Positions 1 to 64,000 of a DNA stretch of 64,000 nt are shown piece after piece. Positions within the stretch are counted from its first letter, which is position 1. Each line of letters starts with the position of its first letter. A program made the translations under genes and the position numbers. Origin of the DNA: Squalus acanthias (taxonomy: Eukaryota); the NCBI GenBank assembly GCA_030390025.1, contig CM059432.1, forward strand, positions 41,852,001 through 41,916,000, given 5' to 3'. The notes under the pieces were generated by a model that worked only from the letters and a program-made list of their open reading frames with translations, was not told the origin of the DNA and did no database searches.

Positions 1-935
1 GCTGGCTGCCTGTTGGGCGGGAAAGCCTGCAGCACAAGGTCACAGGCGGGGAGCAAAGAGGAGGGAGAGATTGCGGGGGGGTGGGGGGGGGGCAGAGGAG
101 AGGTGGGGAGAGATCATGGGGGGAGATCGAGGTCAGGCTCTTTAGATCGAGATCAGGCTCTTCAGATGCAGGTCGAGAGGGAGATTGTAGAGGTCAGAGG
201 TGTGGGGAGTCGGAGATCGGGGGGGATGGCGGGAGTTGGAGATCGCGGGAGGGATGGGGTGGAGTCGGAAATCGGGGGTGGGGGGAGTCAGAGATCGCAG
301 GTGGTGCAGAAAATCGCGATCACGGGGATTTGGGGGAGTCGGAGATCAGGGGGTGGGGGGAGTCGGAGATCGCAGGAGGGGTTGGGGAGTCAGAAATCTC
401 TGGGGGTGGAGGGTGTCGGAGATCACGGGGGTGGGGGTGCGGAGATCACGGGGGTCGGAAATCGTGGGGGGGGCAGTTGGGGATTCGGAGATTCCGGGGG
501 ATGGGGCAGTCGGAGATTGTGGGGAGTGGGGATGGGAGTCAAAGATCGTGGGGAGTGGATGGGGGTTGGGCCAATCACTGGGTCTGTAACGAGGTAAGCT
601 TGTTGGGCCTAGAGGAATCACTCCTGCTCCTGCTGGCCACAAGCAGTGCTGTAAATGCACTTACTTGATGGATCCGGCCCTTTCTGCCTCTTTTTACCTG
701 CCGGGTTTCCCGAGCCACGGGTTAAAAATAAAAATCCTGTTGAAGTGGAGGCACGATCCTCCTTAAAAGCTTTTACTGACAAACCTGTCTCCTGAGAGCG
801 GATTGGTCGCCCACCTACTGACGTACCTTCGTTAAAACCAGAAGTGAGTGGGTTGGAGGCAGGTTGGGGTTGGGTTTGAGATTTTAAAATTGTTTACTTC
901 CCACCCACTTGTCCTTGGGGGCTAAAATTCCCTCC
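1..935 (-). mobile_element. Partial non-autonomous DNA element (Harbinger/MITE-like) with a G-rich internal tandem repeat
   Basis: Ends in aaaattccctcc. The reverse complement of 780-935 aligns by eye with the element starting at 51272 (shared gcctccaacc..c.cactt..ggttttaacg block). 60-560 consists of imperfect GGAGATC(G)n / GGGAGTC units. Confidence 0.55.
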
Positions 936-957
936 AAAATGTTTGCCTAAAACTTAC

Positions 958-1020
958 CAAACATGCAATAGCTGATGCTTTCAAATGGGTGGCGAACCAA
1001 GCAGATGACACCTTTAAACC
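958..1020 (-). CDS. TMEM67: TMEM67 exon 7 (gene continues beyond the window start)
   Basis: ctttgcag acceptor and gtaagt donor; 63 nt; GLKVSSAWFATHLKASAIACL resembles meckelin G....S.WFA..L..SA.AC. Confidence 0.92.
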
Positions 1021-2266
1021 CTGCAAAGATGAGGAAATAGTCTTAGTAGCAACTTGAAACTATTGCTTCACAATTTCCAAGTAAATGCATTTGTGCAGTT
1101 TTTAACTACCAAATAATGTCCAAGGTTGTTTCAATATTTTTAAATAAACTTCTTAAATCAGATTTTACATTACACATCAACACAGTATAAACACAATGAC
1201 ATCCTTTCTAAATTTGTAGCTATTTAATGTTACAATTTTTCATGCTGACATTGTTTACTAGGAAATATCCTTCATAAAGGAAGAATTATAATAGCAACAG
1301 AGCACAAAATTTAAACTTCAGCAACATCATTGTGAGAAAATTGAGGTAGTACTGGTGCCTTTGCTAGTGTCGAGAACGAGCTGAAGAAGTGGGTTTTGGC
1401 AGTGGCTCCAGAGTTATCAGCAATTCCAACAATAAATATTGAATATTAAATTGATAAGGAGAAAAGAGCCAATATTCATACAGGAGTAAAAGCAATTAGA
1501 TATTTTCATACATGAGCAAAATTTCCCAATACAGGCTGCCCATTCAACTGGGATAAATCAAGTGGCTAGCTGTAGAAAATGGGCAGAAATTCTATTCCAC
1601 CAGAACACCGGCCACTTTGCGCCACAGCATAGTATCCAGGTGGCAGAGACCAGCAGGATCAGAAGCAGCTTCCTCAAACAGTCAGGCACTTTATTTAAGT
1701 ATTAATTTTGTGGTGGGGCATCCTGGACACTATTTCCTCTGTGCTGCTATACATATGAAATGGATGTCCAGATTTGCTGGGCAGCACTTAATGTATGGAA
1801 ACTCATAGAAAAGACAGTAAGGTCAGGTGTATTTCAACCATATCTTAACTAATTTTCTTCATTTAGTTTTGGTCTTCATGAGTGTTTGTGCCAATTGTTG
1901 TAAAAATATATTTTTGCCCCAGCACCATTACTGGCACCAATGGGTTTCCCAATCGTAATCTCCTAAATCTGTGGTATTTGGAAGAGTAGAAGGACCAACA
2001 AAGGAATATTAACAGGTCAGGCTGCACAAAGGTGCTCTGTGCCATTCCACTGCTACCTGCATAACCACATTGCAAATAGAATTGAGCATACCTCGCTTTG
2101 GCACATAAGTAGTGCAGACTTAATGGCACTACTAAGCTATGTGAATGTCTGGCTAACCATAATTTTGGATGCTTCATTTAAAGCAGTATGTGATGCTTTC
2201 AGCAGCACTGCATGAAAGAAGGTATGCCATGCTGGCCAACAGCCAGTGCACTTTATTTTACCTCAT

Positions 2267-2721
2267 AAAAGAAAGACTTACATTTATATAGTGCCTTTCA
2301 CAACCTCAGGACATCCCAAAGAGCTTTACAGCCAATGAAGTACATTTGAAGTCACTGTTGTAATGTAGGAAACGTGGCAGCCAATTTGTGCACAGCAAGC
2401 TCCCAAAACCAGCAATGTGATAGTGACCAGATAATCTGTTTTAGTGATATTGATTGAAGGATATTGGCCACGACACTGGGGATAACTCCCCTGCTGTTCT
2501 TTGAAATAGTGCAATGGGATCTTTTACGTCCACCTGAGGGAGCAGACAGAACCTCGGTTTAAAGTCTCATCCGAAAGATGGCACCTCCGACAGTGCAGCA
2601 CTCCCTGAGTACTGCACTGGAGTGTCAACCTAGATTTTTGTGCTCAAGTCTCTGGAGTGGGACTTAAACCCACAACCTTCTGACTCAGAGGCGAGTGCTA
2701 CCCACTGAGCCAAAGTTGACA
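2267..2721 (-). mobile_element. tRNA-derived SINE, Deu-domain type, with L2-like 3' tail
   Basis: A/B-box head (tggctcagtgg...gggtttaagtcc), central ggtgccatctttcggatgagac block and a tail ending ctatataaatgtaagtctttc; sibling of 55975-56418. Confidence 0.8.
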
Positions 2722-3008
2722 CTGAAGGAAACCATGGAAACCACTCAGAATTTTTAACACCTTTATTGGATCTCCTCTTAACCTTTTCTATTCTAGTGAG
2801 AAGAGCCCCAATTTCTCCAGTCATTCCTAGTAAGTGAAGCTTCTCATCTGTGATATCATCTTAGTAAATTTCTTCTATACCCTCTCTAAGGCCTTGACAT
2901 TGTTTCTTAGAAAGGGGCCCAAAATTGGGCACAATATTTTAATTGCTGCCTAATCAATGATTTGTATAGATTGAAGCATCTTTTATACTCTATGTCCATA
3001 TTTATAAC

Positions 3009-3478
3009 GCGGAGATGCCGGTGTTGGACTGGGGTGGACAAAATTGAGAGGTCGCACAACACCAGGTTATAGTCCAACAGTTTTATTTTAAATCACAAGC
3101 TTTCGGAGTTACAACTCCTTCGTCGGGTGAAGTGAGGAGATACAGAATTGTCAAAGCATATATAGGTAGAGAACAATGCATGTGTAACTTACAATTGCAG
3201 ACAACTGAATTCAATCATCCTGACTGTTTATCTGCCGAGGTGTGATAAAGTTAATCAGGTCAGCCAGGAAGGTACCACATCAAAGACATAGCAAGATACA
3301 ACTGAGACAATGAAGTGGAATCGCATGGGGTCTAACGTGTCAAAAGCTGCCGTCTGTATGTAAAACGATTAACTTTAAAATTTTTACTTTTTTACTGGGA
3401 ATCACATCTGTGAACAAGCCAACGACGACTCGAGTCCGGATCACGTCATGTATCGTGACATAAACCCAAGACACCTAG
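3009..3478 (-). mobile_element. Penelope-like element 3' end / pseudo-LTR with hammerhead-like motif
   Basis: Same terminal sequence as 24679 and 30062; retains the last codons (GFMSRY) of the GIY-YIG ORF seen at 25077. Confidence 0.75.
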
Positions 3479-3587
3479 GATCACACAATTTTTCTTACAA
3501 CCATATCCACTTGTTCTTCCACGTTTAAAGATTTGCATATCTGAAGCCTAAAGTGTCTCTGATCTTCAACTCCTTCAAAAGACTTAC

Positions 3588-5515
3588 CAGGCGTACCTAA
3601 AAATGAGGTGCCAACCTGGGGAAGCTGCAACACAGGACTACATGCATGCTAAAAAGCAGAAGCAGCATGCTACAGACAGGGCTAAGCAATCCCACAATCA
3701 ACAGATCAGATCAAAGCTCTGCAGTCCTGCCACATCCAGTCGTGAATGGTGGTGGACCATTAAACAACTAACGGGAGGAGGAGGCTCATGAATATCCCCA
3801 TCCTCAATGATGGTGGAGCCCAGCACGTGAGTGCAAAAGACAAGGCTGAAGCGTTTGCAACTGTCTTCAGCCAGAAGTGCCGAGTGGATGATTCATATCG
3901 GCCTACTCCTGAGGTCCCCACCATCACAGAAGTCAGTCTTCAGCCAATTCGATTCACTCCACGTGATATCAAGAAACGGCTGAGTGCTCTGGATACAGCA
4001 AAGGCTATGGGACCCGACAACATCCTGGCTATCGTGCTGAAGACTTGTGTTCCAGAACTAGCTGCACCTCTAGCCAAGCTGCCCAGGTATGTGGAAAGCT
4101 GCCCAGGTATGTCCTGTCCACAAAAAGCAGGACAAATCCAGCCAGGCCAATTACCGCCCCATCAGTCTACTCTCAATCATCAGCAAAGTGATGAAAGGTG
4201 TCATCAACAGTGCTATCAAGCAGTACTTACTCACCAATAACCTGCTCACTGATGCCCAGTTTGGGTTCCGCCAGGACCACTCGGCTCCAGCCCTCATTAC
4301 AGCCTTGGTCCAAACATGGAATTCCAGAGGTGAGCTGAGAGTGACTGCCCTTGACATCAAGGCAGCATTTGACCAAGTGTGGCATCAAGGAGCCCTAGTA
4401 AAACTGAAGTCAATGGGGATCGGGGAGGGAAACTCTCCACTGGCTGGAGTCATACCTAGCACAAAGGAAGATGGTTGTGGTGGTTGGAGGTCAATCATCA
4501 CAGCCCCAGGACTTTGCTGCAGGAGTTCCTCAGGGCAGTGTCCTAGGCCCAACCATCTTCAGCTGCTTCATCAATGACCTTCCCTCCAACATAAGGTCAG
4601 AAATGGGGATGTTCGCTGATGACTGCACAGTGTTCAGTGCCATTCACAACTCCTCAGATAATGAAGCAGTCGATGCCCGCTTGCAACAATACCTGGACGA
4701 CATTCAGGCTTGGGCTGATAAGTGGCAGGTAACATTCGCCACACAAGTGCTAGGAAATGACTATCTCCAACAAGCGAGAGTCTAACCACCGCCCCTTAAC
4801 ATTCAACGGCATTACCATCGCCGAATCCCCCACCATCAACATCCTGGGGGTCACCATTGACCAGAAACTTAACTGGACCAGCCACATAAATACTGTGGCA
4901 ACAAGAGCGGGTCAGAGGCTGATTATTCTGCGGCGAGTGTCTCACTTCCTGACTCCCCAAAACCTTTCCACCATCTACAAGGCACAAGTCAGGAGTGTGA
5001 TGGAATACTCTCCACTTGCCTGGTTGAGTGCAGCTCCAACAACACTCAAGAAGCTCGACACCATCCAGGACAAAGCAACCTGCTTCATTGGCACCCCATC
5101 CACCACCTTAAATTTTCACTCCCTCCACCACCGGCGTACCGTGGCTGCAGTGTGTACCATCTACAAGATGCACTGCAGCAAATCGCCAAGGCTTCTTTGG
5201 CAGCACCTCCCAAACCCGTGACCTCTTCCACCTAGAAGGACAAGGGCAGCAGGCGCATGGGAACACCACCACCTCCAAGTTCCCTTCCAAGTCACACACC
5301 ATCCTGACTTGGAAATATATCGCCGATCCTTCATCGTCGCTGGCTCAAAATCCTGGAACTCCCTACCTACAGCACTGTGGGAGTACCTTCACCACATGGA
5401 CTGCAGCGGTTCAAGAAGGTGGCTCACCACCACCTTCTCAAGGATAATTAGGGATGGGCAATAAATGCTGGCCTTGCCAGCGACGCCCACATCCCATAAA
5501 CGAATTTTAAAAAAG
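3588..5515 (+). mobile_element. 5'-truncated APE-RT LINE (CR1/L2 group, 'family A'), degenerate RT
   Basis: [37 protein letters not shown] and FADD motifs spread across frameshifts; A-rich 3' end. Confidence 0.9.
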
Positions 5516-5519
5516 TTGC

Positions 5520-8500
5520 ATTCACCTACATCCTGCTGTGCGTATCACCCCAACCCCTCACTCTGCCTTCTCAAGTCTACTCCATCACATCACTTCTCAC
5601 ACCCGCTTACCTTGCACGCCCACCCATCGTTCTCTTTCTATGCATTTCCTCAGATCTCCATCTATCTATCCACCACTCCCACACACACTCATCCTTATGC
5701 AATTTCATGCCGCTCCCTCATAGCCATCTTCACCAAATGTACTCCATCCATCGGGTGAACACATGCCATTACAATCATTCATAGGTCTGTTCTTTCCCTT
5801 GCTGCAAGAGAAGAGAGCACAGAATACTAGGGAGAGGGAGAGAACTGGAGGTGGTCCTCCACACATCTCACAACTGACAAGCGCAGGGGAGGATGCACTG
5901 GAAATCAGTGGAGTTTCGGTGTTCCTGGCCATCGGAGATGTGGAGACAGGGAGCTCCCAGCTACCTGGTGACATAATTAAATATTAGCGACCCGTATGTC
6001 ATGCGGCACTGAATCATATTGACTTCATTTCAATAGCGAGTGAAATATTATCATCTTCATAATTATAACTTGCAACATATTCTTACCTTGCCAGGACTAA
6101 TTTTTGCCTTCTATCTCCGACAGGGCCCACACACATGCAGGAGAAGTCGGTGGAAGTCGCCGACGACGATTCCTCAGAAGAGCTGAGTCCTTCTGAGAGT
6201 GCCCTGGCACAGGATTCATGCATACCATTCACCAGCTCAGATACTCGCACTTTGGTGGGACCATGTAGGCAGATAGTTGGGTTTTCACCTGATGGTTCAC
6301 AGTTCACAAGTGAGCTAGAGCAGATGGTAGTGACAGGGACAGCAGTGGAGAGTCCGCATCGGAGGGCACAGCCCTCTCCAAGCTCCGCTCAGCTGGTCAC
6401 AAATGCTGTACCCCGGGGGGTTGTCAATGAAAGGAGAATCATTGAGCAGCAGCTGACAATGTGAGATACACTGACAGGTCTTCCAAGCACACTGACCACG
6501 ACTGCAGAGAGAATGGAGGAGTCCGCCTAAAACATGAGTGGCTTGATGTCGCAGGCCATTGCGATGATGTGTTCTTCCGTGGAACATCAAACACGACTAT
6601 CGACTGAGTCCATGCACGCCTTTACCATGGCTGTGCAGACTCTGGATGCCAACATGTATGCCACTTTAAATAGATGACAGATACTTCAGCCTTGGCCTTA
6701 CCGTGTTGCACTGATCTGCACCAAAGTGCTCACCACCACAGTGGGAGCAGTGAAATGCGGCTGGGCCATGAGAAGGATGATGGTGAAATGCTTCCACTTC
6801 TCACCCACTGCCCCTCCAACCCCACAGTCAGAGCCCCACATGCTCCCTCATCTCCCGATGGCAGAGTCTGCCCCTGCACAGGTGCAGGTGGAGCAGTCTT
6901 TGGCGGGGCCCTCACGGGCTCCAAAACCCAGAGGATATCAGCCAGGAGCATCTCAGCAGTCAGAGCAGGGATGTGAGCAGCCTGTCTCTACTTCTGCTCA
7001 AGTCACAGGGGCTGCACCATGTGGGAGTTGTAGGAAAAAGAAGAGTAAAGCTTTGTAGTTGCACAAGTGTATGCACATGGGTGTATGAGAAAAGGTGGTG
7101 TTAAGTTTCTGTTGCAAGTTAGGTCACATAAATATTATTATTTTGCACTTTCCCGTCTTGGGTGCTGGGCGGCAAGTCGCCTTTTAACTTGTTTGATGTT
7201 GAATGAGAAGACATAAATTCATTGGGACCAATGAGGGGGGATGTTCAAGGGGTGATTGGTTGTTTGCAGGACTACTTTGTGTCAGTGGCATAGAGGGTGG
7301 GAGGCGGGAAGAGGGGCTGTTGCACATGCTTGTGACATGGGTCCGCTGGTACAACCCAAGTGAATCTTGCATTAATAAGGGCATCCCTGGCATCAATGTG
7401 AGCAGCTGAGGGGTGCATTGCCCTCATCACCTTCCTCCTCCTCGTCTTCCTCCTCCTCCTCCCCCTCCGAAGCACCCAAGGAGAATCTGAGCTCTACACA
7501 TTGTTCCTCCTGCAGGTCCAAACTTCGCTGCTGCGCAATGTTGTTCACAATGCAGCACACTACGACCATTCTGGAGACCCTGGCTGGACCGTACTGAAGG
7601 GCGCCTCCAGATCTGTCTAGGCACCTGAAGCGCATCTTCAGCATGCCAATGGCTTGTTCGATCACACATCTGGTGGTCATATGGCATTCATTGTAGCGCT
7701 GTTGGGCTTCATTGTTCGGGTTTCTGATGGGTGTCATCAGCCAAGTTTGAAGTGGGTATCCCTGAAGCCATCCCTTAAGTGTGCTTCATGTTTGGAGATG
7801 TCAGGGAGTTTGGACTTGGACAAAAGCATCATGACAGCTCCCCGGAAATCTGATGCACACCTGTAGAAATATCTGTTTGTGGTTGCACATCAGCTGCACA
7901 TTGATGGAGTGGAAGCCCTTGCGGTTGGCACATACTGGGGGTGCTCGGATTGCCTTGTATATACAGTTTATGATGTCCTGCTCCTGTGGGAAGCCAGCCA
8001 GAGCCACAAACCCGAGCGCTCGCTCATTCTGACTGGTGTCATCGCAGGCAAAGTTGCCATAATTGCCAGCCCTGGCAAACAAGCCATCATCTGTCTTATG
8101 CATTTGTGGGCCGCTAACTGGGAGATCCTGGATATGTATCTGGCAGAGCCCTGGAAGTATCAGAGATAAAAAAGTTGAGGGCGATGGTGACTTTGACAGC
8201 CACTGGTAATGCGTGACCACCAGCAGGGAACAGGTCTTCTTCTAGGAGGCTGCAGATGTCTGCCACCACCTGACACAATAACCTAAGCCTCCCGAGACAC
8301 CGCTGTTCAGAGATGTCAAGGAAACTCAGCCTCTGCCTGTAGACCCTGTTTCGCAGATAGTGCATCCTGCGAGCTGCACCCCTCTGCTGCTCCCCTCTCT
8401 GCTGTTCAGCTACAGGTCTCTGAACAGCAGGCTGGTGCTGGTGGTGGTCATATTGGACCTCGTCCAAGGTCCAATCTAAGGCAGCCATAGCACCACCCAT

Positions 8501-8770
8501 TCTCATGTGATTGAGAAATTCTCCAAAGTGTAGAAAGTAAACTCTCAGCAAAAGTACTGCGAACAAACACTTTCCCATGAGCAGGTAAGAAAGCAGCTGT
8601 GAATACTGAGTATTCATTGCAGTATTTCCTTGAGTTTGATTCAGCCCCCTCAATTGCCGCTGTGTTCTCGCCTTGTCTTCACTAGCGACTTTCAGGAAGC
8701 CCGGGAAACCCGTGGACGCGGCATTATTTGAAAGTGAGTTGAAATATCGCCCTAATTGAGCGATTATTAT
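5520..8770. mobile_element. Degenerate PIF/Harbinger transposon: Myb/SANT-partner exons (+, about 5805-7058) convergent with transposase (-, about 7393-8500)
   Basis: Minus strand: NRKGFHSINVQL, FPGSCHDAF, IEQAIGMLKMRFRCLD and an acidic tail. Plus strand: KRAQNTRERERTGGG and a basic C-terminus (RKKKSK). Termini lost. Confidence 0.85.
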
Positions 8771-8774
8771 ATGC

Positions 8775-10092
8775 TACGGGGGTGGTGCTGAGGACCGGAG
8801 AATTGCAAATGTTACACCCTTGTTCAAAAAAGGGTGTAAGGATAAACCTAGCAACTACAGGCCAGTCAGTTTAACCTCAGTAGTGGGGAAGCTTTTAGAA
8901 ACGATAATCAGGGACAAAGTTAACAGTCACTTGGACAAGTGTGGATTAATTAAGGAAAGCCAACACGGATTTGTTAAAGGCAAATCGTGTTTAACTAACC
9001 TGATTGAGTTTTTTGATGAGGTAACAGAGAGGGTTGATGAGGGCGATGCGGTTGATGTGGTGTACATGGACTTCCAAAAGGCATTTGATAAAGTGCCACA
9101 TAATAGGCTTGCCAGCAAAATTGAAGCCCATGGAATAAAAGGGACAGTGGCAACATGGATACGAAATTGGTTAAATGACAGGAAACAGAGAGTAGTGATG
9201 AACGGTTGTTTTTCAGACTAGAGGAAGGTATACAGTGGTGTTCCCCAGGGGTCGGTACTAGGACCACTGCTTTTCTTGATATATATTAATGACTTGGACT
9301 TGGGTGTACCGGGCACAATTTCAAAATTTGCAGATGACACAAAACTTTGAAGTATAGTGAACAGTGAGGATAATAGGGATAGATTTCAAGAAGACATAGA
9401 CAGGCTGGTGGAAAGGGCGGAAGTGATATATTTTGGCAGGAAGAACGAGGGGATGCAATATAAACTAAAGGGTACAATTCGAAAGGGGGTGCATGATCAG
9501 AGAGATATGGGGGTATATGTGCACAAATTATTGAAGGTGGCAGGGCAGGTTGACAAAGCGGTTAAAAAACCATATGGGATCCTGGGCTTCATAAATAGAG
9601 GCATAGAGTACAAAAGCAAGGAAGTTATGATGAACATTTATAAAACACTGCTCCGACCTCAACTGGAGTATTGTGTCCAATTCTGGGCACCGCACTTGAT
9701 ACGAAGGCCTTAGAGAAGGTGCAGAAAAGATTTACAAAAATGGTTCCAGGGATGAGGGACTTCAGTTACGTGGATAGACTTGAGAAGCTGGGGTTGTTAT
9801 CCTTAGAGTAAAGAAGGTTGAGAGGAGATTTGATAGAGGTGTTCAAAATCATCAGGGGTCTAGACAGAGTAGATAGAGAGAAACCAGAGGACACAGATTT
9901 AAGGTGATTAGCAGAAGAACAAAGGCGACATGAAGAAAAACTTTTTTACGTAGCGAGTGGTTAGGATCTGGAATGCACTGCCTGAGAGGGTGGTGGAGGC
10001 AGATTCAATTGTGGCTTTCAAAAGGAAATTGGATAAGTACCTGAAGGAAAAAAATTTGCAGGGCTACTGGGAAAGGGCGGGGGAGTGGGACT
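8775..10092 (+). mobile_element. CR1 LINE 3' fragment
   Basis: NYRPVSLTSVVGK, QHGF.KGKSCLTNL, DFQKAFDKVPH and RPQLEYCVQFW motifs. Confidence 0.92.
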
Positions 10093-12085
10093 TTATTCGT
10101 TCATGGGATGTGGGCATCACTGGCAAGGCCAGCATTTATTGCCCCTCCCTAGTTGCCCTTGAGATGTTGGTGGTGAGCCGCCATCTTGAACTGCTGCAGT
10201 CTATGTGGTGAAGGTACACCCACAGTGCTGTTAGGGAGGGAGTTCTAGGATTTTGACCCAGCGATGATGAAGGAACAGCGATATACTTCCAAGTCAGGAT
10301 GGTGTGTGACTTGGAAGGGAACTTGGAGGTGATGGTGTTTCCATGCGCCGGCTGCCATTGTCCTTCTATGTGGTAGAGGTTGCGGGTTTGGGAGGTGCTG
10401 CCGAAGAAGCCTTGGCAAGTTGCTGCAGTGCATCTTGTAGATGGTACACACTGCACCCACGGTACGCCGGTGGTGGAGGGAGTGAATGTTTAAGGTGGTG
10501 GATGGGATGCCAATCAAGCGGGATGCTTTGTCTTGGATGGTGTCGAGCTTCTTGAGTGTTGTTGGAGCTGCACTCATCCAGGCAAGTGGAGAGTATTCCA
10601 TCACACTCCTGACTTGTGCCTTGTAGATGGTGGAAAGGCTTTGGAGAGTCAGGAGGTGAGACACTCACCACAGAATACCCAGCCTCTGACCTGCTCTTGT
10701 TGCCACAGTATTTATGTGATGGTTGGGCCTCGGACACTGCCCTGAGGAACTCCTGCAGCGAAGTCCTGGGGCTGTGATGATTGACCTCCAACCACCACAA
10801 CCATCTTCCTTTGTGCTAGGTATGACTCCAGCCAGTGGAGAGTTTTCCCACCCATGATTCCCACTGACTTCAATTTAACTAGGGCTCTTTGATGCCACGC
10901 TCGGTCAAATGCTGCCTTAATGTCAAAGGCAGTCACTCTCACCTCACCTCTGGAATTCAGCTCTTTTATCCATGTTTGGACCATGGCTTAATGAGGTCTG
11001 GAGCCGAGTGGTCCTGGCGGAACCCAAACTAGGCATCAGTGAGAAGGTTGTTGGTGAGTAAGTGCTGCTAGATAGCACTGTCGACGACACCTTCCATCAC
11101 TCTGCTGATGATTGAGAGTGGACTGATGGGGCAATAATTGGCCGGATTGGATTTGTCCTGCTTTTTGTGGGCATGACATTCCTGGGCAGTTTTCCACTAT
11201 GTCGGATAGATGCCAGTGTTGTAGCTGTACTGGAACAGCTTTGCGAGAGGCGCGGCTAGTTCTGGAGCACAAGTCTTCAGCTCGACAGCTGAGATGTTGT
11301 CGGGGCCCACAGCTTATGCTGTATCCAGAGTGCTCAGCCATTTCTTGATATCACGTAGAGTGAATCAAATTGGCTGAAGACTGGCTTCTGTGGTGGTGGG
11401 GACCTCAGGAGGAGGCTGATATGGATCATCCATCCACTTGGCACTTCTGAGTGAAGATGGCTGCAAATGCTTCAGCCTTTTCTTTTGCACTCACGTGCTG
11501 GGCTCCACCATCATTGAGGATGGGGATATTCATGGAGCCTCCTCCCCCGGTTAGTTGTTTAATGGTCCACCACCATTCACGACTGGATGTGGCAGGACTG
11601 CAGAGCTTTGATCTGATCCGTTGATTGTGGGATAGCTTAGCTCTGTCTATAGCATGCTGCTTCCGCTTTTTAGCATGCATGTAGTCCTTTGTTGCAGCTT
11701 ACCCAGGTTGGCACCGCACTTTTAGGTACGCCTGGCGCTGCTCCTGGCATGCTCTTCTACACTCCTTATTGAACCAGGGTGGGTCCCCTGGCTTGATGGT
11801 AATGGTAGAGTGAGGGATATGCCAGGCCATGAGGTTACAGACTGTGGTGGAATACAATTTTGCTGCTGCTGATGGCCCACAGTGCCTCATGGATGCCCAG
11901 TTTTGAGCTGCTAGATCTGTTCTGAATCTATCCCATTTAGCACGGTGGTAGTGCCACAGAACACAATTGTTGGTGTCCTCAGTGTGAAAACGGGACTTCG
12001 TCTCCACAGTGACTGTGCAGTGGTCACTGCTACCAATACTGTCATAGACAGATGCTTCTGGGACAAGTAGATTGGTGAGGATGAG
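10093..12085 (-). mobile_element. Family A LINE fragment, internally deleted
   Basis: Reverse-complement homolog of 3588-5515 and 20720-23958; lacks the segment between GPTI and SHIN. Confidence 0.9.
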
Positions 12086-12270
12086 AAAAATACATCAGAA
12101 GTCAGACATTCTGAAATTCATCTAAATCAACAATATCTCTGAATTATTCCTAAAAGAATTAAGTAGTCACTCATATATAACTATACAGTTCCAATAATTT
12201 TAAAGAAGCTGGACCTAGATTAAGTATTCATTTGTCTTAGGCACCATTTATTAGGCTTCATTAGACTTAC

Positions 12271-12345
12271 TTGTTCATAGATTATATTTGTAACAACTGA
12301 GGTGGTCAAGCCCTGTGGATGAGCAAGAAAGCATAATCCTCCCGT
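12271..12345 (-). CDS. TMEM67: TMEM67 exon 6
   Basis: tttctag acceptor and gtaagt donor; 75 nt; TGGLCFLAHPQGLTTSVVTNIIYEQ contains the TGGLCF motif. Confidence 0.93.
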
Positions 12346-12726
12346 CTAGAAAGAAACAGAAGCAGTAGTAGTAGTTGTCAACTTATTGCAGGTTCTTCTC
12401 TCAGGTTTGTTTCGCAGCTTAGCGTATTATTCTAAATATTCATATCCTGAATTAAAAACCACACTATATTGCAATAGAACCAAAAATTAAAAATAAATTT
12501 TAAGAGCTATTACTCTTGTGCAGATGACATTACTGTGCATAGATATTTAAGCGTGTGTGTGCACAACTGACAACAATGTCACTTTGCTTATTATGTAGAC
12601 TTCTAATCCACCACTTGGCGCATGACATGAATACGCAGAAAGACACACAGAAGCAAACTTTACCTCTATTAGTTACAATAGTGTATAACACACTTATGAG
12701 CTAATTTTAGAATAACTTTTGCTTAC

Positions 12727-12793
12727 CAAAATATTTCTCTGGCAATCACAAGATTGTGTGGTATTGATGAATGTTTCATGACATCTGATACAC
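12727..12793 (-). CDS. TMEM67: TMEM67 exon 5
   Basis: cccatcag acceptor and gtaagc donor; 67 nt; (Q)CIRCHETFINTTQSCDCQRNIL resembles meckelin C.RC..TF.NT..SC.C...NIL. Confidence 0.94.
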
Positions 12794-13247
12794 CTGATGG
12801 GAAGAGTAAGAACAATTCAGATTATTTTAAGGAAATACACTGCCCTCCCACCTGCACCCCTCTGGGCAGACACTACATCAAGTTTAGATTGCCTGTTATC
12901 CAATGCTCTATTGCAGAAAACAGACTTCAGTTAATTCCCAAATATATATGGGATAATTTACAATGGCAACAAAAGGACCCAAATACAAAAATAAGACGAG
13001 TTAGGTCTGCTCTTCTAGTAAGTGTAAAGCAAATATACTCAGGAACTTTTAGCAAGCCAGAAATTCTTAATTTTGAACTTTAATTTTTCAAACGTGCATA
13101 GTGTCTCCTCTCACATACATGCATTGCTAGTAAAATTAATTTATAGAAGAGATACATTCACACTTCTATTTACTATTGATGGATCATTAATGGCCCATCC
13201 ATATAGGGGAAACATTTCTTGAAGTGGTTCTCCAACACCAGCTTCTA

Positions 13248-13727
13248 GGGCTAGAAAATGGGTTGCTTTGTGCCTCTCGTTAGCGTCTCCCGCGAAATTC
13301 AGCGGAAGGTTAGCGGCGGCAGTAGCCGGTAGCGCCCCACTCTGCTGGCGATGATGACGTCATCGTCTTGCGCAGCGCCTCGGCCGCAAACTTCCTTTGC
13401 ACCCCCTGACCTATCGCCGGGCGATATGTGCAACAGGATCAGGGGCGGTTTTGCAGCAGATGTACCGGCGCAATTTAAAGGGCAGGTGTCGGGCGGTCAT
13501 TTTTATTTTGTCCGACTGCCAGCACCTGCCCCCTTTCACATTTGTATGCGTACAAGCGTTCAGCCCAGCACTCCTCCCGAGTGCCGGGCTGTTTCCACGG
13601 CACCCCGCTCCCCAGTGGTCTGGCAGGGCCCCGGTGCGCGCAGCGCTCGGCCCCTCCCCTTTAATCAGGGGAGGATGCCTGCAATGATGCGGCGCTATGT
13701 GCCGCCGTGCGTGGCAATTTTCCCCCC
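13248..13727 (-). mobile_element. Harbinger-derived MITE
   Basis: Imperfect TIRs gggctagaaaat / aattttccccc; flanking cta/tag duplication; internal homology to 32722 and 40654. Confidence 0.75.
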
Positions 13728-13744
13728 TAGTCTCACTGCAGGAC

Positions 13745-15808
13745 AATTGCTATCAGCCAGAAGTGTCGAGTGAATGATCCATCTCGGCCTCCACCTGAAG
13801 TTCCCTCTATCACAGATTCGAGTCTTCAGTCAATTAGATTCACTCCACGTGATATCAAGAAACGGCTAAGCACACTGGATATAACAAAGGCTATGGGTCC
13901 CGACAACACCCTGACTGTAGTGCTGAAGACCTGTGCTCCAGCTACGTGTACCAATACAGCTACAACACTGGCATCAATCCGACAAAGTGGAAAATAGCCC
14001 AGGTATGTCCTGCCCACAAAATGGAGGACAAATCTAATCTGGCCGATTACCGCCCCATCAGCCTACTCTCAATCATCAGCAAAGTGATGGAAGGTGTCGT
14101 TGACAGTGCGATCAAGTGGCACTTACTAATATCTTGCTCACTGATGCTCAGTTTAGGTTCCGCCAGGACCACTCGGCTGCAGACCTCATTACAGGCTTGA
14201 TCCAGACATGGACAAAAAAGCTAAATTCCAGAGGTGAGGTGAGAGTGACTGCCCTGAGAGTGACTGACATCAAGGCAGCATTTAACCAAGTGTGGCACCA
14301 AGGAGCCCTAGTAAAACTAAAGTCAGTGGGGATCAGGGGGAAAACTCTCCACTGGCTGGAGTCATACCTAGCACAAAGGAAGATGGTTGTTGTTGTTGAG
14401 GGCCAATCATCCCAGCCCCAGAACATCGCTGCAGGAGTTCCTCAGGGCAGTGTCGTAGGCCTAAACATCTTCAGCTGCTTCATTAATCTCCTTCCCTCCA
14501 TTATAAGGTCAGAATAAAAAGAATCACTTGCATTTATATAGCACCTTTCACAACCTCAGGACATCCCAAAGTGCTTTACAGCCAATTAAGTACTTTTGAA
14601 GTGTAGGCACTGTTGTAATGTAAGAAACGCGGCAGCCAATTTTCGCACAGCAAGCTCCCACAAACAGCAATGTGATAATGACCAGGAAATCTGGTTTTAA
14701 TGATTTTTATTGAGGGATAAATATTGGCCCGGACACCAGGGATAACTCCCCTGCTCTTCTTCAAAATAGTGCCATGGGTTCTTTTACATCTACCCGAGAG
14801 GACAGATGGGGCCTCGGTTTATCGTCTCATGAAAGACGACACCCGCGATGGCGCAGCACTGCACTGGAGTGTCAGCCTAGATTTTTTGCTCAAGTCTCTG
14901 GAGTGGGACTTAAACCCACAACCTGCCGACTCAGAGGCAACAGAGCTACCAACTGAGCCACGGCTGACAACTGTGGAGATGTTCGCTGAGGATTGCACAG
15001 TGTTCAGTTACATCCGCAATTCCTCAGATAATGAAGCAGTCAGTGCGCACTTGCAGCAAGACCTCATCAACATCCAGGCTTGGGCTGATAAGTGGTGAGT
15101 AACATTCGTGCCACACAGTGTCAGGCAATGACCATCTCCAACAAGAGAGTCTAATAATCTCCCCTTGACATACTGGGGATCACCATTGACCAGAAACTTA
15201 ACTGAGCCAGCCACAAAAATACTGGTCAGAGGCTGGGTATTCTGTGACAAGTGACTCACCTCCTGACTCCCCAAAGCCATTCCATCACCAACAAGACACA
15301 AATCCCGTGAATGCTTTCCACTTGCCTGGATAAGTGCAGCTCCAACAACACTGAAGATGCTCAACACCATCCAGGATAAAGCAGTCTGCTTGATCAGCAC
15401 CCCATTCACCACCTTAAGCATTTCCTCCCTCCACCACTGGTGCAACGTGGCTGCATGTGTACCATCTACAAATGCACTGCAGCAACTCGCCGAGGCTTCT
15501 TCGACAGCACCTCCCAAATCTGCGACCTCCACCACCTAGAAGGACAAGGGCAGCAGGCCCATGGGAACACCACCACCTCCAAGTTCCACTCCAAGTCACA
15601 CACCATCCTGACTTGGAAATATACCATCGTTCCTTTATTATCACTGGGTCAAAATCCTAGAACTCCCTATCTAACAGCACTGTGGGAGTACTTTTACCAG
15701 TGGTTCAAGTAGGTGGGTCACCACCACCTTCTCAAGGGCAATTAGGGATGGGCAATAAATACTGACCTTGACAGCGATGGCCACCTCCCGTGAATGAATT
15801 TTTAAAAA
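13745..15808 (+). mobile_element. Family A LINE fragment with a nested Deu-SINE (14515-14969, -)
   Basis: RT motifs are interrupted between SIIRSE and MFA.D by a SINE homologous to 55975-56418. Confidence 0.88.
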
Positions 15809-15809
15809 C

Positions 15810-16525
15810 GACCCCCGGGGAACACCACTGTATACTCCCCTCCTGACCAAAAAACAACCATTCACCAGTACACTCTGTTTTCTGTCCCATAGCCAATTTT
15901 ATATCCATGCTGCCACTATCCATTTAATCCAATGGGCTTTAATTTTACTAACAAGTTTTTTATGTGGTACTTTATCAACTTCCTTTTGAAAGTTCATATA
16001 CACAATATCAACCGTACTAACCTCATCAACTCTCTCCATTACTTGATTAACAACAACTTGTATTTATATAGCACATTAATGACGTAAAACGTCCCTAGGC
16101 GCGTCACAGGAGTGTTATCAAACAAAATGGGTTCTGTAGCACCAGGGTGGTGGAATGCAGGGTTTGGTATATTGGACAATCGCTGCGATCAAAGAACTCA
16201 ATCAAGTTCGTCAAACACAATTTCCACCCTTCCTTCCCTCAGTAACCGATGATGCATCCTATTTGGACTGGGTGACTTTTCTGCTTTGAGTACTTCCAAC
16301 CTCCTCTCAATCTATTTTTATCCTATCCAATATCGCTAATAGCTCCTTCTTACAGCTAGATTGGCAGCGTTCTCTTCTCTAGTGAAGACCGATGTGAAGT
16401 ATTCATGTAGAACCTCAGTCATACCCTCTGGCTCCACAATAAGATCTCCTTGTCTGTCCCTCATCGGCCCCACTCTTCTTTTGACTACATTTTCACTATT
16501 TATATGTTGATAAAAGACTTTCTGG
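15810..16525 (-). mobile_element. Degenerate CR1 fragments with small nested pieces
   Basis: Reverse complement resembles 8990-9250 (ggaacaccactgtatac, tgtggtactttatcaa, atcaaagaactcaatcaag). Confidence 0.65.
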
Positions 16526-17837
16526 GGAAGGTGGCATTTTGGAGGTGGAATCTAGGTTTCGTAGCACCAGGGTGGTGGAATGTAGGGTTTGGTTTATTGA
16601 GCGATCGCTGCAATCTGGCAGAAGTGGGGGTGGTGTCATTGGATTTGGTAGCACCAGAGTTAGTTAGCACTGAGGACAGAGAAGAGGGTCCAGTGAAAGC
16701 ACTGTGGGAAGTAACAGGGTTCGTAGCACTGGCGGAGGGGACCTGCCAGGGTCTGTTAGTGCTGGATGGGGGTGTTGATAAGTGTCTGGTAGTATTGGTG
16801 AATTCAAGGGGGTCCGGCATTGTCGGGGGCTCGGATATGAGAGCATGAGGGAGTGGGAGGCCTAACAAAATATGGTCTGACGTTCTCCAGTATAAGTTCG
16901 ATCCCTTCCTGAAGCTCCTTTTTTAACAAAATCTGCTGTTACTGTATTTGCTAACTATGCAGGCAAATAATTATTTAATGCGCTTTTCACTTTTAAAATA
17001 AGCTTCAGGCTGGGACCTGAGCTAATGTCCTGGGATCTAGCCAGGGTATCGGTGCCTGATGACTAGGAATGGGTTAGGCAACATGACAGGTAAGTATAGG
17101 CTGGGAACCTGCAGATGGTGTGGGGAGGTGGGAGGGGTGGGGGAGAGCACAGAAGGTGAAAGAGGAGCACATGCCTGCTCACACACTCTATTTATCTTGA
17201 TCTATGGAGATAACAATAGTGAGATTAAATAAGGTTCTGGGCAACAACGTTTTAAGGTTCGTGGACCCTAATTAGGGGATGCAGTGGAAATTTTGCTAAG
17301 TATTTTCACTCTATGGAAAATGTCAATTTCCCTTTTAAATGTAATAATAGCTACACTGCAAAGTTAATTTTGCAACAGGAAAACAGGCAAAGCCTGACAA
17401 CACTATCTTTTCTGTGATTAATGGACACGGCACTCAAAGAACAAATGTGCACCTGTTAAGCATCAATAGGTCAAAGGAGACACATGATGAAATAATTCTG
17501 TAATCCTGTGTTAACAGTGTTATACACAAACAGGAAGAGGGAAGGATACAAATTACAGATAGCATAATATGTGCTGACCATATCATCACACTGCACCAGC
17601 TACAAACACGCCAGTGAATAGATAATAACAGCTTATTTCAAACATTTGCAAGGAAGGAAAGACTAGTGTGAGGGGAAAGACAGTGAAAGAATTACAGTTT
17701 ATTCTGTAAGTTATTCTCTTTATGCACTATTTACGTTTTGATAACTGTAAGGGAAGATCTGAATTTCCTACTCTAAACACAAATTGACGAATTATACACC
17801 TATTACATTTTGTATCAGGTTTTAAATTTGACATAAT

Positions 17838-18602
17838 GGCCCAAAAATTTGGCCGTTCCCGGGTGAGTACACAGTCCGTACTCACCCGTATTCATTCCCG
17901 AAGTGCCGGTTTCCTGCATGCACTGCGCATGCGCGGGAAACCGGCACTTCCGGTATGGTGAAGGGGGCGGTTCCTAGGTGAACCGCGTGCGCGCTAGAGG
18001 CTGCGCGCACGCAGCACACTTAGATTTTTTTTCAGGATTCAACGCGAGGGTAAGTATGGAAGATTCTACGCTAGTAAAAAGGAGGCGTAAGACCCCTTTT
18101 GAACAAGGTAAGTAGTTAATTAAGTATAATTTTTAATTTTTTTCAACAGGTTTATCTTTTTTAGAGACTTTAAAGAAAGGTAAGTTTATTTTTATAACTT
18201 TTAAAAAGTATTTTAACTTTTTCAAAAATTTAAATTTTTGTTTAAAGTGGTTAATTTATTTAACTATAGTTATTTTATAAATGTGATGGTTTAAAAAAAA
18301 AAATTATTTGAGGTTTAGCTGTTCTTTTGGGGCCGATTTCAATTCACAGATTTGACAGGTCTCCTGTCAAATCTATGAATGAAAGATGGTCTGCTGCCAT
18401 TGGCTCTCCATGGCCCACGTGATCCCAGGGGTCTCATCGCACTAACTGCACCCCTGGAACACGCAAGCACTGCGCGCCGGCTCTTGGGAGAGGCCCGGGA
18501 CCCGAAGTTCCTGTGGGCCAAAAACACAACGGCAGGCGCGGTGGGTAAGAGCGCGCGCGATCCTTACCCCCGCGGCAAGCCGGCCACGCGAATTTCTAGG
18601 CC
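17838..18602. mobile_element. MITE (Harbinger-type), 765 bp
   Basis: TIRs ggcccaaaaatt / aatttctaggcc; 3-bp TSD AAT; GC-rich palindromic ends around an AT-rich core. Confidence 0.8.
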
Positions 18603-18844
18603 AATATATTTTACTGAGAAATTTAGCTTGAACACAAAACCAGAAATTCTGTTTTGTACTCAACTATGTTTTCAGTTACATTAATAGTCGGCAGTTTACT
18701 TCCAATATTATTCTTTTCAAAGGCACAGCACATCAATTAATGTCCTTCTATAATAGTCACAATAAAACATATTCATTTGTATATGTCAGATAAAGATTTG
18801 CATTATTTACATACAAGAACCAAATGTTGATAATGATTACGTAC

Positions 18845-18944
18845 TGGTTTGCTAAAAGGTCTGGACTGGAGAAAGATGGGCCAGTAGCATTGCAGGTCAC
18901 GCAGTCTGCTTCTCTCAATGATATTCCAGTAATAGTCCTTTCCA
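18845..18944 (-). CDS. TMEM67: TMEM67 exon 4
   Basis: ttcttaag acceptor and gtacgt donor; 100 nt; (V)ERTITGISLREADCVTCNATGPSFSSPDLLAN; phases match exons 3 and 5. Confidence 0.92.
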
Positions 18945-19244
18945 CTTAAGAAAATCAAAAACTCCATATTCAGCAATTTTCATTTCAATATACTCTTGAG
19001 TGGTAATGTTTTGAATCATCAATCAAACTGAGTTCATCCAAATGATTTAAAAATGCCTAATTTCTGTCAAAGTTGCAAATCAATAGTTTAAACACACACC
19101 CCAAATACAGTATCCTCGATTAAATACAATACCCCTTCAATGCAATATCCAGAGCTTTAAACAATTTCAATTGTCAGCAGAACACAATAGCTCACTGGTG
19201 TTATATTGAACAACAACTCTTCTCACCAATGCTTTAAATTTGTT

Positions 19245-19590
19245 TTTAAATTCATTCCTGGGATGTGGGCGTCGCTGGCAAGGCCAGCATTTATTGTCCA
19301 TCCCTAATTGCCCTTGAGAAGGTGGTGGTGAGCCGCCTTCTTGAACCGCTACAGTCCATGTGGTGAAGGTACTCTGACAGTGCTGTTAGGGAGGGAGTTC
19401 CAGGATTTTGACCCAGCAACTATGATGAAACGCCGATATACTTCCAAGTCAGGATAGTGTGTGACTTGCAGGTGGTGGTGTTCTCATGCGCCTCTAGGTG
19501 GTAGAGGTTACAGGTTTGGGAGGTGCTGTTGAAGAAGCCTTGGCAAGTTGCTGCAGTGCATCTTGTAGATGGTACACACTGCAGCTGCGC
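19245..19590 (-). mobile_element. Family A LINE 3' tail
   Basis: Reverse complement of the 23630-23950 segment. Confidence 0.85.
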
Positions 19591-19799
19591 AGTGCATCGA
19601 GGACTCCGAAACGGAGCACATTAAACAGTTTAAATGCTCCCAGTTTAAAACTGTCCAATGCTTCCTAATTCTGCTGCTCAACCTCTCTATTCAGTGCATT
19701 GCTCAGCCTCTTAAAGTGCCAATGAGCAAACTGACCATAATCCATTACAGACAGAAAATAATCTGCCATCTCTCTAAAACTTGCATCAGATTTGTTTAT

Positions 19800-20505
19800 C
19801 TTTGGTGTACACGTCCACAGAGCCCTGAAGGTAGCAGGACAAGTAGATAAGGTGGTGAAGAAGGCATACGGGATACTTCCCTTTATTAGTCGAGGCATAG
19901 AATACAAGAGCAGAGGGTTTATGCTTGAATTGCATAAAACACTAGTCAGGCCACAGCTACAGTACTGCGTACAGTTCTGGTCACATTACAGGAAAGATGT
20001 GATTGCACTAGAGAGGGTACAGATGAGATTTACATGGATGTTGCCAGGGCTGGAAAATTGTAGCTATGAGGAAAGATTGGATAGGCTGGGGTTGTTTTTT
20101 TTGGAACAGAGGAGGCGGAGGGGAGACTTAATTAAGGTGTATAAAATTATGAGGGGTCTAGGTAGAGTGGATAGGAAGGACCCATTTCCCTTAGCAGAGA
20201 GGTCAATAACCAGGGGGCATAGATTTAAAGTAATTGGTAGAAGAATAAGAGAGGAGTTGAGGAGAACTTTTTTCATCCAGAGGGTGGTAGGCGTCTGGAA
20301 CTCATTGCCTGAAAGGATGGTAGAGGCAGAAACGCCATCACATTTAAAAAGTACTTGGATATGCACTTGAAGTGTCATAACCTACAAGGCTATGGACCAA
20401 GAGATGGAAAGTGGGTTTAGGCTGGATAACTCTTTTTCGGCCGGCAGACACGATGGGCCGAATGGCCTCCTTCTGTGGCGTAAATTTCTATGATTCTATG
20501 ATTCT
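19800..20505 (+). mobile_element. CR1 LINE 3' end
   Basis: LVRPQLQYCVQFWS and RGDLIKVYKIM motifs; (ATTCTATG)n tail. Confidence 0.9.
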
Positions 20506-20719
20506 TACATAAGCACAGCTGCCATTGTTGCACAATTGTGATTTTGGAGTGAGTGTACTTAGCAGGTGAAGGGCTAGCCATCTTCCAGGTTTAAATATTT
20601 TCTGCAAAGCCTGAAAAGCTGAGAACAATAGGGATTGGATGATTATTGTTAGGTTAGTACCATTTGGATTCAGAAGTCCAGGAATTAATAAGTACAATTA
20701 TAATGGGAAATCAAAGACT

Positions 20720-23700
20720 CGGGAATGGTAGCATAGTGGTTATGTTACTGGACTTGCAATCCAGAGACCTAGACTAATGATCTGGAGACGTGAGTTCAAA
20801 ATCCCACCACGGCAGCTGAAGAATTTAAATTCAGTTAATTAAATAAATCTGGAATAAAAGGCTTATAATGGTAACCATGTCGTAAAAACCCATCTGGTTC
20901 ACTAATATCCTTTAGGGAAGGAAATCTACGATCCTTACCTGGTTTGGCCTGTATATGACTCCAGACCTACAATGTGGTTGACTCTTAACTGCCCTCTGAA
21001 ATGGCCTAACAAGCCACTCAGTTGTAAAAAACTGCTGAGAAAAACAGTAAGAATAAAACCAGACGGACCACCCGGCATTCACCTCAGCACCGGCTACGGA
21101 CATGACAACGGCACACACAGCCCAGTCGACCCTGCAAAGTCCTTCTCACCAACATCTGGGACTTGTGCCAAAAGTGGGAGCGCTGTCCCACAGACTCATC
21201 ATACCTCTCAGCCAAACTCCTCCAGCAGCATCCCTGGGTATGTCCTGTCCCTCCGGCAGGACAGATGCACCAGGGGTGGTGACACAGTGGTATACAGACG
21301 GGAAGGAGTGGCCCTGGGAGAGTCCTCAACACTGACTCCGGGCTTCAGGTCAAGCTTGGGCAAGGAAACCTCCTGCTGATTACCACCTACCGTCCTCCCT
21401 CAGCCGATGAATCAGTACTCCTCCATGTTGAACACCACTTGGAAGAAGTACTGAGAGTAGCAAGGGCATAGAATTTACTCTGGGTGGGGGACTTCAATGT
21501 CCATCACCAAGAGTGGCTCGGTAGCACCACTACTGACCGAGCTGGCCGAGTCCTGAAGGACATAGCTGCCAATCTGGGCCTGCGACATGTGTTGAGGGAA
21601 AAACCTACTTGTTGCAGATGCATCTGTCCATGACAGCATTGGTAGCAGTGACCACTGCACAGTCATTGTGGAGATGAAGGCCCGTCTTCACACTGAGGAT
21701 ACCCTCCATCGTGTTCTGTGGCACTACCGCCGTGCTAAATGGGATAGATCTAGCAGCTCAAAACTGGGCATCCATGAGGTGCTGTGGGGCAGCAGCAGAA
21801 TTGTATTCCACCACAATCTGTAACCTCATGGTCTGGCATATACCTCACTCTACCATTACCATCAAGCCAGGGGGCCTACCATGGTTCAATAAGGAGTGTA
21901 GAATAGCATGCCAGGAGCAGCACCAGGCATACCTAAAAATGCGGTGCCAACCTGGGGAAGCTGCAAAACAGGATTACATGCATGCTAAAAAGCGGAAGCA
22001 GCATGCTATAGACAAAGCTAAGCGATCATACGATCAATGGATCAGATCAAAGCTCTGCAGTCCTGCCACATCCAGTTGTGAATTGTGGTGGACAATTAAA
22101 CAACTAACGGGAGGAGGAGGCTCCAGAATATCGCCATCCTCAATGATGGTGGAGCCCAGCACATGAGTGCAAAAGACAAAGCTGAAGCGTTTGCAACCAT
22201 CTTCAGCCAGAAGTGCCGAGTGGATAATCCATATCGGCCTACTACTGAGGTCCCCAGCACCACAGAAGCTAATCTTCAGCCAATTCGATTCACTCCATGT
22301 GATATCAAGAAACTCCGAAAGCTCGTGATTTCAAATAAAACTGTTGGACTATAACCTGGTGTTGTGCGACTTCTCATTTTTATATCAAGAAACGGCTGAG
22401 CGCACTGGATACAGCAAACAAAGGCTGTGGGCCCCGACAACATCCCGGCTATAGTGCTGAAGACTTGTGCTCCAGAACTAGCCGCACCTCTAGCCAAGCT
22501 GTTCCAGTGCAGCTATAACACTGGCATCTATCTGCCAATGTGGAAAACTGCCCAGGAATGTCCTGTCCACAAAAAGCAGGACAAATCCAATCCAGCCAAT
22601 TACCACCGCATCAGTCTACTCTCAATCATCAGCAAAGTGATGGAAGGTGTCGTCGACAGTGCTATCAAGCAGCACTTACTCACCAATAACCTGCTCACTG
22701 ATGCCCAGTTTGGGTTCCGCCAGGACCACTCGGCTCCAGCCCTCATTACAGCCTTGGTACAAACATGGACAAAAGAGCTGAATTCCAGAGGTGAGGTGAA
22801 AACGACTGCCCTTGACATCAAGGCAGCATTTGACTGAGTGTGGCATCAAGGAGCCCTAGTAAAACTGAAGTCAATGGGAATCGGAGGGGAAACTCTCCAC
22901 GGCTGGAGTCATACCGAGCACAAAGGAAGTTGGTTGTGGTGATTGGACGTCAATCATCACAGCCCCAGGACAACGCTGCAGGAGTTCCTCAGGGCAGTGT
23001 CCTAGGCCCAACCATCTTCAGCTGCTTCATCAATAACCTTCCCTCCATCATAAGGTCAGAAGTGGGGATGTTCGCTGATGACTCCACAGTGTTCAGTGCC
23101 ATTCGCAACTCCTCAGATAATGAAGCAGTTCATGCCCGCATACAGCAAGACCTGGACGACATTCAGGCTTGGACTGATAAGCGGCAGGTAACATTCGCGC
23201 CACACAAGTGCTAGGAAATGACTATCTCCAACAAGCGAGCGTCTAACCATCGACCCTTGACATTCAACGGCATTACCATCGGCAAAGCCCCCACCATCAA
23301 TATCCTGGGGGGGGTCACCATTGACCAGAAACTTAACTGGACCAGCCACATAAATACTGTGGCAACAAGAGCGGGTCAGAGGCTGATTATTCTGCGGCGA
23401 GTGTCTCACCTCCTAACTCCCCAAAGCCTTTCCACCATCTACAAGGCACAAGTCAGAAGTGTGATGGAATACTCTCCACTTGCCTGGATGAGTGCAGCTC
23501 CAACAACACTCAAGAAGCTCGACACCATCCAGGATAAAGCAGCCCGCTTGATTGACACCCCATCCACCACCTTAAATTTTCACTCCCTCCACCACCGGCG
23601 TACCGTGGCTGCAGTGTGTACCATCTACAAGATGCACTGCAGCAACTCGCCAAGGCTTCTTCAGCAGCACCTCCCAAACCCGCAACCTCTACCACCTAGA

Positions 23701-23958
23701 AGGACAAGGGCAGCAGGCGCATGGGAACACCACCACCTCCAAGTTCCCCTCCAAGTCACACACCATCCTGACTTGGAAGTATATCGCCGTTCCTTCATCA
23801 TCGCTGGGTCAAAACCCTGGAACTCCCTCCCTTCACCACACGGACTGCAGCAGTTCAAGAAGGCGGCTCACCACCACCTTCTCAAGGGCAACTAGGGATG
23901 GGCAATAAACGCTGACCTTGCCAGCAACGCCTACATCCCATGAACTAATAAAAAAAAG
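20720..23958 (+). mobile_element. Near full-length family A LINE: tRNA-like head, APE endonuclease, RT, A-tail
   Basis: A-box tagcatagtgg and B-box gagttcaaaatcc at the 5' end; APE motifs YRPP, GDFNVHH and SDH; RT motifs through FADD; A-tail at about 23950; many frameshifts. Confidence 0.85.
22314..22381 (+). mobile_element. 68-bp Penelope 3'-terminal insertion
   Basis: Matches the pseudo-LTR end (tccgaaagct...gcgacttctcattttt); flanked by a 12-bp direct repeat atatcaagaaac (22302-22313 and 22382-22393). Confidence 0.8.
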
Positions 23959-24199
23959 TTTGAATCTCCAGGCATTCAGGTTAACCAGCCATGGATAAAC
24001 CCGGTTTGATTGTATATCATTAACAATAAAACCAAATAAACATTTTCATAGTTTCATCAAAACTAAGGTTAATTCACAGAGCTGAAAAGTATTTTTCTTT
24101 CATGAAGTGCTTTAATAGTACTATATTACCACCCATTTACAACACTGCTGTTTGATAATTCTACAAAGGAAATTTAATTCAGTCAACAAAACACCAATT

Positions 24200-24678
24200 T
24201 AAAAAAAAGTTGATTTATCTAGCACCTTATCATATCTTATAAGCATCCAAGGCACTTCACAGACAATGAATTGCTTTGAAGTGCAATGCCTGTTACGTAG
24301 GCAAATGAGACAGTATTTTTATACACAGCCAAGATTACATTAACAGTAATTAAATAAATAACCCGTTAATTTATTTTGTATCATCTTGGTTAAGATGTTG
24401 CCTTTTGAAGGGAGAAATGTTGGTCAGGACACTGGAAAGATGACCTATTCTTCTTCAAATAGTCACATGAAATCTAACACATCCACCTGAACATACAGAC
24501 AGGGCCTCAGTTTGACATCTCACCAAAAAGACTGGGCTTCTAACAATGCAGCAATATCTCAGTATTCTGCAAATTATTCTCCTTAAGAATTGCTTGTTTT
24601 CAATAATGGCAAGGGGTGATCTGAGTTTCCTTTTCAAAACACAAACCTCAGTATTGCACTTCAGTGTCAAATTAGATT
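24200..24678 (-). mobile_element. Old degenerate Deu-SINE
   Basis: Diverged similarity to 2267-2721 (atccacctga..cagacagggcctcagttt). Confidence 0.6.
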
Positions 24679-25690
24679 ATGATGCGGAGATGCCGGCGTT
24701 GGACTGGGGTGGACAAAAATGAGAAGTCGCACAACACCAGGTTATAGTCCAACAGATTTATTTAAAATTACAAGCTTTCGGAGCTATCCTGCCCCTTCTT
24801 CAGGTAAAGTTACACTGAGTGAATCTACAAAAGTTCACAGAATATAAACACAGATACTACAGAGATACAATCTTTCCTTACATCAAAGACACACCAAGAG
24901 CACAGCCAAGACAATGAGATGTGTCCCAGGGGGTCCAACGTGTCAAATCCTGCTGTCTGTAGCAGATCTCGCTCCATATCCCTTCCTCTCTCTCCGTCCT
25001 TTTTGGGGTTTGTTTTTTGTGTTTGTTTTTTTGTGTTTGTTTTTTAAAAACTGGAAAGACAGAAAACGATGTCAAGTCACGTTCTGTAGCGTGACATGAA
25101 CCCGATATCCCTATTGAGGCCGTCCTCATGAGTGCGGAACTTGGCTATCAGTTTCTGCTCGATGATTTTGCGTTGTCGTGTGTCTCGAAGGTCGCCTTGG
25201 AGAACGCTAACCCGCAGATCCGAGGCTGAATGCCCTTGACTGCTGAAGTGTTCCCCGACTGGGAAGCAACTATCCTGGCTGGCGATTGTTGCGCGGTGTC
25301 CGTTCATACGTTGTCTCAGTGTCTGCATGGTCTCGCCGATGTACCATGCTCTGGGGCATCCTTTCCTGCAACGTATCAGGTAGACAACGTTGGCCGAGTC
25401 ACATGAGTATGTACCATGTACCTGGTGGGTAGTGTCCTCACGTGTGATGACGGTATCTGTGTTCATGATCTGGCATGTCTTGCAGAGGTTGCCGTGGCAG
25501 GGTTGTGTGGTGTCGTGGTCGCTGTTCTCCTGACAGCTGGGTAATTTGCTGCGGACGATGGTACTTTTGAGGTTAGGCGGCTGCTTGAAGGCGAGTAGTG
25601 GAGGTGTGGGGATGGCCTTAGCAAGGTGTTCGTCATCATCGATGACATGTTGAAGGCTGCGAAGAACATGGCGTAGTTTCTCCGCTCCTT
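24679..25690 (-). mobile_element. 5'-truncated Penelope-like retroelement with GIY-YIG endonuclease ORF (25077-25690) and pseudo-LTR
   Basis: Cys/His linker (CHGNLCKTC), NVVYLIRC...WYIGET...LRQRMNGHR and GLNRD motifs; uninterrupted frame of about 200 codons. Confidence 0.9.
24768..24807 (-). ncRNA. Minimal hammerhead-like motif
   Basis: TTAC-CTGAAGA-A-GGGGC-AGGATA-GCTCC-GAAA-GC-TT-GTAA on the minus strand. Confidence 0.6.
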
Positions 25691-27394
25691 TGCCGCACGA
25701 CAACAGAAGAGTGTGGAGGGAGGTGGCTCAGCACGTCTCCTCCAGGATCATGGTGCCCAGGACCCATACTCAATGTCGCAAAAGTTCAACGACCTCACTC
25801 GGGTCGTCAGGGTGTGTGGCTTTTTTTCAATACCTCTCCATCCCTCCATTTCAACCTCACTCTATGGCCAGCAGGTCTAAAAACTCCAATGCCCAACACT
25901 CATCCAACACCTATGGCCCTCTCATGAAACACACACGCACATTCCACACCTTGCATATAGTAAGGGCTATTCAACTATGGGAGGCACATCAGGCAAGACC
26001 ATGGCTGCATACATTAAGGACTATTCAATTGTGGGAGGCACATCAGGCAAGACCATGGCTGTATATTTACTCAGACGCTGTCCTTTTTCTTGCAGGCCAA
26101 GCAATCTCATAATAGGAGACAGCAGCAACGGACGGGTGGAGGGCAGCCTCAGCTGCAACCCCTCAGTGATCTTGAGGCGCATGTCCACAGGATTGTGGCA
26201 AGCCAGGTGATCGGTCCCGTTGCCCCTGGAGAGGCCGACCCCGTTCGGGACAGCAATGGTAAGGTCATCAGCTTTCTCTCCTCTCTCATTCCACTTGTCC
26301 CTCACAACACCAGCCTTTGACACTTTCAATCCAACGTACTAAATCGCTGCACTCCTTCCTCCCTTACTGTCCCCCTGTCCTCACACTAAAGCCACTCTTG
26401 TACCTCCCTGCTTTCAGATGGTGATTCACCAGCTGAGGAGACGGGCCCTCAAGCTGCCAGTGGGAGCAAAGCCGCAGGCGAGGAGGAAGAGGAAGCCGGA
26501 GCATCAGCACCACCCTCTCCCGAGGAAGCCCATGCCCACACTGGGACCACGTCTTCCCTGGAGGGGAGCAGGGGGGAAGGGTCTGATGAGGGTGAAGCTC
26601 CAGGACCCAGTGGGCTGCAGCAACGCACTGTGGCTAGGGAAGCTCTGGGGCCTTCTCCCCGGAGGGAGAGTAGGCCAGCAAGTTCTGCTGCATTGGACGC
26701 AGAGGAGGAGCGGCTCATCGCTGAAATGAACACCCAGGCGGTGGGCATGCACACTCAGCTCATGGGTGCAGTGGGAAGGGTGCCTGATTGCATTGATGCA
26801 CTGGCAAGGAGTCTGGAGCATTACGCTGTAGCACAGGCGGATGCCACGCTAATGCTTAGTGCTGCAATTCAGTCACTGCCTGCCGTGATCCAATCTCAGA
26901 CTGGTCTCATGCAGACTCAGATTAAGGCCACGCAAGCACTGACTGCTGCCATCCTCGATGGTTCGGACACATTTCCCCGGGGCTCTCACTGCGCCGCAGC
27001 AGGCCAGCAATCTGTGCTCCAGCAGTTTGCTCCGGATGCTGAGGTGCTGCCCCGTGGGAGTGCCAGTGTGTCGGTCGAGCAGGGAGTTGCTGTCCTCTCT
27101 CAAGATGACAGCATTCCTGCTGCCACCACTGTCACTTCCCCATTGCACTTGCCACCGCCTGTAGCCCAGGCTGCTGCCGCCCATGCAGAGTTGGTGCAGT
27201 CTGCAGCAGGGCCCTCCAGGCCCAGAGCTGGTCGAGGCCGTCCTTCAAGGGCATCTGTAGTCTCAGCTTCTGACAATCAGCAGCCTTCCACCAGCCTTGC
27301 TGCAGCCACTGGGGCCCCATTACGGAGGAGCAGTAGGGTGGGAAGGGGGGAAGTGCGCAAGGGAAGGAGATCACCCTCGAAGGGCAAAAAGTAG
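25690..27394 (+). CDS. Harbinger Myb/SANT-like partner protein, spliced (about 25690-25811, 26096-26258, 26418-27394), 5'-truncated
   Basis: W.EVA....S...PRT..QCRK-KFNDL (1-nt frameshift), then RRQQQRTGGG. GT-AG introns put exons 2 and 3 in one open frame ending in a basic tail (RKGRRSPSKGKK). Confidence 0.8.
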
Positions 27395-27705
27395 GAGGTG
27401 TGACGAAATGTTGGTCAATTTTTTATTAAAGGCCGAGGTTCGTGTTCAAACTTTGGTTTAGTGTTTTGGACATTATCTCCAGGTTGTGAGAACCAGTTAT
27501 GTTAATGAATGATCTTTTGTGGTTGTTTCTATTAGTTTGTCATGAAGAAATGACACACACAGAGTTTGTAAAATAAAAAAGTTTTTGTATTCAAAATGTA
27601 CAGGTTTGGCCTTTGGAATCATTGCTGCCTTGGCCGGCTTTGGGGTTGCGGGTTGCTTTCATTCATGTTGTTCTCCATGCCAGAAGCCATTACCTCAGTA
27701 GGGGC

Positions 27706-28866
27706 CTAGAAGCGGCTTGTTATCAGCTGTTGACGGACAGCCCTTGCAGTTTCAACATTGTGGGCCTCCCTCCCGCCTTGGTGCTGCTGCTGATCATCCT
27801 CCTCCTCTTCCTCCTCCTCCTCCAGTGGTGCTCCAAGGTCTGGTGGCATTGGCTGGGTCCTGAGGATTGCCAGGTTATGAAGCATGCAGCACACAACTAT
27901 GAAGAGGGAGACTCACTCAGACGAGTACTGCAGGGCTCCTCCTGAGTGGTCCAGACAGCGGAACCATTGCTTGAGCACGCCGGTCGTCTGCTCAATGAAG
28001 TTCCTGGTGGCGAGATGGCTCTCATTGTACCGCAGCTCAGCAGGGGTGTTGGGGTTACGGAGCGGTGTCATCAGCCAGGTGCACAGTGGATAACCCTTGT
28101 CCCCGAGGAGCCAACCACTTGGTTGATGCGGTGCCTGGAAAAGTTCTGGCACAGCAGTCTGGCGCAGGATGAAAGCATCGTGGCTGCTGCCAGGATAGCG
28201 GGCATTAACAGCGAGTATCAGCTGTCTGTGGTCACAGACCAACTGGACGTTTAAGGAGTGGAACCCTTTGCAGTTTCGGAAAACCTCTGCATTCTCATGC
28301 AGTGCCCTCAATGCCACATGCGTGCAGTCAATGGCGCCCTGCACCATGGGGAAGCCCGCTATCCTCGCAAAGCCCAATGTGCGTTCATGCTGTTTAGCCC
28401 GGGTCATCGGGAAAGAGATGTACTGGTGTCTCCTTTTATAGAGGGCATTTGTGACCTGACGGATACAGCAATGGACCGCGAACTGGGAGATATTGGCAAT
28501 GTCCCCAGTAGCTGCTTGAAAGGAGCCGGTGGCATAAAAATTCAGAGCCACTGTGACCTTCACTGCCACCGACAGAGACGTCCTGGTTCTCAGTTGAGGC
28601 TGCAGATCTGGCTGCAGCAGGTGGCAGAGCTCAGTGACCACCTCCTTGCTGAAGCGCAGCCTGCGCAAACACTGCTCCTCAGACAAATGAATGTAGGAGA
28701 ATTGTTCCCGGAATACCCTGGGAGGGTAAGGTCTCCTGTGCAGAGGCCTGTTGGCCCTCCTCCGTCTGGCCATGAATGCCACTCTCTCTCTGCGTCTCTG
28801 TTGCCTCCGATTCTGCAGGCGCAGGACGACGCCCCGAATCAGTGCAGCCCCCGAGTCTCTTGGCAA
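27706..28866 (-). pseudogene. HARBI1-like DDE transposase with one frameshift near 27915 and no clear ATG
   Basis: GAIDCTHV, GFHSLNVQLVCD, YPGSSHDAFIL, WLLGDKGYP and IEQTTGVLK motifs; C-terminal CCMLHN and acidic tail lie in a second frame. Confidence 0.9.
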
Positions 28867-30061
28867 TCAAAGTAATGAAGGTCAAATCCAAAAGAACCTG
28901 CAAAGTGATGCTCAGTAGCCAAAACTACATCACACAGCGTTGACTCTATGCAGAAGTCTCTCTATCTCTCTCTCTCTCAGAATCTCTCTCTCTCTCAGAA
29001 TGAGTGGTGCAAAAAAAGTCCGGGTCCCATCCGGGGTGCCACCAGGGCGTTGCATGCTCAACTGACGTCATGCTCTGCGGGCGCAGGAGATCGGGGCGGT
29101 AAACTTTTGCGCTGCCGCAAAAACTCTAGTCAATTTCGTGAGCGGCGTAAACATCGCCACGCCCGGGCACTAGTTGCTTTGCGCCCCATTAGCACCCTCT
29201 ATGGATGCTAACAGGAGGCGCTAGCCAACCAAATTTTTCCCCCATGGTCTCTTACCCAGACTCCAGATAACATTATCCGGCGTCATTACAAATCTCAAAG
29301 TTTCCTCATCAGCTTATACAATTAACATTTGCCTGCAGTGTGGTGGAAGTATCCATGCTGGACAGCTTGCAATGTGCTTGGCCATCACCAACTGCTTAAT
29401 TCAACTACTCATATAAGGGGTTTTGGCAAAGAGACTTGCCATTAGAATGCCCACAACCTGGGGTGTTGAGAAACAAGCTGGAGTAGGCCAGAGCATTCCC
29501 CTCAAGGGAATCATTTCCCCCTTTCCACAAATTTTGATGCTGGACCTCACACATGGGCTAATGGAACCTCTTCCACTGCATGCCTAGAAATTCCAAACAA
29601 TGAAGGAGAATTGTTTGGAAAGACCTTTTATACACCACAAGCTTAAACTGAAATGGAACTGAACTACACTGTAACAGATCACTGAAAGAGCAAATTAGGT
29701 TAACTTATGCACCATTCTTTTCTTCTTCCATGTAGGGAAATACATTGGCTCCATTCAGTTGAAGCCTAAGAATTTGCCGTGTATGGGAACACAGTAATCA
29801 AGAGCTCGAGGTGAAATTAGTTTGACCAGTCACAAAAGTAATGCGCGGAACAGGCTCGAGGGGTTCAATGGCCTACTATAAGAACATAAGACCATAAGAA
29901 ATAGGAGCAGGAGTAGGCCATTCGGCCCATCGAGCCTGCTCCACCATTCAATATGATCATGGCTGATCTCCTACCTCAACTCCACTTTCCTGCACTATCC
30001 CCATATCCCTTGATTCCCTTAATATCCAAAAATCTATCGATCTCTGTCTTGAATATACTCA

Positions 30062-30342
30062 TGATGCGGAGATGCCGGCGTTGGACTGGGGTGGACAAAA
30101 AATGAGAAGTCGCACAACACCAGGTTATAGTCCAACAGATTTATTTAAAATTACAAGCTTTCGGAGCTATCGCCCCTTCCTCAGGTAAAGTTACAATGAG
30201 TGAATCTACAAAAGTTCTGTGAACTTTTGTAGATTCACTCATTGTAACTTTACCTGAGGAAGGGGCGATAGCTCCGAAAGCTTGTAATTTTAAATAAATC
30301 TGTTGGACTATAACCTGGTGTTGTGCGACTTCTCATTTTTTG
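30062..30342. repeat. Penelope-derived perfect hairpin insertion
   Basis: Arms 30096-30217 and 30221-30342 are exact reverse complements with loop TGT; flanking direct repeat ttgaatatactca. Confidence 0.92.
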
Positions 30343-31150
30343 AATATACTCAACAACTGAGCCTCCACAGCTCTCTAGGGTAGAGAATTCCAAAGATTCA
30401 CCAGCCTCTGAGTGAAGAATTTTCTCCTCATCTCAGTCCTAAATGGCCGACCCCTTATTCTGAGACTATGACCCCTGGTTCTAGACTCCCCAGCCAGGGG
30501 AAACATCCTCCCTGCATCTACCCTGTCAAGCCCTGTAAGAATTTTGTATGTTTCAATGAGATCACGTCTCATTCTTTTAAACTCTAGAGAATATAGGCCT
30601 AGTCTACTCAATCTCTCCTCATAGTACAATCCCCCCAACCCAGGAATCCATCTGGTGAACCTTCGTTGCACTCCCTCTATGGCAAGTATATCCTTCCTTA
30701 GGTAAGGAGACCAAAACTGTACACAATACTCCAGATGTGGTCTCACCAGGGCCCTATATAATTGCAGTAAGACGTCTTTACTCTTATACTCAAATTCTCT
30801 TGTAATAAAGGCCAACATACTATTTGCATTCCTAATTGCTTGCTGTACCTGCATGTTAACTTTCAGTGATTCGTGTACAAGGACACCCAGGTCCCTCTGA
30901 ACACCAACGTTTCCCAATCTCTCACCATTTAAAAAATACTCTGCTTTTCTAATTTTCCAACAAAGTGGATAACTTCACATTTCTCTACATTATATTCCAT
31001 TTGCCATGTTCTTGCCCACTCACTTAGCCTGTCTATAGCCCCTTGAAGCCTCTTTGCATCCTCCTCACAATTTACATTCCCACCTAGCTTTGTATCATCA
31101 GCAAATTTGGATATATTACATTTGGTCCCCTCATCCAAATCATTGATTAC

Positions 31151-31996
31151 GGGCGCGATCTTGCCAGCCCTGGGGAGGCGGGTATGGAGGCGGGACTGCT
31201 GGGAAAATGGTAGAATTTGGGGGCAGGTGCCCAACCCGCCCCCAACCCACCTCTGTGCCATCTTGCCAGGAGGCGGGTAGCCGTCCCGCGCCGGGTCCCG
31301 TCTCCTTGGAGGCGGGAAGGGGTTACAGCCACTTAACTGCTTGTTAACAGGTAATTAACAGGCAGATAAGAAGATTATCCCCATTTTTCCCACACAAGTG
31401 CGGGCTTCCCAAAGGCTCCGAACCCCACCAGGGTCACCGAGGCGAGCAGTGGGTCTGCGGGGGTCGGAGGGGTCCAAAAGTGTGCTGTGGAGGTAAGTGA
31501 TGGGTGCAAGTGTGGAGAGATGAGTATCTGAGGTAAGTGGAAAGTGTTAAAAAAAGTGTACTTACCTTTGTTTCTTCCTGCAGGCTTCAATCTGTGTGTG
31601 TGCGGAGAGTCTCGCACCTCCGCGGCCGAGATGACAGATGGCCGTTGCATTCTCCAATGCAACAACCATCTCATTTCTGCAAAAGAAAGAGGTTTGATGA
31701 GGTCTTGAATTCAAGAACTCATCAAACTACAGAGAATGTCACTGTTTGACAGCTTCACAGAGCTGTCAAACGATGACAATTCATCTGTCAAAAATTTTTG
31801 ACAGATGAAACGTCATACGTTGACGTTCTCTGCAACCGGCTTTCCCTTAATTGGCCTGCTAAGCCCGCTGGGCGGGCTTAACAAGGTCAATCAAGGGAAA
31901 ATAGCGTGGGTTGGCCACAAATCGATGGCGGCAGGACATCGACCCGCCAAGCAGCAGTCCCGCCTCCAACGCGCCCCCATTGACAAAATCACCCCC
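31151..31996. mobile_element. MITE (Harbinger-type) nested in CR1
   Basis: Imperfect TIRs gggcgcgatcttgcca / tgacaaaatcaccccc; splits the CR1 sequence just before NDLDEG; TSD not clean. Confidence 0.7.
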
Positions 31997-32721
31997 ATAG
32001 ATTGTGAATAGCTCAGGCCCAAACACTGATCCTTACTGTACCCCACTAGTTACAGCCTGCCAACCCGAAAATGACCCGTTTATTCCTACTGTCTGTTTTC
32101 TGTCCGTTAAACAATCCTCAATCCATGCTGGTATATTACCACCAATCCCATGAGCCCTAATTTTGTTTAATAACCTCTTGTGTAGCATCTTATCGAATGC
32201 CTTCTGAAAATCCAAATACACCATATCCACTGATCCCCCCTTATCTATTCTGCTAATTACAACCTCAAAAAACTCGAACAGATTTGTCAAACATGATTTC
32301 CCTTTCATAAATCCGTGTTGATTCTACCCAATCCTATTATTATTTTCTCAGTGCCCTGTTACCACGTCCTTAATAATAGATTCTAGCATTTTCCCTACTA
32401 CTGATGTCAGGCTAACTGGTCTGTAGTTTCCCGTTTTCTCTCTCCTCCTTTCTTAAATAGTGGGGTTACATTTGCTACCTTCCAATCTGCGGGAACCGTT
32501 CTAGAATCTATGGAATTTGGAAGATGAGAACTAATGCACCCACTATCTCTATAGCCACCGCTTTCAAAACCCTACATTGTAGGCCATCAGTCCCATTAAT
32601 TTCGCCAGTACTTTTTTTTACTTACACTAATTTCTTTCAGTTCCTCATTCTCGCTAGACCCTTGGCTCTCCACTATTTCCGGGAAGTTTTTTGCGTCTTC
32701 TTCTGTGAAGACAGACACAAA

Positions 32722-33429
32722 GGAGTCTAAATTCGGTTGATTTGCGCCTCTCGTTAGCGCACTAAGAGGGCGCAAATCAACTAGCGCCTGGGCGCGGCGC
32801 CGCTAACGCCTCCCGCGAAATTCAGCGGGAGGTTAGCGGCGGCACTAACCGTTAGCGCTGCCGGCGATGACGTCATCGCCATGTGCAGCGCCCCGCTCGC
32901 GCCCCGACTGTAATATTGGGTGGCACCCCCCGACTTACTGCCAGACGCTATGTCCGCCGGGGTCAGGGGGGGCGGTGCTAGTTAAAGGGGAGGTGGTGGA
33001 CGGCCATTTTTGTTGCTGGCCGCCTGCCAGCACTTGCCCCCGTTGCTGTCCCCGGCCCCCGGGAAGCCCCCCCCGCGGGGTGCCGGCTGCTCTCCGTGAG
33101 CCCGGCACTCCTCTTTAATGCCAGGCTTGTTTGCTGGCACTCCCGATCCCTGGTGGCCCAGCTGGGTGCCGGGACACGCTGCGCCAGGCCCCTCCCCTTT
33201 AATAAGGGGAGGAAGGCCTGCAGTACCGTGGCGCTGCGGCACATAGCACCGCAATATTGGCTTGCAGCGCCCCAAGAGGGACGCGGGGCGCTTCCAGAAG
33301 CGCCCCTCCTCCCTCTCGGGGCGCTACCTGTGAAAATCGGCCGCAGGGGCGCTAACTTTTTCGGGCCACTAAAATTAGTGCCCCGGCGAAGGTAGCACCC
33401 CAAAGGGAGCGCTACCCAATTTTTACCCC
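32722..33429 (-). mobile_element. Harbinger MITE nested in CR1, 708 bp
   Basis: TSD AAA restores CR1 gacacaaagtattt; inverted sibling of 40654-41413. Confidence 0.88.
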
Positions 33430-34380
33430 AAAGTATTTGTTTAATTTCTCTGCCATTTCCTTATTCCGCATTATAATTTCTCCTGTCTCAGCCTGTAAGG
33501 GACCCACATTTACTTTCGCTAATCTTTTCCTTTCTACATACCTATAGAAGCTTTTACAGTCTTTTTATGTCTCTCACTAGTTTACTCTCATATTCTATTT
33601 TCCCATTCTTTAGCAATTTCTTGGTCCTCCTTTGCTGAATTCTAAAATCCTCCTCAGGCTTACTACTCTTTTGGCAACATTATAAGCCTCTTCCTTTGAT
33701 CTAATACTGTCTTTAACTTCTCTTGTTAGCCACGGTTGGACCACTTTTCCTGTGGGGTTTCTGTGCCTTAAAGGAATGTATATTTGTTGTAAATTGTGTA
33801 TTAATTCTTTAAATGCTAGCCATTGCTTGTCTACTGTCATACCTTTTAATGTCGTTTCCCAATATACCTTAGCCTACTCGCCCCTCATACCTACGTCGTT
33901 TGCTTTGTTTAGATTTAAGACCCTGGTTTCGGATTTAACTAAATGACTTTCAAACTCAATATAAAATTCTATCATATTATGGTCACTCTTCCCTGAATGC
34001 CCCTTTACTATAAGGTTATTAATGAACCCTTTCTCATTGCACAATACTAGATCTAAAATAGCCTGTTTCCCTAGTTGGTTCCTCAACATACTGATTTAGA
34101 AAACTATCTTGCCTACATACCATGAATTGGTCCTCCACACTATTACTGCAAATTTGGTTTGCCCAGTCTATATGTAGATTAAAGTCCCCCATGAGTACTG
34201 TATTACCCTTGTTACATGCACCTCTAATTTTCTGATTTATACACTGCCCTACATTACAAACACTGTTTGGGGGCCTATAAACAACTCCCACCAATGTTTT
34301 CTGCCCCTTGCTGTTTCTTAGCTCCACCCAAACTGATTCTACTTCTTGATTTTCAGAGCTAAGATCCTTTCTCTCTACTG

Positions 34381-36970
34381 TCTTCATCCTAGGGTTCTAA
34401 AAGAGGTGGCTGAAGAGATAGTGGATGTATTGGTTTTGATCTTCCAAAATTCCCTAGATTCTGGAGAGGTCCCAGCGGATTGGAACGGCAATAGATTGGG
34501 AAAAGGGGAAGTGCAACGAGATCTGGGAGTCCTTGTGCACCAGTCGCTGAAGGTAAGCATGCAGGTGCAGCAGGCGGTTAAGAAGGAAAATGGTATGTTG
34601 GCCTTCACAGCAAGAGGATTCGAGTACAGGAGCAAGGATGTCTTGCTGCAGTTGTACAGGGCCTTGCTGAGACCACACCTTGAGTATTGTGTGCAGTTTT
34701 GGTCGCCTTATCTGAGGAAGGATGTTCTTGCCATGGAGGGAGTGCAGCAAAGATTCACCAGACTGATTCCTGGGATGGCAGGAATGACGTATGAAGAGAG
34801 ATTGGGTCGATTAGGCTTATATTCGCTAGAGTTTCGAAGAATGAGAGGGGATCTCATTGAAACTTATAAAATTCTAACAGGACTAGACAGACTAGATGCA
34901 GGAAGGATGTTCCCGATGGCGGGGGAGTCCAGAACCAGAGGTCACAGTCTAAGGATAAGGGGTAAGCCATTTAGGACAGAGATGAGGAGGAATTTCTTCA
35001 CCCAGAGAGTGGTGAACCTGTGGAATTCTCTACCACAGAAGGCAGTTGAGGCCAATTCATTAAATATATTCAAGAAGGAGATAGATATATTTCTTAAGGC
35101 TAAAGGGATCAAGGGATATGGGGAGAAAGCAGGGACAGGGTACTGAATTTGGATGATCAGCCATGATCTCATTAAATGGCGGAGCAGGCTCGAGGGGCCG
35201 AATGGCCTACTCCTGCTTCTATGCTTCTATGGAAGGTCGCAAATGTAACACCTCTATTCAAGAAAGGAGGGAGAGAAAAAACAGGGAACTACAGGCCAGT
35301 TAGCCTGACATCAGTTGTCAGGAAAATGCTGGAATCTATTGTTAAGGAAGTGGTATCCAGTCACTTAGAAAATCAAAACATGATTAAGAGTCAAAATGGT
35401 TTTATGAAAGGGAAATCATGTTTGACAAATTTATTAGAGTTTTTTGAGGATGTAACTAGCAGGGGAACCAATGGATGTAGTCTATTTGGATTTCCAAAAG
35501 GCATTCGATAAGGTGCCACATAACATTAGGGCTCATGGGGTTGGGGGTAATATAGTAGCATGGATAGAGGATTGGTTAACAGAGAGTAGGGATAAACGGA
35601 TCTTTTTCAGGTTGGCAGGCTGTAACTAGTGGGGTGCCGCAAGGATCAGTGTTGGGGCCTCAGCTATTTACAATCTATATTAATGACATAGATGAAGGGA
35701 CCGAGTATAATGTATCCAAGTTTGCTGATGATACAAAGCTAGGTGGGACAGTAAGCTGTGAGGAGAACACAAAGAGTCTGCAAAGGGATATAGATAGACT
35801 AAGTGAGTGGGCAGTAAGGTGGCAGATGGAGTATAATGTAGGGAAATGTGAGGTTATTCACTTTGGTAGGAAGAATAGAAAAACAGAATATTTTTTAAAT
35901 GGTGAGAAACTTTCAAATGTTGGTGTTCAGAGAGATTTAGGTGTCCTCGTGCAAGAAACACAGAAAGCTAGCATGCAGGTACAGCAAGCAATAAGGAAGG
36001 CAAATGGCATGTTGGCCTTTATTGCAAGGGGGTTCACACAGAATCCCCACAGTGCAGATAGAGGCCATTTCGGCCCATCGAGCCTGCACCGACACATATC
36101 CCACCCTATCCCCGTAACCCCACTTATTTAATCCCCCCCCTAACACTAAGGGTCAATTTATCATAGCCTATTAACCTAACCCGCACATCTTTGGACTGTG
36201 GGAGGAAACCGGAGCACCCGGAGGAAACCCACGCAGACACGGGGAGAATGTGCAAACTCCACACAGACAGTCACCCAAGGCCGGATTCGAACCCGGGTCC
36301 CTGGCGCTGTGAGGCAACAGTACTAACCACTATGCCACCGTGTTGCCGGGTTGGAGTATAGAATAAGGAAGTCTTGCTATAATTGTACAGGGCCTTGGCG
36401 AGACCACACCTGGAATACTGTGCACAGTTCTAGTCTTATTTAAGGAAGGATATACTTGCCTTGGAGGCGGTGCAACGAAGGTTCACTAGATTGATTCCTG
36501 GGATGAGAGGGCTGTCCTATGATGAGAGATTGTGTAGAATGGGCCTATACTCTCTGGAATTTAGAAGAATGAGAGGTAATCTCATTGAAACATACAAGAT
36601 TCTGAAGGGGATTGACAGGGTAGATGCTGAGAGGTTGTTTCCCCTGGCTGGAGTGTCTCGAACTAGGGGGCATAGTCTCAGGATAAGGGCTAGGCCATTT
36701 AAGACTGAGATGAGGAGGAATTTCTTCACTTAGAGGGTTGTGAATCTTTGGAATTCTCTGCCCCAGAGGGCTGTGGATGCTGAGTCTTTGAGTATATTCA
36801 AAGCTGAGATAGATAGATTTTTGGACTCTAGGGGAATCAAGGGATATGGAGATCGGGCGGGAAAGTGGAGTTGAAGTCGATGATCAGCCATGATCTTACT
36901 GAATGGCGGAGCAGGCTCGAAGGGCCATATGGCCTACTCCTGCTCTTACTTCTTATGTTCTTATGTTCTA
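34381..36970 (+). mobile_element. CR1 LINE fragment hosting a younger CR1 (34486-35229) and an HE1-like SINE
   Basis: Host RT reads EVPADW|KVANVT across the insertion; TSD TGGAA at 34481-34485 and 35230-35234. Confidence 0.88.
36035..36347 (-). mobile_element. V-domain tRNA SINE (HE1-like)
   Basis: tRNA head (tggcatagtggtt...gggttcgaatcc), V-domain gtgtggagtttgcacattctccccgtgtctgcgtgggtttcctccgggtgctccggtttcctcccac; TSD gggtt. Confidence 0.85.
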
Positions 36971-37222
36971 ACATTGTTGCTTCCCAATTCCTCCAATCCT
37001 ACAGTATGTGACTAGGAAGTGCTTGTGCCAACACTGGGTTCGTAGAACTGCTGGAGTTCTGCTTCACAATCATGGGAAGTCCCAACTTCATTACCACAAC
37101 ATTATGCAAATTGTTTCTTTTAAAGGAAAAAAAAGTAAATCATGTGTTAATTCACAATAGTAGCACATATTAGCACATCTATAAAACATCCGTGACTCAC
37201 AGCAGCACTGTGCAGTACATAC

Positions 37223-37319
37223 CCAGAATGTGTCCTGTTGGACACTGACATTTTCCATGATTATCCATAATGGCACCTGAAGAACATTTAACACAGGTCC
37301 ATCCATCTTGGGTGACTGC
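37223..37319 (-). CDS. TMEM67: TMEM67 exon 3
   Basis: ttttcaag acceptor and gtatgt donor; 97 nt; AVTQDGWTCVKCSSGAIMDNHGKCQCPTGHIL resembles meckelin VT.DGW.C..C...GKC.CP.GHIL. Confidence 0.95.
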
Positions 37320-39954
37320 CTTGAAAAGAAGGAATTATAAGAAAATGTTTCAAAAGTTACACAACAATGGCGGAAAATATGGACAAACAACAGTCAAAGT
37401 GCATTTGTACATCAATGATATAGATTTAAGCCATTTAGGCCCTTTGCTCTATAGTTTCCTCCCTAAACCTCTTCGCTTCTCCACCTCTCTCTCCTACTTT
37501 AAGATTGCTCTTTAAAGCCTATGGGGGGGGGGGGGGTTGCTGAGGGGGGGTGAAATTGGGCTCTGTTGCGCCTGTTTTTTGGGGCGCTATGAGGTCTGTT
37601 GAACTACCAAAATGGCATCCTTAACACGCGTAAACATCCAATGGGAAGTGCCATGGCCTAGAAATTGGATTAGGCCCGAAAACAGGCAGTGTCAAGGGCC
37701 AGCCCTATTTGCCTGCGGTCATTGAATGTGGTCCAGGCAGCATGCAACATTCGTGCTGCCTGCTCATTATAATGATTGCAGCGCTTATCTCAGCGCTAAA
37801 CGCACTGCTGATTGGCTTAGTGCTGAACAGGTGGGCCAATATCGGGTGCAGTCTTATGGTCAGTAATGTTTGGCCTTGGCTCTCTGCACCCCTGAAAGGG
37901 GAGGAGCTTTGTTGCAGCAGCACCTCATTGTCAGTCAGGCTGAAGACATGGCTCAGCAATCTAGGGAGCAAGCACGAAGGTTCTCGGATGCTGCACTGGC
38001 GGCCTTAGTCGTGGCCGTTCAAAGAAGGTGGGTTGTGCTGTTCCCGCAGAGTGGCAGGAAGCCATCCAAGGCCACCTGCAGAAGGCTCTGGGAGAAGATA
38101 GCTAACTCTTGTCATGGCCACCAGTGTGGTCCCAAGGATGTGGATCTAGTGCCGAAAAAGGTTTAATGACCTCACACGGCAGTTCAAAGTGAGTGAAGGC
38201 TTCAGCAAATACCATGTCCCATCATCTGCACCACAAGCCTCACACACTGCTCAATGCACCACACCCCATCACTCACCTACTAACAATCTCTACCTATCAC
38301 CACTCACACCTCACAATCATGGCCTCACTTCATTCTCACAACCTTACCACTGCTGCAACACTCACACTCACATTTCACATCTTGCACACACTATTCAACT
38401 ATGGCAGGCAGATCACCCAAACACATTGCACTACACTCACTGACAAACTTCTCTTTCTCTTGCAGGCAAAGGTGGCACAGAACAGGAGGGAGCAGAGGAA
38501 GACGAGAGGCAGCCAAGCTGCTATACAGACCCTCAGCAACCTGGATGAATCGTGCTCGACATCATTGGACGGGCAGTGACGGAAGCCGTGGCAACGGGAG
38601 AAGTTGAAGCCATTGCTGATAATGACGGTATGGTCATTCCTAATTCTTCTTGTCTCATCCCACTTCCCCCTCATCCCACAATCTCTTCTCACTTACAAGC
38701 TGCTGATGGTGTATGCATGGATATCTTGCTTTTCCCCCCTGCCCATCACAAACCGACCCTTGTACCTTTCTGCTTTCAGATACCCAAAAAGTGCCACCAG
38801 CACTGCCTGTCCCTGATGTTGTGAAGGAGAGTGATGCAGGAGAAGACACACCATCACTGCATCTGACACCAGCTCAGAAAATGGCACTGCGCGGAATTTA
38901 GAGGGTAGTAAAGAGGCGGGATCTGCACATGGTGATGCACCGGGCACGATGGGCTGCAGCAAGTCCAGGGGGAAAGGGTAGCTCTGGGGCCAGCTCCCCA
39001 GAGGGCAAGTTCGCGCATGAGTTCTGCTGCACAGGACTCAGATGATGACCTCGATAGGGTATCCTTCAGAAGAAGGGCGATGGGCATGCACATGGAAATG
39101 CTAGATGCAATGGCAAGTCTACCAGAGAGACTCTTGTCAATGTCAAGGAGCATGGAGGAGTCCGGCTCCAAGATTGGACGGGACTTTGTGCAGAGCTTGG
39201 AGCCCAAGATTTTCAGGATAGAAATGATGAACAACTCCAGGGGAGACATTGTGGACCGAGCCATGATACTGCGTGTGATGGGCAATGTTGTGGCTTCCGT
39301 TGCAGCACAGGCGGAAGCAAACCAACATTTCAGTGCTGCAGTGGAAGCGCAGACTGCTTTCCTGGAGTCTCAGTTTGCTGCCACGCAAGCTCAGATTGCT
39401 CTCATGCAGTCTCAGCTTGCTGCCACGCAAGCTCAGACTGCTGCCATCATCGCTGGGTTTCCGAGTTTCACAAGGGGCTTGCAGGGTGTCGAAGCAGTCC
39501 AGCAATCTGTCCTCCAGCAGTGGCAGTGGGTCTGTGCAGCAAGAACCTGCTGTCCTCTCTCAGGGTGACAGCATTCCTACTCCTACCACTGTCACTCCGC
39601 CATTGCCTATCAGCCAGCCAGCCCAGACTGCTGCCGACCAAGCTGAGGTGGTGCAGTCTACAACCGGGCCTTCTAGGCGCACAGCTGGTCGAGGTCATTC
39701 TGCAAGGTCATCTGTACTCTCCCCCACTGAAAGTCAGCAGCCTTCCACCAGCCATGCTGCAGCCACTGGGGGAGCACTGCGTAGGAGCACTAGAGTAGGA
39801 AAACGCACACGAACGACAGGTACTAAGGGATGGCACAAAGGTAATTAGTTGATATTGTAATGTTAATTGGATTCTGATAAATTTATGATTTTTGTTTGGA
39901 ATGTGTGATTTGTGGTGGCTCTCATTTCAGCTTTGTGCCCAGGAGGTGGTATGA

Positions 39955-42024
39955 TTAAGTGGATTAATTAAGGGAAGCCAGCATGGATTTGTTAAAGGCA
40001 AATCGTGTTTAAACAAATTGATTACATTTTTTGATGAGGTAACAGAGAGGGTTGATAAGGGCAATGCGGTTGATGTGGTGTACATGGACTTCCAAAAGGT
40101 GTTTGATAAAGTGCCACATAATAGGTTTGCCAGCAAAGTTGAAGCCCATGGAATATTGGGACAGCGGCAGCATGGATATGAAATTGGCTAAGTGACAGGA
40201 AATAGAGAGTAGTGGTGAACGTTTGTTTTTCGGACTGGAGGAAGTTATACAGTGGTGTTCGTCAGGGGTCGTTACTAGGACCACTGCTTTTCTTGATATA
40301 TTAATGATTTGGACTTAGGTGTACAGGGTACTATTTCAAAATTTGCGGATGACACAAAACTTGGATGCATAGTGAACAGTGAGGAGGATAGGGAAAGACT
40401 TCAAGAGGACATAGACAGGCTGGTGGAAATGGGCGGACACGTGGCAGATGAAGTTTAACACAGAAAAGTGCAAAGTGATTTTGGTACATTTTGGTAGGAA
40501 GAACGAGGAGAGGCAATATAAACTAAAGGGTACCATTCTAAAGGGAACAGAGAGACCTGGGGATATATGCACAAATCATTGAAGGTGGCAGGGCAGGTTG
40601 AGAAAGCGGTTAAAAAAGCATACGGAATCCTGGGCTTTATAAATAAAGGCATAGGGGTAAAAATTGAGTCGCGCCCCATTTGGGGCGCTAACCTCGCCGG
40701 GGCGTGACTTTTAGCGCCCTGAAAAAATTAGCGGCCCCGCGCCGGAACTTCAGTGGTTGCGCCCCAAGAGGGAAGTGGGGCGCAACTGGAAGCAGCCCGC
40801 ATCCCTCTTGGGGCGCTGCGAGTGAATATCCTGGCGCTACGTGCCGCAGCGCCACGCGCTGCGGCACGTCGCGCCGCGGTATTGCAGGCCTTCCTCCCCT
40901 TCTTAAAGGGGAGGGACCCTGCGCAGCGCGAACCGGGGCCCAGCTGGGCCCCCAGGGATCGGGAGTGCCGGCAAAAGAGCCCGGCACTCAAGAGAAGTGC
41001 CGGGCTCTTGGAGCGCAGCCGGCACTTCACGGTGGGGGGGCTTCACGGGGGCCGGGGGCAGGTGCTGGCAGGCGGCCAGCAACAAAAATGGCCGCCTGCC
41101 ACCTCCGCTTTAAATATCGCCGCCCCGGCCGCACGTACGCCTCCCTGAACCCGTCGGACATAGCGTCTGGCGGTAAATCAGGGGGCACGACTGAAGATCA
41201 CGGCCGGGGCGCGAGCGGGGTGCTGCGCACGGCGATGACGTCATCGCCGGCGGCGCAGCGCCACAGGGCGCTACCGGCTGCCGCCGCCGCTAACCTCCCA
41301 CTAAATTTTTCGGGAGGCGTGGGCGGCGCTGCGCCCGGGCGTTAGCTGCTTTACGCCCCATTAGCGCCCTCTTAAGGCGCTAACGGGAGGCGCAAGCAGC
41401 TGAATTTTTCCCCATAGAGTACAAAAGCAAGGAAGTTATGATGAACTTTTATAAGACACTGGTTCGGCCACAACTGGAGTATTGTGTCCAATTCTGGGCA
41501 CTGCACTTCAGGAAGGATGTGAAAGCCTTCGAGAGGGTGCAGAAAAGATTTACAAGAATGGTTCCAGTGATGAGGGACTTCAGTTACGTGGATACACTGG
41601 AGAAGCTGGGGTTCTCCTTAGAGCAGAGAAGGTTGAGAGGAGATTTGATAGAGGTGTTCAAAATCATGAGGGGTCTAGATAGAGTAGATAGAGAGAAACT
41701 GTTCCCATTGGCAGAAGGGTGGAGAACCAGAGGACACAGGTTTAAGGTGACTGGCAGAAGAACCAACGGCGACATGAGGAAAATCTTTTTTATGCAGCGA
41801 GTGGTTATGATCTGGAATGCACTGCCTGAAAGGGTGGTGGAGGCAGATTCAATCATGGCTTTCAAAAGGGAATTAAATAAGTACCTGAAGGAAAACAAAT
41901 TGCAGGGCTAAGGGGAAAAGGCGGGATATTGGGACTAGCTGAAGTGCTCTTGCAGAGAGCCGGCATGGGCTCGACAGGCTGAATGGCCTCCTTCTGTGCT
42001 GTAACGATTCTATGATTCTTCTAT
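39955..42024 (+). mobile_element. CR1 3' fragment nested in the Harbinger element
   Basis: Close to 8940-10090; (ATTCTATG)n tail at about 42007. Confidence 0.9.
40654..41413 (+). mobile_element. Harbinger MITE, 760 bp, third-level nest
   Basis: TIRs ggggtaaaaatt / aatttttcccc; TSD ATA restores CR1 ggcatagagtac; CpG-rich. Confidence 0.9.
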
Positions 42025-42639
42025 GATAGGGAAGTGGTGAGCAATGGGGATCTGGGGTTTCATTCACTGGAATTAGAGTCTGATGAGGCGTTCATGGACA
42101 GCCCGCTCGGAATGCGGATTTGCTGCCTGCCTCCTCCTTCCCTCCTCGTCCTCTTCCTCCTCCTCTCCCTCCTCCTGAGGTGGTCCCGCAATCCCTGATG
42201 GCAAGGGCTACGCCCTCATGATGGCCAAGTTGTGAAGCATATTGCAGACCACCACGAAATGGGATACCTGCTCCGGCGAGTACTGGAGGGCTCTTCCCGA
42301 GCGGTCAAGGCAACAGAACCGTTGCTTCAGCACCCTGATGGTCTGCTCGATGATGTTCCTGGTGGCAGCATAGCTGTCATTATATGAGTGCTGGGCACAA
42401 GTGGTGGGGTTGCAGAGGGGAGCCATCAGCCAGGTGCAGAGCTGATAGCCCTTGTCTCTGAGCAGCCATCCTCAGGTTTGATGCGGTGGCTGGACGATTG
42501 CTGGCACACCGGACTGGGTCAGCATTGCACACTTATTGACGTCACGATCTGACTCAATTCCATTTCTACAGCGAGCGCAGGCAACAGCAGCGCTGCCGAC
42601 CTTTCCAAAATGGCGGCCGCTGCGGGACCTGCCGGCCAC

Positions 42640-43392
42640 CACATTCAACGGATCATCCTCCGCCATTTCCATCAACTCCAGTGTGATCCCACCACCAAAC
42701 ACATCTCCCCCTCCCCTTTCAGCATTCTGAAGGGACTGCTCCCTCCGCGACACCCTGGTCCACTCCTCAATCACCCCCAACATCCCCTCCCCTTCCAACG
42801 GCACCTTCCGTGCAAGCGCAGGAGATGCAACACCTGCCCTTTTACCTCCTCCCTTTCCACCGTCCAGGGCCCCAAAAACTCCTTCCAGGTGAAACAGCGA
42901 TTTACTTGTACTTCTTGCAATTTAGTAAACTGTATTCGCTGCTCATGATGCAGTCTCCTCTACATTGGGGAGACCAAATGCAGATTGGGAGACCGCTTTG
43001 AGACTCAACTTCGAGTTCAACAATTTCAGACCATAACCTCTGCCCCTATTTTTGCACATGGCAGCAGTTGATGATTCTGTTATACCCATTTACACCTCTT
43101 CTAGACCTATCTTTTGTTTCTTTACTTGTCCAATTACCATCTCCTTTTGCTTTGTACATTCATACCTTTTGTCATTTAATCACTCCTGCCTTCCATCTTA
43201 TCGAGTCCCTCCCTTTTGTTCTTTCCTCCCCTCCCCCCTTTCCCTGCCCCTGCACTTGCTTAAAATCTGTTACATCTCTAACCTTTTCCAGTTCTGACAA
43301 AAGGTCATCGACCTGAAACATGAACTCTGTTTCTTTCTCCACAGATGCTGCCTGGCCTGCTGAGTATTTCCAGCATTTTCTGTTTTTATTAT
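42640..43392 (+). mobile_element. Second-family Penelope-like fragment (GIY-YIG remnant plus pseudo-LTR)
   Basis: CNTCP...FTC.S.NLV.CIRCS*C.LLYIGETK.RLGDRF; terminal block shared with 60605 and 63400. Confidence 0.8.
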
Positions 43393-43404
43393 AGGATAAA
43401 TGGA

Positions 43405-44170
43405 TTTTTCTAGAATTGGCAGGTAATGGGCATTTTTTGAGCATTAGGAATGCCTTTCCAGCTCCAAAATGGCACCTGCAGCGCGCACGCAGACTTGTAG
43501 GGCAAATCGCACCGGATGCATCATTGGTGCAGGTGTTAGCGCATGCGCAGTTGATGTCGGCTGGAAGTATGCAGAGCAGGCAGATTGTGACGACAAACAG
43601 CGTGCAACGCTAATTTGACGCCAGCAGTGTCATTTTGGAGCTCCATGCTCCAACCAACACCCTCTCTTAAGCTCGCATAGCTGAACACGCATTAAGCAGC
43701 ATGAAGGACCCACACCAGCGCTACTTACAGGTTAGTTGCTGGTTGATTTCTTCTGGCTGTTGCTACAATTCTACATGTGTTTGGTACTTTCTATTGTTGT
43801 TTCAAGTTTCAAAAGTCTACAGGGAGTGGTGTGGCAGGTGCTGAAGGACGTCTTGCTGACTTCAAGGCTTCTGCTCAAACCAGCTGCTCCCAGACATGTG
43901 TGTACTAGTAGGCATTCTCCTTGGAATACAGCATGACTTGGAGAATGAACAGAGGCCACGCAGAGCAGGACAAGCTGCTGGACGAGATAGGAGGAGGAGG
44001 GAGAGAATGGCTCTCAGCAGGAGGCCATATCCACCCAGGATATTCAGGGAGCAATTCTCCTACCTCAACCTCAGTGAGGAACAATGTGTAAGACTTCTGC
44101 ACTTCTCACTGAAATCTGCCACCTGCTACAGCCACAACTGCAACCTCAGAGCAGGGCAAGGACTGCATTG
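43405..44170 (+). mobile_element. Harbinger transposase 5' region remnant
   Basis: RRPYPPRIFREQFSYLNLSEEQC is nearly identical to the N-terminus of the 28866 transposase. Confidence 0.78.
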
Positions 44171-44925
44171 TCAAAGTCCAACACCGCCTTCAGTGTGCCA
44201 GTGCAGCCTTCGGTTGCCTGAGGAAGAGAGTGTTTGAAGACCAGGACCTCAAACCCGGCACCAAGCTAATGGTCTACAGAGCAGTAGTAATACCTGCCCT
44301 CCTGTATGCCTCAGAGACATGAACCATGTACAGCAGGCACCTCAAAGCACTGGAGAGGTACCACCAACGCTGCCTCCGCAAGATCCTGCAAATCCATTGG
44401 CAGGATAGGCGCACCAATGTCAGTGTTCTCGCTCAGGCCAACATCCCCAGCATCGAAGCTTTGACCACGCTCGATCAGCTCCGATGGACGGGTCACATCG
44501 TCTGCATGCCCAATACGAGACTCCCAAAACAAGCGCTCTACTCGGAGCTCCGACACGGCAAGAGAGCCCCAGGTGGGCAGAGGAAACGCTTCAAGGACAC
44601 CCTCAAAGCCTCCTTGAAAAAGTGCAACATCCCCACCGACACCTGGGAATCCTTGGCCCAAGACTGCACAAAGTGGAGGAGAAGCATCCGGGAAGGCGGC
44701 GAACACCTCGAGTCTCTTCGCCGGGAGCAAGTGGACGCCAAGCGCAAACAGCGGAAGGAGCGCACGTCAAAAAGCACCCCACCCACCCGCCCCTTCAACC
44801 ACCGTCTGCCCCACCTGTGACAGAGCCTGTAGGTCCCGCATTGGACTTATCAGTCACCTGAGAACTCATTCTTAATGTGGAAGCAAGTCATCTTCGATTC
44901 CGAGGGACTGCCTAAGAAGAGAAGA
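44171..44925 (+). mobile_element. RTE-clade LINE 3' fragment
   Basis: LERYHQRCLRKIL.I.WQD...N..VL, QLRW.GH, RLPK..LY.EL..GKR..GG..KRFKD motifs; gagggactgcc plus (AAG)n-like tail. Confidence 0.88.
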
Positions 44926-46430
44926 CTTCATCACATCATTCCTCACACCCACTTACCTTGCAAGCGCTTCGCTTTCTATATACCTCCTCACATCCCCATC
45001 TATCCATCCACTACTGCCACTCACCCTCATCCTTAGGCCATGTCATGCCTCTCCCTCATAGTTAACCTCACCAAGTGCACTGCATCCATCCAGTTAACAC
45101 ATGCCATTACAGTCACTCATTGGCGTACTCTTTCCCTCGTTGCAAGAAAAGAAAGTGCAGAACACTCGGGAGAGGGAGAGGGAGAGAACCGGAGGTGGTC
45201 CTTCACAGATCTCACAGCTGACAACTGCAGAGGAGGAAGCGCTGGAGATCAGAGGCGTCTTGGCATTCCTGACCATCAGAAATAGGGAGGTAGGGACCTC
45301 CCAGCTACCTGGTGATAGAATTAAATATAATTGACCCACTTGTCATACAACACTCAGTCATGTTCACTTGATTTCAGCAGCGAATGAAATATGATCATCT
45401 TCATAATGATAAGTTGCAACATTCTTACCTTGCCAGTACTAATTCATATCTTTTCTCTCCGCCAGGGCCTTCATGTGTGCAGCAGCAGTCGGTGGACCTC
45501 GCGGACAATGAATCCTCAGAGGAGCTGATTCCTTCTGAGGGTGCACCATCCAAGGACTCGTGCTTACCATGCACAAAACGCAGATACTTGTACTTTGGTG
45601 GGACCAGTTAGATATTTGGGTTTTCACCTGGTGACTCACAAGTGCGCAAGAGCAGACAGTTGTAGCTGGGGCAGCTGTGGAGAATCCGCATTGGAGGGTG
45701 CAGCCCTCTCCAAGCTCTGCTCAGCTGGACACAGATGCTGGGGGCCATCGTGAAAAAGGATAATCATTGAGGGGCAGCAGAAAATCTGCGACGTACAAAC
45801 AGCCCTTCCACGCACACTGTCCACGATTGCAGAGAAAATGGAGGAGTCCACCTTAAGCATGAGTGGGTTGATGTCAAAGCATTGCAAGCATGTCGTCTTC
45901 CATGGATAGAGTGGCCAACTCGGTAGAACATCAATCGTGACAATAAAATTAGTCCATGCAGGCATTGACCACGGCCGTGCAGACTCTGGATGCCAACATG
46001 TCTGCCACCTTAAATAGGATGACAGACAACTTAGCCTTGACCTTGCAGCACCTCACTGATTTGCATCAAGCTGCTCTCCAGCAGAGTGGTAGGAGTGAAG
46101 TGCAGCTGGCATGAGAGGGATAATGGCGAAAGAGGACATGGAAGTGGGGACTCACTTAAAGTGCCCCCAGTTCTCACCCGTTGCCCCCCACCCCCTCAGT
46201 CAGTACCCGACATGCTGCCTCCTTTCCCGATGGCCGAGTCTGCCCCTGCACAGGTGCAGGTGGAGCTGTCTTTGGCGGAGCGCTCACGGGCTCCAACACC
46301 CAAAGGTGGTAGACCAAGAGCATCTCAGCAGTCAGAGCAGGAGTGAGAGCAGCCTGCTGATATCTCTGCTGAAGCCACAGGGTTCCATCACATAGGAGTG
46401 GTAGGAAAAGGAAGAGTAAAGCTTTGTAAT
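44926..46430 (+). mobile_element. Harbinger Myb-like gene 3' exons (sibling of 5580-7058)
   Basis: EKKVQNTRERERERTGGG and the downstream exon are collinear with the 5.6-7.0 kb copy. Confidence 0.8.
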
Positions 46431-46858
46431 AAATATAGAAATTGCTGTAAATACTCAGCAGGTCAAGCAGCATCTGTGGAGAGAGACAGTTAACGTTTCA
46501 GGATGTTGGATGATGAGATTAGAAATGAGATAACTGCATTTAACATAAAAAGAGGAGAAATATTAAATAAACTAATCAAACTCAAAGAGGATAAAACCCT
46601 TGGTCCGGACAGATTACATCTGCACATTTTAAAATAATTTAGGGAAGGGATAGCAGAGGCATTACTACACATATTTAATAATTCGTTAGAACAAGGTGTA
46701 GTGCCAGAGGACTGGCAGATAGCTAACGTAATACCTATATTTAAGAAGGAAGATACAACATGTCTAGGGAACTATAGGCCAGTCAGCTTAATGTCGGTGG
46801 TAGGAAAAATAATGGAATCCCTACTAAAGGAGAAAATAGAAGAACATCTAGAAACCAA

Positions 46859-47752
46859 GGGGTAGAAATTAGGTCGCGCCCCATTTGGGGCGCAAATATC
46901 GTCTGGACGCAAATATTAGCGCCTGGCGCTAATTATCGGCACTGACTGGAAACTTCACTTTTACCACCCCGGGAGGTGAGTGGAGCGCTAAAGCAGGCGC
47001 TGCACACCTGTCTTAAGGCGCAAAGGCCAAGGAGTGAGGCGCTACCTCAGAGCGCTGGCGAAGCTCATGTAATGTCAGTCAGCAATGGAACACACACACA
47101 ATGGCACGGGCCAGTTCTTAAAGGGGATGGTTAATCTTGCTTTCCATCCACATCCTGTTCATTGCAGCCTTGAATCTCGGCCTGGAGAGACTTGCACATC
47201 AAATGTGCTGGAAAGAACAATGGAGAGTACCAGGCAAAGAGCTCAGAGTGCAGCTCCCACAGTCTCTGCTAAATCGATACAAGGAATGGCAAATCAAAAT
47301 GAACCTGCAAAGTGCTGCTCAGTACCCAAAACTCCTTCACACAACGTTGAATCTCTCCAGAAGTCTCTCCCTCTCTCTCTCAGAATGCGTAGTTCAAAAA
47401 TGCCACCAACAATAAAAGACAGGAAGAGGCCCCCTTTAAATAGCGCCCCCCCCCAGCCCCACAGCGATTGATAGCGTTCCAGTCTTCCGGTCGTTGGAAG
47501 CGCCAGGCGGTAAGGCAGGGGGCGCCACTCAATTTCCGCTCCGGGGCGCCACAAGGGCGTTGCACCATGGAATGACGTCACAATCTGCGCGCGCAGGTGG
47601 TCGCAGCGGTAAGTTTTAGCGCCGCCGCACAATCTCAAGTTAAGTTCTCGAGCGGCGCAAACATCGCTGCGCCCGGGCGTTAGCGGCTTTGCGCCCCATT
47701 AGCGCCCTCTTAAGGCGCTAACGGGAGGCGCAACCAACTGAATTTTTACCCC
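46859..47752 (+). mobile_element. Harbinger deletion-derivative MITE, 894 bp
   Basis: TIRs ggggtagaaatt / aatttttacccc; TSD CAA; the right half is homologous to 28880-29243. Confidence 0.88.
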
Positions 47753-48016
47753 CAAAAATATAATAATGAATAGTCAGCATGGATTTCAAAAGGGAAAGTC
47801 TTGCTTGACCAACCCCATTAAATTTTTTGAAGAGGTAACAGAGAAAGTAGACATGCAGCAGATATCATTTATCTAGATTTTCAAAAGGCCTTCGATAAGG
47901 TACCACATAATAGACTAATGAATAAGGCCAGAGCATGCCGAGGCAGGTGGCAAGTAGCAGAATGGATAACTAGCTGGCTTCAAGACAGAAAGCAGGGAGT
48001 AGGGGTAAAGGGTAGC

Positions 48017-49673
48017 TGTAGAGTTTCGCAATTATCGCGATTCAAATAATATGAGAGAAGCAGGTTCAATTGATCATTTTTACTAAACGGAATGCTGTCC
48101 TGATAATAAAGGACACAGAAGCCTGTAAAATGGCCGCCGCGCATCGTGGCAGAAGCTTCCAGAGACACAGTGGGCAGACAAGATGGCGTCGAATATACAT
48201 TCAGTATGAGATCATACTCGGTACACATTGAAAAGACAGGATGCAACCCGTTTGCATTTTGGACAATAGCAATGATATAAGTGCTTGAATCGTTTCATAC
48301 GCACAGTAAGAATCATTGAACTGAGCCATCGAAAACCCATCCAGACACATCAATACACAAATACCCCCCCCCGGCTCAACAATGAGAGAGACATTGGCAG
48401 GTGATTAAGCCAGTATTCGGGGGGGCCCAAAACCAGTCGAGGAGACGATTCATACACTTCCTGGCTGGCTCAACAATGAAGAAGGCATTAACGGATAGTT
48501 GGCCAGTTTCGGGTGATACCGAAACCCGTTAAGAAGATAATCGCCCCATGCTGTGAGTTTTGGGCGCCAAAATCACACAAAGAATAAACGTTTAGATTTG
48601 AGCGGGAGATAAGGCCGACAAGGCAGTATAACTATAGGGAACAAATGTCCATCGCTCTCTTGACTCTTGGCTCTGGACTCTCCGCTGGTCTCTTCTCTCG
48701 CTCGCTGGTTCCTTCGGCGGGGCTGTGCTGGTCGGTTATTCGAGTGTTGGGTGGAGCTCAATCGGAACGAGCCGCCTCGACAGGGCAGGTAACAGGGTAC
48801 ACCATCCCGAGCGTCGGTAAACGGTGTCCGGACCCAGAGGCCCGAGTAACAAGAAGAAAAACAAGAAGCAAGACGAGAAGAAATTCCACGTGCCGCCGCG
48901 GTCAGTAAACCCCGACCGCGCCCGAAGATATAACGACAGAATCCATCTTTGAATTCTACAGGCTACTGCATGAACCGGTTTCTTTGAATTCTACGGACTA
49001 CTTCACGATCCGGTCTGAACCCATAGACCACTTCATGACATCAGGGAGTCTGGTTTACCCTCCGGCTCTTTGAGCGGGTAGCCTGAGCCATCCGCGCCGA
49101 ACTTTACCGGGGCCGTCTCCAGTGGACCCATTCGCGGCAGCGAGAGTAAACAAGTCGGGGGCAGAAACCCGTACAGCCACGTGACAGCCAGACGCTGCAG
49201 CGAAACGAGCTGAGAGCCTCATTTTAAATTTCCGAAGTGAGCCGAGTGGTGAGCATGTTTTCTGATCCTACAAATCCAGATGTAGTTTAGGTATATTAAG
49301 GGAGGGTGGTTTCTAAGGTTAATGTATAATGTGTTCCCCCTTTTACGATGTGTCGTGTGTTCCCCATTTCCATAGACCAAGTTTTATGAACGTGTGTAAA
49401 CTGGTACTCTCTTTGATCTGCGCTTATGACATGTATTTCATGATTTTAGACGCCATGCAATAAAGACATTCATTTCGTGCTATTCAACCAGGTCTATTTG
49501 AGTCTTTTCTCTGCATTACTGCTCCTTGCATCTAAGTCCAGATGTCAGAACCGTAAGGGCGAGTGGGTCGAACCACTCACAGGTGCTTATTGCAAAAGTC
49601 TGGCCGGAGACCAGAGCAAGCAATAGTATAGGCAACGAAAGCCTCACCTCGCACCAGTCCGTGACCCCTTACA
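48017..49673 (+). mobile_element. Solo LTR (ERV or Gypsy type), 1657 bp
   Basis: TGTA...TACA termini; 4-bp TSD TAGC restores CR1 gggtagctattcag; AATAAA at 49459; internal direct repeats; no recognisable protein ORF. Confidence 0.8.
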
Positions 49674-51271
49674 TAGCTATTCAGAGTGGCAGAAGGTGGG
49701 AAGTGGTGTTCCACAAGGATCAGTGCTGGGACCACTGTTGTTCACAATTTATATTAACGATTTAGACTTTGGAATCAAAAACACAATTTCTAAATTTGCA
49801 GATGACACCAAATTAGGGGGGGAGGGGGGAATAGTCAATAATGAGAAGGACTGCAACAAATTACAAGAAGACATTAATAAACTTGAAGAATGGGTATATA
49901 TTTGGCAAATGAAATTCAACACAGATAAACTTGAGGTATTACATTTTGGTAAGAAAAATAGGGAAGTCACATATTACTTGGAAATATGAATCTAAGTGGG
50001 GTAGAACAGCAAAGGGATCTCGGAGCAGAAATACACAAATCACTCAAAGTAGCGACACAGGTTAACAAGGCCATAAAAAACGCAAACCAAGCACTAGGGT
50101 TTATTTCTAGAGGGATTGAATTGAAAAGTAGAGAAGTTATGCTAAACCTGTATCGAACCTTGGTTAGACCACACTTGGAGTACTGTGTGCAATTCTGGTC
50201 GCCATATTATAAAAAAGATATAGAGGCACTGGAGAGGATGCAAAAAAGATTTACAAGGATGTTACCAGAAATGCGAGGGTATACCTATCAGGAAAGGATG
50301 AACAGGCTGGGTCTCTTTTCTCTTGAAAAGAGAAGGCTGAGGGGTGACCTAATAGAGGTATTTAAAATTATGAAAGGTTTTGATAGAATAGATACAGAGA
50401 GAGTGTTTCCACTTGTGGGGAAGAGCAAAACAAGAGGCCATCAATATAAGATAGTCACCAAGAAATCCAATAGGGAATTCAGAAGGCAGTTCTTTACCTA
50501 GAGAGTGGTGAGAATGTGGAACTCGCTCCCACAGGGAGTGGTTGAAGTGAACAGTAGAGATGCATTTAAGGGGAGGCTAGACGAGCCTATGAGGGAGAAG
50601 GGAATAGAGGGTTATGCTGATAGAGTTAGATGAGGAAAGATGGGAGGAAGCTCGAGTGGAGCATAAACGCTGGCATGGACTGGTTGGGCCAAATGGCCTG
50701 TTTCTGTGCTTTATATCCTATGTAATCCTATGTAATAACCAGGGGGCATAGATTTAAAGTAATTGGTAGAAGGATTAGAGGGGAGTGAGGAGAAATTTTT
50801 CACCCAGTGGTGGTGAGGGTTTGGAACTCACTGCCTGAAAGGGTGGCAGAGGCAGAACCCTCATCGCATTTATACACTTGAAGTGCCGTAACCTACAAGG
50901 CTACAGATCAAGAGCTGGAAAGTGGGATTAGGCTGGATAGCTCTTTTTCAGCCGGCACAGACACGATGGGCCAAATGGCCTCCTTCTGTGCTGAAAATTT
51001 CTATGATTCTATGAAAGGGCAGCAGAATAGGATACAGTGGATATCTCTTTAAGAGAGCCAGCAGAGGCATGATTGGTTCAATAGGCCCAGTCAACCAATC
51101 AGACCTCTTTCTGTGCTGTAAACTTCTATGATGCCATGATTCTATGAAGTTGGCGCATTGGAGCCGGCTTCCAGATACAAATGCATTTTCGGCCACTTTA
51201 ACGACCACCTCCACGCCTAAACTCACGCGCTGCTCCAGGTTAAAATTCCCCCAATGTTACAGAAAGACTAT

Positions 51272-51770
51272 GGGGAGGAATTTTAAAATGAAAAAATGGG
51301 TGGGTTGGGGTCAGGTGGGAGGTTAAAGCGTTAAAAAACTGAATCCCAATCCCAACGCGCCTCCAACCTACCCACTTCCGGTTTTAACGGAGGCAGGACG
51401 GGGGGCAGGCAGGCAACCCGCTCCCAGGAGACGGGTCTCCCATTTAAATATTATAATGAGGCTGGCGTGCCTCATGGTGATCCAGCATTACAAATTTAAC
51501 TCTGGCTGATCGGGTTTCCCAGGCCTCGGGGAACTCACCAGCTAAAGGAAGGCGAGGACTGCTGGATCCAGGAGGTAAGTGGAAAGGAAGCGTCCCTGTC
51601 TCACCTACTCTCCACGATCGGACAGCCTCCCGAGGCCTCCGATCTCCTCCCCCCACAAGGCCTCTGATCTCCCCCTGGCCTCCCCTCCACAAGGCCCCCG
51701 ATGCCCACCGCAAGGCCTCCAATCACCCCGCAACCTCCCCCCCAGACCTCCGATCACCCTCAACTTCTTC
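51272..51770 (+). mobile_element. Left part of a MITE-like element (family of 1-935) with C-rich repeats
   Basis: Starts ggggaggaatttt; cctccgatc(C)n units at 51620-51760. Confidence 0.55.
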
Positions 51771-51774
51771 ATCT

Positions 51775-53832
51775 TGCTCCCTCTCCTCTGAGTTCACTGC
51801 CCTCCTTTCCTCCCTTAATCTCTCCCTTCATGTCAACTCTCCCACCCAGATACATGGCCACCCCCTCGATCTTACCATCTCACATGGCCTTGCTATTCCC
51901 TCCATAACCATTACCGATAAGGCAATCTCCGACCATTTCCTTATATCACTCTCTACCCATATTCCCCTTCCCCATCCTAAACCCACTTCTTTTCGTATCC
52001 ACCCCCGGAAAAAACTCTCCCTCAAGTCCCTTACCACTGCACTTTCTAATTCCCAACTACCTAGCCTTTGGCCTACTAGGCTCCATGACATCTCTGCAGC
52101 TACTGACTTACTAAATCACACCCTCTCCACCACCTTTGATGCCCTTGTCCCCACTAAAATCATTACACGCTCTCACCCTAGTCGTTCCCCCTGGTATACC
52201 CCTCATCTCCGCTCCCTTAAGTCGAAAGGACACAGACTTGAATGTCTTTGGCGGACAACTGGCCTAATCATCCATCACCAAATTTGGCGAGATCAAATAA
52301 ATCGCTACTGGGTCGTGCTCTCCATCACTAAAACCGCCCAATACAGTATTCTAAGATCATCCAGAACGGCAAAATTAACACCATGCTTCTCTTCACCACT
52401 AACCGTTTTCTCAAATCACCCTCCCCTGCAACAATAAATGTGAGGAGCTCCTGGGCTTCTTTGTTAAAAGATTGACAACATCCGTTCAACTGCTTCTGCT
52501 TTCAATTCCCTCTGTCCCCCTAGCCCATCGGATCTTACTTCCTCTCCGTTTTCCCCCTGCTAACACTAAATTTGCATATTTCTCTAGTTTCTCTCCTATC
52601 TACCCCTTTGCCTTTTCAAAGCTCATCTTGTCAATGAGACCGACCTCCTGCTCTCTCGACCCCATTCCTACTAAATTGCTGACAACCCAACTTTCCTTCC
52701 TGGCTCCCATGTTAGCGGATATTATTAACGGTTCTCTCTCCTCCGGTATTGACCCCCTTTCCTTCAAATCTGCTGTCATCACCCCTCTCCTCAAAAAACC
52801 AACCCTCGACCCCTCCGTCCTTGCAAACTATCGCCCCATCTCCAACCTCCCTTTCCTCTCCAAAGTTCTTGATTGTATTGTCGCCTCACAAATCCATGCC
52901 CATCTTTCCCAGAACTCCTTGTTTGAATCCCTCCGATCAAGCTTCCGCCCCTGCCAGAGTACTGAAACTGCTCTTATCAAGGTCACAAATGACATTCTAA
53001 TTGACTGTGACAAAGGTAATCTATCCCTTCTCGTCCTTCTGGACCTGTCTGCAGCCTCTGACACAGTTGACCTCAAAATTCTGCTCCAACGCCTCTCCAC
53101 CGTCATCAAGCTGAATGGGACTGCACTCGCCTGGTTTTGCTCCTATCTTTCCAACCATAACCATAGAATCACCTGCAATGGCTTCTCTTCCTGATCCTGC
53201 ACTGTCACCTCTGCTGTCCCCCAAGGGACTATCCTTTGCCCCCCTCCTATTTCTCATCTACATGCTGCCCTTTGGTGACATCATCCTGAAAAACGTGCGT
53301 TTTCGCATGTACGCTGATGAACCCAGCTCTACTAAGAGAGACCTCTCCTCCACCTCTCTCGAACCCTCCACCATCTCTATACTATCAAACTGCTTGTCCG
53401 ACATCCAGCACTGGATGAGTAGAAATTTCCTCCAATTAAATATCGGGAAGACCATTGTCTTCGGTTCACGGCACAAACTCCATTCCCTTTCCACTGATTC
53501 AATCTCTCTCCCCAGCAACTGTCTAAGGCTGACCAAGTCTGTTTGCAACCTTGGTGTCATATTTGATCGCGAATTGAGCTTCCTACCTCATATCCATTCT
53601 GTCACTAAGACTGCCCATTTCCACCTACGTAATATAGCCCGTCTCCGCCCTTACCTCAACTTATCTGCTGCTGAAACCCTCATCCATGCCTTTATCACCT
53701 CTCGACTTGACTATTCCAATGCACTCCTGGCCGGCCTTCCTAGTTCTACCCTACATAAACTTGAGGTCATCCAAAACTCTGCCGCCCGAGTGCTAACTCG
53801 CACCAAGTCCCGCTCACCCATCTCCCCTGTGC
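51775..53832 (+). mobile_element. L2-clade LINE, degenerate ORF2
   Basis: SCSLDPIPT.LL, NYRPISNLPFLSKVL, STETAL.KVTND, LLDLSAA.DTVD, YAD and LIHAFITSRLDYSNALL motifs. Confidence 0.9.
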
Positions 53833-53848
53833 ATCAGGTGGGTATTAT

Positions 53849-54983
53849 GGCCTTGATTTTGCAGTGGGCTTGCACTAAATCCCGAACTTGCGATCTGTCA
53901 AGGTACGCCTTGACAGACCATCCGCACCGCCTTGGAAATCACAATTGCTGGCACAGAGTTGGGCTATTTGCCCACCAACTGCCCAGCAATTATGTCCGAA
54001 AATTTTATGGTTAGTGAAAGCAGGCGCAGGAGCCTGCTTTCACATCTTAAAAGATCTATGGTCGTACTGGGTATTATAAACTGCTGGTGAAAACTTTACA
54101 GCCCCTCTAATGTAACTAGTTTTTTTTTGGCGTAGTAAACCATCATTAAATATTATCTACAGTATTAATTAAACATCTAGTCAATCATTTACAAACCGTA
54201 AATGCAAAGGTTAACTGATAGCAAGTGCGATCTTTTGGCATGGATCATATAAGACAAGAGGGAAGTGAAACAATTATGAAATTCTCATTGCTGAGATACT
54301 TATTTTGAGTCAGCAATGGAAAAAATGTGGGTAGTGGTAGAACAGCTGCTTCAACAGATGAATTACCATTTGGTTTGCGGAAACTCAGACGGCAGATTCA
54401 CAATTAAGATTGAGGCCAGCGTATGCTGAAGCAACACTCTACGTTTAGGGTTACTATAATGCATCTATAACAAGGAAAATAGATTTATCTATTACCAGTC
54501 TAAATGAGGTCTGAATAATATATTTTAATCCTGAAAATTAACATTGAATATATGGCTGGCAATCTCTTTCTGAAGTTCAACAACATTATTTGTAGGAGAT
54601 ATAAAACATTGTTAGACCTTTACTGAGTATCAAAACAGGAAGTTGTATACATAGGGATGAATAAATTGTGAGTTTGGATGAAAAAATAAAGCAAAATGCT
54701 GATATATGAAATAAGTCAAAGTACCAGTTTAATTAAAAGTTTTTAGAAGCTTTTAAAAGTTTTCAAATGTAATTTCAATGCAAGAGACTGAGAGATGTTT
54801 CTGTGCACGTGGCTTAGTTTTGACATCTTTTGTAGGCATGTCTTCCCTTATGCATAGGCTGTATGCTGCGCTCCTGGCCTCCCTGATGTCATTCTCTGCA
54901 GAGCAGAAGAGCAAGTCTCCATTCTGGGCCTTGCAAAAGGTAAGTACTTATTCTTTTCGTAGGTCGGCGGCAGTTTTTGGCCC
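53849..54983. mobile_element. MITE-like element, about 1.13 kb
   Basis: Imperfect TIRs ggccttgattttgc / gcagtttttggccc; TSD TAT; shares agagttgggctatttgccca with 59607-60323. Confidence 0.7.
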
Positions 54984-55488
54984 TATATCTGTGTCCTAAA
55001 TACGCATACTCTTTTAATGTCTCCAAAGGCAGACTGAGCTAACACTAGGTGAGGCATCATTTGGGAAGATTCCTAAGCTTCTTTATTCCTCAGTAGATGA
55101 AGCATACAGAAAACTGAGTATGATGAAATTCATTTGGTACAATTATTACAATTTCTGTTTGAATATTGTTACAAAAAAAAGAACATGCACTCGACTAACT
55201 CACTTTGGAGAATCTTACCCTAATATAAAAATGATAGCCTCTCTCTCTCTGTCTATTACCTGTCCTGACAATCAGAGCACTGATTACTTCTCCCCCGCAG
55301 CCTTCTAGTGTGCATGTTGATTTTGTGTTAATAGTGTGCTGGTTTAGGGTATACTTCCATTCATTGTTCTTTTACCCAAAATTTTACATTTCTATCTATC
55401 AACACAATAACCATAATACTGTGCCTTTCAATGATTAGGATGCAGATCTAAAATTGGTACTATGCATCGCTGTTCAGATAACGTACTA

Positions 55489-55623
<135 letters not shown>

Positions 55624-55974
55624 TCAAACCAAAATAGCACATACAAGTCAAACTTCTGTGGCATTGCATATGGGTGTCAAGATCCAGTTTACTCTTCAGG
55701 TGAAGAGGGGTTACAGGGCAGGGTTAACTGGAATACAGTACACAAACATAATTCAGTCTCCATTTTAAAGTTACAAATTGTCTCCTTATTTTTATATACT
55801 TTGATTTTATATTATTATTTATAGTAAATAGAAAAGCTTAGGGCAATTTGGGAAGCTGAGAAGTAGAGTTGGTTGGAACATGGGAGTTTCTCTATGGTAC
55901 AGACCAAAGAGCTGGGGTATAAGAGCTGAGGTGCTACAGTGCTGCCACTGGTGTGAGATACAACTATAGCACAG

Positions 55975-56418
55975 TGTCAGCTGTGGCTCAGTTGGTAGTA
56001 CACTCGCCTCTGAGTCAGAAAGGTTGTGGGTTCATAGTCCCACTCCAGGGACTTGAGCACATAAAGCTAGGCTGACACTCCAGTGCAGTGCTGTTGGAGG
56101 TGCCGTCTTTCGGATGAGATGTTAAACTGAGACCCCGTCTGCCCTCTCAGGTGGATGTAAAAGATCCCAAGGCACTATCTCAAAAAAGAGCAGGGGAGAT
56201 ATCCCTGGTGTCCTAGCCAATATTTATCCCTCAACCAACATAACAAAAACAGATTATTGCATTGCTGTTTGTGGGACCTTGCTGTGCACAAATTGGCTGC
56301 TGTGTTTCCCACATTACAACAGTGACTCCACTTCAAATAGTACTTCATTGGCTGTAAAGCGCTTTGAGACATCTGGTAGTCATGAAAGGCGCTATATAAA
56401 TGCAAGTCTTTTTTTTTA
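55975..56418 (+). mobile_element. Deu-domain tRNA SINE
   Basis: tggctcagttgg A-box, gggttcatagtcc B-box, ggtgccgtctttcggatgaga core, tail ggcgctatataaatgcaagtc(T)n. Confidence 0.85.
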
Positions 56419-57513
56419 GCATGACAATTCTATATAGGTAGTTTCCATTATAAATGTGGAGATGTAAATTTATAATAGGAAAAAGTTGGCAAAAAATATG
56501 ACAACAGCAAGAGAGGTTTTGTAGACAAGAAATATGCCCAGACATAAGACTCTTATTATATTACTACTGTAGTTGAGTTCCTGTTGCATTGCACACAGGG
56601 GCGGGGGTCAAAGCCAAGTGTAGACTTTAGGTGAAGTGGGGCTATAGAGCAGGGGATAATTGGATCAAGCATACAGACGTAATTCAGTTACCATTTTAAA
56701 GTCATTCATTCTCTCCTAATTTTTATATTTCCATTATAAATTTGTATCTCCGCATTCAATATTGGAAACTGCCTATGTAAAGCCTATGCTGTAATTACAC
56801 TCTTCCACCAGTGGGGGCAATGCCAGCTCCTCTGACTCTACAACCCTTCCTGAACTCTTCATTACTCAAAATTTGGCTTTCTATACACCCCCTGTCCCTT
56901 CACCCTATTATTTGAAGCTGATCCTTCAGTCATCTTGGTTTTCTTCTCTGCAACTCCCTCCCTAAATCTTTCCCCACCTTTAAAAACCTTCTCAAAACCC
57001 ATCTCTTTAACCAAGCTTTTGGTACACCTCCTGATTTCTCATCCTGGCTTGGCCAGCAACTTTCATAGTCATTTTTCTGGTGCTAGCCAAATTTCACAAT
57101 TTGTCATGGTGGGATCCGAACTCATGACTCCTCAATAGCTAGCCCAGCACCATCATCAATAGGCTAATCTGTGACGTGCATTCTTTATGTTAAAGGTATA
57201 TAAACGTAACTTGCTATAATCTTAAAAAAAAATTCGATAAGCTAAAATTTAAAACAAACAGCTCCCTTAAGTCCTGTAAAATCTTTCTAAAATCACAGTA
57301 TCTACAGTACAATGGGGGATCAGCCAGGTGTTATTCTGCAGGCATTAGTTTTTCCAGCCTGTCTTTCTCAAAGTGCTCAAATAATCTGGCTGATTTAGGT
57401 AGTGGAGCAGAGTTTTAACATCAGACATAGTTGTCAGGCTCTCTAGTTTTCCAGTATAAACATTATAATTTCTTACAATAAATTCAAATTTTCAAGGATT
57501 ATCTTGGATTTAA

Positions 57514-59544
57514 ACATAGAAGATAGGATAGGAGCAGGAGTAGGCCATTCGGCCCCTCGAGCCTGCTCCGCCATTCAATGAGATCATGGCTGATCATCCA
57601 AACTCAGTACCCTGTACCTGCCTTCACCCCATATCCCTTGATACCTTTAGCTTTAAGAAATATATCTAACTCATTCTTGAATATATTTAATGACTTGGCC
57701 TCAACTACCTTCTGTGGTAGAGAATTCCACAGGTTCACCACTCTCTGGGTGAAGAAATTCTTCCTCATTTCTGTCCTAAATGGCTTACCCCTTATCCTTA
57801 GATTATGACCCCTGGTTCTGGACTCTCCGACCATCGGGAACATTCTTCCTGCATCTAGTTTGTCCAGACCTGTCAGAATTTTATATGTTTCGATGAGATC
57901 CCCTCTCATTCTTCTATACTCCAGCGAGTATAAGCCCAATCGACCCAATCTCTCCTCATATGTCATTCCTGCCATCCCAGGTATCAGCCTTGTGAATTTT
58001 CGCTGAACTCCTTCCATGGCAAGAACATCCTTCCTCAGATAAGGCGACCAAAACTGCACACAGTACTCAAGGTGTGGTCTCACCAAGACCCTGTACAACT
58101 GCAGCAGGACATCCCTGTTCCTATACTCAAACCCTTTCACTATGAAGGCCAACATACCATTTGCCTTCTTCACCGCCTGCTGCACCTGCATGCTTACCTT
58201 CAGCGACTGGTGCACAAGGACACCCAGGTCTCGTTGCACTTCCCCTTCTCCCAATCTATTGCCATTCAGATAATAGTCTGCCTTTCTGTTTTTGACACCA
58301 AAGTGGATAACCTCGCATTTATCCACGTTATATTGCATCTGCCACGCTTCTGCCCACTCACCCAACCTGTCCAAATCATCCTGGAGTTTCTCGGTATCCT
58401 CCTCGCAGCACACACGCCCACCCAGCTTTGTGTCATCTGCAAACTTGGAGATATTACATTTAGTTCCCTTATCCAGATCATTAATGTATATTGTGAATAG
58501 CTGGGGTCCAAGGACCGAACCCTGCGGTACCCCACTAGTCACTGCCTGCCACTCGGAAAAAGACCCATTAATTCCTACTCTCTGCTTTCTGTCCGCCAAC
58601 CAGTTCTCTATCCAAGTCAATACCTTGCCCCCAATCCCATGTGCCTTAACTTTACACGCTAATCTCTTATGCGGGACCTTATCGAAAGCCTTTTAAAAGT
58701 CCAAATACACCACATCTACTGGTTCTCCCTTATCTATTTTCCCAGTTACATCCTCAAAAAATTCCAGTAGATTAGTCAAGCACGATTTACCTTTTGTAAA
58801 TCCATGTTGACTTTGTCCGATCCTGTCACTATTTTTCAAGTGCTCAGCTATTACATCCTTTATAATGGACTCTAGCATTTTCCCCACTACCGATGTCAGG
58901 CTTACCGGTCTGTAAGTCCCCGCTTTCTCTCTACCACCCTTTTTGAATAGTGGGGTAACATTAGCTACCCTCCAATCCATGGGTACAGTTCCAGATTCCA
59001 TCGAATGTTGGAAGATGATCAGCAATGCATCTACTATTTCTAGGGCCACTTCCTTAAGTACCCTAGGATGTAGATTATCAGGCCCTGGGGATTTATCGGC
59101 CTTCAATCCCGTCAATTTCCCTAACACCATTTCCCTGCAAATACTGATTTCTTTCAGTTCTTCCCTTTCATCAGACCCTATGTTCTCCAACATCACCGGG
59201 AGGTTATTTGTGTCCTCCTTTGTGAAGACAGAACCAAAATATGCATTTAATTGGTCTGCCATTTCTTTGTTCCCCATTATAACTTCCCCCGCTTCTGACT
59301 GCAAGGGACCTACACTTGATTTCACTAATCTTTTTCTCTTCACATATCTATAAAAGCTCTTACAGTCAGTTTTTACATTCCCTGCAAGCTTACTTTCATA
59401 TTCTATTTTCCCCTTCTTAATTAATCCCTTTGTCCTCCTTTGTTGAATCCTAAACTGCTCCCAATCCTCAGGGTTACTGCTTTTTCTGGCCAATTTATCC
59501 ACGTTATATTGCATCTGCCACGCTTCTGCCCACTCACCCAACCT
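57514..59544 (-). mobile_element. Young 5'-truncated CR1 LINE; RT frame open except for one stop
   Basis: ORFs 58693-59541 and 57604-58620 are in the same frame, separated by a single TAA in DF*KAFD. Confidence 0.93.
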
Positions 59545-59606
59545 TATTGCTTACTTGCAAGTGGAATTACGCACTCTTTCGATTGAAAAGTGAACACAAA
59601 CACAAT

Positions 59607-60323
59607 GGGCTGAAATTTGCAGCCCCTACGGGTGGTAAAAGGTGTGTACATGCCCATAAGGGCCTCGCAAGTTTTGGGTTTAGGCATGCGCATGCGCAAA
59701 TTTTCTTGACAGAGCCTCCGCATCCCCAGGAAAAGGGCATCCGTGGCCGGAGAGTTGGGCTATTTGCCCAACTTCTACACAGCGAATGCCCGGGAAAATC
59801 TTATGCCTGGTAAGACCTGCTTTTACCAGCGTAAGAGTTTTAAGAAACAGAAAAATAAAACTTTTTCAATAATTTATACATTTAAAAACCTGTGAAATAA
59901 GGTAAGTTTATTTTTAGCCCCTTTAAAACATGTAAATTTATTTTTCAAAAAATTAAATTTTTGGTTTAAATATTTAATGAAATGCCATTTTAATTAATTT
60001 TAAATATGTGATTTATTAAAATTTATTTAAAGTGTATAGGTATTTTTGGGGGTATTCCCATTCATACTTATGGGTTTCCATACATACGGAATTCCCATAA
60101 GCAAGAATGGGGATCCCCCTGGTCATTCGTTGGGCCGGCCCATGTGATCCTAGGGGCACTTGCGAACCGCATGCACCCCTGGGATACGTGGGCCTCTACA
60201 CATGTCTACGCATAGAGGCCCAGGAGCGCGAGTCTCCGCGGATCCCAAGGCAGAAAGTTTGTCGATTTTTTGCCAGTCAGAGGTATCCGCCCGCAGGAAG
60301 CCTCTGACCGCAAATTCAGGCCC
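59607..60323. mobile_element. MITE (Harbinger-type), 717 bp
   Basis: TIRs gggctgaaatttgc / gcaaattcaggccc; TSD AAT; AT-rich core similar to 17838-18602. Confidence 0.85.
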
Positions 60324-60443
60324 AATGTGTGGGCATTTCACAGTTCTACCTTCCTATGTTGTTTATTTTTGCTGTTGGTGTTTTCCTGCAAGAAACAGAA
60401 AACAGTAAGAAATTGAGTACAAGACTAATAAGGGGCACTAACA

Positions 60444-61023
60444 GAAAGAAGGACTTGCATTTATATAGCACCTTTCACGACCTCAGGACATCCCAAAGCG
60501 TTTTATAGACAATGAAGTGCTTTTGAAGTGTAGTCACTGTTGTAATGTAGGAAACACGGCAACCAATGTGTACACAGCAAGGTCTCACAAAACAACAATA
60601 ATGATTCCGACGAAGGGTTTCGACCTGAAACGTTAACTCTGTTTCTCTCTCCACGGATGTTGCCTGGCCTGCTGAGTTTTTTCCAGCGTTTTCTGTTGTT
60701 ATTTCGGATTTCCAGCATCTGCAGTATTTTGCTATCACAGCAATAATGATAATGACCAGATAATCTGTTTTTCTAGTGATGTTGGTTGAGGGGTAAATGT
60801 TGGCTAGGACACCGGGTTCTTCTTCGAATAGTGCAATGGGATCTTTTACATCCACCTGAGAGGGCAGACAGGACTTTGGTTTAAAGTCTAAAAGTCAGCA
60901 CACCTCTGGTAGTACTGCACTGGAGTGTCAGCCTAGATTTTATGCTCAAGTCTCTGTGGAGTGGGACTTGAACCCACAGTCTTGAGTCAGATGAGAGTGC
61001 TACCAACTGAGCCATGGCTGACA
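60444..61023 (-). mobile_element. Deu-SINE with a nested Penelope terminal fragment (about 60606-60736, +)
   Basis: SINE head at 60960-61023; the insert is flanked by the near-duplication aca(a/g)caataatgat. Confidence 0.8.
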
Positions 61024-61229
61024 ATGGCAACAGATGATTTGAATCCCTGCTTATGGTAGCCAGTCATGTCTCTGCAGCTTCTGGGTCCTCATAAAAGCAC
61101 GTCTAATAAACCAAACTGTAACTGAGTTTTAAGTGCCGCGTGGGCACACTCTAGCTGTGCACTGACTCGAAGTTGCTTTGGACAGCAGCAGCTTCCCCAC
61201 ACACGTCTGACAATCTTTTAATCTTTTAC

Positions 61230-62420
61230 CCACCATCGCTACTTGTCTGCTGCTGGGCACCACACCGCGCGCATGTCACCTGGGAAATATCAAAATACTG
61301 TTTCTTTGTGCAACTCTGAACTGTTTGGAAAGGCATCGAAATGGTGTCGGAGCGGATCAGGGGCTGGAGTAGCGCCAGCACCACCACCGGGCCCCAGAGT
61401 AACTGCAGCGTCCCAGTCGCCATGGTCTGAGCCAACCGACCCTTCCCAACTACCCTCCCACAATCCTCCGGGCCCCGGCAGGTCCTAGCTGCTGCGCGAT
61501 TCACAATATTTGCTTTTTTTTAAAAAAACTCATTCCAGCGCCATTCCAAAACATGTCAGCGAGTATTTGAGTTGAGGTAAACGATGTTATAGGATTTTTA
61601 AAGCTCGGATAATCGTCCGCTCAGTGTTTAAAGATTATATGATTTATTCAATTTAAAATATAAAGCTGGCAGGACCCCGTTTTCCGCCCCACTCCTCCCG
61701 GCGAGCGCTGCTACGGAAGCTCCATCGTGTCGGTGGCCAGGCTGCGAGAGAGCGGAGAGGGTCGGGTACGGACTCGCTTCTCCCTGCTTCTATCGCTCTT
61801 TAACCCTTCTCTCTCTCTCTCCTTACTCAGAGTGGCTATTCAGGCCAAGTGAAATGCTAGGCCGAGTCGTGTGGGAAGCTGCGGGAGTGTGAGTGTGATG
61901 AGGCGCTCGGGGTTTCCCGGAGCTCTGTGGGTGTAGCCGGGCCGGTGGTGGTGGCGGCCGCCGCCGCCGCCACCTCTTTGGATCGAAGACGTGTGATGGT
62001 GAAGTGCGAGGCTCCAGGAGCTGCGGTGTGTCGGGGTTTTTCGCGGCAACGCTCTCCACCGCGATACTCTTCTTGCCGTTGGATTTTGCGCAGTGTTGTA
62101 GCCCAGTGATAGTCACCGCAGAGTGATGTGTGGTCCATGAGGGTGAAGCTGGGTTTTGTAAAGGTGCCCGTGTGTATGCGCCCGATTCTCCCCACCCAAC
62201 CCATACACTCGGGTTTCATTCTTACAGACGTTACCCCCGCCCCTCCCCGGTTGGAGTTGAATTGGACTTTGGACTCACTTGCCTCAGCAAACGTGATCTG
62301 TATTTATGAAAGGAATGACTACAAATTTGGCGGGGGGCGGGGGGGGGCCAAGTGACATTTTACGCGAGGGACGGTTGAACTATAGGTTTGTTTCTTCGGC
62401 CGATCAGATCGTGTCAGTTT
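61230..62420. promoter_or_regulatory. CpG-rich promoter region of TMEM67, possibly bidirectional
   Basis: High CpG density without recognisable TE motifs, spanning exon 1; GC boxes (ccgcccc at 61684, ggggcgg near 62334), a (GCC)n run near 61957 and a (CT)n run near 61808. Confidence 0.7.
61234..61423 (-). CDS. TMEM67: TMEM67 (meckelin) coding exon 1: signal peptide and start of cysteine-rich domain
   Basis: ATG at 61423 (ACCATGG Kozak context). Encodes MATGTLQLLWGPVVVLALLQPLIRSDTISMPFQTVQSCTKKQYFDISQVTCARCGAQQQTSSD-G, resembling the meckelin N-terminus (PFQ...C...QYFDIS...C..CG.Q). Phase-1 donor G|gtgggt. Confidence 0.93.
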
Positions 62421-63384
62421 GAACAGTGACCGATAAGGTAGTCAAAAAAAGCACTTCATTACTTATCAACGGAGCTGCCAGTGTGGTTTTCTTGCAAATT
62501 TTCCAACCAAATGATTGTTACCTGGATCATAAATTGTCTTTTAGAGGAAGAGGCACCATTGCACATTGAATTACATCGTCTTCTGGCCTTTTGGCAATTC
62601 AACTTCTAATGACTGAAAGGAATGTGAACGTTTGGAGCTCTAATTTTACAGTCCGGATTTTGAATTGTCAAGCCGATGTATCGTTTCTGCTTTACTTCCT
62701 TTTTATCATCTACTGCTTTACCCGGCGCTAAGCTCTGGAATTCCCTCCCTAAACCTCTGCGCCCCCCGGCCCCCCCCCCTTAAGATGCTCCTTAAAACCT
62801 ACCTCTTTGACCAAGCTTTTGGTCATATGCCCTAATATCTCCTTATGTGGCTTGGTGTCAAATTTTGTTTAATAATGCTCCTGTGAAGCGCCTTGAGATG
62901 TTTTATATTAAAGGCGCTATATAAATGCAAGTTGTTTCGGAAGAGTTTCGTGCTTGTATCCGATTTCCACTTGTTTCTGTTAACATTTGGGTTTTGTTTT
63001 GAGTGAACATTCATTATTATGCCTAGACCAGATGAACTATGAGTTTAACATCTTTGAAGATGTTTATCAACTTCTAAAGAAGCACTTTGCAAATTATGTT
63101 ATCATGGGCAACATATATATGTGGGGAACTCATGTTCTTCAATTTGGCAAAACTGTGTCTCACGTGGATGGAAGATTTTTTTTTTTCATTCTCCCATAAA
63201 GGAAAAAGACCACATCGGTTTAAAAATATTTGTTAGGACTAGGTGGCACCACCAAAGCTTGCAAAAAAAAATACAAAACAACATAAGAGGCCCCTATCAC
63301 ATTTTTTATCCACACTTTTTGTTTGGCCTTTTTTTCTTCCCTCCCACATGGCAGCTGTCCTTCATTCTGCCAGCGCAATTCACA

Positions 63385-63712
63385 CTTCATCTAGAGCCAT
63401 CCTTTGTTCCTTAACCTGTCACATTACCACCTCCTCTTGCCTTGAATATCTCTTAATGTCTCTTAATCTCTCCTGCTTTCTATCCTATCACTGACCTTCC
63501 CTTTTGTTCTTTCATCCCCTCCCCCATTTCCCAGCCCCTAAACCTGCTTTAAAATCTATTCCATTTCCTGCTTTTTTCCAGTTCTGAGGAAAGGTCTTTG
63601 ACCTGAAACGTTAACTCTGTTTCTCTCTCCACGGATGCTGCCTGGCCTGCTGAGTTTTTCCAGCTTTTTCTGTTATTTCGGATTTCCAGCATCCGCAGTA
63701 TTTTGCTATTGT
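63385..63712 (+). mobile_element. Second-family Penelope pseudo-LTR fragment with an intact hammerhead-like motif
   Basis: Collinear with 43090-43390. Confidence 0.72.
63580..63616 (+). ncRNA. Minimal type I hammerhead ribozyme motif
   Basis: AGTT-CTGAGGA-A-AGGTC-TTT-GACCT-GAAA-CG-TT-AACT: helix I, core, helix II, GAAA and palindromic helix III. Confidence 0.65.
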
Positions 63713-64000
63713 AGGCTAATTATCTTGATGTGTTCAGTCAATCCAGATTTCTTTTGAATTTTAAATTGGTTTTGGTAATACAGTTTTAATACGAAATGTG
63801 TGAACACATCCAAGAATTTGCTCTATTAAAATGTTTCTAATCTATATAAGGTTTGTTCAATTCCAGTTGGTTGAAATTCTTCTTTTGAGAATCCCAACAT
63901 TATCTTGATTCTAATTGCTTGTTACAGGTTTGACCTTGTTCAATTATTTTTTTGCAGTCTGTAAAGTTGGTTTTAACACTTGTCCGAGTGGTCTTCTGCT

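What the first reader, a model, noticed from the sequence alone, without database searches (positions are those of the whole stretch)
30049..30352. Perfect 122-bp-arm Penelope hairpin with a hammerhead motif on each strand in TMEM67 intron 3
Seen: 30096-30217 and 30221-30342 are exact reverse complements around a 3-nt loop. A 34-nt extra tail (30062-30095) is present on one side only, and a 13-bp direct repeat (ttgaatatactca) restores the host CR1. Each arm carries TTAC-CTGAGGA-A-GGGGC-GATA-GCTCC-GAAA-GC-TT-GTAA (30151-30188 minus, 30250-30287 plus). Established: Penelope-like elements form inverted terminal structures and carry minimal hammerheads. Inference: this is a very recent fold-back integration. 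TMEM67 pre-mRNA would form a long dsRNA here (an ADAR/Dicer substrate), which could also sequester its own ribozyme.
Basis: partly seen in the sequence, partly recalled or inferred. Interest (0 to 1): 0.75.

Follow-up and report, generated by a model that had tools for sequence, protein, structure and literature searches.

The report
Head-to-head Penelope retroelement stub in intron
This perfect hairpin in intron 3 of the TMEM67 gene is a short back-to-back insertion of two end pieces of an abundant Penelope-like jumping gene, an already described layout that likely formed when both cut strands of a near-symmetric DNA site each primed a copy of the element's RNA.

Summary
In detail: 122-bp perfect arms, 3-nt loop, 34-nt one-sided tail, and a target duplication (12 bp, 13 with one shared T) that restores the host CR1-type LINE, in TMEM67 intron 3 (gene on the minus strand). 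A 97%-identical copy 5.4 kb away carries the same end behind a GIY-YIG endonuclease frame whose shark relatives (81-89%) include RT-bearing proteins, so the arms are pseudo-LTR ends of a Neptune/Nematis-type Penelope-like element. The motif meets the published minimal-hammerhead features and covaries across three window copies; cleavage is untested. Inverted ends, a one-sided tail, a duplication and junction palindromes are all published for this class. The apex lies on a native TTC-TGT-GAA mini-hairpin, and 15 of 25 listed arm-to-arm joints in public contigs are near-symmetric, so such hairpins look routine. Simple fold-back from the tail-primed copy does not fit the loop's polarity. 'Very recent' is only bounded (under 1.2% divergence); editing, small RNAs and polymorphism were not tested, and no listed contig crosses the apex. 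The one lead of value: the near-palindromic target appears to be hit in dozens of LINE copies. Ordinary member of a known kind.

The parts
30050..30061 (.). Left target-site duplication, 12 bp TGAATATACTCA (13 with the T at 30049); 10 of 12 positions self-complementary; lies in the C-terminal coding part of a CR1-type LINE on the minus strand
   Evidence: 0.5% of window 12-mers are as symmetric
30062..30095 (-). 34-nt 'tail' (3' extension of the pseudo-LTR), one side only; ends at ...CATCA|TG, possibly the element's start codon (inferred)
   Evidence: same start in the copy at 24680; tail described in PMC3846280, PMC8557442, PMC11167929
30096..30217 (-). Left arm: pseudo-LTR end, sense on the minus strand (same sense as TMEM67)
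   Evidence: 97% identical to 24680-24836 with the tail
30151..30188 (-). Minimal type I hammerhead motif, sense in the TMEM67 pre-mRNA; predicted buried in the duplex
30215..30223 (+). Apex TTC-TGT-GAA: a native 3-bp mini-hairpin of the element; native sense sequence runs 30215 onward, native antisense runs up to 30217
   Evidence: copy at 24836-24842; pieces 30185-30217 and 30215-30247
30221..30340 (+). Right arm: tail-less pseudo-LTR end, finishing after five T, the same end as the solo copy at 22313-22381
30250..30287 (+). Second copy of the hammerhead motif (antisense to TMEM67)
30341..30352 (.). Right target-site duplication
29881..31147 (-). Host CR1-type LINE fragment interrupted by the insertion (class label recalled; paralogues at 36351-36969, 34493-35222, 57528-58485)
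24680..25690 (-). Sister copy, 5'-truncated: GIY-YIG endonuclease frame with CX4CxxC linker and CCHH residues, 3' UTR, hammerhead, tail
   Evidence: (Pfam GIY-YIG E 4.8e-4, 20.8 bits, under the 22.6 cut-off)
22313..22381 (+). Solo 69-bp tail-less sister stub with an 11-12-bp duplication
3005..3585 (-). Diverged sister copy (88% over the arm) with tail, compensatory hammerhead stem changes and the last codons of the frame; far end not defined
18945..37222 (-). TMEM67 intron 3 (about 18.3 kb) holding the insertion

Best explanation
The hairpin is the shortest form of an insertion of an endonuclease-bearing Penelope-like retroelement: two pseudo-LTR end pieces set head to head between a 12-bp target duplication, likely made in one event by two priming reactions. 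Most likely the element's RT-endonuclease, acting as a pair, nicked both strands of the near-palindromic site TGAATATACTCA 12 bases apart (inferred). One nick primed reverse transcription at the tail site and the other at the internal U-run 35 bases further in (inferred from the two start sites shown in vitro for another clade). Both copies stopped within a few bases of each other, probably at the 5' end of one short template RNA, and were joined through the 3-bp TTC/GAA match at the element's own mini-hairpin, each then templating the other's second strand (inferred). The hammerhead on each strand is a passenger: it is there twice because the end is there twice. In TMEM67 pre-mRNA the insert would form a 122-bp duplex deep in an 18-kb intron, with no shown effect. 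Identity as a Penelope stub about 0.95; this joining route about 0.6 against fold-back.
For: Shown: sister copy at 24680-25690 joins the same tail and arm (97%) to a GIY-YIG frame; 36 longer relatives of that frame, the best 89% identical and carrying RVT_1 upstream. Duplication proven against a paralogous LINE. The tail-less end stops after five T in two independent insertions, 30340 and 22381, and the tail begins at the same base in 30062 and 24680: two fixed start points. The apex sits on a native mini-hairpin. In contigs of independent runs 15 of 25 distinct listed arm-to-arm joints lie within 8 bases of symmetry (permutation p 0.00015), at different positions, so the two arms' lengths are coupled and the hairpin is rebuilt per insertion. 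Target 10 of 12 self-complementary. Literature: inverted pLTR, 31-bp tail on one side, 9-10-bp duplication and junction palindromes (PMC3846280, passages and Discussion); both strands cut and extended, two RT start sites bounding the tail, predicted dimer (PMC11167929, parts 1-2 of 4); 30-40-bp tail at one end with an inverted truncated copy (PMC8557442, passages).
Against: The junction alone cannot separate two-copy joining from fold-back. The joint lists are cut (667, 598, 30 and 24 rows not shown), some rows are near-duplicates, and fold-back chimeras made during library preparation could add symmetric joints at this family depth. No listed contig crosses the apex of this locus. The targets of the other two window copies are only 6 of 12 symmetric, which 16% of window 12-mers reach. 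The in vitro work is on a Poseidon element, a different clade. No full-length element is in the window, so the template's 5' end and the start codon at the tail end are unverified. Rfam found no hammerhead family here.
Confidence: 0.72

Rival explanations
1. Fold-back self-priming: the tail-less cDNA (or an antisense RNA) folds at TTC-ACA-GAA and copies itself; the other nick adds the tail and opens the hairpin.
For: The native loop is on the tail-less arm, as this route requires. Arms are identical, and symmetric joints are enriched. Self-priming was proposed for such palindromes in PMC3846280 (Discussion). The left arm has six A where the sister copies have five, which copying of one host base could give.
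Against: It still needs a second priming event for the tail. The 3-bp stem is not stable alone as DNA (0.0 kcal/mol for 12- and 20-nt ends). The six-A variant with tail is common in contigs (pieces 30072-30108 and 30080-30118 at depth 779 and 1472 against 8.6 for the unique flank), so it is not diagnostic.
Confidence: 0.3
2. A non-autonomous hairpin mini-element (retrozyme- or MITE-like) that moves as a unit with this apex.
For: One asymmetric joint (30198 to 30289) has depth 3142 in run X1, about 365 times the unique flank, so some fixed junctions may be amplified or recurrent.
Against: Joints fall at many positions; contig pieces at this apex stop or start at the native limits; the three sister copies in the window are single-armed; the two motifs are on opposite strands, so no tandem ribozyme RNA results.
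Confidence: 0.05
3. Assembly or sequencing fold-back artefact.
For: Perfect arms; no listed contig piece crosses the apex in X1, X5 or X16.
Against: Different host sequence continues on each side and restores the LINE with an exact duplication; the tail is one-sided; both ends and the apex match biologically defined points of the family. Contigs drop rare forms beside high-copy ones, and X1 and X5 differ from the window at two flank bases, so they may be other haplotypes.
Confidence: 0.03
4. The hairpin has a selected host role in TMEM67 RNA (editing, small RNAs, splicing).
For: Predicted duplex of -220 kcal/mol; a branch-point-like CTCAT, pyrimidine run and CAG lie in gene sense at the arm-tail border.
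Against: The family is lineage-restricted (no cover of the arms in organism D at 93%); about half the window is repeats with many inverted pairs; the site is 6.9 kb and 11.1 kb from the flanking exons; no RNA evidence was obtained.
Confidence: 0.04

Closest known systems
Inverted-pLTR insertions of EN+ Penelope-like elements (Pen2a_Av and Pen2_Av of Adineta vaga, PMC3846280; general scheme in PMC8557442 Fig. 2 legend)
   Same: Head-to-head inverted pseudo-LTRs, 30-40-nt tail on one end, target duplication, palindrome at the inverted junction.
   Different: Here no ORF lies between the ends; arms are equal, giving a pure hairpin; duplication 12 bp against 8-10 bp.
Neptune/Nematis clades of C-terminal EN+ PLEs (PMC8557442)
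   Same: RT followed by CX2-5CxxC linker, GIY-YIG and CCHH in the sister copy and its relatives.
   Different: No tree was built, so Neptune against Nematis is open; the paper links the linker to microsatellite targets, whereas this site is a non-repetitive near-palindrome in a LINE.
PAc, Poseidon element of Anolis carolinensis (PMC11167929)
   Same: Two start points bounding the tail, AT-rich target, hammerhead in the pLTR.
   Different: Other clade (no linker finger); its ORF starts inside the hammerhead, while no ATG lies in this arm; its reported preference is a 3-base ATT motif.
Minimal type I hammerheads (min-HHR) of metazoan PLEs (PMC4209133)
   Same: CUGANGA and GAAA boxes, extra base after A9, G10.1-C11.1 pair, 4-bp helix I, no helix III, palindromic AAGCUU across 15.1-16.1.
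   Different: Helix II is 5 bp (7-8 in the Schistosoma examples); the two copies are on opposite strands, an arrangement the paper also noted at 100-700 bp; cleavage untested.

Membership tests
EN+ Penelope-like element (Neptune/Nematis type) | pLTR sequence lies directly 3' of a frame ending in a GIY-YIG endonuclease | tested here: met
   Copy 24680-25690, 97% identical to arm plus tail, follows a GIY-YIG frame (Pfam score just under cut-off)
EN+ Penelope-like element (Neptune/Nematis type) | RT and C-terminal endonuclease in one ORF | tested here: met
   Met through relatives: P0001 (89%), P0006, P0014, P0018 carry RVT_1 before the same C-terminus. The window copy itself is truncated before RT
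EN+ Penelope-like element (Neptune/Nematis type) | CX2-5CxxC linker and CCHH motif | tested here: met
   CHGNLCKTC, CRKGC, and two later H in the translation of 25080-25727; features from PMC8557442
EN+ Penelope-like element (Neptune/Nematis type) | RT groups with the Neptune clade in a tree | not tested
   No reference PLE set was on hand
EN+ Penelope-like element (Neptune/Nematis type) | Inverted 5'-truncated copy, optional 30-40-nt tail on one end, target duplication | tested here: met
Minimal hammerhead (min-HHR) | Core boxes, base between 9 and 10.1, G10.1-C11.1, palindromic 15.2-16.2, no helix III | tested here: met
   Read from the sequence against the features in PMC4209133
Minimal hammerhead (min-HHR) | Helices I and II kept by covariation | tested here: inconclusive
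   27 of 27 cells paired, 2 of 9 pairs with compensatory change, slid controls 22-48% paired; but only 3 sequences and 46 of 500 shuffles reach it
Minimal hammerhead (min-HHR) | Self-cleavage as a dimer or with the element's protein | not testable with these tools
   Needs an assay
Rfam hammerhead families | Score at the gathering threshold | tested here: not met
   0 matches in the window; no hammerhead among 20 matches up to E 10 at 30200-30360
Retrozyme / non-autonomous hairpin element | Same-strand tandem ribozymes or a fixed unit repeated at many loci | tested here: not met
   Motifs are on opposite strands; joints vary in position; genome-wide count not possible

The most novel reading that the evidence does not exclude
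This vertebrate Penelope-like element is a sequence-selective, two-headed inserter: it recognises a near-palindromic site, cuts both strands 12 bases apart and copies one RNA twice from the two tail-bounding start sites. The site in the CR1-type LINE would be a true hot spot: contig pieces across the host-tail junction stand at about 64 and 46 times the unique-flank depth in two samples, and tail-less ends join the same site by several different junctions. Stubs like this one would then be a genome-wide readout of the unsolved second-strand step, with loop polarity deciding between two-copy joining and fold-back.
Probability: 0.45. Interest if true: 0.5.

Novelty: new member of a known kind. 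Interest (0 to 1): 0.2.

Why it matters
As a single locus it matters little: layout, tail and ribozyme motif are published for the class, and earlier notes of this scan list many like it in this genome. Its use is as a clean data point on how Penelope-like elements finish an insertion, a step the in vitro paper leaves open: exact duplication, two fixed start points, an apex on a native mini-hairpin with readable loop polarity, and a symmetric target that seems to be reused. If counted over a genome, those features would test two-copy joining against fold-back and define a target motif.

Tried and rejected
No genome is held for this window, so copies were not counted. A 30-base family pattern found 0 loci in metagenome, viral and prokaryote collections. 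Rfam: nothing. Single-strand folds of the motif were no better than shuffles (z -1.15 and -0.87), as expected for so small a fold. Contigs laid at 93% and 100%: no listed piece crosses the apex or the right junction, and the empty-site forms seen (30048 to 30341; loose ends at 30061) cannot be told from paralogous LINE copies, so presence or polymorphism at this locus is unresolved; absence of cover is not evidence. The RNA-like run X16 covers native family sequence from 30215 but cannot show editing or strand. Six-A against five-A as a sign of host copying: rejected as non-diagnostic. The sister copy at 24680 as direct donor: rejected (4 differences in 156). A shared flanking motif among the four window targets: spacing was inconsistent, dropped. 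Duplications for the 24680 and 3005 copies were not found, bar one weak 11-of-12 match at 29691. In the joint count I dropped host-host, host-element and backward joints and one joint starting in the tail (30094). The exon-4 candidate did not hit meckelin. Paper searches for a palindromic or LINE-directed Penelope target and for head-to-head joining gave no paper describing it in the listings; PMC12910113 and PMC9977147 (passages) did not bear on it, except that new Chlamys insertions are also very short (median 128 bp). Supplements were not opened and may bear on the hammerhead and start-site comparisons.

Full report
Observation. The palindrome is real in the sequence: 30096-30217 and 30221-30342 are exact reverse complements around TGT, and nothing else in the window exceeds 15-bp perfect arms at loops up to 29 nt. 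The 34-nt segment 30062-30095 has no mirror. TTGAATATACTCA stands at 30049-30061 and 30340-30352. In a paralogous LINE copy the left-flank hit ends and the right-flank hit begins so that they overlap by exactly these 13 bases, so removing the insert restores the host. The repeat overlaps the right arm by three bases. I read it as a 12-bp duplication after five element T, because the solo tail-less copy at 22313-22381 also ends after five T.

Host gene. TMEM67 is on the minus strand. Three exons match meckelin 7FH1 residues 74-102, 105-135 and 164-192 with splice boundaries at 55595-55504, 37319-37223 and 12793-12727. A first exon begins at 61423 (found by a recalled motif). Of 15 phase-compatible candidates between exons 3 and 5, the one at 18944-18845 is 100 bp, has the best pyrimidine tract and the expected cysteine spacing, though it does not hit meckelin alone. 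The insert is thus in intron 3, 6.9 kb and 11.1 kb from the flanking exons.

Identity. Three sister copies lie in the window. The one at 24680 starts at the same tail base, is 97% identical through the arm and continues into a 3' UTR and a frame on the minus strand ending in a GIY-YIG domain (E 4.8e-4, just under Pfam's cut-off) with a CX4CxxC linker and CCHH residues. A search for longer relatives gave 36 proteins among 213 candidates; the best are from sharks (89%, 85%, 81%), and the four I scanned all carry RVT_1 upstream. By the features in PMC8557442 (passages) this is a C-terminal EN+ Penelope-like element of the Neptune or Nematis type; no tree was built.

Hammerhead. UUAC-CUGAGGA-A-GGGGC-GAUA-GCUCC-GAAA-GC-UU-GUAA has the core boxes, the extra base after A9, G10.1-C11.1, a 4-bp helix I, no helix III and the self-complementary AAGCUU needed for a dimer, the traits listed in PMC4209133 (parts 1-2 of 4). 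Over three window copies 27 of 27 cells pair, 2 of 9 pairs change on both sides, and slid controls pair at 22-48%; with three sequences 46 of 500 shuffles reach this, so it is suggestive only. Rfam has no match. That paper reports no cleavage of a single motif and low cleavage of multimers, and notes pairs on opposite strands; PMC11167929 (parts 1-2 of 4) found cleavage only with the element's protein and not needed for insertion in vitro. A motif on each strand is simply what a palindrome gives.

The layout is published. PMC3846280 (passages and Discussion) describes inverted pLTRs with a 31-bp tail on one of them, 8-10-bp duplications and palindromes at the head-to-head junction, and proposes self-priming. 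PMC8557442 gives the same scheme. PMC11167929 shows both target strands cut and extended and two RT start sites that bound the tail.

Mechanism. The sister copy shows that the element natively reads ATA-TTC-TGT-GAA-CTTTT at the apex, and contig pieces end at 30217 and begin at 30215. So the junction uses a 3-bp match at a native mini-hairpin, and the native loop belongs to the tail-less arm. Fold-back of the tail-primed copy would leave ACA on the plus strand, not TGT, so that simple route does not fit. Two routes remain: two cDNAs, primed at the two nicks from the tail and internal sites, ending together and joined through TTC/GAA; or fold-back of the tail-less cDNA with the tail added from the other nick. 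The 3-bp stem is not stable alone, and the second route needs the second priming anyway, so I favour the first at about 0.6. Arm lengths are coupled in the family: of 25 distinct arm-to-arm joints listed lie within 8 bases of symmetry (permutation p 0.00015), at different positions. The lists are cut to the best-supported rows, some rows are near-duplicates, and library chimeras cannot be excluded. All steps of the reaction are inferred; only the product is shown.

Target. The 12-mer is self-complementary at 10 of 12 positions, which 0.5% of window 12-mers reach; the other two window targets reach only 6. Contig pieces across the host-tail junction (30039-30076 in X1, 30041-30077 in X5) have depths 551 and 957 against 8.6 and 20.9 for the unique flank, ratios of about 64 and 46, and tail-less ends join the same base by three other junctions. 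These pieces are shorter than the tool's bridging rule of 31 letters a side, and depth is no exact copy number, so this is a lead. Earlier unchecked notes of this scan report the same kind of hot spot; they are not independent support, and I saw the depths before reading them. My paper searches listed nothing on a palindromic or LINE-directed target for this class.

Artefact and age. No listed contig crosses this apex, but contigs drop rare forms and X1 and X5 differ from the window at two flank bases. The exact duplication, one-sided tail and family-defined ends make an assembly artefact unlikely. Zero differences in 122 pairs bound divergence below 1.2% per arm at 95%. The arms have no cover in organism D at 93% and little inner-arm cover in organism B, in line with a young, lineage-restricted family; that does not date this copy.

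Host effect. On the minus strand the insert folds at -220 kcal/mol, mean arm pairing probability 0.99, and helix II of the ribozyme is predicted at 1e-16 to 1e-21. An ADAR substrate is plausible from general knowledge, but nothing here tests it, and about half the window is repetitive with other inverted pairs.

Verdict. A real, clean, ordinary insertion of a known class. Eight earlier notes on this genome describe like hairpins and mostly reach the same reading. Interest 0.2.

Noticed in passing
window:30039-30103 in runs X1 and X5: Host-tail junction pieces at about 64 and 46 times unique-flank depth, and tail-less ends joined at the same LINE base: a likely recurrent insertion site.
   Followed up: partly
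window:30182-30251, runs X1 and X5: At 100% likeness the inner arm has summed depth 37,000-105,000 in X1 but 9-1,530 in X5, both labelled organism A and alike at two flank variants; at 93% the gap is about 5-fold. Possibly a subfamily that differs strongly between individuals; X5 was read only to 55%.
   Followed up: no
joint 30198 to 30289 in run X1: One asymmetric inverted junction at depth 3142 (about 365 times the unique flank), not listed for X5 or X6: an amplified composite or a favoured junction.
   Followed up: no
window:30059-30110 (minus strand): The arm-tail border reads CTCAT, a pyrimidine run, CAG, then CCGCATCATG: like a splice acceptor followed by a start codon at the very end of the tail; the other two tailed copies also end in AT. 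In gene sense it could be a cryptic acceptor.
   Followed up: no
window:24763-24815 and 30151-30188 (minus strand): Two sense hammerhead motifs of one family lie 5.4 kb apart in TMEM67 intron 3; a dimer is conceivable but the second is predicted buried.
   Followed up: no
window:43292-43391, 46428-46502, 60605-60735, 63582-63709; 42808-43068: A second repeat family with hammerhead-like boxes (CTGAGGA...GAAAC) and a diverged GIY-YIG fragment (30% to P0001) just before the first copy: likely another Penelope-like family.
   Followed up: no
window:26390-28866: DDE_Tnp_4 transposase frame (27913-28866, E 4.5e-28) facing a second long frame (26390-27394): Harbinger-like element (label recalled) next to the truncated end of the sister copy.
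   Followed up: no
window:24668-24679 and 29691-29702: 11-of-12 match that could be the duplication of the 24680 copy if 4 kb were inserted later; chance is about as likely.
   Followed up: partly
window:58317-58368 and 59493-59544: 52-bp exact repeat inside a CR1-type LINE; unexplained.
   Followed up: no
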